Part shown: piece after piece, positions 1 to 64,000 of the stretch
How the letters are laid out: each line of letters starts with the position of its first letter
Position numbering within the stretch: the stretch's first letter is position 1
Origin: an uncultured Erysipelotrichaceae bacterium
GTDB lineage: Bacteria; Bacillota_I; Bacilli_A; RF39; UBA660
Assembly (NCBI GenBank): GCA_902785135.1
Contig: CACZXL010000007.1
Location: 6,016-70,015, forward strand
Length of the DNA stretch: 64,000 nucleotides
Direction of reading: 5' to 3'
Notes under the pieces: model-generated
What the model was told of the DNA's origin: nothing
Databases searched by the model: none
The model's input: the letters and a program-made list of their open reading frames with translations, nothing else
Translations under genes and position numbers: made by a program

Positions 1-743
1 CTATATTAAAGGATAAAATAAAAACATGGGAGGATTTAAATAGGGTTTGTTCAATAGTAGAACCTTTAGCCTATATTAATGATAGATCAGGTGGTCATAT
101 TCATGTTGGTACACAAACATTAGGTGATAATAGGGATTCATGGCTTAATTTTATAAAAATATGGTCAGTATATGAAAATATTATTTTTAGATTTACATAT
201 GGTAATTATTTAACAGCGAGACCAGTTATGCAGAGATATTCAGAACCAATGACAAAAGATTTTTGGAGATTTTATGAGAAATTAAAATCAACGAATGCAG
301 ATTTAAATACTATTATCAACACAATATCAAATACTAAATATCAAGCAGTAAATTTTAATAACGTATCAAGAAAAAAATGTAGTAGCTATAAACCTAACAA
401 TACTATAGAGTTTAGATGCCCAAATGGTTCGTTAGATCCTGCTATTTGGCAAAATAATGTTAATTTATTTGTTAATTTGTTATGTTATTCTAAAAGCTCA
501 TCTTTTAATGATGATATAGTAGAAAAAAGACATCAAATTAATAATGATAGATTTTCAAGTTTAGGCTATTATGATGAAATATATCTTGATCAAGCACTTG
601 AATTATGTGATATGGTTTTTTCAAATAATTTTGACAAAGTGTATTTTTTAAGACAATATTTAAAATCATTTAAAGTACGTAATGATAATTCATATAAAAA
701 ATCGTTGAAATTTACAAAAAAGGGAATTAAAAAAGTAGTTTAA
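1..743 (+). CDS. 5'-truncated ORF of unknown function; frame is open from window position 3 with no stop until 743
   Basis: I translated frame 0 from position 3 and found no stops, so the track ORF 228..743 is just the part after an internal Met. It contains a SGGHIHVG motif. I recognised no clear family. Confidence 0.45.
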   Translation, partial: ILKDKIKTWEDLNRVCSIVEPLAYINDRSGGHIHVGTQTLGDNRDSWLNFIKIWSVYENIIFRFTYGNYLTARPVMQRYSEPMTKDFWRFYEKLKSTNADLNTIINTISNTKYQAVNFNNVSRKKCSSYKPNNTIEFRCPNGSLDPAIWQNNVNLFVNLLCYSKSSSFNDDIVEKRHQINNDRFSSLGYYDEIYLDQALELCDMVFSNNFDKVYFLRQYLKSFKVRNDNSYKKSLKFTKKGIKKVV

Positions 744-823
744 TTTATAATAAATAAAGTTTTTGTCTTTTGACATACAAATATAATTATGTTATACTTT
801 TTGAAGATTTTGGGGTGATTTTT

Positions 824-1540
824 GTGATAAGATTACAAAAACAAATTGCGGATTTAGGTTATTGTTCAAGAAGAAAAGCAGAAGAATTAATTACTGCTGG
901 GAAAGTATATGTTAATGGTAAAAAGATAACTGAATTAGGAACTAAAGTAAATCCAACAGATGAAATAAGAATTAATAATGAAATATTATCTGTACAAGAA
1001 AAAGAATATTATATTTTTAATAAACCAAGAGAAGTTGTTACTACTACATCAGATGATAAGGGTAGAAAAACAGTATTAGATTTTTTTGATATAGATAAAA
1101 GAATATATCCAGTTGGAAGATTAGATTATGATACTACTGGTCTTATATTATTAACTAATGATGGAGAATTTGCTAATTTAATGATGAAACCTAGTAGTAA
1201 AATACAAAAGGTATATTTAGCAAAGATTAATGGTATTATGCCTAAAGAAGATTTAATTACTTTAAAAAATGGAATAGTTATAGATAAAAGAAAATGTATT
1301 CCAGATAAAGTTAAAGTAAAATCAATAGATAAAAAAACAAATACAAGTTTTATAGAAATAACTATTCATGAAGGTAGAAATCATGAGATTAAAAAAATGT
1401 TTGAATACTTTCATTTAGATGTATTAAAACTAACAAGATTAAGTTATGGATCTTTAACACTAGGTAATTTAAAATCTGGTGAATATAAAAAATTATCTAT
1501 AAAAGAAGTAAAAACTTTATATTCTTTAATAAAAAAATAA
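824..1540 (+). CDS. rluB: RluB/RsuA-family pseudouridine synthase with N-terminal S4 domain
   Basis: S4-like segment IRLQKQIADLGYCSRRKAEELITAGKVYVNGKK and catalytic segment PVGRLDYDTTGLILLTNDGEFANLM. Likely GTG start at 824 after the Shine-Dalgarno tggggtga; the track start at 770 is probably too early. Confidence 0.8.
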   Translation: MIRLQKQIADLGYCSRRKAEELITAGKVYVNGKKITELGTKVNPTDEIRINNEILSVQEKEYYIFNKPREVVTTTSDDKGRKTVLDFFDIDKRIYPVGRLDYDTTGLILLTNDGEFANLMMKPSSKIQKVYLAKINGIMPKEDLITLKNGIVIDKRKCIPDKVKVKSIDKKTNTSFIEITIHEGRNHEIKKMFEYFHLDVLKLTRLSYGSLTLGNLKSGEYKKLSIKEVKTLYSLIKK

Positions 1541-1563
1541 TCACTTTATAGTGATTATTTTTC
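1539..1563. terminator. Bidirectional rho-independent terminator shared by convergent rluB and ferredoxin
   Basis: Inverted repeat aatcac-tttata-gtgatt with T-run on the + strand and A-run (T-run on -) on the other side. Confidence 0.6.
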
Positions 1564-1761
1564 TTCTTCCTCTTTAACTTCTTCAATTGCGCCAACTGGA
1601 CAACTATTTTTAGCGTCTTCTACTGAATCCTTGTTTTCATCATTGATTTTTTCATTATCAACTTTTATATTTCCTTCATCATCAAATTCAAATATGTCCA
1701 TCGCAATTCCTGTGCACATTCCACATCTTAAACATTTGTCTTGATCTATTTTATATTTCAT
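1555..1761 (-). CDS. Small 4Fe-4S ferredoxin
   Basis: 68 aa with CLRCGMCTGIA and CPVGAIEE cysteine motifs and an acidic tail. Confidence 0.8.
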   Translation of the reverse strand: MKYKIDQDKCLRCGMCTGIAMDIFEFDDEGNIKVDNEKINDENKDSVEDAKNSCPVGAIEEVKEEEEK

Positions 1762-1861
1762 ATTAAGACCTCCTTTTCTTAATTATACTACAAAATTATC
1801 TAAAAATATTTAAAAATATTTAAAAATATGATATCATTTTACTATAAAGTAGGTGACATAT

Positions 1862-2620
1862 ATGAATTCTAGAATGGATAAGTATTCTTTTGATTCTGAA
1901 ACTACTAGTAGATCTAGTAGAAATAAGAAACTATATGAAGATTTATATAGTGATACTAGTTATAATAATTCTGTAGTTTTAGATGATTCTAAAGAAATAG
2001 ATATCAATAAAATAAAAGAATTAATAAAAAGAGAAAATGGCACTGAAAGAAAAAGACAAATAAGACCTACTAAAGAATTATATGAAGATTTAGAAACTAT
2101 AAAAGAAGAAGTTAATGATAAAGTATATGATATAAATGAAGTTTTAAAAGAAGCTAAAAGTAAAAGAGATATATTAGAAGAAGCAAATGAAAAAAGAAAA
2201 ACTAATTATAAATATCAAAGCCATTTAGATATTGAATCTGAACTTGCTAAAACAAGAAAGGTTTATGATAAATTGTTACAAGAAGAAACAGAACTTCTTG
2301 ATATTATGAATACATTAACTAATGTACCTACTAATCAAGGTACAGATGCATATAAAGATCTAACTAGTGAAGCAAATAAATTAAAAACAGGTACTGTAGA
2401 AGTAAAAGAATTAACAAAAGAACAAGAACCTGTAGATGATGATTCTAGAGAGTATAGTACAAATACATTTATGTTTGATAAAAGAGACTTTGTAACAGAA
2501 GAATCACTAAAAGAACATTTAGCAGGCACTAATAAATTTATTAAGTTCTTAATATTCTTATTAACAGTAGCGATATTATTAGGTGCTTTCTATGTTATTA
2601 AGACATATATATTAAAATAG
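1862..2620 (+). CDS. Hypothetical coiled-coil protein with C-terminal transmembrane anchor
   Basis: ATG at 1862, 5 nt after aggtga. Charged K/E-rich body and hydrophobic C-terminus FLIFLLTVAILLGAFYVI. Confidence 0.55.
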   Translation: MNSRMDKYSFDSETTSRSSRNKKLYEDLYSDTSYNNSVVLDDSKEIDINKIKELIKRENGTERKRQIRPTKELYEDLETIKEEVNDKVYDINEVLKEAKSKRDILEEANEKRKTNYKYQSHLDIESELAKTRKVYDKLLQEETELLDIMNTLTNVPTNQGTDAYKDLTSEANKLKTGTVEVKELTKEQEPVDDDSREYSTNTFMFDKRDFVTEESLKEHLAGTNKFIKFLIFLLTVAILLGAFYVIKTYILK

Positions 2621-2654
2621 GAGTATAACTCCTATTTTTTTCATATAATTAAAT

Positions 2655-3272
2655 ATGAAAAAGAAGATAGTTATTATATTAATATCAATTTTTTTATTAA
2701 CGATATTACTTATTTATTTTTATAGTAAAAAGATAACGCCATTACTAATGAAATATGCAAAAATAGAAGGTAAAAAAATTGCGATAGATATTATTAGTAA
2801 GGGTGTTAGTAAAGACATGATAGATATATTAGATCAAGAAAATATTTTTATTGTGGAAAAAGATAATAATGGAAATGTAGAAACAATAGATTATAATTCT
2901 AAAATTGTTAACGAAATATTATTAGTAACTTCAAAAAGAGTAACTAACAATTTTAAGGATAAAGAAAAGAAGAATAAGGGTATTATTACTAAAATACCTA
3001 TAGGTGTAGTAACAAATAATGTATTCTTTGAAAATTTAGGACCAAAAATACCTGTTAAACTTAATTTAGATGGTAATGTTTTAACTAGTCTTAATACTAA
3101 GGTCAAAGAGTATGGATTAAATAGCGCTCTTATAGAAGTATCTGTTAGAATAGAGGCTAATGTACAAATCATTGTACCTCTTCAAACTAAAGAGATAAAG
3201 GTAATAAATGATATTCCTATCTCTATAAAAATAACAAAAGGTAATGTTTCTAGTATTATAAATACTGAATAA
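2655..3272 (+). CDS. yunB: Sporulation protein YunB family
   Basis: N-terminal TM helix, then ITPLLMKYAKIEGKKIAIDIISKG and NNGNVETIDYNSKIVNEI, which resemble conserved YunB blocks as I recall them. Confidence 0.7.
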   Translation: MKKKIVIILISIFLLTILLIYFYSKKITPLLMKYAKIEGKKIAIDIISKGVSKDMIDILDQENIFIVEKDNNGNVETIDYNSKIVNEILLVTSKRVTNNFKDKEKKNKGIITKIPIGVVTNNVFFENLGPKIPVKLNLDGNVLTSLNTKVKEYGLNSALIEVSVRIEANVQIIVPLQTKEIKVINDIPISIKITKGNVSSIINTE

Positions 3273-3317
3273 CTATTAATATTATAAAAAATATGATAGA
3301 ATATAAGTGGTGATATA

Positions 3318-3602
3318 ATGAAAAAGACAGTAGAAATAGAAGGAAATAACTATGAAATTATAACTGATAATAGAGAAGGTTATGATAAAGATGAATTTAT
3401 AAATAGATATACTGATTATTTCAGTGATTATGATTATATAGTAGGTGATTGGTCATACGGTAAACTAAGATTGAAAGGTTTTTATGACGATAATAATAAG
3501 AAGGCGAACAAAATTAATAAAATTAGTCTATTAGATAAGTATTTAGAGGAAAATTGCGCTTATGGATGCAAATATTTTGTTGCTAAAAAGATAATAGTAT
3601 GA
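3318..3602 (+). CDS. YutD-like (DUF1027) small protein
   Basis: About 94 aa, Y/D-rich, placed next to yunB as in Bacillus. The family assignment is from memory only. Confidence 0.4.
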   Translation: MKKTVEIEGNNYEIITDNREGYDKDEFINRYTDYFSDYDYIVGDWSYGKLRLKGFYDDNNKKANKINKISLLDKYLEENCAYGCKYFVAKKIIV

Positions 3603-3636
3603 TATAATTTTTTTAAATAGAAGAGGTGTATAAAAT

Positions 3637-4515
3637 ATGATAGAGAACAAATTTTATGTTATAAATGAAGATGGTATCAGAGTTGATGCTAGAATTCTAT
3701 CTAAATTTAGATTATCAAATGGAAATAATTACATAACATATACATATGATGAATATAATAATGACGGAATGATTAAAATTTATGAAACAGGAATAACTAA
3801 TGATAACGGAATTCTTTCTTATAAAGAAATATCAACAGATCAAGAATGGAATGATATTAAAACTGTTCTTAAAACATTAGCTAAATCAGAAGAAGAAGCA
3901 TTTCCTGCCGTATTAAAAGCTGATTTAAAAATAGTAGGTGAAGAAGTTGATATTAAGAATCCTAAGAAGTTATTAGTTTCTAAGAAATTTGCTGATGTAT
4001 TAGCTAGTAAATATAGTGAAGATACTACTGATACAAGTGTTGGTACTGCTCCAGTAATTGAAACACCTGTAATAGAAGCACCTGCATCACCAGTTGTAGA
4101 AGCTGAACCTGAGTTAGAAAAGACAATAAAAATTCCTACATTTGAAGAATTACAAGCAAGAAATAAGAGTATTCAAGCTGCTATGAATACAGTTAAAGAA
4201 GAAGTTCCAGAACCAGTTCAACCCAAGATGCCAGTATATGAATCAAGAGTTAAAAAAGTTGATTATGAAGAAAAATTTAAAAAGGATGTTGAACCAGTTT
4301 TACTTGATGTTTATGCTCAACAACAAAAACATATTGAAGAATTAGAAGAAGAATTATCAAAAACTAAATTTGATTTATTTGAAAAACAAAAAGAAGCTTT
4401 ATCTTTAAGTAATGAAAAAGCTCAAATTGAAAGAAAGACTAAAGCTTTAGAACAAGAATTAGATGGCGTTCAAAAGAAAATGAGCGGAATCCTAGATGTA
4501 TTACAAGAAAAATAA
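3637..4515 (+). CDS. DUF1292 (YrzB-like) domain protein with long Pro/Glu-rich and coiled-coil C-terminal extension
   Basis: The N-terminal ~95 aa (EDGIRVDARILSKF...TDQEWNDIKTVLKTLA) fits the DUF1292 pattern. The remainder is low-complexity and coiled-coil. Confidence 0.5.
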   Translation: MIENKFYVINEDGIRVDARILSKFRLSNGNNYITYTYDEYNNDGMIKIYETGITNDNGILSYKEISTDQEWNDIKTVLKTLAKSEEEAFPAVLKADLKIVGEEVDIKNPKKLLVSKKFADVLASKYSEDTTDTSVGTAPVIETPVIEAPASPVVEAEPELEKTIKIPTFEELQARNKSIQAAMNTVKEEVPEPVQPKMPVYESRVKKVDYEEKFKKDVEPVLLDVYAQQQKHIEELEEELSKTKFDLFEKQKEALSLSNEKAQIERKTKALEQELDGVQKKMSGILDVLQEK

Positions 4516-4594
4516 GAAGATTACTTCTTATTTTTTTATATAGTATTAAATTACCATTTTTTGAGAAACCTAATAGTAGTAGGAGGTGAAAAAA

Positions 4595-4732
4595 ATGGAA
4601 AATAATACACGTAAGAATTCATCTAACACAAAAAGAAACACTAGAAGTAAATGTAATTCTGAAACAAGAAAATCAACAAGATCTAATTCAACTTCAAAAT
4701 CTAAATCAAGAAGTAATAAAACAAGTAGATAG
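4595..4732 (+). CDS. Unannotated 45-aa highly basic Ser/Thr/Arg/Lys-rich peptide (below track length cutoff)
   Basis: aggaggtga lies 5 nt upstream of the ATG. Translation is MENNTRKNSSNTKRNTRSKCNSETRKSTRSNSTSKSKSRSNKTSR. It is followed by hairpin agtagac-N8-gtctac plus a T-run at 4738-4768. Confidence 0.4.
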   Translation: MENNTRKNSSNTKRNTRSKCNSETRKSTRSNSTSKSKSRSNKTSR

Positions 4733-4737
4733 TTATA

Positions 4738-4768
4738 AAAAGTAGACGATTTAATGTCTACTTTTTTA
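4738..4768 (+). terminator. Rho-independent terminator after the small basic ORF
   Basis: Perfect 7-bp stem agtagac/gtctact followed by tttttt. Confidence 0.6.
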
Positions 4769-4824
4769 ATTTTAGTGTTTCTTTTTGCATATTATTATGA
4801 TATAATTATATAAAATAAGGCGGT

Positions 4825-5784
4825 ATGTTTATGGATATACAAAGTAGAGTAGTTAATTATTATAAAACAAATAGTTTTATACAAAAATATTTAAAAGGAA
4901 TAGACCCTAAATCAAATGAGGTCGTTTTAGCGTATAATAATGAAAATAGAAGAGTAGGAATTGATGTTTTAGAAGGTATTAAATCAGAAGAAGAATTAAT
5001 TAATTTCTTCCAAGGAAAAGTAGTTTCTAATGAACCTGTTGCTCCTGTAGTACCAGAAGTACCAGTTGCACCAGTTCAACCACAACCAGTAGCACCAGTA
5101 GTTCCTGAACAACCAGCAGTAGTTGCTCCTGTTCAAACTCCAAGTTTAGATTCAGTATCTATTACACCAGTGTCTACTGAAGCACAAATGGTTGATGAAT
5201 CTAAACCAGAATCATTAGATGATATTAAGTTACTAACTGAATTAAAGAATAAAGAAGGTTTAGATAATTTATTAAAGAAATATGCAATTAATCCTACAAC
5301 TGGATTAATAGATATAAATAATGCAATTAGTACGGTAACAAGAAATACCATGAATGAAGTAGAGGACTGTATTAGAAATAGTTTTGATTTTAATACTGAT
5401 TTAACTCAATATGATATTCAAGGTAAATATATTGGTCCAAAACAAATAAGTGCAGCGAATGAAGATGAATTAATTATTAAGAGTTTTAATAATATAAAGA
5501 TATATTTAGATGCATCTAAAATGTATCCAGAACAAGTAAATTATAATGATGAACAAATTAATAGTTTCTTAAAAACATATATATCAAAGGTTAAAGAAGA
5601 ATTACATGGTTCTGAACCTCAAACAGATTCATCTAATACTAATCCAACTCCACCAGCTATGATGGATACTGATATACCTGCTGGAGTAAATGCAAGTGCT
5701 GGATTTGCAGATATATTTGTTTTAACAGTAATTGTATTGGTATATGCAGTTATTATTGTAAATTTAATATTGAAATTAAAATAG
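4825..5784 (+). CDS. Hypothetical protein with proline-rich PVxP linker and C-terminal membrane anchor
   Basis: PVAPVVPEVPVAPVQPQPVAPVVPEQP repeat region and hydrophobic C-terminus IFVLTVIVLVYAVIIV. Confidence 0.55.
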   Translation: MFMDIQSRVVNYYKTNSFIQKYLKGIDPKSNEVVLAYNNENRRVGIDVLEGIKSEEELINFFQGKVVSNEPVAPVVPEVPVAPVQPQPVAPVVPEQPAVVAPVQTPSLDSVSITPVSTEAQMVDESKPESLDDIKLLTELKNKEGLDNLLKKYAINPTTGLIDINNAISTVTRNTMNEVEDCIRNSFDFNTDLTQYDIQGKYIGPKQISAANEDELIIKSFNNIKIYLDASKMYPEQVNYNDEQINSFLKTYISKVKEELHGSEPQTDSSNTNPTPPAMMDTDIPAGVNASAGFADIFVLTVIVLVYAVIIVNLILKLK

Positions 5785-5856
5785 TTATAGGTTTTCTATA
5801 ACTTTTTTTATTTAAAATAATTTGATTTTATTGTATAATTATAAAGAGGTGAAAAA

Positions 5857-7044
5857 ATGAAAGTATTATCAGTTAATGCAGGTAGTTCATCATTAAAATT
5901 TAAAATGTTTGAAATGCCTGAAGAAGAAGTTTTAATCGCTGGTACTTTTGAAAGAATTGGCGGTAAAGGTAGTTTTTATAGAGTTACAATAAACGGAGAG
6001 GAAACAAAGAAAGAAGCTGAATTAAAGAGTCATTCAGATGCTGTTGAAATATTAATTCAAGAATTATTTGATAACAATGTTATCGAATCATTAGATGAGT
6101 TATCAGCAGTAGCTCATAGATTAGTTCATGGAGGAGATAAATATCCAAATTCAGTAATATTAGATGAAGATGCTTTAAAGATTGTTGAAAGCTTTAAAGA
6201 TTTAGCTCCATTACATGTTCCAGCAAATGTTATGTGCGTTAAAGCATTTATGGAAAAGGCTCCAAATGCTGCTCAAGTTGGATGTTTTGATACAGCATTC
6301 CATCAAACAATAGATAAAGAAAGATATATTTATCCAGTACCATTTGAGTGGTATGAAAAATATAAAGTTCGTAAATATGGTTTCCATGGACAAAGTCATA
6401 AATATATTACTGAGACTATAGGTAATATTTTAAATAATAAAGAAGTTAATGCAATAGTTTGTCATATTGGACAAGGGGCATCAATAAGCGCAATAGAAAA
6501 TGGTAAGTGTATTGATACTTCTATGGGATTTACTCCTAATTCTGGTGTAATTATGGGTACACGTAGTGGAGATATAGACTATGGTATTATTAAATATATG
6601 ATGAATGAAGCAGGAATGACTTTTGATGAAGTAGATAGAGCATTAAATAAAGAAAGTGGTTTATTAGGATTAAGTAAAGTTTCTAATGACTGGAGAGATG
6701 TTGATGCTGCTATTACTGAAGGAAATAAACAAGCTTATTTAGCTCATAAAATATTCGTTAATTCAATAGTAGATTATATCGCTAGATACTATGTTGAATT
6801 AAAAGGACAAGTAGATGCATTAGTATTTACTGCAGGTTTAGGTGAAAATGCTCATCATATTAGAAGAATGGTTATAGATAGATTAAACTGTTTAGGATTT
6901 GAATGTGATAGAGAAGCAAATGATAATACAAGATTTGGTAAAGAAGGAATAATAAGTACAAGTAATTCTAAGATTCCAGTATATGTTATTGGAACAAATG
7001 AAGAATTAATGATGGCAAGAGATGCTTTAGATTTAATAAAATAG
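5857..7044 (+). CDS. ackA: Acetate kinase
   Basis: N-terminal VLSVNAGSSSLKFKMF signature, 395 aa, and acetate/propionate kinase family blocks throughout. Confidence 0.9.
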   Translation: MKVLSVNAGSSSLKFKMFEMPEEEVLIAGTFERIGGKGSFYRVTINGEETKKEAELKSHSDAVEILIQELFDNNVIESLDELSAVAHRLVHGGDKYPNSVILDEDALKIVESFKDLAPLHVPANVMCVKAFMEKAPNAAQVGCFDTAFHQTIDKERYIYPVPFEWYEKYKVRKYGFHGQSHKYITETIGNILNNKEVNAIVCHIGQGASISAIENGKCIDTSMGFTPNSGVIMGTRSGDIDYGIIKYMMNEAGMTFDEVDRALNKESGLLGLSKVSNDWRDVDAAITEGNKQAYLAHKIFVNSIVDYIARYYVELKGQVDALVFTAGLGENAHHIRRMVIDRLNCLGFECDREANDNTRFGKEGIISTSNSKIPVYVIGTNEELMMARDALDLIK

Positions 7045-7059
7045 AAATGAAGTGATTAG

Positions 7060-8013
7060 ATGAAAGAATTATATAGAGAAATATATAAGAAAATAAAGGA
7101 ATTTGATAAGATAGTTATCGCAAGACATATAGGTGCGGATCCTGATGCTTTAGGTAGTACATTAGGGTTAAAAGAAATTATTTTAAATACTTTTCCTAAT
7201 AAAAAGGTATCATGTATAGGAGTTTATTCATCTGTATTTAAATATATGGGTAAAATGGATAAGTTAAATGAAGATGAAATAAAAGATTCTTTATTAATAG
7301 TATGTGATACACCTAACGTTATTAGAATTGATGGAATAGATGATCCTAGAAAGTTTAAATATGTTATTAAGATTGATCATCATCCAGAAGTAGATCATTT
7401 TGAAGACTTAAAATGGGTTGATGTTAAATCATCTTCAGTATGTCAAATGCTTATCGAATTAACAAATGAAACTAGATTAAAAATGAGTAAAATTGCTGCC
7501 GAAAAGCTATATATGGGTTTAGTTTCAGATACAAATAGATTCTTATATGAATATACTACACCAAAGACTTTTGAATTAGTGGCTGGTTTAGTTAGAGAAA
7601 ACAAATTAGATATAGTTTCTTTATATAATAATTTATATCAAAGACCATTGATAGATATTAGATTTCAAGGTTATGTAGCGCAAAACTTAAAAGTTTCTGA
7701 AAGTGGATTTGCTTATATATTTATTGATGATAAAACTATAGAAAAATTTGGTGGAGATACTGGTCTTTCCGGGAATGTAATAGGAAGTTTTAATAATATT
7801 AATGAAATATTAGTATGGGTAATATTTACTGAAGATAAAAAGCAAGGGCTTATTAAGGTAAATGCTAGAAGTAGAGGACCTGTTATTAATACTATATTAG
7901 AGAATTATGGTGGAGGAGGTCATGCTATGGCATCTGGTGCCAGACTAACTAAAAAAGAAGATGTAGATAAACTTATAGAAGATTTTGATAAGTTATGTAA
8001 AGAATACAAATAG
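7060..8013 (+). CDS. nrnA: DHH/DHHA1 phosphoesterase, NrnA-like oligoribonuclease / pAp phosphatase
   Basis: DHH motif in IKIDHHPE and DHHA1 GGGGHAMASGA motif. 317 aa. Confidence 0.8.
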   Translation: MKELYREIYKKIKEFDKIVIARHIGADPDALGSTLGLKEIILNTFPNKKVSCIGVYSSVFKYMGKMDKLNEDEIKDSLLIVCDTPNVIRIDGIDDPRKFKYVIKIDHHPEVDHFEDLKWVDVKSSSVCQMLIELTNETRLKMSKIAAEKLYMGLVSDTNRFLYEYTTPKTFELVAGLVRENKLDIVSLYNNLYQRPLIDIRFQGYVAQNLKVSESGFAYIFIDDKTIEKFGGDTGLSGNVIGSFNNINEILVWVIFTEDKKQGLIKVNARSRGPVINTILENYGGGGHAMASGARLTKKEDVDKLIEDFDKLCKEYK

Positions 8014-8059
8014 TATTCTTTTTTATTATAAAATTTGATATAATTATTAGGGTGGTAAA

Positions 8060-9472
8060 ATGAAAAAAACAAAAATAGTATGTAGTATAGGACCAGCTAG
8101 TATAGATCCAAATATAATGGAAGAAATGGTCAATGAAGGAATGAATGTAGCGAGAATTAATTTTTCTCATGCAGGATATGATAATTGTAATGAAATAATA
8201 AAATCAGTAAATGAAGTTAGAAATAGAACTGGTAAAAATATAGGTTTATTATTTGATACAAAAGGTCCAGAATTTAGAAATGATGAAGTTATAGATGGTG
8301 GAATAGAATTAGTTGAAGGAAACACCATAAGAGTTGTAAAAGAACATGTTGTAGGAGATAACAATAGATTCTCTGTTAATCATCCTGAAGCTATTGATTC
8401 TATAGAAGTTGGTAACTTTATTTTATTAGAAAATGGTCTTATGAAGATAGAAGTTATTTCTAAAGAAGAAGATGGTATAACTTGTAAAGTTATTTCAGGT
8501 GGAAATTTAGGTAGTAAGAAAAGTTTAAATGTACCAGGGGTTCATTTAAATGTTCCATTCATGAGTGATAAGGATAGAGAAGATATAATTTTTGCTTGTC
8601 AAAATGATGGAGACTTTTTAGCAGCGTCTTTCGTATCTTGCGCAAATGATGTTTTAGAAATTAAAAAGATTATAGATGAACAAGGTTCAGAAATGAAAAT
8701 TATATCTAAAATAGAAAACACTATGGCTATAAATAATATAGAAGAAATTATTAGTGTTTCAGATGGTATTATGGTAGCAAGAGGAGATCTAGGTGTTGAA
8801 GCATCAATGGAAGATTTACCTCATTATCAAAAAGATATTATTAAAAGATGTAGAGCACATTCTAAATTTGTTATAGTAGCAACAGAAATGCTTGAATCAA
8901 TGAAAGAAAACTTAAGACCAACAAGAGCAGAGGTATCAGATGTAGCTAATGCTGTATTAGATGGAACAGATGCTGTTATGTTATCTGGTGAAACTACAGT
9001 TGGTAAATATCCAGTAAATGTTGTTAAAACAATGGCTGATATATGTGAAAGACAAGAAAAATATGTTAAATTCGATAGAAATTATGATTTTGATAGAAAG
9101 AATAATATAGTAGAAATGGTAGCAACATCTGCAGTAGCATCTGCAAATGAATTAGATGCAAGTTTAATAGTTACTGGTACTTTATCTGGTTATACAGCAA
9201 GAAAACTTAGTAATATGAAACCAGATTGTATAATATTCTCAACTTGTCATGAAGCTAGAGTAGCTAGATCATTAAGTTTATATTATGGTGTAGAGACACA
9301 AGTAATAGAATTCTATAAATCTACTGATGAAATGATAAATAATTCAATTAAAATAGCTAAAGAAAGATTTAATCTTAGTGAAGGAGAATTAGTTGTCGTA
9401 ACTGGTGGATTTACTGAAAATATGTTTGAACAACATACAACAAATCTTATGAAAATAGTAAAAATAAAGTAA
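8060..9472 (+). CDS. pyk: Pyruvate kinase
   Basis: MKKTKIVCSIGPAS N-terminus, FSHAGY, MVARGDLGVE active-site block. 470 aa. Confidence 0.93.
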   Translation: MKKTKIVCSIGPASIDPNIMEEMVNEGMNVARINFSHAGYDNCNEIIKSVNEVRNRTGKNIGLLFDTKGPEFRNDEVIDGGIELVEGNTIRVVKEHVVGDNNRFSVNHPEAIDSIEVGNFILLENGLMKIEVISKEEDGITCKVISGGNLGSKKSLNVPGVHLNVPFMSDKDREDIIFACQNDGDFLAASFVSCANDVLEIKKIIDEQGSEMKIISKIENTMAINNIEEIISVSDGIMVARGDLGVEASMEDLPHYQKDIIKRCRAHSKFVIVATEMLESMKENLRPTRAEVSDVANAVLDGTDAVMLSGETTVGKYPVNVVKTMADICERQEKYVKFDRNYDFDRKNNIVEMVATSAVASANELDASLIVTGTLSGYTARKLSNMKPDCIIFSTCHEARVARSLSLYYGVETQVIEFYKSTDEMINNSIKIAKERFNLSEGELVVVTGGFTENMFEQHTTNLMKIVKIK

Positions 9473-9521
9473 TATTGCTTTATTTTTTTTTATTTGTTAT
9501 AATGAAACCAGGTGAAAAATT

Positions 9522-10103
9522 ATGAAAATTAATAGTGTTGAAATGACTATTAGCGCTGTAAGACAGAGTCAATATCCAGAAGATAAGAATCCAGAATTCT
9601 TACTTGTTGGTAGAAGTAATGTAGGGAAAAGTAGTTTTATTAATTGTATTATAGAAAGAAGACAAGCTGCTAGAGTTTCATCTAAACCAGGTAAAACTCA
9701 AACTTTAAACTTCTATAATGTCAATAATAGTTTTTATTTAGTTGATGTTCCAGGATATGGTTATGCATCAGTTAGTAAAGAAATGCAAGCTAAATTTGGT
9801 AAGATGATTGAGGAATATATAGAAAATAGAGATTGTCTTAAAAAAGTATTTATGCTTGTAGATTTTAGAATAAAACCTACACAAGATGATTTATTAATGT
9901 ATAATTTCTTAAAATATTATAATTTACCTGTTACTATAGTTGCGACTAAAGTAGATAAAGTTAGTAAAAATGATAGAGATAAACAAATTAAGCTTATTAA
10001 TGAAACATTAAATGTACAAGAAGGCGATGAACTAGTATTATTCTCTATTAAGACTAAGTTAGGTAAGTCAGAAATACACAAACAAATTGAAGAATTAATA
10101 TAA
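9522..10103 (+). CDS. engB: Ribosome biogenesis GTPase EngB/YsxC
   Basis: G1 motif GRSNVGKSS, DVPGYGYA. 193 aa. Confidence 0.9.
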   Translation: MKINSVEMTISAVRQSQYPEDKNPEFLLVGRSNVGKSSFINCIIERRQAARVSSKPGKTQTLNFYNVNNSFYLVDVPGYGYASVSKEMQAKFGKMIEEYIENRDCLKKVFMLVDFRIKPTQDDLLMYNFLKYYNLPVTIVATKVDKVSKNDRDKQIKLINETLNVQEGDELVLFSIKTKLGKSEIHKQIEELI

Positions 10104-10174
10104 GAAGAAAAGTAATACTTTTCTTTTTTTTTACTTTTTGGTATAATCTTTAAAGAAAAAAAGAGGTGATGGCG

Positions 10175-11488
10175 ATGAAACTACCTAGTGTTGCTTTAGT
10201 TGGTAGACCAAATGTAGGTAAGAGTTCTGTTTTTAATAGAATATTAAGACAAAAAGTATCTATTATAGAAGATACTCCAGGTATTACTAGAGATAGAATA
10301 TATGGTACTGCTGAATATAAGGGATATAAGTTTAATCTTATTGATACTGGTGGAATAGATATTTCTGATGATAAATTTAATACAGATATTAAGATACAAG
10401 CAGAAATAGCGATAGATGAAGCAGATGTAGTAATATTCGTTGTAGATGGTAAAGAAGGTTTAAATACTAATGATAAGGTTGTTAGAGATATTCTTTATAA
10501 ATCTAATAAAAAGATAATTGTAGCGATAAATAAAATAGATAATAATCAAACTAAAGAAAACTTATATGATTTTTATGAATTAGGTTTTGAACATTATGTT
10601 CCTATAAGTGCGGAACATGGTACTAACTTTGATAGTTTATTAGATGAAGTTGTTAAAGATTTTAATGATCAAGATATAGTAGATGATGATGATAGATTAA
10701 AATTTTGTATAATAGGTAGACCAAATGTAGGTAAAAGTTCACTTGTTAATGCACTTCTTAGAGAAGATAGAGTAATTGTTAGTAATGAAGCTGGTACAAC
10801 TAGAGATTCAGTAGATACAGTATTTAAATATGATAAAAAAGATTATGTAGTTATAGATACTGCTGGTATGAGAAAAAAAGGAAAAATTTATGAAGCAGTA
10901 GAAAAGTATAGTTTATTAAGAGCGATGAAATCAATTGATAGAAGTGATGTTTGTGTAATAGTTATAAATGCTGAGGAAGGTATTATAGAACATGATAAAC
11001 ATATCGCATCATATGCATTAGAGGCAGGTAAACCTATGGTACTTGTTGTTAATAAATGGGATTTAATGAAGGATACTGATATTAAGACATTTACTAAAGA
11101 AATGAGAGCAGAATTTCAATTCCTATCATATGTACCAATTGTATTCTTAAGTGCTAAAGAAGGAACAAGAGTTCATACTTTGATGCCAGAAATAATAAAA
11201 GTATATAATAATGCTAGAAGAGAATTAAAGACTAGTTTATTAAATAATGTTATTAGAGATGCATATGATTTAAATGCTGCTCCTTCATATAAAGGTAGAA
11301 GATTAAAAATATATTATTGTGTTCAAGTAGGAATATCACCTATAAGAATTAATATGTTTGTAAATGATAAAGGATTAGTGCATTTCTCATATTTAAGATA
11401 TTTAGAAAATAAGATTAGAGAAAACTTTGATTTAGAAGGTACACCTTTAGAAATACAATTTAAAAATAAAGGTGAATCAGGAATGTAA
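10175..11488 (+). CDS. der: Tandem-GTPase Der/EngA
   Basis: Two G domains (GRPNVGKSS twice) and a KH-like C-terminus. ATG at 10175 follows aagaggtga; the track start at 10166 is likely too early. Confidence 0.93.
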   Translation: MKLPSVALVGRPNVGKSSVFNRILRQKVSIIEDTPGITRDRIYGTAEYKGYKFNLIDTGGIDISDDKFNTDIKIQAEIAIDEADVVIFVVDGKEGLNTNDKVVRDILYKSNKKIIVAINKIDNNQTKENLYDFYELGFEHYVPISAEHGTNFDSLLDEVVKDFNDQDIVDDDDRLKFCIIGRPNVGKSSLVNALLREDRVIVSNEAGTTRDSVDTVFKYDKKDYVVIDTAGMRKKGKIYEAVEKYSLLRAMKSIDRSDVCVIVINAEEGIIEHDKHIASYALEAGKPMVLVVNKWDLMKDTDIKTFTKEMRAEFQFLSYVPIVFLSAKEGTRVHTLMPEIIKVYNNARRELKTSLLNNVIRDAYDLNAAPSYKGRRLKIYYCVQVGISPIRINMFVNDKGLVHFSYLRYLENKIRENFDLEGTPLEIQFKNKGESGM

Positions 11489-11550
11489 AACTTACAATAA
11501 ATTATTGTAAGTTTTTTTTATTAATGATAAAATTTATATAGAATGGGAGT

Positions 11551-12072
11551 GTGTGTATGAAAAAACTATTAAAAGGAATATTCATTTTAATAATAATTTT
11601 CTCACTAGGATTAAATGTGATACTTTTAAACGAAAGAAAGAATTATAGTAATGATTGTGAAGCTGTTGATATAAAGGATACAACAAAAGATGAGAATAAT
11701 AAAACAAAAAATATAAAGCTTACAAAAGATGGATTTGCAAGACAATTTAAAGAATATCAGTCTAAATCTAAATTAGCTAATTCTGATGCAGTTGTTGTAT
11801 GGGATGTAACTAAATTAATAGAAGTTGGTTATTTTAAAAGTAATGAAACAAAAAAATTATATTATGTTACAGAAAAATATAGTTGTATGGAAGGTACTGA
11901 TTGTATAAAAGCAAGTGGAAAAGTAGATACTGATGCTGAATATAATAATGTTACAACTTTTGTAGTGGCGGCTACTCCAGTTGATGAAACTTCAACTATA
12001 TTTGAAATATTAGATTATTCTATAGAAAAAAATGATGACTTTCAAAAGATTAATCCAGTAGAAGTTAAATAA
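11551..12072 (+). CDS. Hypothetical membrane-anchored or secreted protein
   Basis: N-terminal hydrophobic segment LLKGIFILIIIFSLGLNVILL. No recognisable domain. Confidence 0.5.
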   Translation: MCMKKLLKGIFILIIIFSLGLNVILLNERKNYSNDCEAVDIKDTTKDENNKTKNIKLTKDGFARQFKEYQSKSKLANSDAVVVWDVTKLIEVGYFKSNETKKLYYVTEKYSCMEGTDCIKASGKVDTDAEYNNVTTFVVAATPVDETSTIFEILDYSIEKNDDFQKINPVEVK

Positions 12073-12126
12073 AAAACTATCACTTATCAAATTAAATTAC
12101 ATATATTAATGTAAGAGGTGTTTAAT

Positions 12127-12369
12127 TTGAGATTAAGTGATAGTTTTTTTAATAAAGTTGAAAAGAAAACTAATGTGAATAAAGAATCTATATTAAGTCT
12201 AGCTAAGAAGCTACAAGGTGATAATATAAAAGACGAAAAGGTTTTAAGAGAGGTTATAAAAGAACTAAGTTCTATGACAGGTAAAGAAGTAAGTAAAGAA
12301 CAAGAAGATAAAATAGTAAGTACAGTTGTTAATGATAAAGTGCCTGATAATTTAGATAAAATGATTTAA
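12127..12369 (+). CDS. Stage VI sporulation protein F-like (SpoVIF/YjcC family)
   Basis: FFNKVEKKTNVN...DEKVLREVIKELS...VSKEQEDKIV resembles SpoVIF as I recall it. It lies immediately upstream of spoIVA. Start may be TTG at 12127 or GTG at 12118. Confidence 0.55.
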   Translation: MRLSDSFFNKVEKKTNVNKESILSLAKKLQGDNIKDEKVLREVIKELSSMTGKEVSKEQEDKIVSTVVNDKVPDNLDKMI

Positions 12370-12423
12370 TAGTAATAATTAATAATCTTATTCATATATT
12401 TAACTATAGAAAGTAGGGATTAT

Positions 12424-13893
12424 ATGGATAAAATAGATATAATAAAAAGTATATCAACTAGAACAAATGGTGATATATATTTAGGAGTAGTTGGTGCGGT
12501 AAGAACAGGTAAATCTACATTTATAAAGAAATTTGTTGAAAACTTAGTTGTGCCAAATATAAGTGATGAGTATGAAAAGAAAAGGTGTTTAGATGAAATA
12601 CCTCAGACATCTGGTGGAAAACAAATAATGACAATAGAACCAAAATTTGTACCTAGTAATTCTGCTAAAATAAAAGTAGATGATTTTGGTTGTAATGTTA
12701 GATTAGTAGATTGTGTTGGATATGTTATTCCAGGTTCTAAAGGTTTTGAGGATGAAATGGGAGAACCTAGAATGGTTAAGACTCCTTGGTTTGAAGATGA
12801 AATTGCGTTTGTTGAAGCAGCAGAAATAGGAACAGAAAAAGTGATAAGAGATCATTCTACTATTGGTATAGTGGTTACAACTGATGGTAGTTTTACAGAT
12901 ATTCCAAGAAGTGGATATATAGATGCAGAAAAGAATGTAGTATCAGAATTAAAAGAAATAGGAAAACCATTTATAGTTATTTTAAATAGCGCTCATCCTA
13001 GTTTGCCAGATACAATTAATTTATCTGAAAAGATGAGGGAAGAATATAATGTACCTGTTATTCCTATATCTGTAGAAACTATGAGTGAAAAAGATATTTA
13101 TAAAATATTAAGAGAAGCATTATATGAGTTTCCTGTATTAAGTGTGAATGTTAATATACCTGATTGGATAGGATCTTTAAGAAGCACAAATCAAATCAAA
13201 AAAATATACATTGATCAAATAAAAGATAGTGTTATAGAAGTAGATAAGTTAAGAGATATAGAAACTATAAATAATCATTTTAAAGAATGCGATAAGATAG
13301 AAAAAGCCTATATATCAAATGTAGATCCTTCAAAAGGAGAGGTAACAATAAATATAGATGCTCCCAATGATTTATATGATGAAGTTTTAAGAGAAGTTTC
13401 AGGAACAGATAAAATTAGTAAAGCAAAACTATTATCAGTATTTCAAGATTATAATGATACAAAAGAGGAATTTAATGAATATAAAAATGCATTAAAAATG
13501 GTAAAAAGTACTGGATATGGAATAGCGATTCCTACGATAAAGGATATGAAATTAGATAAACCAGAAATAATTAAACAAAATGGAAGGTATGGAGTCAAAC
13601 TAAAGGCTGTCGCTTCATCAATTCACATGATAAAGGTAGATGTAGAAAGTACATTTGAACCAATAATAGGATCTGAACTTCAAAGTAAAGAGTTAATTGA
13701 TTATTTAAGTAAAGATAATAATGAAGATATATGGAAAAGTGAAATCTTTGGAAGAAGTCTTGATTCTATAGTACAAGAGGGTATTCAGGCTAAACTTTCA
13801 TTGATGCCAGATAACCTTAGATTTAAACTACAAAATACACTTTCAAAGGTTGTAAATAAAGGCTCAAATAACTTAATTGCGATAGTTTTATAG
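12424..13893 (+). CDS. spoIVA: Stage IV sporulation protein A (spore coat morphogenetic ATPase)
   Basis: N-terminal Walker A GVVGAVRTGKSTFIKKF. 489 aa, matching the SpoIVA length. SpoIVA-specific middle and C-terminal blocks are present. Confidence 0.9.
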   Translation: MDKIDIIKSISTRTNGDIYLGVVGAVRTGKSTFIKKFVENLVVPNISDEYEKKRCLDEIPQTSGGKQIMTIEPKFVPSNSAKIKVDDFGCNVRLVDCVGYVIPGSKGFEDEMGEPRMVKTPWFEDEIAFVEAAEIGTEKVIRDHSTIGIVVTTDGSFTDIPRSGYIDAEKNVVSELKEIGKPFIVILNSAHPSLPDTINLSEKMREEYNVPVIPISVETMSEKDIYKILREALYEFPVLSVNVNIPDWIGSLRSTNQIKKIYIDQIKDSVIEVDKLRDIETINNHFKECDKIEKAYISNVDPSKGEVTINIDAPNDLYDEVLREVSGTDKISKAKLLSVFQDYNDTKEEFNEYKNALKMVKSTGYGIAIPTIKDMKLDKPEIIKQNGRYGVKLKAVASSIHMIKVDVESTFEPIIGSELQSKELIDYLSKDNNEDIWKSEIFGRSLDSIVQEGIQAKLSLMPDNLRFKLQNTLSKVVNKGSNNLIAIVL

Positions 13894-14048
13894 AAAAAAA
13901 GTTAATTTTTAGTAAAAAAATGGGTAAAAATGCCCGTTTTTTCTTTATTTTTAAACAAAATATATTGATTTTCTTGTTAAAAAATGGTATGTTTAGTATG
14001 TAAGCATAGAGTGCTTATTACATAATATGTCAAACGGAGGTAATGAAA

Positions 14049-14324
14049 ATGACAAAATTAGAATTTATTGAAGCTATTGCAGCAAAATCAGGATTAACTA
14101 AAGCTGATTCAGCTAGAGCAGTAGAAGCTTTCCAAAGCGTAGTTACAGAAACATTAAAGAAAGGTGATAAAGTTACTTTAACTGGATTTGGTGTATTCAG
14201 CGTTTCAAAAAGAGAAGCTAGAAACGGAAGAAACCCAAGAACTGGTGAAGTTGTTAAAATCGCTGCTAGTAAATCAGTTAAATTCAAAACTGGTTCTAAA
14301 TTAAAAGACGCAGTTAATAAATAA
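14049..14324 (+). CDS. hup: HU family DNA-binding protein
   Basis: MTKLEFIEAIAAKSGLTKADS...GFGVFSVSKREARNGRNPRTGE...KFKTGSKLKDAV is the classic HU signature. ATG at 14049 has better spacing to ggagg than 14043. Confidence 0.93.
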   Translation: MTKLEFIEAIAAKSGLTKADSARAVEAFQSVVTETLKKGDKVTLTGFGVFSVSKREARNGRNPRTGEVVKIAASKSVKFKTGSKLKDAVNK

Positions 14325-14326
14325 GA

Positions 14327-14356
14327 AAAACCATTTTATATGGTTTTTTTCTTTTT
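14327..14356 (+). terminator. Rho-independent terminator after hup
   Basis: aaaaccat-tttat-atggtttt hairpin followed by a T-run. Confidence 0.6.
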
Positions 14357-14391
14357 CTAAAAAACATGTTATAATTAGGTAGGTGAATGCT

Positions 14392-15498
14392 ATGTTTGAA
14401 AATGCTATAGAAGTATTAAAAATAATTGAAAAAAAAGGCTTTAAAGCATATATAGTTGGTGGTTATGTTAGAGATATTTATTTATCTAGAACTTCTACTG
14501 ATATTGATATATGTACTAGTGCAAAACCTAAAGATCTTTTAAAAATATTTAAAAGAAATATAATTATAGATGAAAAATATGGTTCTGTTAAATTAGAATA
14601 TAAAAAGAATTTCTTTGATATAACTACATTTAGAAAAGATATTAAATATAAAGATAATAGAAGACCATCACAAATAGAATATGTAGATGAATTAGAAGAA
14701 GATCTAGTAAGAAGAGACTTTTCTATTAATACTATGTGTATGGATAGTAATGGTAATATAATTGATACTTTTAATGCAAAAAAGGATATAGCAGATAAAA
14801 TAATTAAGACTGTATCTGACTCAAATAAAATAATAGAAGAAGATTCACTAAGAATATTACGTGCGATTAGATTTGCGACAACATTAAATTTTAGAATAGA
14901 TAAAAAACTAGAAAAAGCTATTAAAAAGAATTCTAAATTATTAAAGAATTTATCTTTCCACAGGAAAAAATCAGAACTAAATCTAGTATTTAGATCTAAT
15001 AATTATCAATATGGTATTGATTTAATTAATAAATATAAGTTATATAAAGAATTAGAAATAAATAAGATTAGTAAATTAAAAAAGACTTCTGATGTATTAG
15101 GAATGTGGGCTCAAATAGAGTATTCTGATAATTATCCTTTTAGTAATTTAGAAAAAGAAACAATAAAAAATATCAGAGAATTGCTTTTATATGGTAAAAT
15201 AGATTCATATGCCCTTTATAAGTATGGTAATTATATACCTTTAACAGTCGCTGAAATAAAAGGTATAGATAAAAAAGAAATATTAGATATGTATGATAGT
15301 TTACCTATTTATTCTAAAGATGATATTAAAATAAGCATAATGGACATATGTATATTACTTAAAGTAGAACCTAGTAAAAGAGTAAGAGATATTTTAAGTG
15401 ATATAGAATATAAAATACTATCTAATGAATTAGATAATAAGAAGGAAACACTAAAAGAATATATATTAAAAGGATATGGTGATAGTAATGAAAAATGA
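14392..15498 (+). CDS. cca: CCA-adding tRNA nucleotidyltransferase / poly(A) polymerase family
   Basis: PolA head-domain motif GGYVRD...DIDI and an RxxRF-like LRILRAIRFA block. ATG at 14392 follows aggtaggtga. Confidence 0.7.
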   Translation: MFENAIEVLKIIEKKGFKAYIVGGYVRDIYLSRTSTDIDICTSAKPKDLLKIFKRNIIIDEKYGSVKLEYKKNFFDITTFRKDIKYKDNRRPSQIEYVDELEEDLVRRDFSINTMCMDSNGNIIDTFNAKKDIADKIIKTVSDSNKIIEEDSLRILRAIRFATTLNFRIDKKLEKAIKKNSKLLKNLSFHRKKSELNLVFRSNNYQYGIDLINKYKLYKELEINKISKLKKTSDVLGMWAQIEYSDNYPFSNLEKETIKNIRELLLYGKIDSYALYKYGNYIPLTVAEIKGIDKKEILDMYDSLPIYSKDDIKISIMDICILLKVEPSKRVRDILSDIEYKILSNELDNKKETLKEYILKGYGDSNEK

Positions 15499-16120
15499 TA
15501 TTTTAAAAGATACAATTAAAGTAAATGATAATCTTATTATTCCAGGTTATATTATTAAAAACTTTGATAAATTAGAGTTAGAAGGTTTAAATTTAATACT
15601 ATTACTATATTTTATAAATCAAAAAGATAATATTACTTTTGATGTTTCAAAGATTAGTAAAGATTTAAATCTAGAAAGTTCTAAAGTTTTAGAATTAATT
15701 AATGAATTAAATGAAAAAAATTATATTTCTATTGAAATGAAAAAGAGTAATGGAGTTATAGAGGAATTTATTTCTACAGAGTTATTCTATAATAAAATTA
15801 GTTCATTATTACTAGATAATGAAAAAAACGATAATAATAATGATATATATTCGTTGTTTGAGAAAGAATTTGGTAGAACACTTAGTCCTACAGAATATGA
15901 AAATATAAATAGATGGATAGAAAGTGAAATAGATGAAGAATTAATTAAAGAAGCTTTAAAAGAAGCTATTTTAAGTAATGTAAGAAGTATGAGATATATT
16001 GATTCAATATTATTAAATTGGACTAAAAAAGGTTATAAAAAAAGAGAAGATATTAAAAGAAAAAAAGAGTCTAATGATAATACAGAAGAGATATATGATT
16101 ATGATTGGTTAAATGAATAA
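15488..16120 (+). CDS. DnaD-domain replication initiation/membrane attachment-like protein
   Basis: C-terminal DnaD-like block FEKEFGRTLSPTEYENINRWIESEIDEELIKEALKEA. It overlaps the cca 3' end. Confidence 0.55.
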   Translation: MKNDILKDTIKVNDNLIIPGYIIKNFDKLELEGLNLILLLYFINQKDNITFDVSKISKDLNLESSKVLELINELNEKNYISIEMKKSNGVIEEFISTELFYNKISSLLLDNEKNDNNNDIYSLFEKEFGRTLSPTEYENINRWIESEIDEELIKEALKEAILSNVRSMRYIDSILLNWTKKGYKKREDIKRKKESNDNTEEIYDYDWLNE

Positions 16121-16144
16121 AAAAAAACTCCTATTGGAGTTTTT

Positions 16145-16702
16145 TTATTCGAATACTTTTGCGATACCCTTAATATTTTTCTTAAATATAACAACATCTA
16201 TAATATCACATATTGAATATACTATTGTTAATGCACCTAATACTTTAACCATAGATAATGCAGCTATTTCAGGATTAAATATTAGACATAAACCACATAT
16301 AATAGTTAATAATGATAATATATAAGTAATTGGCCAATATGTATTATTTGAATCTTTTAATGCTAATGCCATTCTTAATTTAAATGTTGAATTTATAATA
16401 AACCATAATCCAACCATCATAGGTAACAAAATATTAACATAATCTGGATTAGATACTATTATTATAGATAGTATTACTGATAATAAACCTGATGTAAATC
16501 CATCAAAGAAATAGAATATTTTAAATTGCTTATAATCATCAATAATTGAAAAGATACCATTTAGTAATAATATCGCAACAATGAAATAAGACATAATATC
16601 TATAGACAGTTTAGTAAATACTAATAATATAAATCCCACTAATAAAAATGCTACTGAACTAATTAAAGAAATAGTCATCAACTTATTAAACTTTTTTCTC
16701 AT
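16145..16702 (-). CDS. HdeD/DUF308-family small polytopic membrane protein
   Basis: 185 aa with about six hydrophobic helices. The pattern is typical of DUF308 acid-resistance membrane proteins. Confidence 0.5.
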   Translation of the reverse strand: MRKKFNKLMTISLISSVAFLLVGFILLVFTKLSIDIMSYFIVAILLLNGIFSIIDDYKQFKIFYFFDGFTSGLLSVILSIIIVSNPDYVNILLPMMVGLWFIINSTFKLRMALALKDSNNTYWPITYILSLLTIICGLCLIFNPEIAALSMVKVLGALTIVYSICDIIDVVIFKKNIKGIAKVFE

Positions 16703-16798
16703 AATACATTTCTCCTATTATCTTTATAATATATTTTTTTTTAATAAAAGTCAATCTATATAGGGGAACTACTTTACACGAAATAGAATAATATTATT

Positions 16799-18259
16799 AT
16801 GAGAATAAAAAAAGTATTTGATAATTGCTACATAGATTATAATTATTATTTGAATTATAAAAATAATTATTTGTTTTTAAAATTTTTTATAAATAAGCAT
16901 AATAAGAAGTATCTAAATAATATTATTAATAAAGATTATATAATTGATGATAAAAAACTTGATAAGAATCAAAAAGAGGCTGTTTTTAGCGATGAAAACA
17001 ATATTTTAGTATTATCTAGCGCTGGTTCAGGAAAAACTCTTACAATATGTGCTAAAATACGTTATTTAATTGAAGAAAAAAATATTAAAGAAAATGAAAT
17101 ACTATGTCTATCATTTACAAATGATTCAGTAAATGATCTAAAAGAAAGAATAAATTATAATGTAGATATATTTACTTTTCATAAATTAGCGTTAGAAATA
17201 TTAAAAGACTATAATATAAGTAATTCAATCGCAAGTAATTATTTAGAATATATAATAGAAGAAATATTTATATCTATTTGTAAAAATATAGATCCTAAAA
17301 CATTAAAATACTTCGTAAATACAATATCTAGTTTTATTAATTTATTAAAAAATAATAATTATAATATTGATAAAATAAAGAAAAATAATAATTTATTAAA
17401 AGTAATAGAAAAAATATATTATATTTATGAAGAAGAATTATATAGTTCAGGTCTAATAGATTTTAATGATATGATTAATAAGACTATTGAATTGATTAAT
17501 AAAAAAGGATTAAAAAGATATTATAAATATATAATAATAGATGAATTCCAAGATATATCCTTAAACAGATATAATCTAATAAAAACTATAAAAGACGCCT
17601 GTAACACAAAGTTATTTGTAGTAGGAGATGACTACCAATCTATATATAGGTTTGCTGGGTCCTATCTTAAATTAGTAACTGATTTTAAAAAGTATTTTGG
17701 ATATACTAAAATTATAAAACTTGTTAATACATATAGGAATTCGTTAGAATTAATAAAAGTATCTAATACTTTTATTTTAAAGAATAAAAATCAAATTAAA
17801 AAGAATATTAATTCAAATAAACATATTGATAAACCTATTAAGATAATTCATTTTGATAAAAATCTTGATATTAAATTTAATAAACTAGTAGATGAAATAG
17901 ATACTAAGATTATGGTCTTAGGAAGAAATAATTATGATTTAGAATTAGTATCTAATGATAATAAAAAACTATCATTTTATACTGTTCATAAGTCTAAAGG
18001 ATTAGAAGAAGAAAATGTAATAGTATTAAATTTAGTTGATGATAGATATGGTTTTCCAAATAAGAAAAAAGAAGAAGTGTTAGATTTATTACTTCCTAAA
18101 GAGAAGTATAGATATGAAGAAGAAAGAAGATTATTTTATGTAGCGCTAACAAGGACAAAAAACAATGTTTTCTTATTTGTGGATAAGAATAAACCATCTA
18201 TTTTTATAAAAGAAATAATTAGAAAGAATAAAAAATATATTGAAGTACTTAATTTATAA
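16799..18259 (+). CDS. Short UvrD/Rep-superfamily (SF1) DNA helicase, solitary
   Basis: Motifs I LSSAGSGKT, II IIIDEFQD, III VVGDDYQSIYRFAGS, V HKSKGLEEENV and VI YVALTRTKNNV. Only 486 aa. The gene lies in extremely AT-rich DNA. Confidence 0.75.
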   Translation: MRIKKVFDNCYIDYNYYLNYKNNYLFLKFFINKHNKKYLNNIINKDYIIDDKKLDKNQKEAVFSDENNILVLSSAGSGKTLTICAKIRYLIEEKNIKENEILCLSFTNDSVNDLKERINYNVDIFTFHKLALEILKDYNISNSIASNYLEYIIEEIFISICKNIDPKTLKYFVNTISSFINLLKNNNYNIDKIKKNNNLLKVIEKIYYIYEEELYSSGLIDFNDMINKTIELINKKGLKRYYKYIIIDEFQDISLNRYNLIKTIKDACNTKLFVVGDDYQSIYRFAGSYLKLVTDFKKYFGYTKIIKLVNTYRNSLELIKVSNTFILKNKNQIKKNINSNKHIDKPIKIIHFDKNLDIKFNKLVDEIDTKIMVLGRNNYDLELVSNDNKKLSFYTVHKSKGLEEENVIVLNLVDDRYGFPNKKKEEVLDLLLPKEKYRYEEERRLFYVALTRTKNNVFLFVDKNKPSIFIKEIIRKNKKYIEVLNL

Positions 18260-18284
18260 ATGATATAATTAAATTGGTGATGTT

Positions 18285-19004
18285 ATGAACAAAGTTCCTA
18301 ATCATGTTGCGATTATTATGGATGGAAATGGTAGATGGGCAACCAATAGAGGCTTGGTAAGAACTGAAGGACATAGAAAAGGTGCCTATATGTTAGAAAA
18401 GTTAGCGGTTCATATACTTAATACTGGTACAAAATATTTAACTGTTTATGCTTTTTCAACAGATAATTTTAAAAGACCTGAAACTGAAGTAACTTTCTTA
18501 ATGAATTTATTTATAAAAATGTTTAAATCTGAGATGGATAATATTATTAAAAACGATATAAAAGTAGTATTTTCAGGTAGAAAAGAAAACTTAAGGGATG
18601 ATGTTCTTGAAGCAATGGAATATGTCTCTAATAAGTCTAAAAATAATAAAAAAGGTATATTAAATATATGTTTAAACTATGGTTCACAAGAAGAAATAGT
18701 AGATGCGACTAAAAAAATAGTAAAAGATGTACAAGATGGCATTATAAATATAGATGATATAGATAAAGAAATGTATTATAAATATATGTATAAAGATCTT
18801 CCTCCAATAGATTTAATGATAAGAACTAGTGGAGAACAAAGACTTTCAAACTTTATGTTATATCAGTTAACATATTCAGAATTATACTTTACAGATACTT
18901 ATTTTCCTGATTTTGATGAAAAAGAATATGATAAAGCAATAGATGCTTATAATAATAGAGATAGAAGATTTGGAAAAATAAAAGATGGAAGTGAAAACAA
19001 ATGA
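18285..19004 (+). CDS. uppS: Undecaprenyl diphosphate synthase (isoprenyl transferase)
   Basis: HVAIIMDGNGRWA and the downstream RTSGEQRLSNFMLYQLTYSELYF block. Confidence 0.9.
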   Translation: MNKVPNHVAIIMDGNGRWATNRGLVRTEGHRKGAYMLEKLAVHILNTGTKYLTVYAFSTDNFKRPETEVTFLMNLFIKMFKSEMDNIIKNDIKVVFSGRKENLRDDVLEAMEYVSNKSKNNKKGILNICLNYGSQEEIVDATKKIVKDVQDGIINIDDIDKEMYYKYMYKDLPPIDLMIRTSGEQRLSNFMLYQLTYSELYFTDTYFPDFDEKEYDKAIDAYNNRDRRFGKIKDGSENK

Positions 19005-19902
19005 AAAAATGTGTGATTATTTATAATAAGAAAAGTGGTAAAGTTAAACCAAGTACGTTAATTAATAGTTTTTATAATATTGTTGAAGATTATGGTTATA
19101 AATTAGAAGTAATAACTACTAATAGAAAAGGCCATGCGACAACTATAATGGAAGAATTACCTAATGATATAGATTTAGTTATTGCAGCAGGTGGAGATGG
19201 AACTTTTAATGAAGCTATTAGAGGTAATATAAAAAGGAAGAAAAAATTATTAATGGCTCATTTGCCTTTAGGTACAACTAATGATGTAGGAACTATGTAT
19301 GGATTTAGTAAAAACTATAATATTGATTTGGAATTAATACTTACAGGTGTTAAAAAAAATATAGATGTAATTATGCTTAACGGTGATCCTTTTGTTTATG
19401 TAGCGGCTTTTGGTAATTTTATAAATGTAACAAAGAAAGATTTGGTAGACTTGCTTATTTATTATTTGGTTTTACTGAAATAAAAGAAAGAATTCATATG
19501 AATCATATTAAATATACTATTGATGGAGTAGAAAAAGAAGGTAAATTCTCTTATATATTTATTACAAATAGTAATAGAATAGGTGGAGTAGATAATATAT
19601 ATCCTGATATTAAATTAGATGATAATAAATTTGAAGTTTTACTTTGTAATATAAAAAATAAAGCAGAAATAATACGTTCTTTATATTTAATGAGAAATAA
19701 AGGTATAGAAAATGTTCCAGGATGTGAATACTATTGTACATCTAATTTAAAAATAGAATTTGATGAGACACCTAAATTCTCTTGGGGATTAGATGGAGAA
19801 GAATATAAATCTGAAACAAATATTTTTGAATTCACAGTAAACAAAGATATAAACATTTTATTACCTGAATATAATATAGATAAATTATTTATTGAAAAGT
19901 AG
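19001..19902 (+). pseudogene. DAGK_cat/YegS-type lipid kinase split by a frameshift. ORF 19001..19483 carries the catalytic domain, and 19441..19902 in a different frame carries the accessory domain
   Basis: The first ORF has AAGGDGT and LPLGTTND and ends AAFGNFINVTKKDLVDLL then stop. Frame +1 from 19441 reads FGRLAYLLFGFTEIKE..., continuing the same family. The shift lies between 19417 and 19440 in an A-rich run (caaagaaaga). Confidence 0.65.
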
Positions 19903-19910
19903 GTGACAAT

Positions 19911-20738
19911 ATGAAATTTACAAAAATGCATGGACTTGGAAATGATTATATTTATATAGATTGTACTAAAAATAAGAATAAAATAGATACACCAGAGGAG
20001 TTGTCTAAAAAAGTAAGTGATAGACACTTTGGAATAGGATCTGATGGGCTTATTTTAATCTGTGATAGTGACAAATGTGACTTCAAAATGAGAATGTTTA
20101 ACGCTGATGGATCTGAAGCTGAAATGTGTGGAAATGGAATTAGATGTGTAGGAAAATATGTTTATGATTTTGGTCTAACAGATAAGAATAAAATTACTAT
20201 TGAAACTAAGGCTGGAATAAAAAAACTAAAACTAAATATCGAAAATGAAAAAGTAAAAACAGTAACAGTAGATATGGGAGAACCTATACTAGATAAAAAT
20301 GAAATACCTTTTATTTCAGATAGTAAATTTGTAGAATTAAAAGTACTAGATAGAGAATTTATATTCACACCAGTTTCGATGGGTAATCCACATGCCATTA
20401 CTTTTATTAATAATTTAGATACATTTGATATAGATAAATATGGAAAAATAGTAGAAGTTGATAAACATTTTCCAAATAAGACAAATGTAGAATTTATTGA
20501 AATACTTGATAAAAATCATATAAAAATGAGAGTTTATGAAAGAGGTACAGGCGAAACACTTGCCTGTGGAACAGGTGCTTGTGCTTCAGTTGTCGCATCA
20601 GTTCTAAATAATTTAACAGATAGGACTGTTAATGTTAAGCTTCTAGGAGGTTCTCTAAATATTAATTATAATGAAGATGGTCATGTTTATATGACTGGAG
20701 AAGCTACTACAGTATTTAATGGAGAAATAGATATATAA
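19911..20738 (+). CDS. dapF: Diaminopimelate epimerase
   Basis: [15 protein letters not shown] and the two catalytic Cys contexts ([17 protein letters not shown]). 275 aa. Confidence 0.9.
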
Positions 20739-20755
20739 TAAACATGGAGGTAATT

Positions 20756-21265
20756 ATGGAAAATATTCCTAATGATTTTATAAATATTTTCGCAAAAGAA
20801 GGTGTAAAAACCAATTTGCCTAGTGATAGTTTTGATTTACATATGGAATGGGTTAAATGGTTATCATATACCTCTAGTAATGAAGAAGATAAAAAGGAAC
20901 TATTGAATTTGTTTAAAAAATACGGTACAAAAAATATGGATCCTAATGATTATCAAAAGGTACTTGATTATATGACTTTTAATTCATTAGAAGATTATAT
21001 GAATAGTAAATTAACAAAAGAAGAATTAGAAGAAGCAAAAGAAAAAATTGAAAAGTACAAAAAGATATCAAAAGATGAATTAAGTGATAAAGTAAAGAAT
21101 GAAAAAGTAGAAAGTAATTATATGAATATGTCTATGGTAGATGCATATGTATTACATTACTTATATAAAATAGTTATTGTTAGAGGTTCAATTTCTTTGG
21201 AAAATAATATAAAGCATTCAAAAATAATGCATATATGTCGCAAAGAAGTTTTGAATATGCATTAA
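20756..21265 (+). CDS. Hypothetical protein
   Basis: ORF with plausible ATG (MENIPNDF). No recognisable domain. Confidence 0.45.
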   Translation: MENIPNDFINIFAKEGVKTNLPSDSFDLHMEWVKWLSYTSSNEEDKKELLNLFKKYGTKNMDPNDYQKVLDYMTFNSLEDYMNSKLTKEELEEAKEKIEKYKKISKDELSDKVKNEKVESNYMNMSMVDAYVLHYLYKIVIVRGSISLENNIKHSKIMHICRKEVLNMH

Positions 21266-21334
21266 AACCAAATAAAAATAAGTAGAGATAGAAATTTCTA
21301 TCTTTTTTTATGCTATAATTATATTGGTGATTAT

Positions 21335-23668
21335 ATGGTTTTAGAAGACAATAGAGTATATATAGTTCCAGAAAACATAAAGAAGGAATTATTATTAGAA
21401 TTAACAAATAAGAAACTATTAATAGATATAAAGTTCTTTTCATTAAAAGAATTTATAAATAACTTAACTTTTACTTATGATGAAAAAGCTATTTATTATT
21501 TAATGAAGAACTATAATTATAAGTATGATAACGCTAAAACCATATTAGATAACTTATATTATATAAATGAAGAAACTTTTAATGACCAAAAATTAATAAA
21601 ATTAAAAAAGATTAAAGAAGAAATAAAAGATCTTCTTATTTATAATGAGTATTTTTATGATTATATAAAAACAAGAAAGATATATATCTATGGTTATTAT
21701 TTTATTAATGAATATGATCTAAAACTATTAAAAGATTTAGATTATGAAATAATAGAAAAATCTGTTAAAGATTATAAACATGATATATATATATTTAATA
21801 ATATATTTGATGAAGTAGTATTTGTATCTTCTAAAATAAGAGAGTTAATAGAAAAGGGTATAGATATAAATAAGATTAAATTAATAAATGTACCATCAGA
21901 ATATAATTTTATCTTAAAACAAGTATTTAATATGTTTAATTTAAATATAAATACTAATAAAGAAAGTATTTATTCTACTAAGATAGTACAAGACTTCTTA
22001 AAAGATATAGATACTTTACCTGAAATAAATATAAATGATGAAGATAACTTATATATTTATAACAAAATAATAGATACTTTAAATAAGTATAGTTTTGATA
22101 TGGATAAAGATATTAAAAGAGAAATACTTATTCATGAATTTAAATCTATTAAAACTAATAGATCATTATTTGAAAATGAAATAGAAATAAAAAATATTAA
22201 TAATATTAAAGATGATGAATATGCATTTTTACTAGGTTTTAATGAAGGTAATTATCCTGTTATTAAAAAGGATGAAGATTATTTATCAGATAAAGAAAAA
22301 GAAAACTTAGGTATATCTACTTCTTTCGAAATAAATAAAATAGAAAAAGAATCTATTATTAATAATATTAAATCTATTAAAAATTTAATTATAACTTATA
22401 AAGATAAAACTCCATTTAATGAGTATTATCCATCTACTTTAATTGAGGAATTAGGTTTTGATGTTAAAGAAGAAGAGGGTAGTTTAAATTATTCTAATTC
22501 ATTAAATAAACTATTATTGTCAAAAGACTTAGATAACTTTGTTAAATATGGAGAAAAAACAAATAGATTAGAAGTATTATTCTCTAACTATAAAGGTATT
22601 AAATATATGTCTTATGATAATAAGTTTAAAGGTTTAGATAAAGAAAAACTTTATAAATATATAAATAATGAACTAACTTTATCATATTCATCAATAGATA
22701 ACTTTTATAAATGTAAGTTTAGATATTATATAAATAATATATTAAAACTAGATAAATATGAAGAAACATTCGCGATATTTATAGGTAATTTATTTCATGA
22801 TATATTATCAAAATGTTTTGAAGATAATTTTGACTTTGAAAAAGAATATTATGACTATATAAAAGAAAAAGATTTTACTAATAAAGAAGAATTCTTTATA
22901 GAAAAAATTAAAGAAGATCTATTATTCGTAATTGAATCTATAAAAAAACAATATAGTTATAGTAATTTTAAAGATGCTTTATATGAAAATAAGTTTGAGA
23001 TAAATAAAGATAAAACTATTAAAGTTAAGTTTATAGGATTTATAGATAAATTATTAACGCGTGTTTATAATGGTAAAACATTATTAGTTATAGTAGATTA
23101 TAAGACTGGTTCTCAAGATCTTAATTTATCTAATTGTTACTATGGATTAAACTTACAATTACCAGTTTATTTATATTTATCTAAGAAGGGTGATCTTAAA
23201 AATAGTGAAGTAGTAGGTTTCTACTTACAAAAAATACTCACACCAATACCAAAGATAGATACTAAAAAAGATTATAGTCTTCAAAAAGAAGATAATCTAA
23301 GATTACAAGGTTATTCTTTATATGATGAAGAATTATTAAATGAATTTGATTCTACATATGAAAATAGTAGAGTAGTTAAATCTCTTTCTAAAACATCAAA
23401 TGGTTTTAGTAGTTATTCTAAATTACTTACTAAAGATCAAATGGATAAATTAGAAGAATTAGTAGATAAAAAGATAGATAATGCAAGAGATATGATACTG
23501 GATGCTGATTTTGAAATAGATCCAAAAGTAATGAAGTTTAAAAATATAAGCTGTGAATACTGTAAATTTAAAGATATATGTTATATGAATCAAAATAATA
23601 TTAAATATCTAAAAGAAATAACAGATTTGAATTTTTTAGGAGGTGATGATGATGCCAACATGGACTAA
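21335..23668 (+). CDS. addB: AddB/RexB-type helicase-nuclease subunit B, compact 777-aa form
   Basis: C-terminal RecB-like nuclease (IVDYKTGSQD) and a Fe-S cysteine cluster (CKFRYY ... CEYCKFKDIC). It sits directly upstream of addA. No intact N-terminal Walker A. Confidence 0.75.
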   Translation: MVLEDNRVYIVPENIKKELLLELTNKKLLIDIKFFSLKEFINNLTFTYDEKAIYYLMKNYNYKYDNAKTILDNLYYINEETFNDQKLIKLKKIKEEIKDLLIYNEYFYDYIKTRKIYIYGYYFINEYDLKLLKDLDYEIIEKSVKDYKHDIYIFNNIFDEVVFVSSKIRELIEKGIDINKIKLINVPSEYNFILKQVFNMFNLNINTNKESIYSTKIVQDFLKDIDTLPEININDEDNLYIYNKIIDTLNKYSFDMDKDIKREILIHEFKSIKTNRSLFENEIEIKNINNIKDDEYAFLLGFNEGNYPVIKKDEDYLSDKEKENLGISTSFEINKIEKESIINNIKSIKNLIITYKDKTPFNEYYPSTLIEELGFDVKEEEGSLNYSNSLNKLLLSKDLDNFVKYGEKTNRLEVLFSNYKGIKYMSYDNKFKGLDKEKLYKYINNELTLSYSSIDNFYKCKFRYYINNILKLDKYEETFAIFIGNLFHDILSKCFEDNFDFEKEYYDYIKEKDFTNKEEFFIEKIKEDLLFVIESIKKQYSYSNFKDALYENKFEINKDKTIKVKFIGFIDKLLTRVYNGKTLLVIVDYKTGSQDLNLSNCYYGLNLQLPVYLYLSKKGDLKNSEVVGFYLQKILTPIPKIDTKKDYSLQKEDNLRLQGYSLYDEELLNEFDSTYENSRVVKSLSKTSNGFSSYSKLLTKDQMDKLEELVDKKIDNARDMILDADFEIDPKVMKFKNISCEYCKFKDICYMNQNNIKYLKEITDLNFLGGDDDANMD

Positions 23669-26600
23669 AGAACAAAATGATGCCATACTAAAAGATAAAT
23701 CTAATATTATTGTTTCCGCTGGGGCTGGATCAGGAAAAACTGCAGTTCTATCTGAAAGAGTTATTAGAAAGTTAAAAGAAGGTGTTCATATTAATGAATT
23801 ATTACTTCTTACTTTTACTAATGCTGCTGCTAAAGAAATGAAAGAAAGAATAAGAAAAAAAATAAAAAAAGAAGGATTAACTAAAGAACTAGAAATGATA
23901 GATCAAGCATATATCACTACATTTGATAGTTATGCTCTTTCAATAGTAAAAAAATATAATTATAAATTAAATGTATCTAAAGATTTATCTATTGTAGATT
24001 CTGATTTAATTAATTATGAAAAAGAAAAAATATTAGATACTTTATTTGAAGAATTATATAAAGATAAGAATCCTGATTTCTTAAAATTAATAAATGATTT
24101 TTGTGTTAAAGATGATACTGAAATTAGAAAATATATTTTAAGTATTTCATCTAAACTAGATTTAATTATAGATTTAGATAAATACTTTGATGAATATGAA
24201 TCTAATTATTTTAGTGATGAATATTTAAATAATATTCTAGAACTATATCTAAATAAAATTAGAGAAAAGCAAGAAAATGTAAGACTATTATTAGAAAACC
24301 TAAACCATTATGTAGATAATAAATATAATGAAAAGATATGGGATACATTAAAAGGTTTATTAGAATCAAAAACATATGAAGAAATTAAATCTAATTCAGA
24401 ACTTAAACTTCCACCACTAAGTAAAGACTTTAGTGAAGCAAAACCATTTAAAGATGAAATAAAAAAAGAAACTGATGAAATAAAGAAGTTATGTTCATAT
24501 ATAAATCTAGAAGACGCTAAAGAAGAAATAATAAAAACTAGGGCCTATATAAAATCTATAATATTAATAATAAAAGAACTAAAAAATAGATTAGATGATT
24601 TTAAATATAAATATAATTTATTTGAATTTAATGATATTGCAAAACTATCTATAAAATTATTAAAAGAAAATGAAGATATTAGAAATGAAATAAAATATTC
24701 ATTAAACGAAATAATGATAGATGAATATCAAGATACAAGTGATATTCAAGAAGCATTTATATCTTTAATAGAAAATAATAATGTTTATATGGTTGGAGAT
24801 ATAAAACAGTCTATTTATAGATTTAGAAATGCTAATCCATATATATTTAAGAATAAATATGAAAAGTATTCTAATAATGATGGTGGAATTAAAATAGATC
24901 TAAATAAGAATTTTAGATCAAGAGAAGAAACTCTTCTTAATATTAATACTATATTTAATTATATTATGAATAAGGATATAGGAGGAGCGGACTATAAATT
25001 CTCTCATCAAATGGTATTTGGTAATAATACTTATAATAATGAAGGTAAAACAGATCAAGATTATAACTTTGAAATATATAATTATGATTATGATAAAGAA
25101 AAAGGATTTACTAAAGAAGAAACTGAAATATTTATAATCGCAAATGATATAAAAAATAAAATAGATAATAAATATAAGATATTTGATAAAGATGAATTAG
25201 TAGTAAGAGATTGTAGTTATAATGATTTTGTAATACTACTTGATAGAGCAAAGGATTTTGAATTATATAAGAAGATATTTGAGTATAAAGGTATACCTTT
25301 ATCAATATATAAAGATGAAAAAGTAAATGATGAAGTAATATTAACAGTATTAAAGAACATGATTGTGTCTTTAGATAAAATAAATAAAAAAGAATTTGAT
25401 AATGACTTTAAACATGCTTTTACATCTATTTTAAGATCATTTGTATTTGAATATACTGATCAAGAGATATTTGATTTATATCTAGAAAATAACTTCTATA
25501 AAAATGATATATATAATGAATTAAGATCTATTAATATAGATAGTAAAACTCCAAAAGAAATAATAAATATATTATTAGATAAATTTAATATAATAGATAA
25601 ATTAACTAAAATAGGAGATATAGATAAGAACTTAGTAATAATAGAATATCTATTAAACTATTTAGATACTAAAGAAAGTATAGGTTATACAATTAGTGAT
25701 ATAGCAGTTTATCTAAATGATATTCTAGAGAAAAAATATGAAATAAAGTTCTCTAGTAATAAAGAATCAAGTAATTCTGTTAAGATTATGACTATACATA
25801 AATCTAAAGGACTAGAATATAACATTTGTTATTACGCAGGTTTATATAATAAGTTTAATATAAGAGATTTAAGTGATAGTTTTATGTATTATAAAAATTA
25901 TGGAATTGTAACACCTTTCTTTAATAATGGTATAGGAGAAACTATATATAAATTCTTAATTAAAGAAGATTACCTTAAAGAGGAAATATCTGAGAAAATT
26001 AGGTTATTTTATGTCGCACTTACAAGAGCGAAAGAAAAGATGATCATGCTCGCAGATCTAAATGGAGATACATATAATTCTAAAGATGAAGATGGAGTAT
26101 TAGAAAATAGTATTAGATTAAAATATAGATCTTTCCAAGATATCATTATGTCTATTGAAGAAGAACTAAGTAAATATGTAACTAAGATTGATAATATAGA
26201 TATTACTAAAGATTATGAGTTAGTTAAAAAATATAATTTTAAAGATTATATTAATGAAAGTGATATAAAGCTAAGTGTTAAAGAATTAGATATAGATAAT
26301 AAAGTTCTTAATAAAGCATCATTTTCTAAAAAACATAATAAGCTTTTAACAGAAGAAGAAATAAAGAACATGAACTTTGGTACTAAGATGCATTATGTAT
26401 TTGAAATAACTGATTTTAATAATCCTGATAATGATATAGTTAAATCTTTCTTAGAAGTATATGATATTAAAGATTCAATAAATATATATAAAGAATATGA
26501 ATTTATGTATCAAGAAGAAGATACTATATATAATGGTGTTATAGACTTAATGTTTGAGTATACTGATCATTTTGATATAATTGATTATAAGTTAAAGAAT

Positions 26601-26729
26601 ATATCAGATGAAGCATATTTAAATCAATTAGAGGGGTATAAAAAGTATATAGAAGATATAACTAATAAGAAAGTAAACATATATTTATATTCAATTATGA
26701 ATAAAGAATTAAAGAAACTAGGTGATTAA
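23643..26729 (+). CDS. addA: AddA-type ATP-dependent helicase/nuclease subunit A, compact 1028-aa form
   Basis: UvrD motifs (SAGAGSGKT, IDEYQDTS, VGDIKQSIYRFR, HKSKGLEY, LFYVALTRAKEKM) plus a C-terminal RecB nuclease block GVIDLMFEYTDHFDIIDYK. Confidence 0.8.
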   Translation: MMMMPTWTKEQNDAILKDKSNIIVSAGAGSGKTAVLSERVIRKLKEGVHINELLLLTFTNAAAKEMKERIRKKIKKEGLTKELEMIDQAYITTFDSYALSIVKKYNYKLNVSKDLSIVDSDLINYEKEKILDTLFEELYKDKNPDFLKLINDFCVKDDTEIRKYILSISSKLDLIIDLDKYFDEYESNYFSDEYLNNILELYLNKIREKQENVRLLLENLNHYVDNKYNEKIWDTLKGLLESKTYEEIKSNSELKLPPLSKDFSEAKPFKDEIKKETDEIKKLCSYINLEDAKEEIIKTRAYIKSIILIIKELKNRLDDFKYKYNLFEFNDIAKLSIKLLKENEDIRNEIKYSLNEIMIDEYQDTSDIQEAFISLIENNNVYMVGDIKQSIYRFRNANPYIFKNKYEKYSNNDGGIKIDLNKNFRSREETLLNINTIFNYIMNKDIGGADYKFSHQMVFGNNTYNNEGKTDQDYNFEIYNYDYDKEKGFTKEETEIFIIANDIKNKIDNKYKIFDKDELVVRDCSYNDFVILLDRAKDFELYKKIFEYKGIPLSIYKDEKVNDEVILTVLKNMIVSLDKINKKEFDNDFKHAFTSILRSFVFEYTDQEIFDLYLENNFYKNDIYNELRSINIDSKTPKEIINILLDKFNIIDKLTKIGDIDKNLVIIEYLLNYLDTKESIGYTISDIAVYLNDILEKKYEIKFSSNKESSNSVKIMTIHKSKGLEYNICYYAGLYNKFNIRDLSDSFMYYKNYGIVTPFFNNGIGETIYKFLIKEDYLKEEISEKIRLFYVALTRAKEKMIMLADLNGDTYNSKDEDGVLENSIRLKYRSFQDIIMSIEEELSKYVTKIDNIDITKDYELVKKYNFKDYINESDIKLSVKELDIDNKVLNKASFSKKHNKLLTEEEIKNMNFGTKMHYVFEITDFNNPDNDIVKSFLEVYDIKDSINIYKEYEFMYQEEDTIYNGVIDLMFEYTDHFDIIDYKLKNISDEAYLNQLEGYKKYIEDITNKKVNIYLYSIMNKELKKLGD

Positions 26730-26730
26730 A

Positions 26731-27633
26731 ATGAAAACAATACAAGAATTAGAACGCTTTTTTGAATTAGATTTAAAAGTAAAAAAGTTGATTGAAGTAT
26801 CTAGACCAAATTTATATGATGCGGATCCTGTTGAAATAGAATCTAAATTAATGAGTTCGGTAAATTCAACAAGATTAATGCTAAATCAAATGGTACTTCT
26901 TTCTGGTTTAGATTTGGAAGAAGAGTTTGATGAACTACATGAAAATATATTGAATGATATAAAAAACTGTAATTACAATGTTAATAAATTAGAATCAGTT
27001 TATGAAAATGATTTTTTAAGGATGACCAATGGTTTTGAAGATTCATTAGAAGAAAATATATTTGGTTATTGTAATAAAGAAAAAATATATATTCCTTTAG
27101 AACACTGTAAAACAATAAATGATATGCTACATTATGTTCATTTTTATGTCATGAATAATGAAGATACATTTAAAAATATGGATGAAATAGATGTAAAAAA
27201 ACAAGATGATGAAGTAGAATGGATGACTTATAAACTATATGGTAAAGATACTGAAATCGCAAGAGATATATTTAATAAATTACCAGAAAATGAAACTAAA
27301 ATAGATGAAGTATCATTTGATAATCATATAATAATAATGGTAAGAGATAGAGGACATGCTTTAACTATAGATGTTCAAAATGAATTAGATCATTATAGAG
27401 TATCTTACTATATACCAAAAATATGTAATATAGATATGGTAAATTCTTTAAAAGGTATTAGTAAAGTAGATCCTAATAAAAAGTCTGATTTTGATTCTGC
27501 ACATGGTGAATTTGTTGTAGATAAATCATCAGTAGGGGATGAAATAAACAAATTAATAACAAGTGTTCCAACTGATGAGGATATTAAACGTGTTTCTATT
27601 GAAGAAATGTTTAGAAATGCAAGAAAAATGTAA
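26731..27633 (+). CDS. Hypothetical protein
   Basis: ORF with no recognisable domain. It follows addA. Confidence 0.45.
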   Translation: MKTIQELERFFELDLKVKKLIEVSRPNLYDADPVEIESKLMSSVNSTRLMLNQMVLLSGLDLEEEFDELHENILNDIKNCNYNVNKLESVYENDFLRMTNGFEDSLEENIFGYCNKEKIYIPLEHCKTINDMLHYVHFYVMNNEDTFKNMDEIDVKKQDDEVEWMTYKLYGKDTEIARDIFNKLPENETKIDEVSFDNHIIIMVRDRGHALTIDVQNELDHYRVSYYIPKICNIDMVNSLKGISKVDPNKKSDFDSAHGEFVVDKSSVGDEINKLITSVPTDEDIKRVSIEEMFRNARKM

Positions 27634-27699
27634 TATTTACTTTTATAAATAAATATGTTAAAATACCTTTAACGAAAGCAATGAAAAAGAAGAGTAGTA

Positions 27700-27870
27700 T
27701 ATGAATTATTAAAGAGAGTCTATGTTTGGTGAGAATAGATATAATGATTATATGAATGAAGCTTTGGAGCTGAAGTCGTATTTAGGCGTTAACTAATTAA
27801 AGTGCATAGTTCCTATGAAGTAAGGTGGTACCGCTAGAAATAGTCCTTACATTATAGGGACTTTTTTATT
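27700..27870 (+). promoter_or_regulatory. T-box riboswitch leader upstream of gltX
   Basis: Stem I AGAGAGTCTATGTTTGGTGAGAATAG, candidate Glu specifier GAA in tatatGAAtGAAgc, T-box core aaGGTGGTACCGCtag at 27823-27838, and terminator agtcctta-catta-tagggact plus T6 at 27842-27868. Confidence 0.7.
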
Positions 27871-28110
27871 TAAAGGAGGCTTTTACGAGTTCTGAATTAT
27901 TAAAAGGTATTAAAAAAGTATTATAAGTATTTAGTAAAGAATATAAAGAAGAAACTAAATACAGAGAATTTATGGAAAGTAATTTAGATAGAATGAAGAT
28001 AAAACTAACAGAAGATGATATTGATAAAAAAATAAAAGTATTAAAAAATAATAATTATAAAAGTAATTTTAAAATTAATATAGGAAGTTATGAATAAAAG
28101 GAGTGATAAT

Positions 28111-29772
28111 ATGACTAATAAAGAATATGCAGATTTACTTTTACCAGGTGTAGAGCATACTTGGGAAGAATATGAAGCTATGTATCCAGAAAGAGATTTA
28201 CCAGAAGGCGCAATAGTAACAAGATATGCACCAAGTCCTACAGGATTTGTTCATATAGGAGCTTTACTTGTGTCATTTCTAGCAGGTAGATTTGCGGCGC
28301 AAACAAATGGTGTTAATTTCTTAAGAATAGAAGATACTGACCAAGAAAGAAGCGTAGAAAATGGAATATCTGGAATAATTAATAGTTTAAATTCTTTTGG
28401 TATTACTTTTGATGAAGGTCAAATGTCTGAAACTGAATATAAAGGAAACTATGGCCCATATATACAAACTGAAAGAGGAGATATTTACAAGGCATACGCT
28501 AAAAAGTTAATTGAGGAAGATAAGGCTTATGCTTCATTCTTATCTAAAGAAGAATTAGATAAAATAAGAGAAGAACAATCTAAATCTAAACAAAGATTAG
28601 GTATTTATGGTAGATATGCTAAAGATAGAAATCTATCAAAAGAAGAAACTTTAGAAAGAATAAATAATGGTGAAAGTTATATAATAAGAATTAAATCACC
28701 AGGAAGTTTCTTTAATAAGATTAAAGTTAATGATTTGATTAAGGGTACTATGGAAATGCCTGAAAATGATATTGATGAAGTTATTATTAAGAGTGACGGT
28801 ATTCCAACATATCATTTTGCGCATGCAGTAGATGATCATTTAATGCATACTACACATGTAATTAGAGGTGATGAATGGTTATCTTCTTTATCAAAACATA
28901 TTCAATTATTTGAAATGTTAGGATTTAAGGCACCAAAGTATGCACATATCGCACCACTTACTAAAAATGATAATGGTACTATAAGAAAGCTAAGTAAGAG
29001 AAAAGATCCAGAAGCATCTGTTGATTATTTTACTGAAGATGGTGTTCCTAAAGAAGCAATAATGCTTTATCTAGCGACAGTTGCGAACTCTAATTTTGAA
29101 GGATGGCTTGATCAAAATCCAAATGGTAAGATTGAAGACTTTAAATTTGAATTTAAAAAATGTTCATCTTCTTCAGGATCTTTATTTGATTTACCAAAAT
29201 TATATAATATATCTAAAAACTTTATTAGTAAATTAACTAAAGATGAAGTATATAATAGAACATTAGAATATGCTACTAAATATGATGAAGAATTTAAAGA
29301 TATATTAGAAAAGTATCCTGAGTATTCAAAAGATATATTTAATATAGAAAGAGAACAAAAGAAACCAAGAAAAGATTATGAAAAATTCTCTGATGTTAAA
29401 GGTCAAGTTTGGTATATGTATGATGAGTTATTTGATAAATATGTTTCTGAATATGGGTATGATTATCAAAGTATAACTGATATTAATGAAATAAAAAATA
29501 TTATTAATACATATATTGAAAAATACTATAATGAAAATGATGATAAAGATACTTGGTTTAATAAAGTTAAAGAACTAAGTGAAGAATTAGGTTATGCTGG
29601 AAATATGAAGGATTATAAAGAAAATCCAGATAATTATAAAGGATCAGTTGCGGATGTTTCAACAGTAATAAGAGTAAGTCTTACTACTAGAAGTCAAACA
29701 CCTGATTTATATGAAATACTTAAGTTATTAGGTAAAGAAAGAATAAAAAATAGATTTGATATTGTAAAATAG
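28111..29772 (+). CDS. gltX: Glutamate--tRNA ligase (class I, GluRS-type), with an unusual ~30-aa N-terminal extension
   Basis: TRYAPSPTGFVHIGA (HIGH region), LRIEDTDQERS, KLSKR (KMSKS). ATG at 28111 follows aaaggagtga. Confidence 0.8.
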   Translation: MTNKEYADLLLPGVEHTWEEYEAMYPERDLPEGAIVTRYAPSPTGFVHIGALLVSFLAGRFAAQTNGVNFLRIEDTDQERSVENGISGIINSLNSFGITFDEGQMSETEYKGNYGPYIQTERGDIYKAYAKKLIEEDKAYASFLSKEELDKIREEQSKSKQRLGIYGRYAKDRNLSKEETLERINNGESYIIRIKSPGSFFNKIKVNDLIKGTMEMPENDIDEVIIKSDGIPTYHFAHAVDDHLMHTTHVIRGDEWLSSLSKHIQLFEMLGFKAPKYAHIAPLTKNDNGTIRKLSKRKDPEASVDYFTEDGVPKEAIMLYLATVANSNFEGWLDQNPNGKIEDFKFEFKKCSSSSGSLFDLPKLYNISKNFISKLTKDEVYNRTLEYATKYDEEFKDILEKYPEYSKDIFNIEREQKKPRKDYEKFSDVKGQVWYMYDELFDKYVSEYGYDYQSITDINEIKNIINTYIEKYYNENDDKDTWFNKVKELSEELGYAGNMKDYKENPDNYKGSVADVSTVIRVSLTTRSQTPDLYEILKLLGKERIKNRFDIVK

Positions 29773-29841
29773 ACAATAAAAGTCTATTTTTTTCTTTTAT
29801 TTATATGTAATTATGGTATACTGATAATAGAGGGTGGTAAA

Positions 29842-30369
29842 ATGAAGGAGATTATTTTAAACAAAGCTAGACTTAAAGAAGATGAAATTACTGAAGTATT
29901 AGAAAAATCTAGAATAGTATTAAGAAACGATGATAATGAAATAGTTTTTACTAGATTTGGTAGAGTATACTTTCTTCCAGGTGGAAAAATAGAATCAGGG
30001 GAAAATCCTGTAGATACTATTAAAAGAGAAGTTATGGAAGAAACTAATATTAATATATTATTAGATGATATAGAACCTTTTTGCGTAGTTAAAAACTATT
30101 TAAGAGATTATGAATCGAAAGATGGTACTTTAGTTAATAGATTAGTTATTACTTATTATTTTACTGGTTTTACTTCAGATGATAATATTGAATATTTTAA
30201 TAATACTAGAGTAGAAAAAGAAGATAATTTAAGAGGATTCTTTATAGATTTAGATGAAGGTATTGAATTAATAGGAGATTATAATAAAGAAGATCCAAGA
30301 GCGACATACCTTGCTTTAGAAACTATGAAAGTTCTTGAAGAATATAGAGAATTAAATGTAGAAGAATAA
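29842..30369 (+). CDS. NUDIX hydrolase
   Basis: Nudix box GGKIESGENPVDTIKREVMEETNI. Confidence 0.75.
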   Translation: MKEIILNKARLKEDEITEVLEKSRIVLRNDDNEIVFTRFGRVYFLPGGKIESGENPVDTIKREVMEETNINILLDDIEPFCVVKNYLRDYESKDGTLVNRLVITYYFTGFTSDDNIEYFNNTRVEKEDNLRGFFIDLDEGIELIGDYNKEDPRATYLALETMKVLEEYRELNVEE

Positions 30370-30437
30370 TATTCTTCTTTTTTATTTGTTAAAAAAATAT
30401 TTTTGTTGTATAATACATCTATGAAAGAGGGATTGCC

Positions 30438-30896
30438 ATGGAAGAAAATAGAGTTACTTTTGAAATTGTGTATAGTAGAGTAAATGAATTCTTAAGAAGA
30501 TATCCGCTTAATATTGCATGGAGAATAAAACAACATAGTAAAGTAGTTGCGAAACATATAAATGAAGATGAAGATATTATTTTTATATTTCCAGCACAAA
30601 AGAATAATAAAACGTTAGATATTTTTTCAACAGTTATTCTAGCTTTTACAGATAAAAGAATATTAATTGCGCAAAAAAGATTATTATGGGGATATAATTT
30701 ATTATCAATAACTCCTGATATGTTTAATGACTTTGAAGTTTATAAAGGTTTGATTTTTGGTAAAGTTGAAATAGATACAGTTAAAGAAGTAGTTGATTTA
30801 TCTGATATAGATCCTAAGGCTTTAGTAGAAATAGAAACTCAATTATCTGAGTATTTATTAAAAGTAAAACCTTGTTATATGAAGGAAAATATGTAA
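30438..30896 (+). CDS. Hypothetical protein, possibly bacterial PH-like fold
   Basis: 152 aa. No strong motif. Confidence 0.45.
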   Translation: MEENRVTFEIVYSRVNEFLRRYPLNIAWRIKQHSKVVAKHINEDEDIIFIFPAQKNNKTLDIFSTVILAFTDKRILIAQKRLLWGYNLLSITPDMFNDFEVYKGLIFGKVEIDTVKEVVDLSDIDPKALVEIETQLSEYLLKVKPCYMKENM

Positions 30897-30922
30897 TCAT
30901 AATAAAAAAATTGAATATTATA

Positions 30923-30951
30923 TTGTAAACAAAAGTATTTTTTGTTATAAT
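30923..30951 (+). promoter_or_regulatory. Sigma-A-type promoter for the tRNA pair
   Basis: TTGTAA, 17 nt, TGtTATAAT (extended -10), ending about 12 nt before tRNA-Cys. Confidence 0.5.
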
Positions 30952-30962
30952 TATTCACGGAC

Positions 30963-31036
30963 GGACCTATAGCCAAGTGGTAAGGCACGGGACTGCAACT
31001 CCCTGATCGTTGGTTCAAATCCGACTAGGTCCTCCA
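30963..31036 (+). tRNA. tRNA-Cys (GCA)
   Basis: Acceptor stem ggaccta/taggtcc, anticodon loop ctGCAac, T-arm gttgg-ttcaaat-ccgac, encoded CCA. Confidence 0.85.
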
Positions 31037-31042
31037 TGGATT

Positions 31043-31117
31043 GCAGGTGTAGTACAATGGTTAGTACGAGGCCTTGCCAAGGCTTAGACGAGAGTTCGAT
31101 TCTCTTCACCTGCTCCA
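31043..31117 (+). tRNA. tRNA-Gly (GCC)
   Basis: Acceptor stem gcaggtg/cacctgc, anticodon loop ttGCCaa, T-loop ttcgatt, discriminator U, encoded CCA. Confidence 0.9.
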
Positions 31118-31127
31118 TATGTAAATA

Positions 31128-31152
31128 ACGCCATTATAGGCGTTTTTTTTAT
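31128..31152 (+). terminator. Terminator after the tRNA pair
   Basis: aacgcc-attatag-gcgtt followed by T8. Confidence 0.65.
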
Positions 31153-31174
31153 GGAGCGGTGAAGAGAATCTAAA

Positions 31175-31207
31175 TAAAAAAACTAGTCAATGACTAGTTT
31201 TGTTTTT
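31175..31207. terminator. Palindromic bidirectional terminator (copy 1), A-run, CTAGTCAATGACTAG, T-run
   Basis: Perfect 15-bp palindrome at 31183-31197 flanked by A7 and T-rich tracts. It supplies the TAG stop of the minus-strand gene that ends at 31194. Confidence 0.6.
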
Positions 31208-32024
31208 CCACAATATATTTTAATGCTTTATTAGATTTATTCTTATAATGTTCTTCATATCTTTTTTTATAATCAATTAATTCTAATGTTTTTATTAAAA
31301 AGTCTATATCTTTTATTTCGGAAGGATTCTTAAATATTACTTTTTTTGCTTCTTCTAAGCTCATATCTTTAATTATAGGGTATAAATCTGGCCATAATAA
31401 CTTAATATGCTCTACATAGTTACGTTTTGGATCAACTTCCCACATTATATCCTCGTCATAAACATATTCTTTTTTATTTTTACTATCCCTAATTACATCA
31501 TGTATATCATACATATAGTTATGAGGTAATATGTCCTTATTAAAATCTCTATTTATAACACCCTTTGTAATGTTATATGTATTATCTGGATTAAAAATAT
31601 GATATGGCAATACCCCATTCATTTTTTTGTGTATAATATTAACTTCCCAACTAAGGTTTTTAGGTTTTTCAAATTCATGATATACAAAATTTCCATTTTC
31701 CAAATTTATTTTACTTGTTGAAGCCTTTCTTAAAAAAATATCATCATAAGGATATGCATAAAAAGTAATTAAATTTAAATCATCATTATTCTTATTATAC
31801 GAATATAATTTAACATCATTCCAACCAAATTTTGAATATAGCGATAATTCTGATATGAAAAATCTTTCATCATATTCTCTCGTATCAATACCTGAGTAAT
31901 TTGCAAGCTCTTTCATTTTAAAAATCATGTAACTATAAAAATCTATTTGTTCCTTTTTATCTTTATCTGAATCATATTCTTTATTATACATTTCTGTTAA
32001 AAAATCTTTAATTGTTTCTCCCAT
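31194..32024 (-). CDS. Hypothetical protein (276 aa)
   Basis: ORF with ggagg-like Shine-Dalgarno (revcomp of 32026-32040). No recognisable domain. Confidence 0.5.
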   Translation of the reverse strand: MGETIKDFLTEMYNKEYDSDKDKKEQIDFYSYMIFKMKELANYSGIDTREYDERFFISELSLYSKFGWNDVKLYSYNKNNDDLNLITFYAYPYDDIFLRKASTSKINLENGNFVYHEFEKPKNLSWEVNIIHKKMNGVLPYHIFNPDNTYNITKGVINRDFNKDILPHNYMYDIHDVIRDSKNKKEYVYDEDIMWEVDPKRNYVEHIKLLWPDLYPIIKDMSLEEAKKVIFKNPSEIKDIDFLIKTLELIDYKKRYEEHYKNKSNKALKYIVEKQN

Positions 32025-32317
32025 AAATCCTCCATAATAATTATTATATCAAATTTTTATGATAATTCTTTCTTTTTAGTTTTCTTTTTTACCTAAAATA
32101 CTTTCAGGTTGATAATATAGTTTTTTAAATAAGAATTCTTCTTTATCATCAAGTTTAGTAAAAAAATTTTTTACTTGCATTGACATGCTCACAATATCTT
32201 TCTCCTTCTTGACTTAGTATTATAGCATTAATTATATGAATTTAAATAAAATAATCTAAAATAATTGATTATTTTTTTTATTAGTATATAATAAAAAATT
32301 ATTAGAGGAGTGTTATT

Positions 32318-32839
32318 ATGTCTGTTATTAAATCAGAATATGTTTTAGCAAATGCATTTTTAAGTACAAATAATGAAAGATTATCTATAGATATGTTATT
32401 TGATTATTATACTGATTTTAAGAAAAAAATTGAAAGCATTGAACAATATAAAGTTACCGCTTTTTCATTAGAAAGACTTCTTAGTAGTTTTGATAAAACT
32501 TTTAAATTAGAAAAAGATGATTTTAATATTACTATTGATAAAGATTTTGATAAACAAATATTAAGAGAAGGTCTACCAGATTTAATAATTGGTTTATTTG
32601 AAGAAACAGGTAATGAATTAAAAATGAGAAGTTGTCTTAACTGTTATAATAGTTGTTATATTACTAGAAATGGAGTTGAAAATCTGTTTTGTATTATGAA
32701 TGAACCATATAATTATCCACCATTTATGGTAGATGAAGATGATTATTGTAAAGAACATATATTTGTGGATGGTAATTGTTGCAAAGATGAAAAAGATGAA
32801 TTACATAAATCAAGAAAAATGGTAAATAAAAAAAACTAG
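32318..32839 (+). CDS. Hypothetical protein with cysteine-rich C-terminal half
   Basis: C-terminal CLNCYNSCY...FC...YCKEH...GNCCKD pattern suggests a metal-binding module. aggag lies upstream of the ATG. Confidence 0.5.
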   Translation: MSVIKSEYVLANAFLSTNNERLSIDMLFDYYTDFKKKIESIEQYKVTAFSLERLLSSFDKTFKLEKDDFNITIDKDFDKQILREGLPDLIIGLFEETGNELKMRSCLNCYNSCYITRNGVENLFCIMNEPYNYPPFMVDEDDYCKEHIFVDGNCCKDEKDELHKSRKMVNKKN

Positions 32840-32860
32840 TCATTGACTAGTCTTTTTTTG
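32829..32860. terminator. Palindromic bidirectional terminator (copy 2), A-run, CTAGTCATTGACTAG, T-run
   Basis: 15-bp palindrome at 32836-32850, differing from copy 1 only at the central base. It supplies TAG stops for both convergent genes (+ strand 32837-39, - strand 32847-49). Confidence 0.6.
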
Positions 32861-33623
32861 TAATATCTTTTACTTTATTAACTGCTTTACCTACATTCTT
32901 TTCTCCAAATGCTTGAAGAACTTCAATAGGTATAGCAAATATAATTGTATTAGATTGATCTGATGATAGATCGTTTAATGTTGCTAATGTTCTTAGGTGT
33001 AATGCACCAGGAGAATCACTTAATACGCTTGCAGCTTTAGCTAAGTTATCAGCAGCTTCTTTTTCACCTTTAGACTTAGTGATAACTGCTTCTTTTTCTC
33101 TTTCAGCTTCAGCAACTTTAGCAATAACTCTTTGCATTTCTTCTGGAAGTTTAACGTCTTTTAATTCAACGTTTTCAACTTTTATTCCCCAAGGATCAGT
33201 AGCTTCATCTATAACTTTACAAATTTCAGTAGATATTTTATCTCTTTCAGATAATAATTCATCTAAAGAAACTGCTCCAACAGCATTTCTCATTGTTGTT
33301 TGAGCTAATTGTCCAACAGCATATTGATATCTTTCAACAGCAAGTATACATTTAGATGCATCAAATACTTTATAGTATATAACTGCATTAATTCTAATAG
33401 ATACGTTATCTTTTGTAATAGCGTCTTGTTCTGGAACATCAACTGCTTTAGTTCTTATATCTACTTTTTTATACGATTCTATTACTGGTAAAACAATTTT
33501 CCAACCTGGTTTCATTATTTTAACAAATTTACCAAATCTAAATTTGATACCTCTTTCATATTCAGAAATTTGTCTAATAGATATTAGTATTATAAATATA
33601 ATTACTCCTATTAAAATATACAT
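32847..33623 (-). CDS. SPFH/band-7 (stomatin/prohibitin-like) membrane protein
   Basis: N-terminal TM helix, then YERGIKFRFGKF...VDIRTKAVDVPEQDAITKDNVSIRINAVIYYKV and AEAEREKEA coiled-coil. Start at 33623 follows aggagg; the track start at 33737 is too early. Confidence 0.8.
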   Translation of the reverse strand: MYILIGVIIFIILISIRQISEYERGIKFRFGKFVKIMKPGWKIVLPVIESYKKVDIRTKAVDVPEQDAITKDNVSIRINAVIYYKVFDASKCILAVERYQYAVGQLAQTTMRNAVGAVSLDELLSERDKISTEICKVIDEATDPWGIKVENVELKDVKLPEEMQRVIAKVAEAEREKEAVITKSKGEKEAADNLAKAASVLSDSPGALHLRTLATLNDLSSDQSNTIIFAIPIEVLQAFGEKNVGKAVNKVKDITKKD

Positions 33624-33723
33624 ATTATCCTCCTTTGTTATATTATATCTTTTTTCTGGATTAAAAATCAATATTTCTTGAAAAATATGTCTTATTAATA
33701 TATACTTATTATAGAAAGGAGTT

Positions 33724-33981
33724 ATGAATATGAACATAGATATAACTTCAATTATTACATATGGCGTGATCGCATTATTAATAATAATATTGATAATTGT
33801 TATAGTTTCAATAATAAAATCTAAACGTTCTAAAAAAGAACCTAGTGCTAGTATTCTAGATGTTAATTTAGATGGAGTACCTGATTCAAATGATAGAACA
33901 TTTAATTATGGTTATGAAAAAGAAGATACAATTGTTATGAATCCTGTTGAAGGTGAAAATAACGAGATAGAAAAGAAATAG
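33724..33981 (+). CDS. Small single-pass membrane protein
   Basis: TM helix GVIALLIIILIIVIVSII, then a charged tail. Confidence 0.45.
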   Translation: MNMNIDITSIITYGVIALLIIILIIVIVSIIKSKRSKKEPSASILDVNLDGVPDSNDRTFNYGYEKEDTIVMNPVEGENNEIEKK

Positions 33982-33985
33982 TTAA

Positions 33986-34549
33986 CTATTTCTTTTTTTC
34001 TTTTTTATTATATATTTCATATAATCTTTTAAATCTTTCAAAGTGTACTATTTCTCTTTGTCTTAAAAAAGATAATGGTGATAATATATCGGGATCATCA
34101 GTTAAATCCATTAAGTTTTCGTATGTTGCTCTTGCTTTTTGTTCAGCAGCCATATCTTCAGAGATATCTGCTAATGGATCACCTGTAACAGCAAAGTATT
34201 CTACAGAAAAAGGTATTCCATTAGAATTTTCAGGATATATACCTAGTTTATGTTCAGTATACTGAGAACCTAATCCTTCTTTTTCTAATTCTTCAGCAGT
34301 TGCACCTTCAAGTAATTGATAGACCATCGCACTTATTATTTCCATATGTGCCATTTCTTCTGTTGCAATATCAGTTAGTTCACTTTTACCAAAATCATCA
34401 GGCATAGTATATCTTTGATTTAAATATCTAAGCGTCGCACCTAATTCCCCATTAGGTCCTCCACACTGAGTAATTATATACTTTGCCATTTTTATATTTT
34501 TATTTTTTATATTTACAGGAAACTGTAATTTTTTTTCATATTTCCACAT
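33986..34549 (-). CDS. cotJC: CotJC-type manganese catalase / rubrerythrin-like spore coat protein
   Basis: MWKYEKKLQFPV N-terminus typical of CotJC. Di-metal ligands sit in EEMAHMEI and ATEEMAH contexts. Its start overlaps the cotJB stop by 4 nt (ATGA). Confidence 0.8.
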   Translation of the reverse strand: MWKYEKKLQFPVNIKNKNIKMAKYIITQCGGPNGELGATLRYLNQRYTMPDDFGKSELTDIATEEMAHMEIISAMVYQLLEGATAEELEKEGLGSQYTEHKLGIYPENSNGIPFSVEYFAVTGDPLADISEDMAAEQKARATYENLMDLTDDPDILSPLSFLRQREIVHFERFKRLYEIYNKKEKKK

Positions 34550-34551
34550 AT

Positions 34552-34914
34552 TTACATCCTTTCCCAAGGCCAAGGAGAATTGACCCAGTCCCATTTAAAA
34601 TCTTCGTTTATTCCTAGACATATTCTTCCATATCTAGATTCATATTCTTTTTCTAATTTATCTGCTTCTTCTTTATATTGGTTATATAAACCGATCGCTT
34701 GAATATCATTAGGGTATACATCTAAATATAAATTCATTTCATGCGCAGCGAAACAATATCTTTGTAAGTTTATTAGTAATTCTTCTTGAGAATTATTTCC
34801 TCTAACATTTGCAATATATTTATATGGCCAAAATAAATTATCAAACATATTACCTCTATTAAAACCTTCATCAACACTAACTAATTTATTGTTTGTTGAT
34901 AAATTATCGTACAT
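34552..34914 (-). CDS. cotJB: CotJB-family spore coat protein, possibly with an N-terminal extension
   Basis: C-terminal 85 aa (LINLQRYCFAAHEMNLYLDVYPND...NSPWPWE) matches CotJB. The N-terminal ~35 aa are unassigned. Confidence 0.6.
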   Translation of the reverse strand: MYDNLSTNNKLVSVDEGFNRGNMFDNLFWPYKYIANVRGNNSQEELLINLQRYCFAAHEMNLYLDVYPNDIQAIGLYNQYKEEADKLEKEYESRYGRICLGINEDFKWDWVNSPWPWERM

Positions 34915-35006
34915 CTAATCATTCCTTTCTTTTTATACTATGATAAATGCCTTATATTTCATAGTTAAAAAGCCTATTTTATGTTAAAATTATTATGGGT
35001 GATATA

Positions 35007-36209
35007 ATGGATAGAATTATTATGCATATTGATGTTAATTCAGCTTTTTTATCTTGGTCTGCCTTAAAATTATTAAAGGAAGGTTCTAAGATAGATTTAA
35101 GAAATGAAATATCTGTTGTATCAGGTAGAGAAGCTAGTAGACATGGTATAGTTGTTGCGGCCTCTATACCCGCTAAAAAGATTGGCATTAGATCACCAAT
35201 GAATCTTAGAGATGCAAAAAAAATATACAAAGATGTAATTGTTACTCATCAAGATAGAGAGTTTTATAAAGAGTGTTCTAAGAATATGCTTAGATTAATA
35301 AAATATTTATTTCCTAAGTATGAACAGTATTCTATAGATGAATGTTTTGTTGATTATACTGAAATGAAAAAGTTATATGGTGATGAAGTAAAATTCGCAC
35401 ATAAATTAAAAAATGAAATATATAAAAGGTTTGGTTTTACTGTTAATGTTGGGATAGGTAACAATAAATTACTCGCAAAAATGGCAAGTGATTTTGAAAA
35501 ACCAAATAAAGTTCATACTTTATATCTAAATGAAATAGAAGAAAAAATGTGGCCTCTTCCTATATCTGATTTATTTATGGCTGGTAAATCAGCTTGTCAG
35601 AAATTAAAAGGACTAGGGATAGAGACTATTGGAGATCTTGCTAAATATGATCAAAATAAACTAATAGGTCTCCTAAAATCACATGGCAAAATGCTTTATG
35701 AATACGCAAATGGTATTGATGATTCTCCTGTGGAAAATAGATATGATGATAGAAAAGGTATTGGTTTTTCAAAAACAATGGAAGATGATATAGAAGATAA
35801 AGCTACAATATATGAAATGCTTAGTAAGTTTTCAAATCAAATATCTTTAGAATTAAAAAAGAGAGGGATGTACGCAAAAACATTAGTGGTAACTATAAGA
35901 TATGCTTCTTTTAAAACATATAATCATCAAATTAAATTTGAAAATAATACAAATTTAGAAGAAGAAATATTTAAATATTCAAAACAAGCTTTTAATAAAT
36001 TATGGAATCTTGAACCAATAAGATTAATAGGTCTTAGAGTATCAGATTTATCTAATAATAATGATATACAGTTATCTTTATTTGATGAAAATAATAAAGT
36101 AATAACAGAAAAAGAAATAGATAAGTTAATAGATGATATTAATAAAGAATTTGGTTCTGGTACAGTATTTAAAGGGTTTAATAATGTAAATCAAAAGAAA
36201 AAGTCTTGA
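35007..36209 (+). CDS. Y-family translesion DNA polymerase (DinB/UmuC-like)
   Basis: IMHIDVNSAFLSWSA N-terminus, SIDECFVD catalytic block, HhH/little-finger region. Confidence 0.8.
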   Translation: MDRIIMHIDVNSAFLSWSALKLLKEGSKIDLRNEISVVSGREASRHGIVVAASIPAKKIGIRSPMNLRDAKKIYKDVIVTHQDREFYKECSKNMLRLIKYLFPKYEQYSIDECFVDYTEMKKLYGDEVKFAHKLKNEIYKRFGFTVNVGIGNNKLLAKMASDFEKPNKVHTLYLNEIEEKMWPLPISDLFMAGKSACQKLKGLGIETIGDLAKYDQNKLIGLLKSHGKMLYEYANGIDDSPVENRYDDRKGIGFSKTMEDDIEDKATIYEMLSKFSNQISLELKKRGMYAKTLVVTIRYASFKTYNHQIKFENNTNLEEEIFKYSKQAFNKLWNLEPIRLIGLRVSDLSNNNDIQLSLFDENNKVITEKEIDKLIDDINKEFGSGTVFKGFNNVNQKKKS

Positions 36210-36254
36210 TATTTAATATAAAAACAAACTATAATAAAAGAAGGAGGGATACTT

Positions 36255-36476
36255 ATGAATAATGATAAAGTATTACGATCTTATAGACACACTACTTCTG
36301 ATCCAGATGCTGTAGAAAAGAAAATATTAGAAAACTACATAAATAATCCTGATGTAGAAGTAAAAATTCAAAGAGTTCCGGCTGGTGGGGAAGGTTTATT
36401 ATCTGGAAGAGGAAATAAAAATGACACTACATTAATTATAAATATTTGTGAAAAAAAACCAAAAAGAACTTTATAA
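36255..36476 (+). CDS. Small hypothetical protein downstream of the Y-family polymerase
   Basis: 73-aa ORF with aggagg Shine-Dalgarno. Position is reminiscent of the small genes that follow polY genes in Bacillus. Weak assignment. Confidence 0.35.
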   Translation: MNNDKVLRSYRHTTSDPDAVEKKILENYINNPDVEVKIQRVPAGGEGLLSGRGNKNDTTLIINICEKKPKRTL

Positions 36477-36527
36477 AAAACATTATAATATGTTTTTTTT
36501 TGGTATAATGAATAAGGGTGAACATAT

Positions 36528-38666
36528 ATGAATGAACAAATAATAAAAGAAATAGCCTTAGAACAAGGTATTAAAGAAGAACAAGTATCTAAAACATTAG
36601 AAATGTTATCAGAAGGTAATACAATTCCTTTTATCGCAAGATATAGAAAAGATGTTACTGGTAATTTAGATGAAGATAAAATAAAAGCAATATCTGATGT
36701 TTATGAATACCAATGTAATTTATTAAAAAGAAAAGAAGATGTAATTAGATTAATAGATGAAAAAGGTCTTCTTACTGATGAATTAAAAGCTCAAATAATG
36801 AAAGCTGAAAAATTAGTAGATGTAGAAGATATTTATAGACCATATAAAGAAAAGAAAAAGACTAAAGCTACAGAAGCAATTAAAAATGGTTTAGAACCAC
36901 TTGCGAAGATTATTCTATCTTTTCCAGATACTTTATATGTGGATAAGTTTATTAATGAAAATGTTAAGACTAAGGAAGATGCTATACAAGGTGCTATGTA
37001 TATAATCGCAGAATATATTTCTGATAATGCATATTATAGAAAATGGATTAGAAATTTTACTTATAAAACAGGTAAAATTAAAACCAAATTAAAAAAGAAT
37101 GCAGTAGATGAAAAGAAAATATATGAAATGTATTATGAATATGAAGAAGATGTTAAATTTATTAAACCACATAGAGTACTTGCAGTTAATAGAGCAGAAA
37201 AAGAAGATGTTATATCTGTTTCTATTGAAGTAGATAAGAATAAAATATATTCATTTTTAGAAGAAAAGATGGTTAAAAAAGAAAATGAATGTGCAGAATT
37301 AGTTAGAGAATCTATAAAAGATAGTTATGCTAGATTAATTGGTCCATCTATTGAAAGAGAAATAAGAAGTGAACTATCTGAAGAAGCAGGAGATGTCGCA
37401 ATAGAAAATTTTGGTAAGAACTTAGAAAGTTTATTACTTCAACCACCAATTAAAGATAAGAGAGTGCTTGCTTTTGATCCGGGTTATACTAATGGATGTA
37501 AATTAGCATGTTTAGATGAAACAGGGAAGTATTTATATTCATGTGTAATTAAACCATTCGCATCATCTGAAAAGTCATTAATTGATGCTAAAAATACATT
37601 ATTAAAACTAATAAAAGAATATAAAATAGATATTGTTTCTATTGGTAATGGAACTGCATCAAGAGAATCAGAAAAATTAATCGCTGATCTAATTAATGAA
37701 TATAAATTAGATACTAAATATATAATTGTTAATGAAGCTGGAGCATCTATTTATAGTACTGAAAAAGTTGCGCAAGAAGAATTTCCTGATCTTTCTCCAA
37801 ATGAAAGAAGTGCAGTATCAATTGGAAGAAGATTACAAGATCCGCTAGCAGAATTAGTTAAGATTCCACCAGATGGAATTGGAGTAGGTCTATATCAACA
37901 TGATGTATCTGATTCTAAATTAAAAGATAGATTGGATTTCGTTGTGGAAAAGTCAGTTAATACAGTAGGTGTTAATATCAATACTGCATCTTCTTCTATT
38001 CTTAAATATATTTCTGGTTTAACAAAAAGATCTATTGATAAGATAATAGAATTTAGAAATAAAAATGGTAAGATTACATCAAGAGAAGAGTTAAAGAAAA
38101 AGAAAGTATTAACAGACAAAACTTATGAACAAGCAATAGGTTTTATGAGAATACTTGATGGAGATAATGTATTAGATAAAACTAGTATCCACCCAGAAAG
38201 TTATGATGTAACTTTAAAACTACTTGAATCAATTAATTCTAATTTAGATGAAATAGGTACTGAAAAACTTATAAATAAGTTGGATAATATAGATTTAGAA
38301 TCTAAATCAAAAGAATTAAATATAGATATATATACTTTAGAAGATATAGTTAAATCTCTTCAAAAACCAAATAGAGATCCAAGAGATGAGTTACAAGCAC
38401 CAATACTTAAAAGTAATGTTCTAGAAATAGATGACTTAGAAAAAGGTATGAAATTAGAAGGAACTGTTAGAAATGTTGTAGACTTTGGTGCGTTTGTAGA
38501 TATAGGTCTTCATAATGATGGTCTAGTACATATTTCAGAAATATCTGATTCTTATATTAAACATCCAAGTGATGTATTATCAGTAGGAGATATAGTAACA
38601 GTATATGTTAAAGATATATTTAAAGATAAAGAAAAAGTTTCTTTAACAATGAAAGAAGAATCATAA
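36528..38666 (+). CDS. tex: Tex-like transcription accessory protein (YqgF/HhH/S1 domains)
   Basis: 712 aa. IARYRKDVTGNLDED N-terminus, YqgF-like core, C-terminal S1 domain (GTVRNVVDFGAFVDIG). Confidence 0.9.
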   Translation: MNEQIIKEIALEQGIKEEQVSKTLEMLSEGNTIPFIARYRKDVTGNLDEDKIKAISDVYEYQCNLLKRKEDVIRLIDEKGLLTDELKAQIMKAEKLVDVEDIYRPYKEKKKTKATEAIKNGLEPLAKIILSFPDTLYVDKFINENVKTKEDAIQGAMYIIAEYISDNAYYRKWIRNFTYKTGKIKTKLKKNAVDEKKIYEMYYEYEEDVKFIKPHRVLAVNRAEKEDVISVSIEVDKNKIYSFLEEKMVKKENECAELVRESIKDSYARLIGPSIEREIRSELSEEAGDVAIENFGKNLESLLLQPPIKDKRVLAFDPGYTNGCKLACLDETGKYLYSCVIKPFASSEKSLIDAKNTLLKLIKEYKIDIVSIGNGTASRESEKLIADLINEYKLDTKYIIVNEAGASIYSTEKVAQEEFPDLSPNERSAVSIGRRLQDPLAELVKIPPDGIGVGLYQHDVSDSKLKDRLDFVVEKSVNTVGVNINTASSSILKYISGLTKRSIDKIIEFRNKNGKITSREELKKKKVLTDKTYEQAIGFMRILDGDNVLDKTSIHPESYDVTLKLLESINSNLDEIGTEKLINKLDNIDLESKSKELNIDIYTLEDIVKSLQKPNRDPRDELQAPILKSNVLEIDDLEKGMKLEGTVRNVVDFGAFVDIGLHNDGLVHISEISDSYIKHPSDVLSVGDIVTVYVKDIFKDKEKVSLTMKEES

Positions 38667-38679
38667 GATTCTTTTTTTA

Positions 38680-38708
38680 TTGACAATTAATATTAAAAGA
38701 TTTATAAT
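38680..38708 (+). promoter_or_regulatory. Consensus sigma-A promoter, TTGACA, 17 nt, TATAAT
   Basis: Perfect -35 at 38680-38685 and -10 at 38703-38708 with 17-nt spacer. It drives the metG T-box leader. Confidence 0.7.
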
Positions 38709-38710
38709 CT

Positions 38711-38970
38711 ATTTATCTTGAAAACCTTTGATGGGAAGAGTAAAAAGATGGATTTTATAGAGAGTCTATGGTTGGTGGAAATAGATATTAAAGTCTTTTG
38801 AACATGGTCCTTGAATAGGTGATTAACTGATATGTAAGTTAATACAGGTGTGCCTGTTACAGCACTAAACCAAATTGGTTATTAAGGTTAATATAGTAAT
38901 ATATTAATGAAAAAGAGTGGTAACACGAGTTTGATCGTCTCTTAGAAGTTTTCTTCTAAGAGTTTTTTAT
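38711..38970 (+). promoter_or_regulatory. T-box riboswitch leader upstream of metG-proS
   Basis: Stem I AGAGAGTCTATGGTTGGTGGAAATAG is nearly identical to the gltX leader. Candidate Met specifier ATG in gaacATGGtcc. T-box-like aGTGGTAACACGag. Terminator tctcttagaag-ttttc-ttctaagag plus T6 at 38938-38968. Confidence 0.65.
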
Positions 38971-38987
38971 TTAAAGGAGGAATAAAA

Positions 38988-40619
38988 ATGAATATAATAG
39001 TAGGTATAAGTTGGCCATTTGCGAATGGTGATCTTCATATTGGGCATGCTGCATCTTCTTTACCAGGGGATGTAATCGCAAGATACCATAGATTAAAAGG
39101 TAATAATGTATTAATGGTATCAGGTACTGATTCACATGGTACACCAATTGAAGTTAAAGCTTTAAAAGAAAATAAAAATCCTAAAGATATAGTTTCTGAA
39201 TGTCATAAAGCTTTTACTAAAGATTGGATAGATCTTGGTATGAGTTATGATCTATTTAATAGAACTGATGATGATTATCATAAAGAATTTGTTCAAGAAC
39301 AATTTAAAAAATATGATGAAAATGGTCTATTATATGAAAAAGAAGAAGAACAATTATACTGTGAAAACTGTAATATGTTTTTAGCGGACCGTTACATATT
39401 AGGTACTTGTCCAAAGTGTGGCGCTGATATTAAAGGTGATGAATGTGAAAAATGTGGTAGTCTTTTAACTATTGATGAAGTAAAAGATACTAGATGCGCA
39501 ATATGTGGAAATCCTACAACTAAAAAAGCAAATAAGAATCTTTATTTTAAATTATCTAAATTTGAAGATGATATTAGAAAAATGTGTGAAGAACATAAAG
39601 ATTTATGGAGAGATAACGCAGTTAAGTTTACTGAAAGATATTTAAATGAAGGTATACCTGATAGATGTGTATCTAGAGTACAAAAATATGGTATAGATAT
39701 ACCTGTTAAAGGATATGAAGATAAGAAATTATATGGTTGGTTTGAAAATGTATGGGGTTATGTAACTGCATCTAAAAAACAAGCTGAAGCTCAAGGATTA
39801 GATTGGAATGACTTTTGGAAAAAAGATAGAGATAATAAAATATATCTAGTACACGCTAAAGATAATATTCCTTTCCATACAGTAATATTCCCAATATTAT
39901 TAATGGGTACAAATGATAATTATAAAATGCCAGATAAAATAGTTTCAGATGAATATGTAAATATTGAAGGAGAAAAATTATCTAAGAGTAAGGGTAATTA
40001 TATTCCAATAAGACATTTACTAGATAGATATTCAGTTGATACAACTAGATATTTCTTAACTAGTAATGATCCAGAAAACAAGGACTTTAATTTTACTTGG
40101 GAAGGATTTATTAATTCACATAATGGTGAACTTTTAGGTAAATGGGGAAATTTTGTTAATAGAACACTTCAATTTATAAATAAGTCATTTGATGGAAAAC
40201 TATCTAATACAGAAATAGATTCAGAAATTGAATCTAAGTTAAAAGAATTATATGTTACAGTAGGTAGTGATATAGATAATGGTGATATTAAAAAAGGTAT
40301 TGAAACTATATTTGATTTCATATCTTATTCAAATAAATATTTTGATGAAAATGAACCATGGAATCTTGCTAAAACTGATGTAGATAAATGTGAAAAGGTT
40401 TTATATAATTGTTGTAACATTATTTTAAACGTAAATAATTTATTAAAACCTTATTTAATAGAAAGTACTGCAAAAGTAGAAAAATACTTGAATAAGGGTA
40501 TTAAAACATGGAATTATGAAAGATTAGAGGAAGTAAATTTAGAAAAAGAAATAGAAGCTTTATTTGTTAGATATGATAAATCATTAATAGAAGAAGAAAA
40601 AAGTATATTAGGTAAATAA
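38988..40619 (+). CDS. metG: Methionine--tRNA ligase (short form without C-terminal tRNA-binding domain)
   Basis: PFANGDLHIGHA (HIGH), zinc knuckles CENC...CPKC, KLSKSKGN (KMSKS). Confidence 0.9.
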   Translation: MNIIVGISWPFANGDLHIGHAASSLPGDVIARYHRLKGNNVLMVSGTDSHGTPIEVKALKENKNPKDIVSECHKAFTKDWIDLGMSYDLFNRTDDDYHKEFVQEQFKKYDENGLLYEKEEEQLYCENCNMFLADRYILGTCPKCGADIKGDECEKCGSLLTIDEVKDTRCAICGNPTTKKANKNLYFKLSKFEDDIRKMCEEHKDLWRDNAVKFTERYLNEGIPDRCVSRVQKYGIDIPVKGYEDKKLYGWFENVWGYVTASKKQAEAQGLDWNDFWKKDRDNKIYLVHAKDNIPFHTVIFPILLMGTNDNYKMPDKIVSDEYVNIEGEKLSKSKGNYIPIRHLLDRYSVDTTRYFLTSNDPENKDFNFTWEGFINSHNGELLGKWGNFVNRTLQFINKSFDGKLSNTEIDSEIESKLKELYVTVGSDIDNGDIKKGIETIFDFISYSNKYFDENEPWNLAKTDVDKCEKVLYNCCNIILNVNNLLKPYLIESTAKVEKYLNKGIKTWNYERLEEVNLEKEIEALFVRYDKSLIEEEKSILGK

Positions 40620-40663
40620 TATACTTTTTTTGTGATATAATATCTTTGTTAGGGAGTGATATT

Positions 40664-42088
40664 ATGGCAAATAATAAGATTACAAGTAGAGATGTTGATT
40701 TTGCAAAATGGTATACTGATGTCGTTAGAGCAGCATCTTTAGCAGATTATTCATCAGTAAAAGGGTGCATTGTTATTGAACCAAATGGATATGCTATTTG
40801 GGAAAAAATGCAAAGTATTCTAGATAAAGAATTTAAAAAGTTAGGACACGTTAATGTTCAAATGCCGTTACTTATTCCTGAATCAATGTTAAATAAAGAA
40901 AAAGAACTAGTTAATGGATTTGCTCCAGAAGTTGCATGGGTGACTATTGGAGGTCAAAAAGAACTAGATGATAAATTGTGTATAAGACCAACATCTGAAA
41001 CATTGTTCTGTGATTATTATAAAGATCATGTTAGTTCATATAAAGATTTACCAAAATTATATAATCAATGGTGTAATGTGTTAAGATGGGAAAAAGAAAC
41101 AAGACCTTTTTTAAGAAGTAGAGAATTTTTATGGCAAGAAGGACATACTATTCATTCTTCAAAAGAAGAAGCAATGAATGAAACTAATCAAATGATGGAA
41201 GTATATTATAAATTCTTTCATGATTATTTAGCTATACCTTCTATTAAAGGTAAAAAGACAGAAAAAGAAAAATTTTCGGGTGCAGAATATACATTAACTA
41301 ATGAAGCATTAATGTATAACGGAGTAGCTCTTCAAGCTGCGACTTCTCATTACTTTGGTCAAAAATTTGCGGAAGCATATGATGTTAAATTTACTAATAA
41401 GAATAATGAACTAGAATATGTATATCAAACTTCTTGGGGATGCACAACTAGAATGATTGGTGGTTTAATAATGGTTCATTCAGATGATTATGGATTAGTT
41501 TTACCTCCTAAAATCGCACCAAAACAGGTAGTAATTGTGCCAATTGGTGATAGTGAAGAAGTTAAAACATTATCTAATAGCTTTAAAGAACAATTATTAG
41601 AAAAAGATATAATTACATATATAGATGATAGTGATAAATCTCCTGGATTTAAATTTGCAGAAGCAGAAGTAAATGGTATTCCGGTAAGAATAGAAATAGG
41701 AGAAAGAGATTTAGCAAAAGGAACAATTACTATTGCTAGAAGAGATACTAGAGAAAAAATAGAAGTATCTAAAGATGTAGATATAGTTACTTATGTATCT
41801 GAATTATTAGATACTATTCAAAAAGATATGTATGAAAGAGCAGAAAAAAGAAGAGATGAACTTACTTTTGAAGCACATACGTTAGATGATATGAAAAAAA
41901 TATTAGAAACACAACCAGGATTTATACATGCAATGTGGTGCGGTGATAAAGAGTGTGAAGAAAAGATAAAAGAGATTAAAGGATGCAAATCAAGATGTAT
42001 ACTTGAGGGTGCAAAATCTATAGATGACAAGTGTGTATGTTGTGGTAAAGAAGCAAAATATCATGTTATCTGGGGTATTCAATATTAA
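40664..42088 (+). CDS. proS: Proline--tRNA ligase, archaeal/eukaryotic-type class II
   Basis: About 475 aa with class II motifs and C-terminal zinc-binding CxxC...CxxC (CGDKECEEK...CVCCGKE). ATG at 40664 follows agggag. Confidence 0.88.
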   Translation: MANNKITSRDVDFAKWYTDVVRAASLADYSSVKGCIVIEPNGYAIWEKMQSILDKEFKKLGHVNVQMPLLIPESMLNKEKELVNGFAPEVAWVTIGGQKELDDKLCIRPTSETLFCDYYKDHVSSYKDLPKLYNQWCNVLRWEKETRPFLRSREFLWQEGHTIHSSKEEAMNETNQMMEVYYKFFHDYLAIPSIKGKKTEKEKFSGAEYTLTNEALMYNGVALQAATSHYFGQKFAEAYDVKFTNKNNELEYVYQTSWGCTTRMIGGLIMVHSDDYGLVLPPKIAPKQVVIVPIGDSEEVKTLSNSFKEQLLEKDIITYIDDSDKSPGFKFAEAEVNGIPVRIEIGERDLAKGTITIARRDTREKIEVSKDVDIVTYVSELLDTIQKDMYERAEKRRDELTFEAHTLDDMKKILETQPGFIHAMWCGDKECEEKIKEIKGCKSRCILEGAKSIDDKCVCCGKEAKYHVIWGIQY

Positions 42089-42097
42089 TAAAAATGA

Positions 42098-42132
42098 AAG
42101 GCACATTTTACTAAAAAATGTGCTTCTTTGTG
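42098..42132 (+). terminator. Rho-independent terminator after proS
   Basis: ggcacatttt-acta-aaaatgtgc followed by a T-rich run. Confidence 0.6.
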
Positions 42133-42238
42133 CTATAATAATGATATTGCAACCAAAAGTTTACGAAATTTCCAAGCAAAGTTGATAGATTGTAAACCCA
42201 AAAATGATGTAAACTTGTAGTTGAAAGAGGTGAATAGT

Positions 42239-43783
42239 ATGAAGTTTGGTGACAAACTTGTAGGACTAAGAAAAAAGAATGGTCTTAGTCAAGAAGAACT
42301 AGCTGAAAAGCTAGGTGTATCTAGACAATCTGTTAGTAAATGGGAAAGTAATAATGCATATCCTGAAACTGATAAGATTGTTCAAATATGTAATTTGTTT
42401 GATTGTTCTATGGATGATCTAATTAATGATCAAATAACTGATTTAAAACAAATTGATAGAAAGGAAAAAAATAATTTAGCTAAATCTGTTGATTCATTTT
42501 TTGATTATATTTCTAAAACAATTAATATGTTTAGTGATATGACTTTTGGAAGTGGATTCAAATGTGTATTAAAAATGGGATTACTTGCATTAGGATTATT
42601 CTTACTAGGATTATTTGTAGTAGGAGTAACTTCTTCTGTTATTGGTAGACTATTTGGATTCTTAAACCATGGTTATGTAATTGAAACAGTAATTCATAGT
42701 GTTTTAGGAACTATATGGTTAGTAATAGCTATAATTGTATTCTTTTATACATTTAAAATAAGATATCTTGATTATTATGTTAAAGCAAAGGAAGAAAAAC
42801 AAGAAAATATTAATCCAGAAAATAAAGAAAAAATAGAATTAAAACCAACTGAAAAAATAATTATTAGAGATTCTAATGATAAATCTTATTCATTTTTATC
42901 AGGACTTGCTAAAGTAGTAAAATTCTTTATTAAATTAATGTTAATATTCTTTATGATGGGAATTATACCAGGGGTGATAGGTCTTGGAGTTGTATTATTC
43001 TTATCATTAATCCATATTACAGTATCTTCTTTATTTGTAGGAATATTTATTTCTGCTTTGGCTGCAATCATTGCGGGATTAGTAATCTTAACTGTATTTA
43101 TTGATTTTATATTTAATAAAAAATCAAAATATAGATTATTATTAATCTTATTCTTATTATCAATTGTATTCTTTGGTGTAGGAATTGGAATAACTACATA
43201 TAGCTTTAAAAACTTCAATATTAAGGATGCTAAGTCATTAATTAATGATAAATCTGTAATAGATGTTAAATATAGTGATAATTTAGTAATTATTTCGTCA
43301 GGATTAGGTGATGTAAACTATGAGTTTGATGAATCGTTAGGAGATAATATTAAAATTGAAGTTAAATATAATAACAAAATAAATATGGTAGAAACTGCTA
43401 ATGAAGATTATTATGGTGCAGATACATTAGTTATTTATAGAGAAACTAAAGATTTTAATATGAAAGATATTTATGATATTGTTATTAAAGATATAAAGAA
43501 TAATACACTAAGAGAATATGACAATACATTTGTTATTACTATTAAATCATCTAAAGCTACTATAGATAATGTTTTAGCTAATACAAGTAAAGTTTATAGA
43601 TATAATCAAACAAAAACAGATAATGGTTATAAATTAGATAGTATTACACATAGAATAAATGAATATAATATCTGTGAATCTGAAGTTAGATATAATGCCT
43701 TCTCCAATGAAATAAAATCTAGCGAAGGATGTAACTGCGAAAAAATAGAAAGAGATAATTCTGTTGAAATTAGCTGTGAATAA
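42239..43783 (+). CDS. XRE-family HTH transcriptional regulator fused to a polytopic membrane domain and C-terminal extracytoplasmic domain
   Basis: N-terminal LSQEELAEKLGVSRQSVSKWE HTH, several TM helices, and a ~200-aa C-terminal domain. ATG at 42239 follows gaaagaggtga. Confidence 0.7.
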   Translation: MKFGDKLVGLRKKNGLSQEELAEKLGVSRQSVSKWESNNAYPETDKIVQICNLFDCSMDDLINDQITDLKQIDRKEKNNLAKSVDSFFDYISKTINMFSDMTFGSGFKCVLKMGLLALGLFLLGLFVVGVTSSVIGRLFGFLNHGYVIETVIHSVLGTIWLVIAIIVFFYTFKIRYLDYYVKAKEEKQENINPENKEKIELKPTEKIIIRDSNDKSYSFLSGLAKVVKFFIKLMLIFFMMGIIPGVIGLGVVLFLSLIHITVSSLFVGIFISALAAIIAGLVILTVFIDFIFNKKSKYRLLLILFLLSIVFFGVGIGITTYSFKNFNIKDAKSLINDKSVIDVKYSDNLVIISSGLGDVNYEFDESLGDNIKIEVKYNNKINMVETANEDYYGADTLVIYRETKDFNMKDIYDIVIKDIKNNTLREYDNTFVITIKSSKATIDNVLANTSKVYRYNQTKTDNGYKLDSITHRINEYNICESEVRYNAFSNEIKSSEGCNCEKIERDNSVEISCE

Positions 43784-43835
43784 GTATGGAGAAATCCATA
43801 CTTTTTTTGTATAATAATTATAGGAGTGTAACAAT

Positions 43836-44198
43836 ATGAAAAAATTTAAACAAGATTTAAAAGAATTTAAAATTCCTATTATTGTAGTTACTATATATAT
43901 TATTTTTATGAAAATAGTATTTGGAAGTGTATGCCCGATAAAAGTATTTTTTCATATTGATTGTCCAGGTTGTGGATTAACTCGTGCAACAATAGCGCTC
44001 CTAAAGGGTGATATAGCAAAATCATTACATTATAATTATACTTGTATATTATGGTTAATAACGTTTATGTTATTTATTATAGATAGATATATAAAACCAT
44101 TAAGAATTAAACCTTTTCCAGTTCTTTTTATTATTACGAGTGTAGTAACAATAATTAGATATATTTTAATTATGGTATTTAATATACATATTTTTTAA
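43836..44198 (+). CDS. DUF2752-family small membrane protein
   Basis: CPGCGLTRA motif plus three TM helices. Confidence 0.55.
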   Translation: MKKFKQDLKEFKIPIIVVTIYIIFMKIVFGSVCPIKVFFHIDCPGCGLTRATIALLKGDIAKSLHYNYTCILWLITFMLFIIDRYIKPLRIKPFPVLFIITSVVTIIRYILIMVFNIHIF

Positions 44199-44251
44199 GT
44201 TTATTTGAAATATTTATTTTTATAATATATAATATATTAAAGGAGAGTAGT

Positions 44252-44641
44252 ATGAAGAAAAAAATAATAATTATATCAGTATGTTTAATTATTATATTCT
44301 TTATAGTCTACAAATTTACTAGAACAGAAAACAATATTAAGATAACATTTTTAAAAGATAACGAAGAATATAAAGATGTAATTGTTAAAAATATTGATAA
44401 TATTCAGATTAATAAGTATACTGAAGCTGGATTAGAAAGCAAAGTAATAACTAATAAAGAAGATATTAGTTCTGTTTATAGTGATTTATTAAATATTAAA
44501 TATGGAGAAGAAACAGATATGGCTTGTGAAGATAATACAACTATATATTTAATAACTCTAAAAAATGGAAAGAAAAAAACAATTACTATCGAATGTGATT
44601 GGATTATCATAGGAGATAAAAGATATTTAATAGAAAAATAG
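44252..44641 (+). CDS. Hypothetical N-terminally anchored protein
   Basis: Single TM helix IIIISVCLIIIFFIV, then a ~100-aa domain. Confidence 0.5.
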   Translation: MKKKIIIISVCLIIIFFIVYKFTRTENNIKITFLKDNEEYKDVIVKNIDNIQINKYTEAGLESKVITNKEDISSVYSDLLNIKYGEETDMACEDNTTIYLITLKNGKKKTITIECDWIIIGDKRYLIEK

Positions 44642-44649
44642 GAGGATAT

Positions 44650-44787
44650 ATGGAAAAAAAATGTAATTGTGGACCTGATTGTAAATGTGGGTGTAACGAA
44701 GGAAAAAAATGTACTTGCAATGGTGAATGTAAGTGTGGATGCAAAAAAGAAACTAAGAAAAAATGTGGTTGCAAGAAGAATTGCTAA
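44650..44787 (+). CDS. Unannotated 45-aa cysteine-rich metallothionein-like peptide (below track cutoff)
   Basis: aggagga lies 5 nt upstream of the ATG. Translation is MEKKCNCGPDCKCGCNEGKKCTCNGECKCGCKKETKKKCGCKKNC, with 14 Cys in CxC/CxxC/CGC arrangements. Followed by terminator hairpin aagatatttt-aaaaaa-atatctttttt. Confidence 0.6.
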   Translation: MEKKCNCGPDCKCGCNEGKKCTCNGECKCGCKKETKKKCGCKKNC

Positions 44788-44871
44788 AAGATATTTTAAA
44801 AAAATATCTTTTTTTCTTTAAAATATTTACAAATAATGCTATAATGATTAATGTAGGAGTAGGAGTACAAT

Positions 44872-45516
44872 ATGAGGTATAGTAGAGGTAGAATAATTTT
44901 AACAACAATTATAAGTATTTCTTGTTTTGCATTAGTAGTATTTGTAATTTATAAAGGTATAGGATATGCTAAAAAAGTAAATGGTGTTGAAGAACCAAAA
45001 GTAAAAGCAAATGTTACTGAAAAGAAAAAAATAGTAAAAAAAGTTGAAACGAAAAAAACAACTAAGAAAGATGAAAAAGAAAAAAAGACTACTAAAAAAG
45101 CAGAAAAGAAAACAACAAAAGAACAAGTAGTAGTAAAAAAAGAAGAAGTAAAAAAAGAAACAAAACCTGTTACTACAGAGCCTGTTCAAAAACAAGAAAT
45201 AAAAAAAGAAGAAGTAAAAGAGGTTCCTACGTTTGATAATGGTATAGTTGGCAAATATGTGATAAAAGAATTAACAATTGATGGAAAAGAATATACAAAA
45301 AAAGAAATAGATAAGCTAATAAAAGAAGGATATTCTATGAACCTTGAAATAGACTCTTCTGGGTTAGCTACTATACATGTTTTATCAATAAATCATTTTT
45401 ATGCAGTTGATGATACATATTTTGATGATGGAAAAAACAAAATAGTGTATTCTCATAGTAATACAAGAATAAGAATAACTGTGGATAACGCAAAAATGTT
45501 ATTTATAAAGAAATAA
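44872..45516 (+). CDS. Hypothetical membrane-anchored protein with lysine-rich KKxTTKK repeat linker
   Basis: N-terminal TM helix, low-complexity K/E/T repeats, C-terminal ~100-aa domain. Confidence 0.5.
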   Translation: MRYSRGRIILTTIISISCFALVVFVIYKGIGYAKKVNGVEEPKVKANVTEKKKIVKKVETKKTTKKDEKEKKTTKKAEKKTTKEQVVVKKEEVKKETKPVTTEPVQKQEIKKEEVKEVPTFDNGIVGKYVIKELTIDGKEYTKKEIDKLIKEGYSMNLEIDSSGLATIHVLSINHFYAVDDTYFDDGKNKIVYSHSNTRIRITVDNAKMLFIKK

Positions 45517-45520
45517 AGAG

Positions 45521-47524
45521 GTGGAAAATATGGAGCTAGAAAATTTAAAAAGGATACTAGATGCAATGAAAGAAGATTATGATAAACAATCTAATCTTAA
45601 AAAATTCTACAAAGAAACTTTAACAGAAGATGAATATAAGAACTTTGAAAAAGTATTAAAAGATAATAAGAGTCAAATAACAGAAATAGAAGGTATTATA
45701 AAGAAAATGACTCAATATTCAGATCAGTATGAATATGAAAGAATAATGTCTATGTCTGAAACAGAATTTAATTCTATTAAAGACGAAGAAATATATAGAA
45801 AGAAACAAGAAATAAAAGATCATAATAAAGAAATAAATGAAAAGAATGCGTCTATTACTGATGAGATTGAAACATTGACTCAAGAAAATACTGATTTAAA
45901 AGCTGAATTAGAAGAAATGACTAATAATATCGCAGAAACAGGTAAATATACTAAGGAATCTGTTGATAGAGCGAAAAAAATCAAAAATACTATTCAAAGT
46001 AATAATGAAAAAATTGAACAAAATAAAGAATTAATTGAAAATAATGATAAAGATATTATTGTTAATGATGAAATTATTTTAGATTTTGAATCATATAAAG
46101 AACAAAGATTAAGTAAGTTATCTAAAAAAGGTTATATGGAAAAAATACCAGAAGTATCTGTTATGGATGAATTCTTATGTAAATTACAAAAGAAGGGTAA
46201 AACTCCAGAAGAAATTGAAAAAGCTATTAATTGCTTTAAAGAAGACTATATTGGAGGATATGAAAAAGAAGCTTATGAATACTTTGATCCTATTCATAGA
46301 GCAGATTTTGATATTAAAGATGAATCTGGTGATGAACAAGCTCAAAAAGTAACTGAATTGCTTGAAAAATATTTTGAAGTAGTTGAAAAAGGTGAAAAGA
46401 ATACTTCTTCTGATAAGGGTGTTATAGAAAGAAAAATGCTTGTTAGATATAATACTAATAAAAGACATAATATATCTGAAATAACTAAAGTTAGATTATT
46501 AAGAGAGTTAGTAGAAGGTGGTTCTTTCTATAAAACAATAAAAAATAATTCTATATTAGATAATGGATGTTTCTTAAATCTTAATGATAGAATATCTGTT
46601 TTAAAGGATAGATTACTACAAATAGAAGAATGGAAAGAAGCAAACCCTAGTTCAAGAGATTATATTAAAATAATTACTTTAATTGATGATTATAAAGAAA
46701 TAACTAAAACAAGAAAAGGTAAAGAAGAATATAAAGATAGAATTAGAGATTTAGTTAAATCCTTAAAGAATTATTTCTCTAAAGAATACTTTGAAAATAA
46801 TACTTATGCCTTAAAAGTACTATCATTATTTGATGATATTTCAAATAATAATAAAGAAGTAAAAATATTAACAACTGAAATAGATAAGATTAATAATAAA
46901 AAGATAGTAATAAATAAGAAAGAACTACAAAAACAAACTGAAGATTTAACAAAAGAAATAAAGAGATTAAATGCAAAAACTGATCAAGATAATAAAGAAA
47001 TATTAGATATATTATCAATGGTATCTGATGTATTAGAAAAAGTATTAAGAGAACCAGAAGAAATAATGTATCCAAAAGATGATAATAAAGAAGAAATTGA
47101 TATTATCTTTAATAAACTTCATCCAAAAGACAAAAATATTGACTTCTCTGTTTCATATGAAGAAGATTGTTTATATGAATTAGAAAAAGATTTACAAAAA
47201 GCACAAGTATATTTAGATAGTTATGAAGCTAAAAAAGTATCTAATAGAAAAGCTTCTATCGCATATTTATGTGCCAATATGGGCGTTACAAGTATATCTG
47301 ATAGTACCGTTGATGCTTTAATGGATGAAAAGAATAAAAAGAACCCTATAAAGGCTTCTGAAATAGGAAAGAGAATAAATGAAGCTAGAATAAATCTATA
47401 TTTAAGAGAACAAAAAGAAAGAGCTCAAAGTGAATCATCTAAGGCTAAATCAGAAATACTAGGAGCAATTTTGGATCATATAGATTTAGATGAAACAAAA
47501 ACTGATATTTTTGCTGCAATATAA
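45521..47524 (+). CDS. Large hypothetical coiled-coil protein (667 aa)
   Basis: Long E/K-rich heptad-like stretches. No enzymatic motif. Confidence 0.5.
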   Translation: MENMELENLKRILDAMKEDYDKQSNLKKFYKETLTEDEYKNFEKVLKDNKSQITEIEGIIKKMTQYSDQYEYERIMSMSETEFNSIKDEEIYRKKQEIKDHNKEINEKNASITDEIETLTQENTDLKAELEEMTNNIAETGKYTKESVDRAKKIKNTIQSNNEKIEQNKELIENNDKDIIVNDEIILDFESYKEQRLSKLSKKGYMEKIPEVSVMDEFLCKLQKKGKTPEEIEKAINCFKEDYIGGYEKEAYEYFDPIHRADFDIKDESGDEQAQKVTELLEKYFEVVEKGEKNTSSDKGVIERKMLVRYNTNKRHNISEITKVRLLRELVEGGSFYKTIKNNSILDNGCFLNLNDRISVLKDRLLQIEEWKEANPSSRDYIKIITLIDDYKEITKTRKGKEEYKDRIRDLVKSLKNYFSKEYFENNTYALKVLSLFDDISNNNKEVKILTTEIDKINNKKIVINKKELQKQTEDLTKEIKRLNAKTDQDNKEILDILSMVSDVLEKVLREPEEIMYPKDDNKEEIDIIFNKLHPKDKNIDFSVSYEEDCLYELEKDLQKAQVYLDSYEAKKVSNRKASIAYLCANMGVTSISDSTVDALMDEKNKKNPIKASEIGKRINEARINLYLREQKERAQSESSKAKSEILGAILDHIDLDETKTDIFAAI

Positions 47525-47527
47525 CAT

Positions 47528-47560
47528 AAAAAAAGTAACTGAATTTAATCAGTTACTTTT
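47528..47560. terminator. Bidirectional terminator between convergent genes
   Basis: aaaaaagtaactga-atttaa-tcagttacttttt, a perfect 9-bp stem flanked by A- and T-runs. Confidence 0.65.
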
Positions 47561-48254
47561 TAAATATTTTTTCAATGAATTTAATTATAATTTCGAATAT
47601 ATTTTTAGTATCTTTTTTATTAGATACTACTTTTTTTGCAATTTTTTCTTCTTTTTTAACTTCGTTAATCTCTTTGTTTTCAACAGCAGTTTCTACAACG
47701 CTCTCAGTTGTATCATTTTTTTCTTCAATTTCAGTATTTTCTGCTACTTCAACATAGTTTTCAACAGTATTTTGTTCATTTTTAACTTCAATATTTTTAG
47801 CATTAACATATAGTCCATTAACATTAGCACTTACTAATTCTGCATTAGCATCAACTAATTCAGGTTTTGTTAATGTAATTGAACTATTTCCTTCTCCGAT
47901 AGCTTTAAATGTTAAAGTATAAACATTAGTTCTTTCTTTGATACCATTTTCTAAAGAAAAATCCATAGCAGCAATTTTATTAATTCTGTTATTGATTATA
48001 ACTTCGTATGCATCACCTTGAGTAGTACTTACTAATTCTAATACAGTATTATCATAATTAATATAACCACCAAAAGCAACTACACCATTATTAGTACCAT
48101 CAATATTATCAAGTACCATGTTTACTGTGAATTCATCACCTACGTTAACATTAGTTTGTCCTTCAAATTTTACTGTTGAAACTCCAGCAGCATTAACTGT
48201 CATAGGTAAAGTAGCTAAACCTACTAAAGCTCCTATTAAATATCTTTTTTTCAT
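47553..48254 (-). CDS. Secreted protein with cohesin-like domain
   Basis: Signal peptide MKKRYLIGALVGLATLPMTVNA. The domain VKFEGQTNVNVGDEFTVNMVLDNIDG...GGYINYDNTVLELVS...YTLTFKAIGEGNSSITL follows a type-I cohesin sequence pattern. aaggggggaaatctt precedes the ATG at 48254. Confidence 0.5.
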   Translation of the reverse strand: MKKRYLIGALVGLATLPMTVNAAGVSTVKFEGQTNVNVGDEFTVNMVLDNIDGTNNGVVAFGGYINYDNTVLELVSTTQGDAYEVIINNRINKIAAMDFSLENGIKERTNVYTLTFKAIGEGNSSITLTKPELVDANAELVSANVNGLYVNAKNIEVKNEQNTVENYVEVAENTEIEEKNDTTESVVETAVENKEINEVKKEEKIAKKVVSNKKDTKNIFEIIIKFIEKIFKK

Positions 48255-48311
48255 AAGATTTCCCCCCTTTACTTTATGGCACAAACCCCTCGTTTCATAA
48301 AGTTGTGCGCT

Positions 48312-48340
48312 ATTATAACAAATTTCTTTAAATAATGCAA
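48312..48340 (-). promoter_or_regulatory. Sigma-A promoter for the cohesin-like gene (minus strand)
   Basis: Reverse complement reads TTGCAT, 17 nt, TGtTATAAT. A 5'-UTR hairpin gcacaac...gttgtgcc follows. Confidence 0.55.
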
Positions 48341-48677
48341 ATTTTTTTAAATTTTATCAATTCCTTTATTATATTAGTGTTCCCTTTATTTTATAAGGAA
48401 TACTTATAATTTTGTAAGAAATTGCATGTAAAATGATTGACAGATTTTCTTATTAATAATATAGGATAGTTCACTTTTTTAGTAAATATTTTTTTGATAA
48501 AAAAATAATATTAAAATGTGTAAAAAATCGTGTAAAATGTAAATTTTAATAAATTTTAATAATTTAAAAAGTGGTGGAAAAATGCATCACTTTTCCACAG
48601 CGTTTTCAGTTCTTTCAAACACCCGTTTTACCTTTATAAAATAAGGGAAAAATAGCAAAAAAATATGTCGTTTTTTG

Positions 48678-48707
48678 TTGACTTTTTTGACTGATTTTTG
48701 ATATAAT
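48678..48707 (+). promoter_or_regulatory. Sigma-A promoter for the giant ORF
   Basis: TTGACT at 48678-83, 18-nt spacer, TGaTATAAT at 48699-48707, about 130 nt upstream of the ATG at 48837. Confidence 0.55.
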
Positions 48708-48836
48708 TATAATAGATAATAGGATAGTATAAAGAGTAGTGTAACAATGTCTCTTTGTATTAAATATGATCCTGTTGTTTTAACTATGAAATAAAATGGA
48801 AAATCAGTAATAGTTAGGGAAGTTTAGAGGTGTCTT

Positions 48837-51800
48837 ATGAAAAAATCTAGTAGGGTTAGATTATTACTTTTTGCATTAGTAGTATTTGTAATGCAATTAT
48901 TTGCTTTTAACGGAAAGGTAAAAGCAGAGTATGTTTCTTATGGTAAAACATACAATGAAGTATTTTACGTTGTTAATGGCGAACATTATAGGATGAAATT
49001 GTTTAAGAGCGATTTTGATCAATGTGGTAGCGCGGATCCAGATTATAAGAATTGGAAAAGCGTTTATATTTTTCCGTCACAACATACTTATGTCCATGGC
49101 TTAATGAATTGTATAAGAGATGTTGATGGTAACAGAGAAATACAGAAAGAAGCATTTATAGATGATCATACTGCTGTTGTTGGATGGTATAGTAACCCTG
49201 AATTAACTGGTAGTCCTATTAAATCGGCACCTTACGGACAAGATACTACTGTTTATGGTAAAACAGCACCAGCTATAACTATTTGGGTTGATGGTAAAAA
49301 AGTTAGTATGGTTAAAAATAAAACATATGACTTTGAATACATTAATTCATATAATAGATATGATAATGAAATTACATCTGAAAATAGTAAAATGACTATA
49401 GATGGTAAATATATTACTGCTATGGCTTATTGGACAAAAACAAAAGCACATGTAGATGCAAATGATAGAATTGATTTATATAGAAACGTGCATTTTTATA
49501 ATTCTCAATACTTTCCAGCTATTCATGAAATATTTAATATAAGAGGGCAAAATCCACAACTTTATAAGAGCCAAAATTCTGATAGAATCGATTATTATCA
49601 AGTACTACCAACATATTATGAAGTACTTGATTTGATAGATGAAGAAGGTAATTCATATAATTTTAAAAAAATTACTGCAACAGAAGATGTTGATGGTAAA
49701 CATTTTACAGTAATAACAAGTGATGAAATATGTGTTAAACATGGTTTATCAGGTCCTTTGAATGAACACGAAAAAGACCATCGTTTCCTTGGATATACTT
49801 TATTAGATACAGACTTAGAAGATTATGTTTATTATTCTGATGGTTATGTAAGACAAATAAATTCTTGTAATACACATGATTTTAATTTAAAAGCTCATTT
49901 TGATGGAATTAATCCTGGAGAACAAGTTAATATCGTTGAACTAAAAGGATATGGAGGTACAAGGGAAAAAGTATTAAGAGGATCAAAATATACTATTCCA
50001 ACTCCTCAAGAAAAAGCTCCTACTACATTTACAGTTACATTTGATTATCAAGATGGAGTTACACCTTCTTTAATTAAAACAGGAAAAGTAACATATACAC
50101 CAGTTGGCTATTCGTTAGATGGCGTTGTATATCCTGCTGGAACTAAAATTACTGTTGTTAAAAATATAGTTTTAGAACCAGTTTATAAAGAAACAATAAG
50201 TGATGTAGATTTTCCAACAGATCCTTCAAGACAATACTATACTTTTAAAGGATGGTTTGATCAAGGTGTTGGTGGAAGAGCAGTATCAAAAATAGAAGCT
50301 GTATCACAAAAATTATATGCTCAATGGGTTGAAAAAGATAAAGTAACAGTAATAAGACCTGATGGCGTATCTATAAATTTACAAAAAGGTACTGAATATA
50401 CACTACCATTTATTCCAAAGAAAAAACCTGCTATTTTAGCAACAGTACTTGCATATCATAACAATGAAACAGATGATTATGATTTATATTATGTTAAAAC
50501 TAATTATATAATTGGTGGATACAACATTAATAACAAACATTATGATGTTGGTGATACTATAGTTGTTAATGAAAATATAGATTTAAGACAACATTTGATT
50601 TATAACGAAGAAAGAGAAAATCCTACTTTTAAAGAATTAACAAGAGATGATTATACATTCTTAGGATACTATGATTCAGTAACAGGTGGTACAAAGTATA
50701 CTGAATATACCGGAACTACAAACAAAATATTATATGCACATTGGTCAAATGATAATAACAATGTAAAAATAACATATCCTGATGGAACGTTTGATAAAGT
50801 TTTAAAAGGTTCAAATTATACACTTAGAGATGGAATAGCAAAATCAGATGAATCAAAGACAGTAACATTTAAATATCAAGATGATTCTACAGCAGATTAT
50901 ATAACTTCTGTTAATAAACAATTTACTTCAAATGGATGGTATATAGATGGAATTCATTATGATGAAGGTCAAACTATAACTGCAGATAAAGATATGACTG
51001 TTGAATCAGATTATATAGAAACAATAATACCTGCTACTTTCCCAAGTAATCCTGTAAGAGTTGGTTACAATTTTAAAGGTTGGTATAATCAAGCATCTGG
51101 TGGAACTAAATATACAAGTTACAGTATATTTGATGATATAACACTTTATGCACAATGGACAACTTTATCTTATCAAGAAATGACTGTTACAGTACTTCCT
51201 GCTGGAACAGTTACAAAAGTAAGAAAAGGTTATTCTTATACATTACCTACATTACCAAGTAAAGATGATGATGAGTTAGCCACAGTAACTTTAAAATATC
51301 AAGATGGTTCTACAAAAGATAAAATAAAAAAAGTAACTAAATCTTATACAGTAGATAAATGGGATATATCAGGAGATACATATACAACTACAACTGCTGG
51401 AACAAGCATTAGAGTAAATAATAATCTTGTAATTAGTCCTATATATAAAGAAACTATTAATCCAGTAACATTTAAAGATGCTGAAAGAGAAGGTTATTTA
51501 TTTAGAGGATGGTATGATATTGAAGGTAATAGATATACTTATTATGATGGTATTGATGATATAACTCTATACGCTCATTGGGAAGAAACTGAGTTCCCTA
51601 TTGGTGTAGAATTTGAATTACCAGAACTTGATACAATAGACGATGAAGTATTATCAACAGTAACATTTAAATATAAAAATGATCATAGAGATACTACAAG
51701 TAATGTTGTTAGACAATATATTAAAAATGGTTGGATAGTAGATGGAAAATTATATCAACCTGGGGACAAAGTAACTTTAAAATATGATTCTATTATCAAA

Positions 51801-54800
51801 GAAGACTATACAGAAACTATTGTACCTGCAGAATTCCCAGAGGATCCAATAAAAGAAGGCAGTACATTCAAAGGATGGTTTGATAAAGAAACAAATGGTG
51901 GTAATAAATATACTACTTATGATGGTGAAGAAGATATTACTTTATATGCTAGATGGAAAAGAAATGGTACAGCAGAACCATATACTTTAGGTATAAATAA
52001 TACTCCAAAAGAAAGTATAGTGATTTCAACAAAAACATTCGTTTTACATAATGGTGAGGAAGATATAACAGTTAATATAATGGAAGACTTTGTTCCAAAT
52101 GGATGGTTAGTAGATGGTGAACCATATCCTGATGGAGCAACTATTATGAAATATCCAGATACTGTTATAAGACCAAATTATACAATATTTGTTAGAAATG
52201 CTGATTTTCCAGCAGATCCAGTTAAACCAGGATATAAATTTATTGGATGGTTCACTTCTGAAACTGGTGGATATCAAGTAACAATTTTAAATACTTATGA
52301 TTCTAATACATTACATGCACAATATACAGATAGTTTTGCATACTTAATTGATGGACCTTCATTTAATTCAAAAATATATTCTAAATACGCTAATGATTAT
52401 TCTTCAAGTTATTCATTTAGAAGAGCTACTTCAGAAGAATTGCAAGAAGTTATTAATACATTAGATTCAAGCAATGTTATTTCTACTAATGATTCTCCAG
52501 TTCCAGTATATTTTTGGAGAACAGGATCAACAATTCTAGTAGGATCAACTGCAGATACAATATATTTTAATCCGGATTCTTCATTTATGTTCTCTACAAA
52601 AGAAAATGAAAGAAACACTTCTGCAGCAAGAGAATATTATTCATCGATTGATTTAAGCAAATTCAATAGTTCAATAGTTACAAATATGAAAGGTATGTTT
52701 GCATATCAAAATAATGCAACAACAATCAACTTAAGAAATTTTAATACAAGTAGAGTAACAGATATGTCTTGGTTATTTTATGCAACATCATCTTTAAGTA
52801 CAGTAGATGTAACTTCATTTGATACTCATAATGTTACAACAATGAAAAATATGTTTGGTGCTGGTAGATTTACAAGCTTAAATGTAACTAGATTTGATAC
52901 AAGTAATGTAACAGATATGTCATACATGTTTGAAAATAACTTGTTGACAGATCCATTAAATTTAAGCAGATTTGATACTAGTAAAGTTACTAATATGAGT
53001 TACATGCTTTCATCAATAGGATATGTTCCAAGTATAGATGTTTCAAGTTTTGATACAAGTAATGTAACAGACATGTCAAATATGTTCTCTAGTACACCTT
53101 GGGTTACAACTTTAAATTTAGGAAGCTTTGATACAAGTAGTGTAGAAAATGCAAATAATATGTTCTATAATACTGGTTCAAATAAATTAACAACAATTTA
53201 TGTTTCTGAAAAATGGAATTTAAGTGATCTTCCAAGTAATCAAAGAATATTCTTTAATAATAATCAACTAGTTGGACAAAAAGGAACAGTATATGATGGT
53301 CATGATTATAAGGATTATGCGATTATAGACGACGCTCCTAATAATCCGGGTTATTTAACACATGTTAAAAATATAAAACCAATACCAGAAGGTACTCATA
53401 CAGTTAGTCTTCCTGATTATACTGAAGAAGTAGATCATGGATCAACTTATGATATTCCAAATAATAGATATCCAAAAGAAAACGAGGATGTCGCTAAAGT
53501 AACATTTAAATATGGAAATGGTCATGAAGATACAACAAGTAAAGTTCAAAAACAATTTATAGGTAATGGATTTACAATTGATGGGGTTCATTATGATGAT
53601 GGTGGATCTATTGTTGTAGTAAAGGATATTGCTTTAATACCTGATTATACTGAAGTTAATTTAGGTGCAGAGTTCCCAGAAGATCCTTCAAATAATCAAT
53701 TTGAATTTATTGGATGGTTTGATCATGAATTTGGTGGTACTCAATATACAAATTATGCTGGTAATGAAGATATTACTTTATATGCTCAATGGAAAGTAAA
53801 TGTTGCTCCTATACCAGGACAAGATTATGTATTACCTACAAATAATTATCTTAAAGAAGATGAAATATTAGGAACAGTAACATTTAAATACCATAATGGC
53901 ACTGCTGATACAACAAGTACTGTTATTAAACAATATATTAATCATGGTTGGTTGGTAAATGGAGATTATTATAACGATGGTGATGTTATTAATGTTGTAG
54001 AAGGTGTTGATTATATAATTGAACCTAATTATATAGTTAAGACTATTCAAGCTGAATATCCAGAAAATCCTAGTAAAGATGGTTATGAATTTGCTGGATG
54101 GTATACTGAAGAAACTGGTGGTAAATTAGTATCTGCTTATAGTGGAGAAACAGATATAACATTACATGCTCAATATTCTGATGATTATGCATTATTAGAT
54201 TTAGGTGGTAATGTAAATACTAAGTTAAAGAGTTTATGTAATAGTTATACTGGATTAAATGATTTATCATTTAGAAAAGCAACTCAAGATGAATATAATC
54301 TAGTATCTAGTTCTTTAACTGATGATAATAAAATTTCTTCTAGTGATTCACCTAAAACAGTATATGCATGGTTAAGTGGAGATGAAGTAATATATTATTC
54401 TGATGCAGATATTATCTATGCAAAACCAAATTCTATCTGGATGTTTAAAGAGACAACTTTTAAAACAATAGATATATCTGGTATAAATACAACAAAGGTT
54501 ACTGATCTAGGTTATTTCTTCGAAGAATGTCATTCGTTAGAAGAGATAATTGGTTTAGATACTTTATATACTCATAATGTTAAAGGAATGGCATATATGT
54601 TCCATAACACTACTAGTTTAAAAACTGTAGATTTAAGTCATTTTGATACAAGTAAAGTTACAGGCTTTCATAGTATGTTCTCAGGTAGTGCTGTAACAAA
54701 ACTAGATTTAAGAAGTTTTGATATAAGTTCTGCTACTAGAATAGATAGAATGTTCCAATCAACTCGAAGTCTTAAAGAACTTGATATAACTAGTTTTGAT

Positions 54801-57800
54801 ACAAGTAATATAACTAATATGGAAGGCACGTTTGCATATACTGCTTTAGATGAAATTGATTTAAGTCATTTTGATACAAGTAAAGTAAATAATGTTAGAG
54901 CAATGTTTTCTAATGTTGAGGCTACAACTATTTATGTATCTGAAAAATGGGGTCTAAGTAATTCAATTGATGATTATAGATTATTCTGGAGAGCTTATAA
55001 CCTTGTTGGACAAAAAGGAACAGTATATGATGAAGGACAAATTGATAGAGCTTATGCAATTATAGACGATGCTCCAGAACATCCAGGATATTTAACTTAT
55101 AGAAAAGCACCAGGTTCACCTGATACATATTCTGTAGTTTATCCTGATGGAAGAGTATTTAATGTAGTAGCTGGTGGAACTCATACATTATTAGAAAATA
55201 ATTATCCTAAAGAAGATAGTAAGTTAGCAACAGTAACATTTAAATACTATAATGGTCACGAAGATACTCAAAGTTATGTAATGAGAAATTATACTCCTAA
55301 TGGTTGGTTAGTAGAAGGAACTCATTATGGTAATGGACAAAATATAACTGTTAATAGTGATATATTATTGGAACCAGATTATACTAATGCAACTATTAAA
55401 GCAGAATTCCCAGAAAATCCAACTGCTGAAAATTTAAAATTTAAAGGTTGGTATTCAGCAGCTTCTGGTGGTTCAAAATATTCATCATATTATAACCTTT
55501 ATGATATTACATTACATGCTCAATGGGATAGTACAACAAATCCAATGCCAGGTAGTCCTTATACATTGCCAACAAATAATACTACTAAGGCTAGTGAAAA
55601 TGTAGCTAGTGTATTATTTAAATATCAAAATGGTAAAGAAGATACAGTTAGTTATGTTAAAAAGAACTTTAAACCAAATGGATGGTTAGTAGATGGAGTT
55701 CATAAGAATACTGGTGAAATAATAAATGTTACTGAAGATACAGTTATTGAACCAGATTATACAATTACTTATTCATCTGCTTCATTCCCAGCAAATCCTA
55801 CAAGAACTGGATATACATTTATGGGATGGTTCGATGCAGAATTTGGTGGTAATATTTATAGTAGAACTACTGGATATAAAGAACCTAGAAATATTACTTT
55901 ATATGCTCATTGGAGTAAAACAGGTAATACTTATACTTTACCTTTGAATGAAGAAACAAAAGAAAGTGAAGTAGTATCTCTTGTAACGTTTAAATACCAT
56001 AATGGAGAAGCAGATACTTATGGACAAGTAATTAGAAAATATGTTCCAAATGGATGGCTTGTAAATGGTGTTCATAAAGAAACTGGAGAAAATATTACAA
56101 AGACTGACCAAACTATTATAGAACCAGACTTTAGAGAAGTTATTGTACCAGTAGAGTTACCTAAAAATCCTACTAAAACCGATTATTTGTTTGAAGGTTG
56201 GTATGATGCAGAAACTGGTGGAAATAAAATTGTAGTTTATAAAGGAACAGAAAATATTACATTGCATGCTCACTATACTAATAATTATGCAATTTTAACA
56301 ACTGGACCTTTATTCCATAATAAGGTGGTAGAATTAACATCATCATATACTTCTTCAGCACAATTTACATTTAGAAAAGCAACTGAATCAGAGTATAACG
56401 AAGTAGCTGAAACATTAACAAATGCTAATATTATTTCAGCTAGAACATCTCCAAATGTAGCTTATATGTGGACATCTGGAAACTTAATTCTATATTATTC
56501 ACCTGTAGATATAATATTTATGAATGAAGATAGTTCTTCAATGTTCTTTGTAGCTAATAGTAATACGCAATTTAATAAATTTTTATCTATAGATATGACT
56601 GGATTAAACTCAAGTAGAGTTAGAAGTATGCATGCTTTATTTAAGGCAGAATCCAATAGTGGTATAACTACATCTATTGATTTAACAAATTTTGATACTC
56701 ACAATGTTACTGATATGTATGGAATGTTTTCTGGTTTAAATAAGATTACATCAATAGATACAAGTTCATTTGATACAAGAAAAGTAAAAGATATGTCCGG
56801 AATGTTTGATAATTGTAGTAAGATTACATCATTAGATTTGAGTCATTTTGATACAAGTAATGTTACAAATATGACAAATATGTTCGGCTCATGTTATAGT
56901 TTAACATATTTGAATGTATCAAATTTTGACACAAGTAAAGTAAAAAAATTTGACTATATGTTTGCAGGTTGTAGAGCATTAACAGAAATAGATGTTAGAA
57001 GCTTTAATACTGAAGGGGTAACTAGTGAATATGAATCTGGTTATGCAAGTATGTTCGGAAATATGTCGTCTATAACTGAACTAGATTTAACATCATTCTC
57101 TGGTGGAGTAGGAAATATGGTTAGCATGTTTTCTGGTTGTAGTAATTTAGTAACAATATATGTTTCAGAAAAATGGGAAGAACCTAGAAGTGAATATTTT
57201 GAAGGAAGAACATTCGAGAGTGATACAAAACTAGTTGGACAAAAAGGAACAACATATGATGCAAATCACGTTGATTCAGAATATGCTAGAGTAGATGAAG
57301 GCCCATCTAGACCTGGATATTTAACATTTAAAGGATTGATAGGTACTCATAAAGTTACTCTTCCTAACAGAGTTGAGGAAGTTAAACATGGTGGAAGTTT
57401 CGTAATACCTAAAAATACAATTTCTAAAGCAAGTGAAGATTTAGCAACAGTAACATTTAAATATGGAAATGGACAAGATGATACAACTAGTAAAGTTCAA
57501 AAACAATATGTACCTAATGGTTGGTCTATTGAAGGATTGCCTTATTCAGATAATGAAGTGATAATAGTTTTAGAAGATATTACTATTGATGCTGAATATT
57601 CAGAAATACAAGTTGGAGCAACTTATCCATCAACTCCTTATAAAGAAGGATATGCATTTGTTGGATGGTATACAGAAGAAACTGGAGGAGAAAGAGTAGA
57701 TTCATATAATGAATTAAATGATATAACATTATATGCTCATTGGACTCTAGATCCGCCAGAACCAAATCAACCATATGTATTACCTTTAAATGATAATGCT

Positions 57801-60800
57801 AAAGCAAGTGAAGACTTAGCAGAAGTAACATTTAAATTTAATAATGGTGACGTAGATTATATTGGTTATGTTACAAAAGTATATACACCAAATGGATGGC
57901 TTGTTGATGGTACTCATTATAATTCAGGAGATACTATTAATATTGGAGATACTATTCCTGAAATAATACCTGATTATACTGAAGTGATAAAAGGTGTTAC
58001 ATTCCCAACTGATCCTAAGAGAGTAGGTTTATACTTTGATGGTTGGTATGATGCTAAAGTTGGAGGAACTAAATATACTTCATATGAAGAAACAAATGAT
58101 ATTACTTTATATGCTAGATATACTGATCAAGGTGATTATGGTAAATATAAATTACCAATTAATAATGAAACTAAACCTTCAAAAATTATTTCAACAGTAA
58201 CATTTAAATATCATAATGGACAAGAAGATACTACTGCTAATGTAGTAAGAAGATATGAACCAAACGGATGGTTAGTAGATGGTGTCTATCATGGTAATGG
58301 TGAATATATAAAGAAAAATGATAATACTGTAATAGTACCAAGTTTTGCAGAATTTATCGATCAAGTTATATTCCCAGCTACACCTACAAAGAATGGAAGT
58401 TCATTTGTAGGATGGTATACAGCAGAAACTGGTGGAGACCATGTTACAACTTATAAAGGTACAATTGATATTACATTACATGCACAATATACTGAAAGTT
58501 ATTCAATATTAGTACCAGGTACTACTTTCCGTAATATTGTAGCTAATAAAACATTAGGTCAATTTACTGAAGCAACTCGTAATAATAATATATATTTCAG
58601 AAAAGCAAACCAATCTGAATATAATGCAGTTTCAGCAAATCTAACATCAGATAATATTATATCTACTTCAGATTCACCATATGTTACTTATATTTGGTTT
58701 AATGAAAGTAATGATGAAGTATTATATTATTCTGAGGCAGATGTAATATATGCAAACCCTGATTCGTCATATATGTTCTCACCAATAAATAAATGGGACC
58801 ATAATAATTTCTCATATAATATAATAGATTTATCTGGAATAAACTTTAATAAGGCTACTACTTTCTATTATATGTTCTATACATATTATTCTAGAGATTA
58901 TTTAAAAGAAATAATTTTTGGTGACATAGATACAAGTAATGTAACAAATATGTCTGGTATGTTCTTACATAATACAGGAATAAGGAACTTAGATGTAAGT
59001 AAGTTTAATACAGGTAATGTAACGAATATGTCTACTATGTTTGGTTCTTTAACTTCAATTGAAGAATTAGACGTAAGTAATTTTGATACTCATAATGTTA
59101 TTAATATGAATGGTTTATTTTCCGTTATGGAAAAGTTATCAGAGTTAGATTTAAGTAATTTTGACACAAGAAAAGTAACAAATATGGGATCTATGTTTTC
59201 TCAGTGTAAATCTTTAGATTATTTAGATGTAAGCATGCTTAATACACATAATGTAACAGATATGTCTTATATGTTTAGTGGTATGCTTGCTCTTAGAAAA
59301 CTTGATTTAGGTTCATTCGATACATCTAATGTAACGACTATGTACTCCATGTTTCAAAGTGATATGGTATTACGATATGTAAATCTATCTTCATTTGATA
59401 CATCTAAAGTAACAAATATGCAGCAAATGTTTGATGGAACTGGTTTAATGGAAATAGATGTAACAAGTTTTAATACTAGTAATGTAACAAATATGCAACA
59501 TATGTTTAATAATAGTGATTTCCTTAAAAGAATTGTAGGATTATCTTCATTCGATACTAGTAACGTAACAAGTATGCAAGGAATGCTTGCTTGGAATTCT
59601 TCTCTTGAATATGTAGATATTTCTAATTTTACATTTGATAGTATATCTGGTAATGGTGTTTATGGTTTATTTGAACGCGATGAAAATCTTAAAGAAGTTG
59701 TTTTTGGTGATATAAAATTCAATAATCCTTCATCAATGGCATTTATGTTTGATGATGATAGATCATTAGTAAGAATATCATATAATTCTATTGATACAAG
59801 CAATGTTAATAATATGGAGTATTTATTTGCATATTGTGAATCGCTAAATGATTTCTCTATGGTTACTGAATTTGATACATCTAATGTAACAAGAATGAAT
59901 GATATGTTCCTTGGAGTTTCAGTAACAACATTAGATTTAAGTAATTTTGATACAAGAAATGTAACAAGTATGAATGGTATGTTTGCTGGTTCTTGGGCAA
60001 GTGCTCCTAATAGAAATCTAAGGACAATATATGTTTCTGATTTCTGGGATACAAGCAAAGTTACAAATGGATCATCTATGTTTCAATATTCATCTAGTCT
60101 TGTTGGAGAAAAAGGAACTACATTTGATTCAAATCACATAGATGTTGATTATGCACATGTAGATGGTGGTACTTCTAATCCAGGATACTTAACTTATAAG
60201 AAGTCAGGTTATAACGTTACACTTCCAGATAGAGTAGATCATGTTAAAGCTGGTGACGAATATACAATTCCTTTAAATGATTACTTTAAAGATGATGAAA
60301 CATTATCTACAGTAACATTTAAATATCAAAACGGACAAGATGATACAACAAGTAATGTAGTTAAAAAATATGTTCCAAAAGAATGGAAGATAGAAGACGA
60401 AGATTATGAAAATAGAGAAGTAATAAAAGTATATAAAGATATTGTTTTACTTCCACAATATGAAGAAGAATTATTTGAAGCTGAATTCCCAGCTGATCCA
60501 ACAAAAGATAATTATATATTTGATGGATGGCATACTTCTGCTACTGGTGGAACTAGATACTTCAATTATGCTGGGGATAGTAATTTAACTTTATATGCTC
60601 ACTGGGCTAAACCAGATGATAAATTCTTTGATTTAACTTATTGCGATTTAGATGGAGAATGCGAAACAACTAGAGTAACTAATGGTACTAAAGTTAAATT
60701 AGCTAAACAATCTGCTTCTAAGGAATTATTATTATATCTAGATTATCAAGATGAAAATCCTAGAAGACAATATAAAGCTACATATAAAAAGGAATCAAGT

Positions 60801-63800
60801 AGTTTCTTAGTAAATGATAAATCATATAATGTTGATGATGTAGTAACAATTACTGAAGATACTACAATAGTTCCAGAAGTTAAAATAATAGAATCTAAAT
60901 CTACAATTGCAGAACCTACTAAAGAAGGTCAAAAGTTTATAGGTTGGTATACTGATGCTTCTGCTGGAAGTCAAATAGATATTGACTCTATAACATATGA
61001 TCAATTTGATACTTATAATGGTAATACTTTATATGCTCATTATGTAGAAGTAGGAACAAATCAAGTAGTAGTAGATTTTGATGGTGATATAAGAGTAGTT
61101 AATAAGGGAACTACAGAAAATCTTCCATCTACTAAGAATAAAGATAGTGATTCATTTATAATTCATTGGATTGATAGTCATGGAAGTAACTATAATTCAA
61201 CTATTACAAATAGTTACTCATTAGATAAGTTCTTAGTAAATGGAGAAGAAAAAGAAAAAGGAGCGTCAGTAACTTATAATGAAGATACTGTAATTAGATC
61301 TCAATACACAACTACTAGAAGTTATGATTCTAATACTACAAGTACTTATAGTATTAGTTATCCAAATTTATTACCAAATAATAATGAAGACTTCTTAGGA
61401 TGGTTTGTATTAGATGATGAAATAGATGATGTTTCTGATATTAATACTGAAACTAATATCTACGCTCACTATGTTGAAAAGATTAATTTAGATGTAGATG
61501 GTAAAGTTTCTAAAGTAAATAAAGGAACAGTTTATACTGTACCAACAAGTACTGTTAATGAATCTATTACTATCACATTAGATCAAAATTATGTAGGAGC
61601 ACCATCTCCAGTAGATTATACAATTACTACTTCTAATGAATTAGAATATCAAACTATTAATGGAGTAGTATACTTCCCAGGAGATGAAATAACTCTTAAT
61701 GAAGATACAGTAGTTGTAAGTACTGCTTCAGAAGAAGAAACAACTATTGAACCAGCATATACTAAACCAGAAAGAACTGGATATATATTCAAAGGTTGGT
61801 TACATAATAATGAAGAAGTATTTATAGAAAATATTACTGGTAGAACTACTTCACTAGATAATGAAACATTAACTGGTGATTGGGAAGAATTTAATTCTGA
61901 AACTAACGCAATATTACATGTAACTGGTAAATTTACATATGATATTCAAGTTACTAAAGGATCAGAATTAGAAATTATAGATTTTGCTAAAGATACTAAT
62001 GCAAGTATTAAATTAGTAGATAACGATAATAACAAAGAATATAATGTTACTTTAACAACTAATTATATGCCAACATCAGGAACATTTAATGGTACTCCAG
62101 TAAGTTCTGATAGTTCTATAGTTGTTAATGAAGAATCAACATTAGAATTAGAATATTTAGATGTTAATACAAGAGTATATGATATAGAATATCCAGAGTA
62201 CTTAGAAGAAGAACCTCCAGTAGAAATAACTAATAATACATATGTAGGTATTTATGAAGAAGATTCTACTGATTCAAATAGAATAGATTACTTAAGTCTA
62301 AGCGCAGAAAGTGATATAGATGGAAATACATACTATATTAAATATCTAAATCCTGATCAAGGATATGTATTAGTAACATTAGATGGAAATGCTTATGTAG
62401 TGCCTAAAGGACCTGGTAAATTACCTGGACCTACTACTAAAACAAGTGATGAATATACAATAACATTTGATTATAATAGATCATCTGGTAGAAAAGAAGA
62501 AAGAAAGATTATAAAGAGTTATCAATATGATAAATTCTATGTAACAGTACCAGAAGAAAGTTCTAATACATCTGGAAATTACCAATCAGAAGCAAACTTT
62601 AACTATGATACAAATACAGTTATTGATAGTTTATTCACTTATACAATTACTTATCCAGAAATACCTGAAGTAAATTCAGAAAACTTCTTAGGATGGTATA
62701 CTAAACCAAACGGAGGAGAATTAGTTACTTCTCTAGAAGGTAAAGTAGAAGATTATACATTATATGCTAGATATGATAATCAAATAATGAATATAACATT
62801 AGATGAAACAGTTTATACAGTTCCATATGGTGATGAATTTGAATTCCCAGCTGGACCAAGTAAAACTAGTGAATCAATAACACTTCATCTACATGATAAT
62901 TATGGTGAAGATAATGTTAATGACTATGTTATAAGTAAAGATTATACATTTAAATCTTATATAATAGATGGAGTAGAATATAATGCTGGTGATAAATTAA
63001 TAATCACTGAAGATAAATTAGGTCATTCTACATATACTGAATCTAAATCTACAAATGATGAATCATTATTAAGACCAGAAAGAGATAATTACTTATTCGC
63101 TGGATGGGAAGATTCAGAACATAATAGAGTAAATGTTTCATCATTAACCGCTGATGATACAGAATATGATGAAAAAGATTTATATGCTAAATGGGAAGAA
63201 GATAATGGAGATAATATTACTATTGATTATGATGGAGAAATAATAGTTGTTCCAAGTGGAACATATACACCATCAAGATTAACTAGTGAATATGAAAGTC
63301 CGTTAAAACCAAAAGATGAAATAATGACTGTAACAGTTGATTGGAATGGCGCAGAAGGTCATGATTCACCAACTAAACAAGTTGTTATTAAGAAAAATTG
63401 GATTCTTTCTAAGTTAATAATTAATGAAGATGAACTAATTGATTATGATAATACAGAATATGTATTTAATTTTGATACTAAAGTTCAAGGAGTATTTGAT
63501 AAGACTTATGAAGGTGATATTACTACTGAAGGTGGAGATAACTCAGAAGGTATTTATACTGAACCAGTAGGAGGAACTAAAATTGAGTCTAATGATCAAG
63601 TAACTGATGGTGCATATTATTATGTTCATTATAGAAATAGTTATAGTATCTATATAAATAATGAATTCTATGAATCTGTTAATGCAGGAAGGTATACTTT
63701 ACCAGTTAATACAGTTCCTAAGAACATGGATAATATCGCAACTATTACATATGATTATCAAGATGGTAGAGATAATACATACGGTTATGTTAGAAGAAAA

Positions 63801-64000
63801 TATACTCCAAACGGATGGAAGATTGGTAGTACATTCTATATCAATAATGCAATAATAAATGTTAATTCAGATAGATATTTAGTATCTCAATATACAGATT
63901 CTATTAATGGAGTAACAGAACTTCCAAATCCTACTAGAAAAGGATATAGATTTGATGGTTGGTATACTAATACTGAATATACTGAAAAGGTAACTTCATA
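48837..64000 (+). CDS. Giant secreted multi-repeat surface protein, 3'-truncated by the window edge (at least 5,054 codons). It has a signal peptide and an N-terminal unique domain. It then alternates about 20 Listeria-Bacteroides-type (Flg_new/InlB B-repeat-like) repeats with 4 DUF285-type LRR modules
   Basis: ATG at 48837 after ggaagtttagagg; signal peptide MKKSSRVRLLLFALVVFVMQLFAFNGKVKA. I translated long stretches in frame 0 (48837-52320, 52314-53350, 56271-56760, 60598-64000) and found no stop. ~75-aa repeats end in (F/Y)xGW(Y/F)xxxTGGxKYTxYxGxxDITLYAxW. Modules at about 52.3-53.35 kb, 54.17-55.09 kb, 56.27-57.31 kb and 58.49-60.19 kb carry 6-10 tandem FDTSNVTNMSxMF-type ~24-aa units and end IYVSEKW...LVGQKGTVYD...IDDAPxxPGYLTYK. 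The ORF track omits it because no stop lies in the window. Confidence 0.85.
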   Translation, partial: MKKSSRVRLLLFALVVFVMQLFAFNGKVKAEYVSYGKTYNEVFYVVNGEHYRMKLFKSDFDQCGSADPDYKNWKSVYIFPSQHTYVHGLMNCIRDVDGNREIQKEAFIDDHTAVVGWYSNPELTGSPIKSAPYGQDTTVYGKTAPAITIWVDGKKVSMVKNKTYDFEYINSYNRYDNEITSENSKMTIDGKYITAMAYWTKTKAHVDANDRIDLYRNVHFYNSQYFPAIHEIFNIRGQNPQLYKSQNSDRIDYYQVLPTYYEVLDLIDEEGNSYNFKKITATEDVDGKHFTVITSDEICVKHGLSGPLNEHEKDHRFLGYTLLDTDLEDYVYYSDGYVRQINSCNTHDFNLKAHFDGINPGEQVNIVELKGYGGTREKVLRGSKYTIPTPQEKAPTTFTVTFDYQDGVTPSLIKTGKVTYTPVGYSLDGVVYPAGTKITVVKNIVLEPVYKETISDVDFPTDPSRQYYTFKGWFDQGVGGRAVSKIEAVSQKLYAQWVEKDKVTVIRPDGVSINLQKGTEYTLPFIPKKKPAILATVLAYHNNETDDYDLYYVKTNYIIGGYNINNKHYDVGDTIVVNENIDLRQHLIYNEERENPTFKELTRDDYTFLGYYDSVTGGTKYTEYTGTTNKILYAHWSNDNNNVKITYPDGTFDKVLKGSNYTLRDGIAKSDESKTVTFKYQDDSTADYITSVNKQFTSNGWYIDGIHYDEGQTITADKDMTVESDYIETIIPATFPSNPVRVGYNFKGWYNQASGGTKYTSYSIFDDITLYAQWTTLSYQEMTVTVLPAGTVTKVRKGYSYTLPTLPSKDDDELATVTLKYQDGSTKDKIKKVTKSYTVDKWDISGDTYTTTTAGTSIRVNNNLVISPIYKETINPVTFKDAEREGYLFRGWYDIEGNRYTYYDGIDDITLYAHWEETEFPIGVEFELPELDTIDDEVLSTVTFKYKNDHRDTTSNVVRQYIKNGWIVDGKLYQPGDKVTLKYDSIIKEDYTETIVPAEFPEDPIKEGSTFKGWFDKETNGGNKYTTYDGEEDITLYARWKRNGTAEPYTLGINNTPKESIVISTKTFVLHNGEEDITVNIMEDFVPNGWLVDGEPYPDGATIMKYPDTVIRPNYTIFVRNADFPADPVKPGYKFIGWFTSETGGYQVTILNTYDSNTLHAQYTDSFAYLIDGPSFNSKIYSKYANDYSSSYSFRRATSEELQEVINTLDSSNVISTNDSPVPVYFWRTGSTILVGSTADTIYFNPDSSFMFSTKENERNTSAAREYYSSIDLSKFNSSIVTNMKGMFAYQNNATTINLRNFNTSRVTDMSWLFYATSSLSTVDVTSFDTHNVTTMKNMFGAGRFTSLNVTRFDTSNVTDMSYMFENNLLTDPLNLSRFDTSKVTNMSYMLSSIGYVPSIDVSSFDTSNVTDMSNMFSSTPWVTTLNLGSFDTSSVENANNMFYNTGSNKLTTIYVSEKWNLSDLPSNQRIFFNNNQLVGQKGTVYDGHDYKDYAIIDDAPNNPGYLTHVKNIKPIPEGTHTVSLPDYTEEVDHGSTYDIPNNRYPKENEDVAKVTFKYGNGHEDTTSKVQKQFIGNGFTIDGVHYDDGGSIVVVKDIALIPDYTEVNLGAEFPEDPSNNQFEFIGWFDHEFGGTQYTNYAGNEDITLYAQWKVNVAPIPGQDYVLPTNNYLKEDEILGTVTFKYHNGTADTTSTVIKQYINHGWLVNGDYYNDGDVINVVEGVDYIIEPNYIVKTIQAEYPENPSKDGYEFAGWYTEETGGKLVSAYSGETDITLHAQYSDDYALLDLGGNVNTKLKSLCNSYTGLNDLSFRKATQDEYNLVSSSLTDDNKISSSDSPKTVYAWLSGDEVIYYSDADIIYAKPNSIWMFKETTFKTIDISGINTTKVTDLGYFFEECHSLEEIIGLDTLYTHNVKGMAYMFHNTTSLKTVDLSHFDTSKVTGFHSMFSGSAVTKLDLRSFDISSATRIDRMFQSTRSLKELDITSFDTSNITNMEGTFAYTALDEIDLSHFDTSKVNNVRAMFSNVEATTIYVSEKWGLSNSIDDYRLFWRAYNLVGQKGTVYDEGQIDRAYAIIDDAPEHPGYLTYRKAPGSPDTYSVVYPDGRVFNVVAGGTHTLLENNYPKEDSKLATVTFKYYNGHEDTQSYVMRNYTPNGWLVEGTHYGNGQNITVNSDILLEPDYTNATIKAEFPENPTAENLKFKGWYSAASGGSKYSSYYNLYDITLHAQWDSTTNPMPGSPYTLPTNNTTKASENVASVLFKYQNGKEDTVSYVKKNFKPNGWLVDGVHKNTGEIINVTEDTVIEPDYTITYSSASFPANPTRTGYTFMGWFDAEFGGNIYSRTTGYKEPRNITLYAHWSKTGNTYTLPLNEETKESEVVSLVTFKYHNGEADTYGQVIRKYVPNGWLVNGVHKETGENITKTDQTIIEPDFREVIVPVELPKNPTKTDYLFEGWYDAETGGNKIVVYKGTENITLHAHYTNNYAILTTGPLFHNKVVELTSSYTSSAQFTFRKATESEYNEVAETLTNANIISARTSPNVAYMWTSGNLILYYSPVDIIFMNEDSSSMFFVANSNTQFNKFLSIDMTGLNSSRVRSMHALFKAESNSGITTSIDLTNFDTHNVTDMYGMFSGLNKITSIDTSSFDTRKVKDMSGMFDNCSKITSLDLSHFDTSNVTNMTNMFGSCYSLTYLNVSNFDTSKVKKFDYMFAGCRALTEIDVRSFNTEGVTSEYESGYASMFGNMSSITELDLTSFSGGVGNMVSMFSGCSNLVTIYVSEKWEEPRSEYFEGRTFESDTKLVGQKGTTYDANHVDSEYARVDEGPSRPGYLTFKGLIGTHKVTLPNRVEEVKHGGSFVIPKNTISKASEDLATVTFKYGNGQDDTTSKVQKQYVPNGWSIEGLPYSDNEVIIVLEDITIDAEYSEIQVGATYPSTPYKEGYAFVGWYTEETGGERVDSYNELNDITLYAHWTLDPPEPNQPYVLPLNDNAKASEDLAEVTFKFNNGDVDYIGYVTKVYTPNGWLVDGTHYNSGDTINIGDTIPEIIPDYTEVIKGVTFPTDPKRVGLYFDGWYDAKVGGTKYTSYEETNDITLYARYTDQGDYGKYKLPINNETKPSKIISTVTFKYHNGQEDTTANVVRRYEPNGWLVDGVYHGNGEYIKKNDNTVIVPSFAEFIDQVIFPATPTKNGSSFVGWYTAETGGDHVTTYKGTIDITLHAQYTESYSILVPGTTFRNIVANKTLGQFTEATRNNNIYFRKANQSEYNAVSANLTSDNIISTSDSPYVTYIWFNESNDEVLYYSEADVIYANPDSSYMFSPINKWDHNNFSYNIIDLSGINFNKATTFYYMFYTYYSRDYLKEIIFGDIDTSNVTNMSGMFLHNTGIRNLDVSKFNTGNVTNMSTMFGSLTSIEELDVSNFDTHNVINMNGLFSVMEKLSELDLSNFDTRKVTNMGSMFSQCKSLDYLDVSMLNTHNVTDMSYMFSGMLALRKLDLGSFDTSNVTTMYSMFQSDMVLRYVNLSSFDTSKVTNMQQMFDGTGLMEIDVTSFNTSNVTNMQHMFNNSDFLKRIVGLSSFDTSNVTSMQGMLAWNSSLEYVDISNFTFDSISGNGVYGLFERDENLKEVVFGDIKFNNPSSMAFMFDDDRSLVRISYNSIDTSNVNNMEYLFAYCESLNDFSMVTEFDTSNVTRMNDMFLGVSVTTLDLSNFDTRNVTSMNGMFAGSWASAPNRNLRTIYVSDFWDTSKVTNGSSMFQYSSSLVGEKGTTFDSNHIDVDYAHVDGGTSNPGYLTYKKSGYNVTLPDRVDHVKAGDEYTIPLNDYFKDDETLSTVTFKYQNGQDDTTSNVVKKYVPKEWKIEDEDYENREVIKVYKDIVLLPQYEEELFEAEFPADPTKDNYIFDGWHTSATGGTRYFNYAGDSNLTLYAHWAKPDDKFFDLTYCDLDGECETTRVTNGTKVKLAKQSASKELLLYLDYQDENPRRQYKATYKKESSSFLVNDKSYNVDDVVTITEDTTIVPEVKIIESKSTIAEPTKEGQKFIGWYTDASAGSQIDIDSITYDQFDTYNGNTLYAHYVEVGTNQVVVDFDGDIRVVNKGTTENLPSTKNKDSDSFIIHWIDSHGSNYNSTITNSYSLDKFLVNGEEKEKGASVTYNEDTVIRSQYTTTRSYDSNTTSTYSISYPNLLPNNNEDFLGWFVLDDEIDDVSDINTETNIYAHYVEKINLDVDGKVSKVNKGTVYTVPTSTVNESITITLDQNYVGAPSPVDYTITTSNELEYQTINGVVYFPGDEITLNEDTVVVSTASEEETTIEPAYTKPERTGYIFKGWLHNNEEVFIENITGRTTSLDNETLTGDWEEFNSETNAILHVTGKFTYDIQVTKGSELEIIDFAKDTNASIKLVDNDNNKEYNVTLTTNYMPTSGTFNGTPVSSDSSIVVNEESTLELEYLDVNTRVYDIEYPEYLEEEPPVEITNNTYVGIYEEDSTDSNRIDYLSLSAESDIDGNTYYIKYLNPDQGYVLVTLDGNAYVVPKGPGKLPGPTTKTSDEYTITFDYNRSSGRKEERKIIKSYQYDKFYVTVPEESSNTSGNYQSEANFNYDTNTVIDSLFTYTITYPEIPEVNSENFLGWYTKPNGGELVTSLEGKVEDYTLYARYDNQIMNITLDETVYTVPYGDEFEFPAGPSKTSESITLHLHDNYGEDNVNDYVISKDYTFKSYIIDGVEYNAGDKLIITEDKLGHSTYTESKSTNDESLLRPERDNYLFAGWEDSEHNRVNVSSLTADDTEYDEKDLYAKWEEDNGDNITIDYDGEIIVVPSGTYTPSRLTSEYESPLKPKDEIMTVTVDWNGAEGHDSPTKQVVIKKNWILSKLIINEDELIDYDNTEYVFNFDTKVQGVFDKTYEGDITTEGGDNSEGIYTEPVGGTKIESNDQVTDGAYYYVHYRNSYSIYINNEFYESVNAGRYTLPVNTVPKNMDNIATITYDYQDGRDNTYGYVRRKYTPNGWKIGSTFYINNAIINVNSDRYLVSQYTDSINGVTELPNPTRKGYRFDGWYTNTEYTEKVTS

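Follow-up and report, generated by a model that had tools for sequence, protein, structure and literature searches.

In the window, by which we mean the whole 64,000-nucleotide stretch of DNA that was analysed, a gene predicted to encode a soluble lipid kinase has been split into two reading frames by the loss of 22 bp at positions 19431/19432. We consider it probable, at roughly 60%, that this loss represents a real deletion allele, probably segregating beside the intact allele. The DNA of the window is very AT-rich (~20-30% GC), and the features discussed below are the following.

18285 to 19004, + strand: uppS, undecaprenyl-diphosphate synthase family, 239 aa, the upstream neighbour (from the list of open reading frames, with a Pfam Prenyltransf match on the identical gene at the related loci L001 and L083).
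19001 to 19483, + strand, frame 1: 5' fragment of the lipid kinase gene, 160 aa, with the DAGK_cat domain and a premature TAA at 19481-19483.
19431 to 19432, + strand: deletion junction; in the DNA alignment the intact alleles have 22 additional nt here (ATTTGATACTCCAAAAAAATGG, or the equivalent block displaced by one A).
19432 to 19902, + strand, frame 3: 3' part of the kinase gene, coding for residues 152-307 of the intact protein, with the YegS_C beta-sandwich domain.
19911 to 20738, + strand: dapF, diaminopimelate epimerase, 275 aa, intact, the downstream neighbour (Pfam DAP_epimerase match on the identical gene at locus L088).

An earlier sequence-only reading had assigned the catalytic domain of a DAGK/YegS-family lipid kinase to the ORF at 19001-19483 and the C-terminal domain of the same family to another frame that continues into the ORF at 19498-19902. 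Both assignments were upheld by Pfam. The first ORF matched DAGK_cat (PF00781) with E=5e-26 over residues 4-125, and it contains the AAGGDGT (residues 62-68) and LPLGTTND motifs. Frame 3, which is open from 19420, directly after a TAA at 19417-19419, and reads FYKCNKERFGRLAYLLFGFTEIKE... up to the stop at 19900-19902, matched YegS_C (PF19279) with E=9e-8; its first start codon is the ATG at 19498, corresponding to Met-172 of the intact protein. The two kinase frames overlap by 64 nt (19420-19483). When the intact orthologue P0001 was compared with the window by tblastn, residues 1-144 aligned to 19001-19432 and residues 152-307 to 19432-19899, both at 100% identity, and the distribution of one gene's two halves over two frames is far beyond chance. 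Codons 1-144 of the first ORF are authentic and are followed by 16 out-of-frame codons (KKDLVDLLIYYLVLLK) before the TAA, and the ORF ends 17 aa after AAFGNFINV, not 13 aa as had been counted. As judged from the domains in both frames and from the intact orthologues, positions 19001-19902 represent one gene, encoding a soluble lipid kinase of the YegS/BmrU/DgkB family whose two domains now lie in different frames, in agreement with the original proposal of one broken gene.

For the homology searches, the query was a 300-aa fusion made by patching the two frames of the window together. It retrieved intact 307-aa orthologues on many contigs with 96-97% identity, or 99% when a gap of seven residues was disregarded, together with thousands of more distant proteins. 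The intact kinase gene is 924 nt long, against 902 nt for the deletion allele. The best match is encoded by the closest contig, L001 (ENA ERZ28613674, scaffold_74, 152 kb), which is collinear with window positions 9001-29902 and shares 99.818% identity over 20,924 aligned bases, with 16 mismatches and the 22-nt gap as the sole indel; between 9386 and 23247 the window is base-identical to L001 apart from this gap. The look at other strains that the sequence-only reading had recommended showed the 22 nt to be present in seven close contigs from seven sample accessions (L001, L002, L085, L086, L089, L090, and L091). Among the GTDB species representatives, each of the 80 best loci of other species gave one uninterrupted match covering at least residues 1-299, the closest representative being only 85% identical. 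All relatives are metagenome-assembled genomes (MAGs) of uncultured 'Bacilli', 'Erysipelotrichaceae' or 'Tenericutes' from rumen, rabbit, human, and other guts. The 120 homologous proteins listed measure ~305-319 aa and none is split or frameshifted; the exception by length is a 270-aa fragment, P0032.

Alignment of the two halves to the intact homologue, which had also been suggested, pinned the indel to 22 nt. The intact allele reads GTAAC[ATTTGATACTCCAAAAAAATGG]AAAGAAAG across the junction, the brackets enclosing the lost block, and the placement relative to L001 is ambiguous by 1 nt (an A); the corresponding sequence of the window is GTAACAAAGAAAG, with A3 runs at most. The junction falls inside the interval 19417-19440, where the break had been expected. 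The deletion removes codons 145-151 (FDTPKKW, F145-W151) and one further base, which shifts the frame by -1. Among the seven lost residues, F, T, P, and K occupy nearly invariant columns of the protein alignment. On the DNA alignments, the lesion that caused the split of the kinase gene is a 22-bp deletion, and because the surrounding DNA is otherwise identical to that of strains with the intact gene, it appears to be very recent and a simple null allele. Microhomology at the junction amounts to only 1 nt; the DNA alignment revealed no direct repeat longer than 1 nt and no homopolymer there, and no significant hairpin was predicted at the deletion site when structure was computed on the intact sequence (z=0.04). 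A 1-nt microhomology without repeat or hairpin is less typical of spontaneous bacterial deletions.

These details bear directly on the cause put forward in the sequence-only reading, namely a +1/-1 frameshift in an A-run, with a genuine pseudogene, a phase-variable homopolymer, and an assembly error as the three possible origins. A contingency locus whose expression is switched by the length of an A-run could be imagined in such AT-rich DNA, as the window has an A8 run nearby (19354-19361) and the intact allele an A7 run. The change relative to the intact alleles, however, is one block of 22 nt and not 1 nt, no run at the junction exceeds A3, and the A7 run sits within the lost block, i.e., it was deleted rather than altered. 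In all the strains compared, the A8 run does not vary and no further gap was seen, and slippage cannot reverse a 22-nt deletion. With no repeat tract at the break, and with the 22-nt block as the only indel relative to the seven close contigs, phase variation was excluded, and a single-base slip has practically no chance of being the explanation; the pseudogene and the assembly error are both live. The sequence-only reading had further held that a single-base difference restoring one continuous frame of ~300 aa would overturn its interpretation, although a protein restored in this way would still be without the seven residues of the 307-aa intact form.

The overlap of the two frames also raises the idea of functional recoding, in which a programmed -1 frameshift between 19420 and 19480 would yield a full-length kinase, or of a split enzyme assembled from the products of both ORFs. 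A -1 shift within the 64-nt overlap would indeed join the frames, and A AAG occurs at 19432-19435. Against this, direct reading of the sequence revealed no canonical X XXY YYZ heptamer, the intact sequence showed no significant stimulatory structure, and the homologues are all single-frame, both among the 120 listed proteins and at the 80 loci with one continuous match each. The background is identical to that of the intact strains, which leaves no time for a recoding signal to have evolved, and the joined product would still lack the seven residues with their nearly invariant positions. A split enzyme would face an additional difficulty, as the second ORF, starting at Met-172, would miss the first strands of its domain. 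A programmed ribosomal frameshift was therefore rejected, and we regard either form of this explanation as highly improbable.

The intact orthologue P0001 passes the TIGR00147 model (YegS/Rv2252/BmrU) with 126.1 bits against a cutoff of 118.65, and it shares with this family the two-domain architecture (DAGK_cat PF00781 and YegS_C PF19279), the GGDGT nucleotide-binding motif, and a length of ~300 aa. The patched 300-aa fusion of the window scores 107.0 bits, under the same cutoff, because the seven residues are missing. The N-terminal DAGK domain with the GGDGT motif that characterizes TIGR00147 is found in ORF 19001-19483; the NAD-kinase-like YegS_C domain, which resides on the same polypeptide in all homologues, lies in the -1 frame beyond the premature stop. 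The copy in the window differs from the family in being interrupted and is, by these comparisons, a degraded member of the YegS/Rv2252/BmrU lipid kinase family. The closest solved relative is Staphylococcus aureus DgkB (PDB 2QV7/2QVL), with E=1.4e-29 for 2QV7 in an alignment of residues 2-238. Opposite the lost FDTPKKW, 2QV7 has YETPSKL (stretch SYETPSKLK), just past the catalytic domain. Although the best NCBIfam matches of P0001 are the diacylglycerol kinase models PRK13055 and PRK13337, its scores of 141.3 and 156.5 bits against the DgkB equivalog PRK13337 and the subfamily PRK13055 are far below the respective cutoffs of 385 and 342 bits, and for this reason neither orthology to DgkB nor the substrate is established. 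P0001 is, on these scores, a relative of DgkB and not a demonstrable orthologue. The genomic context of the kinase gene, after uppS and before dapF, also differs from that of DgkB.

The DgkB/YegS fold has an active site formed between both domains. Loss of 22 bp at 19431/19432 would accordingly be expected to inactivate the kinase gene; the lost FDTPKKW lies where the C-terminal domain begins. Ribosomes that initiate at the normal start codon would run through the 16 wrong codons to the stop at 19481-19483 and would give a 160-aa product with the ATP-binding domain only, while the C-terminal domain (residues 152-307) would be stranded in the -1 frame without a start codon before 19498. Since only the N-terminal domain of 160 aa would be made and the active site lies between the two domains, the allele is most likely null. 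No compensating paralogue was detected within the window by tblastn with intact P0001. DgkB, which Gram-positive bacteria have as a soluble diacylglycerol kinase, turns diacylglycerol into phosphatidic acid in S. aureus, as part of a lipid recycling pathway that is essential (PMC11962490).

Whether the deletion belongs to the organism or to the assembly was assessed from the contigs of nearly identical strains. Contig k141_272788 (L084; MEGAHIT, ERZ27280358, 25,489 nt) stops exactly at window position 19432, the last base common to the deleted and the intact alleles; it matches the window without a difference over its final 4,148 nt and with two mismatches over the ~19.4 kb compared. In the same sample, contig k141_1132896 (L090; 50,281 nt) starts 8 nt before 19432 and carries the intact 22 nt. 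With 10 differences from the window in 4.3 kb, it represents a second strain. The Logan contig ERR3275098_48315 (L087), 100% identical to the window, stops at 19406, 26 nt before the breakpoint. That two contigs end so near the junction, within 26 nt and in one case at the exact base, is very unlikely to be due to chance, and the simplest reading is that the reads diverge at the breakpoint since both alleles are present. In such a mixture, k-mers up to the breakpoint would be backed by both alleles and those beyond it by each allele alone. Because an assembly of the same strain from another accession stops exactly at the breakpoint, the deletion allele is probably present, beside the intact one, in part of a natural gut or rumen population.

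The same contig ends could have another origin. A scaffolder that wrongly closed a gap in coverage, within the same read set or a related one, could explain them equally well; the organism would then possess the intact 924-nt gene, and two contig ends resulting from low coverage or strain mixing would have been joined with 22 nt dropped. In favour of such an artefact, two other assemblies of what is essentially one strain are interrupted at this place too (L084 ends at 19432 and L087 at 19406, and L090 begins 8 nt before the junction), which marks the spot as hard to assemble, and the two broken contigs of 25,489 and 50,281 nt sum to about 75,410 nt, the length of the contig with the 160-aa product. 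The deletion was seen on one contig only, every other close contig being intact, so the junction itself is supported by a single assembly, and the microhomology of merely 1 nt points in the same direction. Furthermore, a scaffolding error affects the very same gene in L091, from related datasets. On the other hand, a scaffolder would normally leave Ns, whereas the stretch of the window around the junction contains none. De Bruijn graph assemblers cannot form a junction with a 1-nt overlap unless the reads hold spanning k-mers, and the junction in the window would have needed such reads. A contig that ends at the last base common to both alleles is what a genuine fork between two alleles would be expected to produce. 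Comparison with four near-identical independent contigs of other accessions (~50 kb) revealed no further indel: L093 (14.5 kb), L094 (8.3 kb), L092 (6.7 kb), and L084 (4.1 kb) all match at an identity of about or at least 99.985%, so the assembly of the window is not generally indel-prone. On balance, we consider the artefact unlikely without being far-fetched, and a real deletion allele remains our preferred explanation.

Direct searches for the deletion allele gave the following picture. The protein collection (NCBI and ENA) contains the exact 160-aa product a single time, on one contig of 75,410 nt, presumably the source of the window itself. The exact 160-aa and 134-aa ORF products were not found in the contig index, and two junction patterns of 43 and 23 nt were not found among GTDB genome contigs or JGI metagenome contigs, a result that is uninformative if the source is absent from these collections. 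A 134-aa C-terminal product from another sample (P0137) was considered as a second, independent split and rejected as a scaffolding artefact of L091 (STEW19-1_SAMEA5383957 scaffold_124879). In that contig (region 535-700) the kinase gene is called as pieces of 174 and 134 aa owing to an N10 scaffold gap followed by ~140 nt of foreign sequence; the 22 nt are still present.

The deletion allele resembles other strain-specific frameshifted pseudogenes in MAGs, in that one small indel interrupts otherwise identical DNA, a stop codon comes too early, and sister strains keep the intact gene. The sole distinction is the independent contig break exactly at the junction, which hints that both alleles co-occur in one sample. 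It is probably an ordinary and very recent loss-of-function deletion, or possibly an assembly artefact, and a known kind of event in a well-known gene family. For annotation, the two ORFs should be treated as one gene disrupted by a 22-bp deletion, neither as two proteins nor as a homopolymer frameshift; beyond annotation, the case matters little. If the allele were confirmed, it would provide a small natural-knockout datum on the dispensability of a DgkB-like kinase in an uncultured gut Bacilli lineage, and it would illustrate how the inactivation of a gene within a population breaks up metagenome assemblies precisely where the variant lies. A more far-reaching version holds that a natural population of this low-GC lineage, in the rumen or gut, harbours a real null allele together with the intact one, so that a soluble lipid kinase resembling DgkB, although essential to model Firmicutes, would be dispensable in this organism or conditionally counter-selected; it is a tentative and somewhat doubtful proposition.

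Minor differences between the strains are unevenly distributed. Ten of the 16 mismatches with L001 fall within 151 nt (window 25994-26144), inside the ORF at 23643-26729, which belongs to the UvrD-helicase family, and seven of the 10 differences with L090 lie in 55 nt (window 21586-21640). Both clusters look like small recombination or hypervariable patches.

The gene order uppS-kinase-dapF is conserved at L001, L002, L083, L085, L086, L088, and L089, and the exact uppS product of the window is present on eight further contigs. At the ATGA of positions 19001-19004 the stop codon of uppS overlaps the start codon of the kinase, which suggests that the polyprenyl-diphosphate synthase and the lipid kinase may be translationally coupled. 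The synteny block of the window also includes the sporulation genes SpoIVA and SpoVIF. Further downstream, a tandem pair of tRNA-Cys(GCA) and tRNA-Gly(GCC) genes is located on the + strand at 30963-31117, where the GC skew flattens, and several genes change to the - strand between 31 and 35 kb. A single stop-free frame of more than 5,057 codons extends on the + strand from 48828 to 63998 and past the end of the window; its product is a giant repeat protein, in which 12 stretches belong to DUF285 (PF03382) and 15 to the Flg_new / Listeria-Bacteroides repeat (PF09479).

What the first reader, a model, noticed from the sequence alone, without database searches (positions are those of the whole stretch)
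30963..32870. tRNA-Cys/tRNA-Gly pair followed by a 1.6-kb two-gene segment bracketed by near-identical 15-bp palindromes
Two palindromes sit about 1.65 kb apart, each embedded between an A-run and a T-run (bidirectional terminators). They are CTAGTCAATGACTAG at 31183-31197 and CTAGTCATTGACTAG at 32836-32850, identical except for the central base. Each palindrome also provides the TAG stop codons of the abutting genes. The enclosed genes are a 276-aa protein on the minus strand and a 173-aa protein on the plus strand with a CxxC/CC-rich C-terminus, both of unknown function. The segment lies immediately 3' of a tRNA pair, a classic insertion hotspot. This could be a small mobile cassette delimited by a REP-like repeat family, or simply a family of species-specific terminators.
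Basis: seen in the sequence. Interest (0 to 1): 0.55.

Follow-up and report, generated by a model that had tools for sequence, protein, structure and literature searches.

The report
Gene cassette splitting a duplicated terminator
A 1.65-kb piece of DNA with two genes of unknown function sits inside a hairpin transcription terminator that now appears at both of its ends; a close relative has the terminator unsplit and sister strains carry a different insert at the same spot, so this is a small hot spot for gene gain and loss, not a genome-wide repeat family.

Summary
There is a tRNA-Cys/tRNA-Gly pair and two 15-bp palindromes 1653 bp apart. Each lies between an A-tract and a T-tract and supplies TAG stops.

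The palindromes are two copies of one ~30-35-bp bidirectional intrinsic terminator. In a close relative (L140, 94-96% nt identity) the terminator occurs once, between tRNA-Gly and the convergent slipin (SPFH) gene. Its left flank matches the window's left copy and its right flank matches the right copy. The 1.65-kb segment (276-aa gene, 36-aa gene relic, 173-aa orphan gene) is therefore an insertion/deletion whose ends lie in the palindromes.

Same-species contigs (98.4% identity) hold a different 0.86-kb insert at the same site, a decayed type II restriction endonuclease gene, with a 35-bp duplication. More distant relatives fill the same tRNA-Gly/slipin slot with other genes.

The palindrome is not a REP-like family. 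It occurs twice in 64 kb and at most once per genome in 185,579 species genomes. No integrase or transposase lies within 10 kb.

The closest known phenomenon is "insertion with long target duplication". Unusually, the same palindrome also brackets other small inserts beside tRNA-Gly genes in related uncultured low-GC Bacilli. The recombination mechanism is unresolved.

The parts
30963..31036 (+). tRNA-Cys (GCA)
   Evidence: ARAGORN; Rfam
31043..31117 (+). tRNA-Gly (GCC), left conserved anchor of the variable slot
   Evidence: the synteny GltX-NUDIX-bPH-tRNACys-tRNAGly is conserved in relatives
31127..31152 (+). tRNA operon's own terminator hairpin (AACGCC...GGCGTT) plus T-tract
   Evidence: also present in the empty-site relative L140
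31152..31170 (.). Inverted 19-nt copy (one deletion) of the tRNA-Gly 3' end. It predates the cassette because it is present in the empty site too.
   Evidence: pairs with the tRNA 3' end in a long stem
31171..31206 (.). Left copy of the duplicated bidirectional terminator (TAAATAAAAAAA-CTAGTCAATGACTAG-T-tract). Terminates the 276-aa gene and backs up the tRNA operon.
   Evidence: junction alignment A4
31183..32835 (.). The 1653-bp insertion/deletion unit: one terminator copy plus cargo. The exact crossover point within the repeat cannot be assigned.
   Evidence: The empty site L140 has one palindrome with the left flank of the left copy and the right flank of the right copy
31194..32024 (-). 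276-aa cargo gene of unknown function. Belongs to a rare family (12 clusters among 1.84 billion representatives).
32076..32186 (-). 36-aa ORF, a relic of the N-terminus of a >=329-aa gene that precedes the 276-aa homologue in L007
   Evidence: 76-78% identity to L007 residues 5-38; called as a gene in L001, L008 and L149
32187..32317 (.). Divergent promoter region of the cassette (sigma-70-like hexamers on both strands)
   Evidence: + 32265-32292 TTGATT/TATAAT; - 32260-32231 and 32246-32219; consensus matches only
32318..32839 (+). 173-aa cargo gene with a Cys-rich C-terminus. Orphan: no homologue other than itself.
   Evidence: single-sequence AF2 model unusable (pLDDT 35.6)
32823..32859 (.). 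Right copy of the duplicated terminator (TAAATAAAAAAAA-CTAGTCATTGACTAG-TCTTTTTTT). Shared by the 173-aa gene and the slipin gene.
   Evidence: orthologous palindrome with the slipin stop codon in the same register in L078, L092 and L139
32847..33623 (-). Slipin (SPFH/Band_7) gene, right conserved anchor of the slot
   Evidence: Pfam; orthologues at 88-100% identity

Best explanation
The two palindromes are two copies of one ~30-35-bp bidirectional Rho-independent terminator (A-tract, CTAGTCAWTGACTAG stem-loop, T-tract). Ancestrally this terminator stood once between the tRNA-Cys/tRNA-Gly operon and the convergent slipin gene. In this lineage a 1.65-kb cassette lies within that terminator, with the terminator present on both sides. 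The cassette holds two divergently transcribed genes of unknown function plus a 36-aa relic of a third gene. Each terminator copy now stops one inner and one outer transcription unit and supplies their TAG stops. Because the palindrome has stops in all three frames on both strands, any insert is insulated both translationally and transcriptionally.

What is shown: the presence/absence polymorphism has its ends inside the repeat; an alternative cassette sits at the same site in the same species; and no mobility gene is nearby.

What is inferred: the cassette most likely arrived carrying its own copy of the palindrome, since homologues of the 276-aa gene in other species and other contexts also end in it. 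It would then have joined the chromosome by recombination between the two palindrome-terminators. This would be Campbell-type integration of a 1.65-kb circle, either RecA-dependent on ~30 bp of identity or catalysed by an unidentified recombinase acting in trans. The reverse reaction would give the empty site. Alleles would then spread by homologous recombination in the conserved flanks.
For: - Empty site L140: '...gaatctaaataaaaaaaCTAGTCATTGACTAGtctttttttgtaatatc...' joins the outer flanks of the window's two copies. L140 is 93.5-95.7% identical in 11 kb of flanks.
- L153, L141 and L142 carry an 855-857-bp insert at the same site. L141 is 98.4% identical to the window over 9.8 kb. The insert is a ~262-aa type II restriction endonuclease gene with one in-frame stop (PADLOC REase_II, E 4.7e-7). 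In L153 it is flanked by a 35-nt direct repeat, 34/35 identical.
- All 8 contigs with the 100%-identical slipin carry the window's cassette.
- More distant relatives keep GltX-NUDIX-bPH-tRNACys-tRNAGly and slipin but fill the gap (0.45-6.5 kb) with unrelated genes. They often keep the palindrome 13-14 nt after tRNA-Gly and/or at the slipin stop codon.
- Homologues of the 276-aa gene in L007 and L004-6 end in CTAGTCATTTGACTAG and CTAGTTATAGACTAG in other contexts.
- The hairpins are stable on both strands and are followed by U-tracts.
- No integrase or transposase Pfam family is on record within +-10 kb in L140, L141, L146 or L149.
- The cargo has no Pfam, NCBIfam, PADLOC or PHROG hit.
- The literature describes the same class of event: insert flanked by a >30-bp duplication of a sequence that is single in the empty genome, with no mobility genes (PMC2853133).
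Against: - Direction is not proven. L140 could be a precise deletion between the 31-nt repeats (slippage or RecA) from a filled ancestor.
- The window's two copies share only ~28-31 nt, and their inner T-tract/A-tract sides differ. That is short for RecA and gives no positive sign of a site-specific enzyme.
- No circular form or junction read was looked for.
- All comparison sequences are metagenome contigs. A mis-join across a 31-nt repeat is unlikely at the k-mer sizes used, but it was not excluded from reads.
- In some relatives (L064, L056, L141 left copy) the hairpin evolves by ordinary compensatory changes. That argues for plain terminator selection and against a sequence-specific site.
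Confidence: 0.8

Rival explanations
1. The segment is ancestral and nothing was inserted. Two terminators became alike, and L140 merely lost the segment by replication slippage or RecA-mediated deletion between the two 31-nt direct repeats.
For: Direct repeats of 31 nt at 90% identity, 1.65 kb apart, can mediate precise deletion. The empty-site palindrome has the centre base of the right copy. The cassette shows internal decay (the 36-aa relic), which suggests age.
Against: A second, unrelated insert sits at exactly the same site with its own 35-nt duplication in the same species. Every more distant relative has different content. The 173-aa gene exists nowhere else, and the 276-aa family is found in other contexts elsewhere. 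Two 17-mers identical by convergence is implausible.
Confidence: 0.12
2. The palindromes belong to a REP-like or MITE-like dispersed repeat family, mobilised in trans by a RAYT/IS200-type enzyme, and they happen to flank these genes.
For: The same 17-mer recurs in related low-GC contigs after several different tRNA genes and at protein-gene 3' ends. The pairs cluster: 18 second copies within 3.5 kb (219 kb searched) versus 2 farther away (169 kb searched).
Against: There are only 2 copies in 64 kb, both at this slot. There are 28 places in 185,579 species genomes, never two in one genome, and 97 in the metagenome set. No transposase is nearby. The empty site already contains one copy, so the repeat is the target, not an inserted element.
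Confidence: 0.04
3. A classical tRNA-targeting genomic islet, integrated by a tyrosine integrase at the 3' end of tRNA-Gly.
For: The segment is adjacent to a tRNA pair. An inverted fragment of the tRNA-Gly 3' end lies next to the left palindrome. Other contigs show sequence replaced exactly up to '...CTCCA' (L141, L065, L108), and L065 carries a protein that I judged by eye to have a MobV-relaxase-type motif (HFDETSPHMH); this was not scanned against any library.
Against: There is no integrase in or near the segment. No direct repeat of the tRNA 3' end lies at the far boundary. The boundary is in the terminator 66 nt downstream of the tRNA. The inverted tRNA fragment is present in the empty site too.
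Confidence: 0.03

Closest known systems
Insertion with long target duplication (Nobusato et al. 2000; Furuta, Abe & Kobayashi 2010, PMC2853133)
   Same: A small gene unit with no transposase or integrase is flanked by direct repeats of ~30-46 bp that occur once in the empty-site genome. The repeat overlaps gene 3' ends. The alternative allele here even carries a restriction-enzyme gene remnant, and R-M genes are the typical cargo in those reports.
   Different: The duplicated target here is a perfect palindromic bidirectional terminator. The same target was used by at least two different inserts. The same palindrome brackets other inserts in other genera. The window's cargo is not an R-M system. 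In the window's allele the repeat is at the lower limit (28-31 nt) of the >30-bp criterion.
Minimal mobile elements / variable islets between conserved genes (described for Neisseria; recalled from memory, not checked in a paper here)
   Same: A slot between two conserved genes holds different small gene sets in different strains and species, with no mobility genes. Exchange is plausibly by transformation and homologous recombination in the flanks.
   Different: Here the ends of the heterology coincide with a duplicated terminator, which flank-mediated exchange alone does not explain.
Integron gene cassettes with attC sites / CALINs
   Same: Mostly orphan genes, each followed by an imperfect or perfect palindrome with conserved outer bases and a variable centre. 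Insertion leaves a palindrome on each side. No recombinase lies within the cassette.
   Different: There is no intI within 10 kb. The site is 15-35 bp rather than the roughly 55-140 bp typical of attC sites (length range recalled from memory), and it lacks the attC architecture. There is a single cassette, not an array. The palindrome is demonstrably terminator-shaped. Membership is not met.
REP/BIME elements
   Same: Short palindromes at gene 3' ends with terminator-like structure.
   Different: Copy number is 1-2 per genome instead of tens to hundreds.

Membership tests
Bidirectional Rho-independent terminator | Stem-loop containing G-C pairs, followed by a U-tract on both strands | tested here: met
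   10-14-bp stems, -9.7 to -13.8 kcal/mol, A-tract upstream and T-tract downstream
Bidirectional Rho-independent terminator | Located at the 3' ends of convergent transcription units | tested here: met
   left copy lies between the tRNA operon and the 276-aa gene; right copy lies between the 173-aa gene and the slipin gene
Bidirectional Rho-independent terminator | Transcripts actually end there | not testable with these tools
   Needs Term-seq or RNA-seq
Insertion with long target duplication | Insert flanked by direct repeats longer than ~30 bp | tested here: met
   Allele C (L153): 35 nt, 34/35 identical. Window allele: 31 nt at 90%, with 28 nt nearly exact, which is borderline.
Insertion with long target duplication | The repeat sequence occurs once at the empty site of a related genome | tested here: met
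   L140
Insertion with long target duplication | No transposase, integrase or other mobile element in or beside the insert | tested here: met
Insertion with long target duplication | Cargo is a restriction-modification unit (as in the published screens) | tested here: not met
   The window cargo has no R-M signature. Only the alternative allele has a REase pseudogene. The published concept is not limited to R-M genes.
REP/BIME family | Tens to hundreds of copies per genome | tested here: not met
   2 copies in 64 kb; at most 1 exact copy per genome in 185,579 species genomes. The source genome itself was not available whole.
REP/BIME family | Cognate RAYT (Y1 transposase) gene in the genome | not tested
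   Only 64 kb of the genome is available
Integron cassette / attC | intI integrase and attI next to the cassettes | tested here: not met
   No Phage_integrase hit on record within +-10 kb
Integron cassette / attC | attC architecture (R''-L''...L'-R' with extrahelical bases; roughly 55-140 bp, length range recalled from memory) | tested here: not met
   The site is a perfect 15-bp palindrome plus A/T tracts
tRNA-targeting integrase island | Integrase gene, and a direct repeat of the tRNA 3' end at the distal boundary | tested here: not met
   the only other copy of the tRNA-Gly 3' end is inverted, adjacent, and also present in the empty site
IMEX at dif | Site lies at the replication terminus (GC-skew sign change) | tested here: not met
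   Cumulative GC skew rises monotonically across the window. The palindrome also occurs after several different tRNA genes.

The most novel reading that the evidence does not exclude
The palindrome A-tract-CTAGTCA(N1-4)TGACTAG-T-tract may be more than a terminator. It could be a dedicated landing and recombination site of a so-far undescribed cassette system in a clade of uncultured low-GC gut Bacilli. Small circles, each carrying one or two genes and one palindrome, would integrate at palindrome-terminators, preferentially those just 3' of tRNA genes, through a recombinase encoded elsewhere. In effect this would be an attC-like system with a minimal site that doubles as a bidirectional terminator and a six-frame translational stop.

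Supporting hints:
- The same 17-mer sits 10-15 nt after tRNA-Gly(GCC), tRNA-Gly(TCC), tRNA-His, tRNA-Pro and tRNA-Ser genes in different contigs.
- Palindrome pairs bracket single genes beside tRNA-Gly in L064/L101/L136, L078, L107 and L002, and beside a tRNA fragment in L122.
- Homologous secreted proteins (53% identity) are palindrome-bracketed next to two different tRNA-Gly genes.
- The 276-aa family keeps the palindrome at its 3' end in three different contexts.
Probability: 0.15. Interest if true: 0.8.

Novelty: new variant of a known kind. Interest (0 to 1): 0.5.

Why it matters
It gives a clean, base-resolved example of how orphan genes enter and leave a compact low-GC genome without any visible mobility gene. 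A bidirectional terminator serves as the entry point and is duplicated, so that the neighbours (a tRNA operon and a slipin gene) and the newcomers all remain properly terminated. The three allelic states in close relatives are empty, cassette A and cassette C. The same palindrome also recurs around other small inserts in related genera. Together these make the old question of the mechanism behind 'insertion with long target duplication' testable in a defined sequence context. If the palindrome proves to be a true recombination site, it would be a new minimal cassette system in Firmicutes, a phylum that (from my recollection of published integron surveys, not checked here) essentially lacks integrons.

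Tried and rejected
- **Genome-wide repeat family.** Scans of 185,579 species genomes, IMG/VR and JGI metagenomes with ACTAGTCAWTGACTAGT gave 28, 6 and 97 places. No genome record held two copies, and among metagenome contigs only L136 held two exact copies. Rejected as a REP-like family. The source species itself was not in these collections.
- **Species-wide terminator design.** The other ~20 hairpin terminators in the window have unrelated stems. Rejected.
- **173-aa protein.** No homologue at all. The single-sequence AF2 model has pLDDT 35.6, so no fold search was run.
- **L024 296-aa protein.** It occupies the same position after tRNA-Gly but is not a homologue of the 276-aa protein.
- **dif/IMEX idea.** No GC-skew switch.
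- **Second indel.** A 303-aa ORFan at 26722-27633 is absent from L140. Its boundaries show no palindrome or repeat, so not every indel here uses the palindrome.
- **L122 versus L076 as a second empty/filled pair.** No homology was found between them. L056 is the orthologue of one side of L122 and has a compensated hairpin.
- **Rfam** on the window and on four loci found only tRNAs and T-boxes.
Full report
**1. What is in the sequence**

The window is about 25% G+C. It carries sporulation genes (CotJB/CotJC) and comes from an uncultured low-GC Firmicute. Close slipin orthologues are labelled 'MAG: Bacilli bacterium' or 'Clostridia bacterium', and the syntenic relative L024 is 'Bacilli bacterium RGIG6846' from sheep rumen.

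tRNA-Cys(GCA) lies at 30963-31036 and tRNA-Gly(GCC) at 31043-31117. CTAGTCAATGACTAG (31183-31197) and CTAGTCATTGACTAG (32836-32850) are the only matches in 64 kb, even with three mismatches allowed on the 17-mer. They are reverse complements of one another. As direct repeats they extend to 31 nt at 90% identity.

Both copies fold into 10-14-bp hairpins on either strand (-9.7 to -13.8 kcal/mol) between an A-tract and a T-tract. They are therefore bidirectional intrinsic terminators. The left copy contains the stop codon of the 276-aa gene (31194-32024, -). The right copy contains the stops of the 173-aa gene (32318-32839, +) and of the slipin/SPFH gene (32847-33623, -). The 15-mer has stop codons in all three frames on both strands (read from the sequence). 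About 20 other terminator-like hairpins in the window have unrelated stems.

**2. The decisive comparison**

I searched for slipin orthologues and pulled their contigs. This gave three allelic states in very close relatives.

- **Allele A** is the window's arrangement. It is found in every contig with the 100%-identical slipin (L008, L149-L152) and in L001.
- **Allele B** is L140, which is 93.5-95.7% identical to the window over about 11 kb of flanks. It reads tRNA-Gly, its own terminator, the inverted tRNA fragment, then a single palindrome, '...gaatctaaataaaaaaaCTAGTCATTGACTAGtctttttttgtaatatc...', running straight into the slipin gene. Its left flank is that of the window's left copy. Its centre and right flank are those of the right copy (alignment A4).
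- **Allele C** is L153 (slipin 99%), L141 and L142. L141 is 98.4% identical to the window over 9.8 kb, so it is the same species. At the same site these contigs carry an 855-857-bp insert encoding a ~262-aa protein with one in-frame stop. The protein matches a type II restriction endonuclease model (PADLOC REase_II, E 4.7e-7). In L153 the insert is flanked by a 35-nt direct repeat, AAATAAAAA(G/A)A-CTAGTCAATGACTAG-TCTTTTTTT, 34/35 identical.

The window's 1653-bp unit is therefore an insertion/deletion whose ends lie inside a duplicated terminator. The same terminator has received at least two different inserts.

**3. The wider slot**

More distant relatives (75-85% nt identity in the flanks) keep GltX-NUDIX-bPH-tRNACys-tRNAGly on one side and slipin-(small membrane protein)-CotJ-DinB on the other. 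Between them lie unrelated contents of 0.45-6.5 kb:

- one 132-aa ORF (L078);
- a 248-aa secreted protein plus eight genes (L064/L101/L136);
- MurE and rubrerythrin with various extras (L024, L092, L139);
- RelA_SpoT and CmpB (L146);
- AIM24 and a 227-aa protein (L155-157).

In many of these the palindrome is kept 13-14 nt after tRNA-Gly (L002, L063, L064, L078, L101, L136). In others it is kept at the slipin stop codon in exactly the same register (L078, L092, L139). Elsewhere the slipin terminator has drifted by compensatory changes (GACTAATTAATTAGTC in L064) or been replaced (L143, L155, L158). The left copy in L141 has become CTAGTTCAAAACTAG with a compensated pair. The hairpin therefore evolves like a terminator under structural selection. 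Where genes overlap it, coding constraint adds to that selection.

**4. The cargo**

Its homologues sit in different contexts. In L007 and in L004-6 they still end '...QN*' inside a variant of the same palindrome. In L002 the homologue lies in a 3-kb, four-gene block. That block is bracketed by the palindrome and a two-base-centre variant immediately beside tRNA-Gly.

The 36-aa ORF (32076-32186) is the N-terminal remnant of a >=329-aa gene that precedes the homologue in L007. The cassette is therefore a decayed piece of a larger unit. The 173-aa protein has no homologue besides itself, and its single-sequence model is unusable. The insert's G+C content equals that of the flanks. Function stays unknown. 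Given that the alternative allele is a restriction-enzyme remnant, a role in defence or competition is a guess at best.

**5. How it most likely works**

Shown:
- the terminator is duplicated around the insert;
- the empty site exists;
- a second insert uses the same site;
- there is no integrase or transposase within +-10 kb (precomputed Pfam).

Inferred: homologues of the 276-aa gene carry the palindrome at their 3' end in unrelated contexts. The cassette therefore probably came with its own copy and joined the chromosome by recombination between two palindrome-terminators. As a circle, the 276-aa and 173-aa genes would converge on a single shared terminator. Excision would be the reverse reaction. 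Whether recombination is RecA-driven on ~30 bp of identity, uses a trans-acting site-specific enzyme, or instead reflects a staggered break around a cruciform with fill-in cannot be decided here.

The published category that fits is 'insertion with long target duplication' (PMC2853133). It is defined by a repeat longer than 30 bp that is single in the empty genome, with no mobility genes.

**6. What is not ordinary**

The exact 17-mer is rare globally: 28 places in 185,579 species genomes, never two in one genome. Yet in low-GC metagenome contigs it lies 10-15 nt after tRNA-Gly(GCC), tRNA-Gly(TCC), tRNA-His, a tRNA array ending in tRNA-Pro, and tRNA-Ser.

Palindrome pairs bracket single genes beside tRNA-Gly genes in several independent loci (L064 group, L078, L107, L002) and beside a tRNA fragment in L122. 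The bracketed 219-aa (L107) and 248-aa (L136) proteins are 53% identical although they sit beside different tRNA-Gly genes. A second palindrome-like site is far commoner within 3.5 kb of an exact copy (18 in 219 kb, about 8 of them independent) than farther away (2 in 169 kb).

This is suggestive of a preferred landing site, but it does not prove a dedicated mechanism. I put that reading at about 0.15.

**7. Verdict**

It is wrong about the nature of the repeats, which are a duplicated resident terminator and not a REP-like family.

This is a new variant of a known kind of event, of moderate interest. It includes a testable and more novel possibility.

Noticed in passing
window 31118-31170: In this lineage a ~52-nt piece lies between tRNA-Gly and the left palindrome. 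It consists of an extra terminator hairpin (31127-31144) followed by an inverted 19-nt copy (one deletion) of the tRNA-Gly 3' end (31152-31170). Together with the tRNA 3' end it can form a ~21-bp stem (MFE of 31043-31205 is -68 kcal/mol, z -9.6). It is present in L140, L141 and L153, but in more distant relatives the palindrome follows the tRNA by only 13-14 nt. Its origin (fold-back copying, or an att-site scar) is unexplained.
   Followed up: partly
window 32076-32186 (-): The 36-aa ORF upstream of the 276-aa gene is 76-78% identical to the N-terminus of a >=329-aa protein that precedes the homologue in L007. It is a relic of a truncated gene, so the cassette has lost about 0.9 kb internally.
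   Followed up: yes
window 26717-27624 and about 27870-28090: A 303-aa ORFan gene directly after AddA, and a ~220-nt stretch with a small ORF between the gltX T-box leader and gltX, are absent from L140 (and the first also from L146). No palindrome or repeat marks these indels.
   Followed up: partly
window 27672-27851 and 38719-38945: Two T-box leaders (Rfam RF00230). The first lies upstream of the GltX-type synthetase gene and the second upstream of a class I tRNA synthetase gene.
   Followed up: no
L141 (about 10,700-10,757) and L142; L065; L108: Sequence upstream of '...CTCCA' plus the normal tRNA 3' flank is not a tRNA. This looks like the far junction of a larger element integrated into the 3' end of a tRNA-Gly gene. 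L065 carries a protein with a motif that I read by eye as MobV-relaxase-like (HFDETSPHMH; not scanned against any library) and ABC-transporter genes there. The L141 and L142 contigs end about 60 nt further on.
   Followed up: partly
L146 12247-13077: In this relative a 174-aa gene of unknown function sits between tRNA-Cys and tRNA-Gly, which are adjacent everywhere else. A palindrome variant, CTAGTCAACCGACTAG, follows tRNA-Gly.
   Followed up: no
L052, L083, L132, L086, L076, L063, L064, L101, L136: The exact 17-mer ACTAGTCAWTGACTAGT lies 10-15 nt after the 3' end of five different kinds of tRNA gene or array in low-GC metagenome contigs. The centre base (A or T) has no fixed orientation relative to the tRNA.
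   Followed up: partly
L107 470-1129 and L136 395-1141 (also L064, L101): A family of secreted 219-248-aa proteins (53% identity, no Pfam hit). Each is bracketed by the palindrome, next to tRNA-Gly(TCC) in one contig and tRNA-Gly(GCC) in the others.
   Followed up: partly
L037-L042 (IMG/VR); L050, L054, L060, L070, L071, L094, L113, L115, L137: A separate group of ~35% G+C viral or gut contigs carries the 17-mer inside a longer hairpin, AGAGAACTAGTCAWTGACTAGTTCTCT, at what looks like one orthologous phage locus.
   Followed up: no
L048, L089, L090, L096: Environmental contigs in which GACTAGTCAWT units are repeated head to tail (e.g. ACTAGTCATTGACTAGTCATTGATTAGTCAAT). This is a tandem array, not a terminator.
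   Followed up: no
L140 4645-5822; L148 4029-5253: The DinB/Pol IV gene, which is intact in the window (34995-36209), is called as two pieces in these relatives. It may be a pseudogene or a sequencing frameshift.
   Followed up: no

What the first reader, a model, noticed from the sequence alone, without database searches (positions are those of the whole stretch)
44650..44787. Unannotated 45-aa cysteine-rich metallothionein-like gene
A strong Shine-Dalgarno (aggagga) with an ATG at the right spacing opens a 45-codon frame. The frame encodes 14 Cys arranged as CxC, CxxC and CGC motifs, interspersed with Lys, and ends before a hairpin plus T-run terminator. This is the composition of metal-thiolate cluster peptides (metallothionein-like). 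Bacterial metallothioneins outside the SmtA/BmtA type are rare. It is below the ORF track's 60-aa cutoff.
Basis: seen in the sequence. Interest (0 to 1): 0.7.

Follow-up and report, generated by a model that had tools for sequence, protein, structure and literature searches.

The report
Small metallothionein-like gene, undescribed bacterial family
The 45-codon frame is a real, strongly conserved gene for a tiny cysteine-rich peptide from an unnamed family of gut and rumen bacteria whose relatives sit in copper-sensor operons, so it is most likely a new type of bacterial metal-binding metallothionein.

Summary
The ORF at 44650-44787 (+) exists as described, with two corrections: it has 13 Cys, not 14, and no CxxC motif (7 CxC, 5 Cx3C, 3 CGC).

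It is a real gene. Orthologues in three genomic contexts keep the frame, the AGGAGGA ribosome-binding site and the Cys columns. Synonymous sites are near saturation (pS 0.5-0.8) while pN is 0.05-0.25.

It carries a sharply defined 19-residue, 7-Cys module (C-x-C-G-P-D-C-K-C-G-C-Q-E-G-K-E-C-T-C). This module occurs in uncultured low-GC gut and rumen bacteria and some other phyla. It is found stand-alone, in tandem arrays, and fused to a SlyD-like His-rich tail, GrpE, HisRS, an aquaporin and membrane proteins.

No Pfam, NCBIfam or PDB family covers it, and every source name is 'hypothetical protein'.

All 15 CsoR-family genes in 1.15 Mb of related loci lie directly beside such a gene. All carry the Cu(I)-type C-H-C ligand set, and G-tract operator boxes lie upstream. 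CDF transporters are adjacent in four loci.

The window copy has no metal gene or operator nearby. It appears to be co-transcribed with an unknown membrane protein.

Verdict: metallothionein-like, of an undescribed family. Metal binding is inferred, not shown.

The parts
44650..44787 (+). Metallothionein-like gene. It encodes a 45-aa peptide with 13 Cys and 13 Lys, containing one full 7-Cys module (residues 5-23), a second 5-Cys unit (21-31) and a C-terminal CGCKKNC.
   Evidence: sequence. (pS 0.53-0.78 against pN 0.05-0.25 versus orthologues). (invariant C5 C7 C11 C13 G14 C15 G18 C21 T22 C23). (homologues).
44640..44646 (+). Shine-Dalgarno AGGAGGA. It overlaps the stop codon of the upstream ORF, which suggests translational coupling.
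   Evidence: The same AGGAGGA plus 3-4 nt plus ATG is conserved in the window clade, in L002-L005, L009-L013 and in the unrelated context L006-L008.
44786..44819 (+). Intrinsic-terminator-like hairpin (44786-44812) plus U-rich tail (44813-44819) that ends the transcription unit.
   Evidence: dG -7.5 kcal/mol, z -3.6. The next gene has its own TG-extended promoter-like site at 44817-44845.
44252..44641 (+). Upstream co-transcribed gene 'p129'. It encodes a 129-aa protein with an N-terminal hydrophobic anchor and matches no known family. It is a conserved partner of the peptide gene only within the window's own genus-level clade.
   Evidence: no Pfam or NCBIfam match. (57-63% identical orthologues directly upstream of the peptide gene in L002-5, L009-13, L071 and L077).
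44205..44233 (+). Sigma-A-type promoter-like site TTGAAA-17-TATAAT upstream of p129. It is the probable promoter of the p129-peptide bicistron.
   Evidence: 11 of 12 matches. (the -35 element, -10 element and Shine-Dalgarno are conserved across window, L002, L009 and L012 while the flanks vary).
43836..44198 (+). DUF2752 membrane protein (CPGCG motif). It is a conserved neighbour in the same clade; a functional link is unproven.
   Evidence: PF10825, E = 1e-17. (synteny).

Best explanation
The ORF encodes a small cytosolic metallothionein-like peptide. It has no signal peptide, no hydrophobic segment and no predicted secondary structure. Its 13 thiolates are expected to wrap soft metal ions (Cu(I), Zn(II), Cd(II)) into a metal-thiolate cluster, buffering or sequestering them.

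**Shown:**
- It is a real gene under strong purifying selection.
- It belongs to a family built on a defined 7-Cys module, C-x-C-x3-C-x-C-G-C-Q-E-G-K-x-C-T-C.
- In relatives this module is the terminal part of a SlyD-like His/Cys-rich tail.
- Stand-alone relatives are the sole structural gene of csoR-type operons, or lie next to CDF metal exporters.

**Inferred:**
- Metal binding itself.
- Stoichiometry, roughly 4 divalent ions or 6-8 Cu(I). This is by analogy with characterised metallothionein domains and with MymT, which binds up to six Cu+.
- Which metal matters in this organism.

In the window lineage the gene appears to be transcribed with the upstream membrane-anchored p129 gene from a consensus-like sigma-A promoter. 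It is translated from a strong Shine-Dalgarno that overlaps the p129 stop codon, and transcription ends at a hairpin terminator. No CsoR operator or metal sensor is nearby. Here it looks like a constitutive, or differently regulated, metal buffer rather than a copper-induced one.
For: **Coding.**
- Window versus L002: pS 0.63, pN 0.048. Versus L009: 0.78 and 0.052. Versus L006: 0.67 and 0.20. Many TGT/TGC swaps occur at retained Cys.
- The peptide is 84-95% identical among lineages whose flanking proteins are only 55-75% identical.
- The Shine-Dalgarno is conserved in three contexts.

**Family.**
- 140 clusters at 90% identity.
- 31 representatives in 1.84e9 proteins.
- 42 species genomes and 210 metagenome stretches.
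- 79 distinct module instances, with non-Cys positions G10 (77/79), G14 (76/79) and Q12-E13, K15, T18 conserved.

**Metallothionein character.**
- 29% Cys, 0 His, 0 aromatic residues.
- The only Pfam signal is Metallothio_5, at 14.5 bits for the window peptide. A three-module relative, P0014, reaches 31 bits against a cut-off of 25.
- AlphaFold2 gives pLDDT 61.6 with no helices or strands, as expected for a fold that needs metal.

**Metal context.**
- L021 is an FKBP_C/SlyD-like protein. Its tail (CGCGEHHHHH repeats) ends in the module.
- All 15 CsoR-family ORFs (PF02583, E about 1e-27) found in 1.15 Mb of loci are directly adjacent to, and on the same strand as, a module-bearing ORF. They fall into three CsoR lineages no more than 53% identical to each other.
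- All carry Cys...His-x3-Cys aligned to Mtb CsoR C36/H61/C65. This is the Cu(I) fingerprint according to PMC11672702.
- TAC-N9-GTA boxes with a G-tract match the published CsoR type-2 operator (PMC3902906). They occur 4 times in 1.15 Mb, and 3 of these are immediately upstream of the metallothionein-like genes of L026, L030 and L046.
- The csoR-to-peptide operons share a conserved ATATACCCCC box at the -35 region.
- CDF transporters are adjacent in L037, L115 and L125 (which reads csoR-peptide-CDF), and one gene away in L070/P0004.
- Precedent: the mycobacterial metallothionein MymT is controlled by the CsoR paralogue RicR (PMC3944814).
Against: - No experiment shows metal binding for any family member.
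- The 64-kb window holds no CsoR, CDF, CopZ or P1B-ATPase homologue and no CsoR-type operator.
- The window's conserved neighbours (p129, DUF2752, an XRE-HTH membrane protein) have no known link to metals.
- Most stand-alone relatives also sit in unrelated contexts.
- The very strong conservation of non-Cys residues (G-C-Q-E-G-K-E-C-T-C) is unusual for metallothioneins. It could point to a specific protein partner or enzyme recognition.
- The match to a known metallothionein profile is below threshold for the window peptide.
Confidence: 0.75

Rival explanations
1. The peptide is a small subunit or adaptor of a membrane complex formed with p129 and DUF2752. It would be structured by Zn or an Fe-S cluster, with a structural or redox role rather than metal buffering.
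For: There is tight operon linkage, with the Shine-Dalgarno overlapping the p129 stop codon. The order DUF2752-p129-peptide is conserved in three diverged lineages. DUF2752 itself carries a CPxCG motif. Non-Cys residues of the module are unusually conserved.
Against: The linkage is confined to one genus-level clade. Closer and more distant relatives lie in at least a dozen other contexts without p129 or DUF2752. The module is also fused to unrelated cytosolic proteins. CxC and Cx3C spacing with 7 Cys in 19 residues is not a known Fe-S or zinc-ribbon pattern (my own knowledge).
Confidence: 0.08
2. The peptide is a thiol-rich redox or electrophile scavenger, or a cysteine/sulfur reserve. Metals would play no specific part.
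For: It is 29% Cys. CsoR-family members include persulfide (CstR) and formaldehyde (FrmR) sensors, so a CsoR neighbour does not by itself prove copper.
Against: The adjacent regulators have C-H-C, not the C-N-C or C-x-C of CstR or the P-C-H of FrmR (read). Their best NCBIfam profile is the copper sensor RicR. CDF neighbours and the SlyD His-rich tail point to metal ions.
Confidence: 0.07
3. The peptide is the precursor of a ribosomally made, post-translationally modified or secreted Cys-rich peptide, for example a ranthipeptide/SCIFF-like product or an antimicrobial.
For: It is short and Cys-rich, and the window variant is cationic (net charge +8). A radical-SAM gene lies a few genes away in one context (L065-L067).
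Against: There is no leader/core architecture, because the Cys-rich part starts at residue 5. No maturase, protease or exporter is conserved next to it in any context. Net charge ranges from +10 to -8 across the family. The module occurs as an internal or terminal domain of housekeeping proteins. There is no PADLOC hit.
Confidence: 0.04
4. The frame is a chance open reading frame in an intergenic or 3' untranslated region.
For: It is short, below usual annotation cut-offs, and lies in an A/T-rich genome.
Against: P is about 6e-6 for the Cys content. Synonymous sites are saturated while amino-acid change is very low. Hundreds of homologues exist across phyla with G+C from 0.24 to 0.61.
Confidence: 0.01

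Closest known systems
MymT, the mycobacterial Cu(I) metallothionein (RicR regulon)
   Same: Both are small (53 aa against 45 aa) cytosolic Cys-rich bacterial peptides. MymT is controlled by a CsoR-family Cu(I) repressor, as are the relatives of the window peptide in csoR-peptide operons. MymT binds up to six Cu+ (PMC3944814; PMC11672702).
   Different: No sequence relationship was detected: no family search returned anything mycobacterial. MymT contains His and is restricted to pathogenic mycobacteria. The window copy lacks any CsoR or operator nearby.
SmtA/BmtA bacterial metallothioneins (Pfam PF02069, metallothionein family 14)
   Same: Both are bacterial, small, Cys-rich and presumed cytosolic metal buffers. 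Both are often paired with a metal-sensing repressor.
   Different: There is no PF02069 match even at E <= 10. SmtA uses Cys plus His ligands around a zinc-finger-like fold with aromatic residues (my own knowledge). The window peptide has no His and no aromatic residue.
Eukaryotic Cys-only copper metallothioneins: Diptera family 5 (PF02067, Drosophila MtnA type) and fungal Neurospora-type metallothioneins
   Same: The length (about 40 aa) is similar, both have only Cys as candidate ligands, and both show CxC/Cx3C patterning with Gly and Lys between. PF02067 is the only Pfam profile that responds, and a three-module relative passes its cut-off.
   Different: The window peptide scores 14.5 bits against a cut-off of 25. 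The family has its own invariant G-C-Q-E-G-K-x-C-T-C core. It is bacterial, with bacterial ribosome-binding sites and operons. The similarity may be convergent.
His/Cys-rich metal-binding tails of SlyD, and of HspA and Hpn in Helicobacter
   Same: The module is appended to chaperones and other proteins (SlyD-like in L021, GrpE in L039, L047 and P0132) exactly where such metal-storage tails occur.
   Different: Those tails are low-complexity and poorly conserved. This is a discrete module conserved across phyla, and in the window it is a free-standing gene.
Csp copper storage proteins
   Same: Both are Cys-thiolate-based cytosolic or periplasmic Cu(I) sequestration proteins, in some cases under Cu-sensor control.
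   Different: Csps are four-helix-bundle tetramers of about 120 aa per chain. The window peptide has 45 aa and no predicted helices.

Membership tests
Metallothionein (operational class: small, Cys-rich, metal-thiolate cluster proteins) | Low molecular weight, 15-30% Cys, few or no aromatic or His residues, CxC-type motifs | tested here: met
   45 aa, 29% Cys, 0 His, 0 aromatic, 7 CxC, 5 Cx3C
Metallothionein (operational class: small, Cys-rich, metal-thiolate cluster proteins) | High metal content bound in thiolate clusters | not testable with these tools
   Needs purified protein with ESI-MS, ICP or UV spectroscopy. There is only indirect support from the CsoR, CDF and SlyD-tail contexts of relatives.
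SmtA/BmtA (PF02069, Metallothio_Pro) | Match to the family profile | tested here: not met
   No PF02069 hit at E <= 10 for the window peptide or for nine relatives
SmtA/BmtA (PF02069, Metallothio_Pro) | His ligands and aromatic residues of the zinc-finger-like fold | tested here: not met
   0 His, 0 Phe/Tyr/Trp
Metallothionein family 5 (PF02067, Diptera) | Profile score at or above the gathering cut-off (25 bits) | tested here: not met
   Window peptide scores 14.5 bits, E = 0.039. Relative P0014, with three modules, sums to 31 bits. This is resemblance, not membership.
MymT | Sequence similarity to Mycobacterium MymT | not tested
   No authenticated MymT sequence was at hand. No mycobacterial protein appeared in any homology search.
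MymT | Control by a CsoR-family Cu(I) repressor | tested here: inconclusive
   Met for relatives: 15 adjacent CsoR genes and operator-like boxes. Not met for the window copy: no CsoR or box in 64 kb.
Undescribed 'CxCx3CxCGCQEGKxCTC' module family (defined here) | The 19-residue, 7-Cys module with conserved G10, G14 and T18 | tested here: met
   Window residues 5-23, CNCGPDCKCGCNEGKKCTC. The peptide is 55-90% identical to the 25 other sequences of alignment A2 (55-69% to the standalone relatives outside its own clade).
RiPP precursors (SCIFF/ranthipeptide-like) | Leader peptide plus a co-conserved maturase (radical SAM or other) | tested here: not met
   No conserved maturase in more than 12 contexts, and the Cys-rich part begins at residue 5
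Csp copper storage proteins | Four-helix bundle of about 120 aa lined with Cys | tested here: not met
   45 aa, and the AlphaFold2 model has no helices

The most novel reading that the evidence does not exclude
The window peptide belongs to a previously undescribed, phylogenetically dispersed family of prokaryotic metallothioneins. The family is built from a portable 7-Cys, 19-residue module. The module exists free, in tandem arrays of more than eight units, behind signal peptides, and grafted onto chaperones (SlyD, GrpE), HisRS, an aquaporin, DoxX and SIMPL-type membrane proteins.

In uncultured gut and rumen Bacilli the free form is the only cargo of CsoR-type copper-responsive operons. That would mean copper defence by sequestration rather than efflux.
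Probability: 0.55. Interest if true: 0.72.

Novelty: new variant of a known kind. Interest (0 to 1): 0.62.

Why it matters
Only a few sequence families of bacterial metallothioneins have been described, chiefly SmtA/BmtA and related Pseudomonas proteins, and MymT. Reviews as late as 2024-2026 still describe knowledge of bacterial metallothioneins as limited.

A further, eukaryote-like, Cys-only family would have several consequences:
- It is confined so far to uncultured gut and rumen bacteria and is invisible to standard annotation because it is under 60 aa. It would add a missing piece to metal homeostasis in anaerobic gut communities, which are exposed to high dietary Cu and Zn in livestock.
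- It would provide a compact, naturally modular metal-binding tag.
- It gives a directly testable csoR-metallothionein regulon.
- It shows that sub-60-aa ORFs in A/T-rich genomes can hide conserved functional genes.

Tried and rejected
- **NCBIfam** on the peptide and six relatives gave nothing.
- **PDB sequence-profile search** gave nothing at E <= 10.
- **AlphaFold2** gave a low-confidence coil, so no fold search was run, since matches would be meaningless.
- **Literature search** for module strings (CKCGCQEG and others) returned 0 papers. Searches for metallothionein combined with Firmicutes, rumen or CsoR found no description of this family.
- **The 2026 'TrxA thioredoxin-metallothionein chimera' paper** (PMC13578184) concerns an SmtA-type domain and is irrelevant here.
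- **PADLOC** gave no defence-system match beyond generic HTH hits for the neighbouring regulator.
- **Viral contigs:** one hit in 2.9 million, so this is not a phage gene.
- **Metal genes in the window:** a search for CsoR, CDF, CopZ or P1B-ATPase homologues and for GGGGGTATA or TAC-N9-GTA boxes found none near the gene.
- **p129, DUF2752 or the XRE-HTH membrane protein as a family-wide partner:** rejected, because the synteny is limited to one clade.
- **Nucleic-acid binding** suggested by the +8 charge: rejected, because charge is not conserved across the family (+10 to -8).
- **GC-rich island in L046** checked against Rfam: only a chance-level miRNA hit.

Full report
**1. Observation**

The frame 44650-44787 (+) reads ATG...TAA and encodes MEKKCNCGPDCKCGCNEGKKCTCNGECKCGCKKETKKKCGCKKNC. 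AGGAGGA lies at 44640-44646, 3 nt before the ATG. It overlaps the TAG stop of the upstream 129-aa ORF (44252-44641).

Downstream, 44786-44812 folds into a 12-bp A/U-rich hairpin (dG -7.5 kcal/mol, z = -3.6, 0 of 200 shuffles as stable). It is followed by UUUCUUU. The next gene (44872) has its own TG-extended promoter-like site.

- The peptide has 13 Cys, not 14.
- It has no CxxC motif. The spacings give 7 CxC, 5 Cx3C and 3 CGC.

In a window of 25.8% G+C, the chance of 13 or more TGY codons in 45 is 1.5e-11. That is about 6e-6 over all frames and positions. No other stretch of the window comes close.

**2. It is a real gene**

A word-indexed search found six close clusters (75-88% identity), all unnamed and all from metagenomes or metagenome-assembled genomes (MAGs). 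Their contigs show three different contexts:
- The window arrangement DUF2752 - p129 - peptide (L001-L005, L009-L013).
- CDF - short-chain dehydrogenase - peptide - ADP-ribosylglycohydrolase (P0004, L006-L008).
- Peptide - acetyltransferase (L014, L015).

In the first two contexts (window clade, L002-L005/L009-L013 and L006-L008) the gene keeps the same AGGAGGA-ATG arrangement; in L014/L015 no such site precedes the start.

Codon-wise comparison gives near-saturated synonymous change with very little amino-acid change:

| Comparison | pS | pN |
|---|---|---|
| window vs L002 | 0.63 | 0.048 |
| window vs L009 | 0.78 | 0.052 |
| window vs L006 | 0.67 | 0.20 |

Repeated TGT/TGC exchanges occur at retained Cys.

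The peptide (84-95% identity) is more conserved than its flanking proteins. p129 is 57-62% identical, DUF2752 68-75%, and the HTH membrane protein about 55%. A chance ORF is excluded.

**3. What family it belongs to**

Three broader searches defined the family:
- A profile of the close family against 1.84e9 representative proteins returned 31 hits.
- A pattern scan of one genome per species returned 42 loci.
- A broader profile returned 140 clusters at 90% identity. All were unnamed or 'hypothetical protein', and none had a precomputed Pfam domain, except P0132, whose hit is GrpE (PF01025).

A metagenome scan gave 210 further stretches.

Extending the reading frames showed a discrete module. 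Its consensus is C-N-C-G-P-D-C-K-C-G-C-Q-E-G-K-E-C-T-C. Over 79 distinct instances the seven Cys are fixed by the search pattern, and the non-Cys positions are also strongly kept. G10 is present in 77/79 instances, G14 in 76/79, T18 in 66/79, K15 in 63/79, E13 in 57/79 and Q12 in 55/79. The window peptide carries it as residues 5-23 (CNCGPDCKCGCNEGKKCTC).

The module occurs in six kinds of protein:
- (a) Free 33-60-aa peptides in low-GC MAGs labelled Bacilli, Erysipelotrichaceae or Tenericutes, from rumen, mouse and human gut.
- (b) Tandem arrays (L026, L030, L031, L033).
- (c) N-terminal cytoplasmic domains before a transmembrane helix and a SIMPL (PF04402) domain.
- (d) C-terminal tails of a SlyD-like FKBP (after CGCGEHHHHH repeats), a HisRS, a flotillin-like protein and an aquaporin.
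- (e) N-termini of GrpE homologues, DoxX and DUF1761 membrane proteins.
- (f) Behind signal peptides in high-GC (about 0.6) MAGs, most of them labelled Spirochaetales.

No curated family covers it:
- Pfam gives only a sub-threshold Metallothio_5 hit for the window peptide (14.5 bits against a cut-off of 25). A three-module relative reaches 31 bits.
- NCBIfam and PDB sequence searches give nothing.
- AlphaFold2 predicts a low-confidence coil, as expected for a fold that forms only around metal.

**4. Evidence for a metal function**

*SlyD-like tail.* The SlyD-type tail is a recognised metal-binding appendage (established knowledge). In L021 the module forms its last 25 residues.

*CsoR neighbours.* I translated all ORFs of the 149 sequences in hand (1.15 Mb). 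I searched them with an HMM of the CsoR-like neighbours and with the CDF neighbour.
- All 15 CsoR-family ORFs in the data set lie directly next to a module-bearing ORF, on the same strand.
- Eleven are arranged csoR then peptide, with the genes 17 nt apart in the locus read directly (L018); in the stop-to-stop frames the two ORFs overlap in nine of the eleven.
- Four are arranged peptide then csoR.
- They form three lineages no more than 53% identical to one another.
- Pfam confirms PF02583 (E about 1e-27). Their best NCBIfam profile is the copper sensor RicR, below its cut-off.
- Aligned to M. tuberculosis CsoR (a sequence recalled from memory), they keep C36, H61 and C65. This is the x-C-H-C Cu(I) signature. 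It is distinct from RcnR (H-C-H-H), FrmR (P-C-H-x) and CstR (x-C-N-C) (PMC11672702).

*Operator-like boxes.*
- The published CsoR type-2 operator is ATATACCCCTNAGGGGTATAT, with a TAC-N9-GTA core flanking G-tracts (PMC3902906).
- TAC-N9-GTA with a G4 tract occurs four times in the 1.15 Mb. Three of these lie just upstream of the metallothionein-like genes of L026, L030 and L046, overlapping or just downstream of the -10 element.
- The csoR-peptide operons share a conserved ATATACCCCC box at the -35 element.

*CDF exporters.* These are adjacent in L037, L115 and L125 (which reads csoR - peptide - CDF), and one gene away in the P0004/L070 locus.

*Precedent.* The nearest precedent is MymT, the mycobacterial Cu(I) metallothionein of the RicR regulon, which binds up to six Cu+ (PMC3944814).

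**5. The window copy in its own setting**

The 64-kb window contains no CsoR, CDF, CopZ or P1B-ATPase homologue and no CsoR-type box.

The gene follows p129 by 8 nt. p129 has an N-terminal hydrophobic anchor and matches no family. Upstream of p129 lies a TTGAAA-17-TATAAT site. Its -35 element, -10 element and Shine-Dalgarno are conserved in the diverged orthologous loci. This suggests a p129-peptide bicistron.

In L002 and L009 the operon continues into other genes. In the window it ends at the hairpin.

DUF2752 (43836-44198) and an XRE-HTH multi-pass membrane protein (42221-43783) are conserved further upstream, but only within this genus-level clade.

The window lineage therefore seems to express the peptide without a dedicated copper switch.

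Its variant is unusually basic (net charge +8). Charge ranges from +10 to -8 across the family, which argues against a charge-dependent function such as nucleic-acid binding.

**6. Mechanism proposed**

The peptide would be a cytosolic thiolate-rich protein that folds around soft metal ions and buffers or sequesters them.
- **Shown:** it is a coding gene, it belongs to the family, and relatives are associated with CsoR, CDF and a SlyD-like tail.
- **Inferred:** metal binding, the stoichiometry (about 4 M(II) or 6-8 Cu(I) for 13 Cys, by analogy), and the metal preference. The csoR-linked relatives suggest Cu(I). The CDF-linked relatives, which are the closest ones outside the window clade at 75% identity, suggest Zn/Cd/Co-type ions.

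**7. Rivals**
- A structural or redox subunit of a p129/DUF2752 membrane complex (0.08). The synteny is clade-limited.
- A thiol scavenger or sulfur reserve (0.07). The regulators carry the copper signature, not the persulfide or aldehyde signatures.
- A RiPP or antimicrobial precursor (0.04). There is no leader and no conserved maturase, and the module is fused to housekeeping proteins.
- A chance ORF (0.01). This is refuted.

**8. Comparison and novelty**

The peptide works like a metallothionein and meets the compositional definition. It is not a member of SmtA/BmtA, because there is no PF02069 hit and it has no His or aromatic residues. It does not pass the family-5 threshold. No relation to MymT or Csp was found.

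The module, its fusions and the csoR-peptide operons do not appear in the searchable literature or in Pfam or NCBIfam. I could not search subscription-only papers or InterPro.

I rate it a new variant (a new sequence family) of a known kind, with interest 0.62.

The organism is inferred to be an uncultured low-GC Bacillota-type gut or rumen bacterium. This rests on the T-box leaders, 25.8% G+C, and relatives labelled Bacilli, Erysipelotrichaceae or Tenericutes. MAG labels are visibly unreliable: a 26% G+C contig is labelled Muribaculaceae.

Noticed in passing
window 27672-27851 and 38719-38945; 30963-31114: There are two T-box leaders, the second just upstream of the MetRS-like gene at 38988-40619, and two tRNA genes. 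They support a Bacillota-type origin for the window.
   Followed up: no
window 42221-43783 (+): A 520-aa protein has an N-terminal XRE-type HTH, several hydrophobic segments and a C-terminus ending ...GCNCEKIERDNSVEISCE. It is conserved upstream of the DUF2752-p129-peptide cluster (about 55% identity in L009-L012 and L077). A shorter HTH membrane relative lies directly downstream of the peptide gene in L022. It is a possible membrane-tethered regulator, untested.
   Followed up: partly
L021 7311-8093: A SlyD-like FKBP protein has a C-terminal tail with four CGCG(E/G)HHHH(H)DEG repeats followed by the 7-Cys module. This is a natural fusion of a His-rich and a Cys-rich metal-binding element.
   Followed up: partly
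L125 647-2490: A compact csoR - metallothionein-like gene - CDF transporter arrangement lies on one strand. It combines a copper-type sensor with a divalent-cation exporter family.
   Followed up: partly
L026 7962-8387, L030 2524-2982, L031 ~7800-8200, L033 7725-8915: These are tandem arrays of the module, with 5 to more than 8 units. In L033 the array is fused to a transmembrane helix and a SIMPL (PF04402) domain. In L031 it sits inside a 720-aa protein in a 57% G+C Planctomycetaceae-labelled MAG.
   Followed up: partly
L046 8180-8500: A GC-rich island of about 320 nt with internal inverted repeats lies between the metallothionein-like gene and csoR in a 29% G+C contig. It is absent from the orthologous L026 and L030 spacers. 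Rfam gives only a chance-level hit. It is unexplained and may be a small mobile element or a structured RNA.
   Followed up: partly
L023 3674-3682 (-) and L112 2978-2992: Extra copies of the G-tract box (GGGGGTATA, and TAC-N9-GTA with GGGG) lie away from the csoR-peptide unit. The one in L023 is upstream of a 101-aa gene. They may mark additional members of the CsoR regulon.
   Followed up: no
L016 (CAZJSD010000050.1), L026/L030/L046, L017-L049: The taxonomic labels of the MAG records look unreliable. A 26% G+C contig syntenic with the window is labelled Muribaculaceae. Gut MAGs of 26-30% G+C are labelled Rickettsiales or Alphaproteobacteria.
   Followed up: no
L002 7571-8145: A MazE/PemK toxin-antitoxin pair lies a few genes downstream of the peptide gene in the L002-L004 lineage. 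It is absent from the window.
   Followed up: no

What the first reader, a model, noticed from the sequence alone, without database searches (positions are those of the whole stretch)
47553..48360. Cohesin-like secreted protein transcribed divergently from the giant surface protein
The 233-aa mature protein has a signal peptide and a ~140-aa domain whose sequence pattern matches type-I cohesins. A cohesin next to a huge extracellular repeat protein suggests a cohesin-dockerin-like anchoring or assembly pair, possibly with a dockerin on a partner outside the window. It has its own strong promoter (TTGCAT, 17 nt, TGtTATAAT on the minus strand) and a 5'-UTR hairpin.
Basis: partly seen in the sequence, partly recalled or inferred. 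Interest (0 to 1): 0.6.

Follow-up and report, generated by a model that had tools for sequence, protein, structure and literature searches.

The report
Cohesin socket for giant dockerin-tipped proteins
A small secreted protein with one cohesin module sits head-to-head with a 6,989-residue surface protein whose end, outside the window, carries the matching dockerin, so this uncultured gut/rumen bacterium probably uses the cellulosome's plug-and-socket pair to hold giant adhesin-like proteins rather than enzymes.

Summary
Window 47553-48254 (-) encodes a 233-aa precursor, not a mature protein. It has a signal peptide, one cohesin module, a disordered charged linker and a conserved amphipathic C-terminal helix. 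The cohesin module scores 31.3 bits against Pfam PF00963 (cut-off 24.1). Its AlphaFold model has pLDDT >90, and the 15 best PDB matches are all cohesins.

The 5'-UTR hairpin is only weakly supported.

I recovered the source contig, which is identical to the window over 25,164 nt. The giant protein is 6,989 aa and ends in Big_2, an X module and a dockerin. The next two proteins (2,288 and 646 aa) end the same way. Relatives show the same pairing.

Between two strains that are about 97.5% identical in DNA, divergence concentrates in the cohesin's C-terminal half and in the X module.

It is not a cellulosome, because no enzymes are involved. The cohesin protein has no SLH or sortase anchor. Binding itself, and the tail's role as a membrane anchor, are inferred and not shown. 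"Type I" is not established.

Verdict: a new variant of a known kind, of moderate interest.

The parts
47553..48254 (-). Gene for the 233-aa cohesin protein (precursor), including the stop codon
   Evidence: ORF list and sequence. Pfam Cohesin at 31.3 bits, above the 24.1 cut-off. 78 homologues of 186-280 aa with the same architecture.
48189..48254 (-). Signal peptide, residues 1-22 (MKKRYLIGALVGLATLPMTVNA|AG). It contains no lipobox cysteine.
   Evidence: Read from the sequence. Conserved across the family. pLDDT below 50 for residues 1-18. No predictor was run.
47790..48185 (-). Cohesin module, residues about 24-155
   Evidence: Pfam. AF2 pLDDT >90, all beta-strand. The top 15 PDB matches are all cohesins. 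Allelic differences are concentrated at residues 85-103 and 127-149.
47613..47789 (-). Disordered linker rich in Glu and Lys, residues about 156-214
   Evidence: pLDDT about 29. Variable in length and sequence across the family, but 98% identical between the two close strains.
47556..47612 (-). Conserved cationic amphipathic C-terminal helix (KNIFEIIIKFIEKIFKK), the proposed membrane-surface anchor
   Evidence: Predicted helix at residues 216-232. Hydrophobic moment 0.66 here and 0.4-0.76 across the family. Aromatic residues are conserved. The anchoring role is an inference.
48312..48340 (-). Promoter of the cohesin gene: TTGCAT, 17 nt, TGtTATAAT
   Evidence: Sequence, consensus scan, and invariance of TTG and TGnTATAAT in 12 loci.
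48271..48303 (-). 5'-UTR stem-loop (ACUUUAUG...CAUAAAGU) just downstream of the inferred transcription start
   Evidence: Fold of -10.5 kcal/mol with z=-0.9, which is not significant on its own. Conserved in the closer relatives, with a few compensatory changes.
47530..47561 (.). Bidirectional intrinsic terminator shared with the convergent gene for the 667-aa ORF (called as 664 aa in the contig gene tables)
   Evidence: 13-bp stem followed by a T-run on both strands. Fold z=-5.1; 0 of 200 shuffles fold as well.
48837..64000 (+). First 5,054 codons of the 6,989-aa surface protein. It has a signal peptide and Flg_new and DUF285 repeats. Its Big_2, X module and dockerin end lies about 5.8 kb past the window end.
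   Evidence: No stop codon in the frame. Pfam Flg_new in 19 stretches and DUF285 in 12. Full length from P0089 and L047, identical to the window. Dockerin at residues 6912-6988.
48678..48707 (+). Promoter-like site for the giant gene (TTGACT, 18 nt, TATAAT preceded by TG)
   Evidence: Best consensus match in the region, 11 of 12 positions. Its conservation was not tested.

Best explanation
The gene encodes the 'socket' of a non-cellulosomal cohesin-dockerin attachment system in an uncultured, very AT-rich (25.8% GC), spore-forming gut/rumen member of the Bacilli.

The protein is exported by the Sec pathway. It consists of one cohesin module, a roughly 60-residue flexible charged linker and a short cationic amphipathic C-terminal helix.

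The divergently transcribed 6,989-aa protein, and the 2,288-aa and 646-aa proteins that follow it, are adhesin-like repeat proteins (Listeria-Bacteroides repeats plus DUF285). Each ends in a Big_2 domain, an X module and a dockerin, which together form the 'plug'.

Proposed mechanism: after export, the calcium-loaded dockerin, buttressed by its X module, binds the cohesin. The cohesin protein is held at the outer face of the membrane by its amphipathic tail and reaches outwards on its linker. This tethers the giant proteins to the cell.

Shown: the domain identities, the gene arrangement, its conservation in relatives, and the co-located divergence hot spots. Inferred: the binding itself, which cohesin is the partner, and the tail's role as an anchor.
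For: - Cohesin identity rests on sequence and predicted fold.
- The giant protein was recovered in full and ends in a dockerin. Its first calcium loop, DIDQDGYVDISD, is canonical.
- Two more dockerin-tipped proteins lie downstream in the same contig.
- The same pairing occurs in relatives. In L002/L003 (cohesin 86% identical) the 2,287-aa and 646-aa neighbours end in the dockerin. In the P0061 lineage (cohesin 46% identical) the 7,121-aa neighbour ends in it.
- 13 of the 20 best representatives of giant-protein relatives end in this dockerin. The other seven show no dockerin and mostly end within repeat sequence, so they may be truncated; one ends in a possible membrane helix.
- The dockerin is 93.6% identical between proteins whose bodies are about 24-40% identical.
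- Between two strains about 97.5% identical in DNA, the local divergence hot spots are cohesin residues 85-103 and 127-149 and the X module of the dockerin protein (20 and 9 mismatches per 90 nt against a median of 1).
- A profile of the X-dockerin ends matches 21 solved dockerin chains, down to E=4e-17.
- The tail is a strongly amphipathic, conserved helix.
Against:
- Pfam Dockerin_1 does not reach its cut-off for this dockerin type. There is no hit for the giant protein's own end, and 14.8-15.5 bits against a 22.9 cut-off for its paralogues.
- The second calcium loop carries a 6-residue acidic insertion.
- The AF2 model of the X-dockerin end was poor, with pLDDT 50.
- Relatives also encode a second cohesin carrier of about 705-742 aa with a membrane helix, at the far end of such clusters. 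This could be the true partner.
- Some proteins with this dockerin lie at loci with no cohesin within 10 kb.
- The cohesin protein has no SLH, LPXTG or lipobox, so its retention on a walled cell is unproven.
- The co-variation rests on a single pair of strains. Gene conversion from the inserted giant gene could also explain it.
Confidence: 0.65

Rival explanations
1. The system is a cohesin-dockerin system, but with the partners swapped. The dockerin on the giant proteins binds the ~720-aa membrane-spanning cohesin protein encoded at the other end of the cluster. The small cohesin binds a different dockerin, for example the canonical one on the Cadherin-like proteins, or none of the neighbours.
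For: Relatives have two cohesin carriers and two dockerin types in one cluster (L022, L030, L031, L014, L048). The source contig has a 2,083-aa Cadherin-like protein after the dockerin proteins, and its C-terminus is unseen. A true transmembrane helix is a more obvious anchor for a 7,000-aa protein.
Against: In five loci the membrane cohesin directly follows the protein carrying the other (Pfam-positive) dockerin type, which suggests that those two form a pair. The small cohesin is divergently paired with the Flg_new/DUF285 giants in three lineages. The divergence hot spots lie in the small cohesin and in this dockerin's X module.
Confidence: 0.15
2. The small cohesin does bind the dockerins, but it is not an anchor. 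It would be a released or loosely associated connector or cap. For example, its C-terminal helix could make it oligomerise and so bundle several giant proteins, or it could mask free dockerins.
For: There is no recognised wall or membrane anchor: Pfam finds only the Cohesin domain, and there is no LPXTG, SLH or lipobox in the sequence. One monovalent cohesin faces at least three dockerin proteins. A short amphipathic helix could equally form a coiled coil. The promoter is strong and conserved, which would suit an abundant protein.
Against: The tail is cationic and follows a lysine-rich stretch, as in helices that bind membrane surfaces. The long linker fits a spacer that reaches out from the membrane. 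Known monovalent cohesin proteins are anchors.
Confidence: 0.15
3. The cohesin-like module is only a beta-sandwich with some other ligand, such as a carbohydrate or a host molecule, and its position next to dockerin-tipped proteins has no functional meaning.
For: Sequence identity to solved cohesins is only 14-20%. A profile of the family finds no PDB chain by sequence. Many non-cellulosomal cohesin-like modules have no known partner (own knowledge).
Against: The Pfam hit is above the cut-off. The 15 best fold matches are exclusively cohesins. The module recurs next to dockerin proteins in lineages that have diverged to 37-46% identity. The dockerin is far more conserved than the protein bodies.
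Confidence: 0.05

Closest known systems
Ruminococcus flavefaciens / R. champanellensis ScaE (CohE) with the X-module-dockerin of ScaB and CttA
   Same: A small protein with a single cohesin holds large proteins at the cell surface through a C-terminal X module plus dockerin. The X module stabilises the dockerin (PMC7456326). In R. flavefaciens many dockerin proteins are non-enzymatic, including 28 leucine-rich-repeat modules (PMC2930009). 5n5p, a R. flavefaciens ScaB cohesin, is the second-best fold match.
   Different: CohE is linked covalently to peptidoglycan by a sortase signal (PMC7456326). The protein here has no LPXTG and ends in an amphipathic helix. There is no scaffoldin and there are no enzymes. 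The cargo is a 6,989-aa repeat protein. Sequence identity is only about 16%.
Clostridium thermocellum monovalent anchoring proteins OlpC and OlpA (one cohesin plus SLH repeats)
   Same: A single cohesin on a small secreted protein docks type-I-like dockerins at the cell surface. The OlpC cohesin (4dh2) is among the best fold matches, and its partner dockerin 4dh2_B matches the dockerin type found here.
   Different: Those proteins are anchored by SLH modules and dock cellulosomal enzymes (own knowledge). No SLH is present here.
Non-cellulosomal cohesin-dockerin pairs: Clostridium perfringens glycoside-hydrolase toxin complexes and the Archaeoglobus fulgidus cohesin
   Same: The same two modules are used outside cellulose degradation. 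2xdh (A. fulgidus) is the best fold match, and 2jh2, 2w1n and 2vo8 (C. perfringens) are close behind.
   Different: In C. perfringens both modules sit on enzymes and join them to each other (own knowledge). Here the cohesin is on a dedicated small carrier, and the dockerins are on giant proteins of adhesin type.
C-terminal amphipathic-helix anchors of low-molecular-weight penicillin-binding proteins (E. coli PBP5/PBP6)
   Same: An exported soluble domain is held on the outer face of the cytoplasmic membrane by a short C-terminal amphipathic helix (own knowledge). This is the model proposed for the tail here.
   Different: There is no homology; the resemblance is only one of principle. The role of the tail here is untested.

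Membership tests
Cohesin domain (Pfam PF00963) | Profile score above the curated gathering cut-off | tested here: met
   31.3 bits against 24.1, E=2.7e-7, residues 28-142 matching profile positions 3-127 of 139.
Cohesin domain (Pfam PF00963) | Nine-stranded beta-sandwich (jelly-roll) fold like solved cohesins | tested here: met
   AF2 pLDDT >90 over residues 21-155, all beta-strand with no helix. Foldseek ranks 1-15 are all cohesins, with target-normalised TM-scores mostly 0.7-0.8 in the top 12. Strand topology was not inspected in coordinates.
Cohesin domain (Pfam PF00963) | Calcium-dependent binding of a dockerin | not testable with these tools
   Only genomic support is available: an adjacent dockerin protein in three lineages and co-located divergence hot spots.
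Type I cohesin specifically | Groups with type I cohesins rather than with type II, type III or non-cellulosomal ones | tested here: inconclusive
   The best fold matches mix non-cellulosomal (2xdh, 2jh2), type III (5n5p) and type I (4dh2, 3kcp) cohesins at 14-20% identity. The model lacks the extra helix of type II. No phylogeny was made.
Dockerin (Pfam PF00404), for the end of the giant protein | Profile score above the gathering cut-off | tested here: not met
   No hit for the giant protein's own last 250 aa. The 646-aa paralogue and P0079 score 14.8-15.5 bits against a 22.9 cut-off. The second dockerin type in relatives does pass, at 33 bits.
Dockerin (Pfam PF00404), for the end of the giant protein | Two tandem segments, each a 12-residue EF-hand-like calcium loop followed by a helix | tested here: met
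   Segment 1 is DIDQDGYVDISD plus a helix. Segment 2 is AADVDI...MIDISD plus a helix, with a 6-residue acidic insertion in the loop. In family members without the insertion, both loops are 12 residues long.
Dockerin (Pfam PF00404), for the end of the giant protein | Sequence similarity to solved dockerins | tested here: met
   The giant protein's last 160 aa match 8x3a_A/8x39_A at E=3e-5 over the whole dockerin. P0079 matches 8x39 at 1e-9, R. bromii Amy16 at 1e-4 and ScaB dockerin 4uyq at 3e-4. The profile matches 21 solved dockerin chains.
Dockerin (Pfam PF00404), for the end of the giant protein | Dockerin fold | tested here: inconclusive
   AF2 on a 10-sequence alignment gave pLDDT below 50 for the dockerin part. 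Two helices were predicted at the expected places.
Anchoring scaffoldin (ScaE, OlpC, SdbA type) | Cohesin joined to a wall-anchoring module (SLH repeats or an LPXTG sortase signal) | tested here: not met
   Pfam finds only the Cohesin domain. The C-terminus is KNIFEIIIKFIEKIFKK, with no LPXTG, no hydrophobic span and no SLH.
Cellulosome | Dockerins carried by carbohydrate-active enzymes that assemble on a multi-cohesin scaffoldin | tested here: not met
   The cohesin protein has a single cohesin. The dockerin proteins that were scanned carry Flg_new, DUF285 and Big_2 and no glycoside-hydrolase domain. Only part of the genome was seen.

The most novel reading that the evidence does not exclude
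The locus is a swappable surface-display system. A constant, membrane-surface-anchored cohesin, held by a previously undescribed amphipathic-tail anchor, accepts interchangeable giant adhesins that share only a conserved X-module-dockerin plug. Whole 21-kb adhesin genes can therefore be gained or lost between strains, while socket and plug co-evolve in matched alleles. A second, orthogonal pair (membrane cohesin plus canonical dockerin) works alongside it.
Probability: 0.3. Interest if true: 0.65.

Novelty: new variant of a known kind. Interest (0 to 1): 0.5.

Why it matters
Cohesin-dockerin pairs are best known for assembling enzyme complexes, and their use outside cellulosomes is poorly documented experimentally.

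Here an uncultured, abundant gut/rumen lineage appears to use the pair to mount proteins of 2,000-7,500 residues on its surface. These proteins look like adhesins. The socket protein lacks every known anchoring module.

If this is confirmed, it would:
- explain how these giant proteins, which have no sortase signal or membrane helix, stay on the cell;
- provide a second natural example, after ScaE-CttA, of adhesion through an X-dockerin;
- supply a new short anchoring tail and possibly two orthogonal cohesin-dockerin pairs for protein engineering.

The strain-level gain or loss of a 21-kb adhesin gene next to a constant socket also suggests a simple route to surface variation.

Tried and rejected
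- Regex and a home-made dockerin HMM over all six frames of the window found no dockerin inside the 64 kb. The partner therefore had to be sought outside the window.
- A word-indexed protein search with the last 500 aa of the giant protein visible in the window returned nothing at 1e-20. That search was wasted.
- An exact-match DNA search for the window's last 80 nt in JGI metagenomes found no match.
- AF2 of the X-dockerin end alone was too poor to use for a fold search (pLDDT 50).
- Rfam found no known RNA family in 47300-49000.
- NCBIfam and Pfam gave nothing for the conserved convergent neighbours of 667 aa and 214 aa.
- An HMM of the C-terminal tail found it only on the cohesin family itself. 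There is therefore no evidence that it is a general sorting signal.
- Wall-less host: considered because related MAGs are labelled Tenericutes. Rejected because the window has SpoIVA, YunB, DapF and UppS.
- Lipoprotein: rejected because the signal peptide contains no cysteine.
Full report
**1. The observation**

Window 47553-48254 on the minus strand is an open frame of 233 codons. The ATG is at 48254, preceded by a G-rich ribosome-binding site. The TTG start 10 codons upstream in the mechanical ORF list is not needed.

The product begins MKKRYLIGALVGLATLPMTVNA|AG. This is a typical Sec signal peptide with no lipobox cysteine, so 233 aa is the precursor and about 211 aa the mature protein. I read this from the sequence and ran no signal-peptide predictor.

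Pfam's Cohesin model scores 31.3 bits (cut-off 24.1, E=2.7e-7) over residues 28-142.

A search of 5.8 billion proteins gave 78 relatives of 186-280 aa. Where named, all come from uncultured "Bacilli", "Firmicutes" or "Tenericutes" bins, several of them from ruminant forestomach samples. They share one architecture:
- a signal peptide;
- a conserved module of about 135 aa;
- a charged linker that varies in length and sequence;
- a short conserved tail of the form ..N(I/L)(F/L)..(I/V)..FF..I(F/I)K..

**2. Fold**

AlphaFold2 on a 42-sequence alignment gives pLDDT >90 for about residues 21-155, all beta-strand. The linker (160-214) is disordered, with pLDDT about 29. Residues 216-232 form a helix.

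In Foldseek against the PDB, ranks 1-15 are all cohesins. They include the A. fulgidus non-cellulosomal cohesin 2xdh, R. flavefaciens ScaB Coh5 (5n5p), C. thermocellum OlpC (4dh2), C. perfringens cohesins and R. bromii Sca5. E-values run from 8e-10 to 6.5e-5, and for the top 12 the target-normalised TM-score is mostly 0.7-0.8.

Identity is 14-20% to all of them, so the module is a cohesin but cannot be called type I. A sequence profile of the family finds no PDB chain.

**3. Expression signals**

In DNA this AT-rich, consensus matches are common: 19 were found against 11.8 expected. However, the TTG and the TGnTATAAT are invariant in an alignment of 12 loci whose cohesin proteins are only 34-100% identical. 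That is good evidence for a real promoter.

The 5'-UTR stem-loop (48271-48303) is no more stable than shuffled sequence (z=-0.9). It is kept in the closer relatives with a few compensatory changes. I consider it plausible but weak. Rfam has nothing there.

A strong bidirectional terminator at 47530-47561 is shared with the convergent gene.

**4. The neighbour and the missing dockerin**

From 48837 a frame with a signal peptide runs to the window end, 5,054 codons with no stop. It contains 19 Flg_new (Listeria-Bacteroides) stretches and 12 DUF285 stretches. It has no enzyme domain and no dockerin. No dockerin exists anywhere in the window in any frame.

Relatives gave the first lead. In L002/L003 (cohesin 86% identical), the adjacent 2,287-aa and 646-aa proteins end in ...RGDIDQDGYVDISD...AADI...DISDN...YILG...NE. 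In L014 a 1,997+-aa neighbour ends in a dockerin that passes Pfam at 33 bits.

A full HMMER scan of 1.84 billion representatives with the giant protein's first 1,200 aa then returned P0089. P0089 is 6,989 aa and identical to every one of the 5,054 residues visible in the window.

Its contig, ENA ERZ28613674 scaffold_74 (152 kb, locus L047), is identical to window 38837-64000 over 25,164 nt. It is therefore the source of the window.

The giant protein ends in three modules:
- Big_2, at 25.4 bits in Pfam;
- an X module of about 75 aa;
- a dockerin at residues 6912-6988.

The dockerin's first loop, DIDQDGYVDISD, is a canonical 12-residue calcium loop. The second loop carries a 6-residue acidic insertion. 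The last 160 aa match the solved double dockerin 8x3a/8x39 at E=3e-5 over the full dockerin. Insertion-free family members match several solved dockerins, and a profile of these ends matches 21 solved dockerin chains.

Pfam's own Dockerin_1 model does not reach its cut-off for this subtype. The AF2 model of the end was too poor to use. I therefore call it a dockerin on sequence grounds. It does not meet the curated Pfam threshold.

**5. Extent of the system**

In the source contig the order is:
- cohesin gene (minus strand);
- 6,989-aa gene;
- 2,288-aa gene;
- 646-aa gene;
- a gene for a 2,083-aa Cadherin-like protein whose end is unseen.

The first three large proteins all carry the X-dockerin end.

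In the lineage of cohesin P0061 (46% identical to the window's), the 7,121-aa neighbour also ends in this dockerin. It is followed by a 5,012-aa dockerin protein, then an 1,846-aa Cadherin-like protein with the canonical dockerin type, and then a 721-aa protein made of a signal peptide, a cohesin, a membrane helix and a charged tail. The same tail-end pair, canonical dockerin protein followed directly by a ~705-742-aa cohesin protein, is seen in L014, L022, L030 and L031.

So these bacteria have two cohesin carriers and two dockerin types.

Of the 20 best representatives of giant-protein relatives, 13 end in the first dockerin type. The other seven show no dockerin and mostly end within repeat sequence, so they may be truncated; one ends in a possible membrane helix. 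More distant Flg_new proteins use LPXTG or membrane helices instead.

Some proteins with this dockerin lie at loci with no cohesin nearby. The same is true of cellulosomal dockerin genes.

**6. Evidence that socket and plug are matched**

The dockerin of the 6,989-aa protein is 93.6% identical to that of the L002 2,287-aa protein, and the X module is 77% identical. The protein bodies are only about 24-40% identical.

L002 and the source contig are 97.5-97.9% identical in DNA on both sides of a 21.25-kb segment that holds the giant gene and is present only in the window's strain.

Within this near-identical background there are two local divergence hot spots:
- In the cohesin gene, residues about 81-160 show 21, 8, 15 and 14 mismatches per 60 nt, against 0-3 elsewhere. 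The amino-acid changes cluster at 85-103 and 127-149, and three alleles vary in these same patches.
- In the dockerin gene, the X module shows 20 and 9 mismatches per 90 nt, against a median of 1.

In the window's strain, the 6,989-aa and 2,288-aa proteins have identical X-dockerin ends from the conserved GRIIIG motif to within the last five residues, which differ at three positions.

This is what matched alleles of two interacting surfaces would look like. It also recalls the X-module contacts of type II/III complexes. But it rests on a single strain pair, and gene conversion from the inserted gene is an alternative explanation.

**7. How the cohesin protein is held**

The host is a walled spore-former. 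The window carries SpoIVA, YunB, DapF and undecaprenyl-diphosphate synthase.

The cohesin protein has no SLH, LPXTG, LysM or lipobox. Its only candidate anchor is the tail KNIFEIIIKFIEKIFKK. This is a predicted helix with hydrophobic moment 0.66, preceded by a lysine-rich stretch, and it is conserved across the family.

By analogy with the C-terminal amphipathic anchors of PBP5/6 (own knowledge), I propose that the tail lies on the outer face of the membrane and that the ~60-residue linker acts as a spacer. This step is inference only, and I give it about 0.4 on its own. The tail is found only on this family within the sequences I hold.

**8. Comparison with known systems**

In function, the closest system is the ScaE (CohE) / X-dockerin pair of ruminococci. 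There a monovalent, peptidoglycan-linked cohesin holds ScaB and the adhesion protein CttA, and the X module stabilises the dockerin (PMC7456326).

R. flavefaciens also puts dockerins on many non-enzymatic proteins, including 28 leucine-rich-repeat modules (PMC2930009). A preprint has noted in passing that giant gut Clostridia proteins carry Listeria-Bacteroides repeats, dockerin repeats and LRRs (10.1101/2023.11.21.568195).

The system here differs in five ways:
- no enzymes and no scaffoldin, so it is not a cellulosome;
- no sortase or SLH anchor on the cohesin carrier;
- cargo of up to about 7,000 residues;
- a Bacilli lineage with no cultured member;
- an apparent second, orthogonal pair.

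I found no paper describing this arrangement in the library searched. Most subscription-journal papers are not in that library.

**9. Verdict**

| Claim | Confidence |
|---|---|
| This is a secreted cohesin protein | ~0.95 |
| The adjacent giant protein ends in a dockerin | ~0.9 |
| The two bind each other | ~0.65-0.7 |
| The tail is the anchor | ~0.4 |

It is a new variant of a known kind, of moderate interest.

Noticed in passing
L047 9896-31148, which corresponds to window ~48732 onward and continues beyond the window end: A 21.25-kb segment carrying the whole 6,989-aa gene is present in the window's strain. In strain L002 it is replaced by about 215 bp, while the flanks are 97.5-97.9% identical. 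In L002 a different signal-peptide-coding start is fused to the body of the 2,288-aa gene. This is a strain-level gain or loss of a giant surface-protein gene.
   Followed up: partly
window 47808-48000 (cohesin residues ~85-149); L047 ~37575-37755 (X module of the 2,288-aa gene): Divergence hot spots occur in the cohesin's C-terminal half and in the X module, in strains that are otherwise ~98-99% identical. The cohesin's disordered linker and tail are 98% and 95% identical between these strains, whereas the folded cohesin module is only 79% identical.
   Followed up: partly
L014 6013-8238; L022 16763-18877; L030 17301-19481; L031 5601-7289; L048 30705-32867: A second cohesin carrier of about 705-742 aa (signal peptide, cohesin, membrane helix, charged tail) always lies directly after a Cadherin-like protein that ends in a canonical, Pfam-positive dockerin. 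This is probably a second, orthogonal cohesin-dockerin pair.
   Followed up: partly
window 44872-45516 and 45521-47524 (+): A 214-aa protein (membrane helix, Lys/Glu-rich linker, small globular end) and a ~664-aa coiled-coil protein without a signal peptide lie convergent with the cohesin gene. This holds in every relative with at least 44% cohesin identity. Neither has a Pfam or NCBIfam match, and their function is unknown.
   Followed up: partly
window 48574-48598 (-): A palindrome with an 11-bp stem (GTGGAAAAGTGATGCATTTTTCCAC) lies between the two divergent promoters. It is terminator-like, but nothing is obviously transcribed into it. It could be an operator or an insulator.
   Followed up: no
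window 12424-13893, 2655-3272, 19911-20738, 18285-19004: SpoIVA, YunB, diaminopimelate epimerase and undecaprenyl-diphosphate synthase are present. The organism is therefore a walled spore-former with 25.8% GC, although several related bins are labelled Tenericutes.
   Followed up: partly
L012 10894-11346; L022 10521-11120; L010 18156-18578: Small membrane-anchored proteins ending in ...IYPK(S/E)PYGK.D..I...L.C recur inside or beside the cohesin/dockerin clusters of relatives. None was found in the window.
   Followed up: no
L004 7019-9120; L006 8864-9796; L048 8798-9631: ORF6N or KilA-N domain genes, which are typical of mobile elements, are inserted between the cohesin gene and the giant gene, or between giant genes, in some relatives.
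   Followed up: no
window 42221-43783 (+): A 520-aa protein has an N-terminal Cro/C1-type HTH domain and a long C-terminal part with no match. It is conserved in synteny upstream of the cohesin cluster, together with a DUF2752 protein.
   Followed up: no
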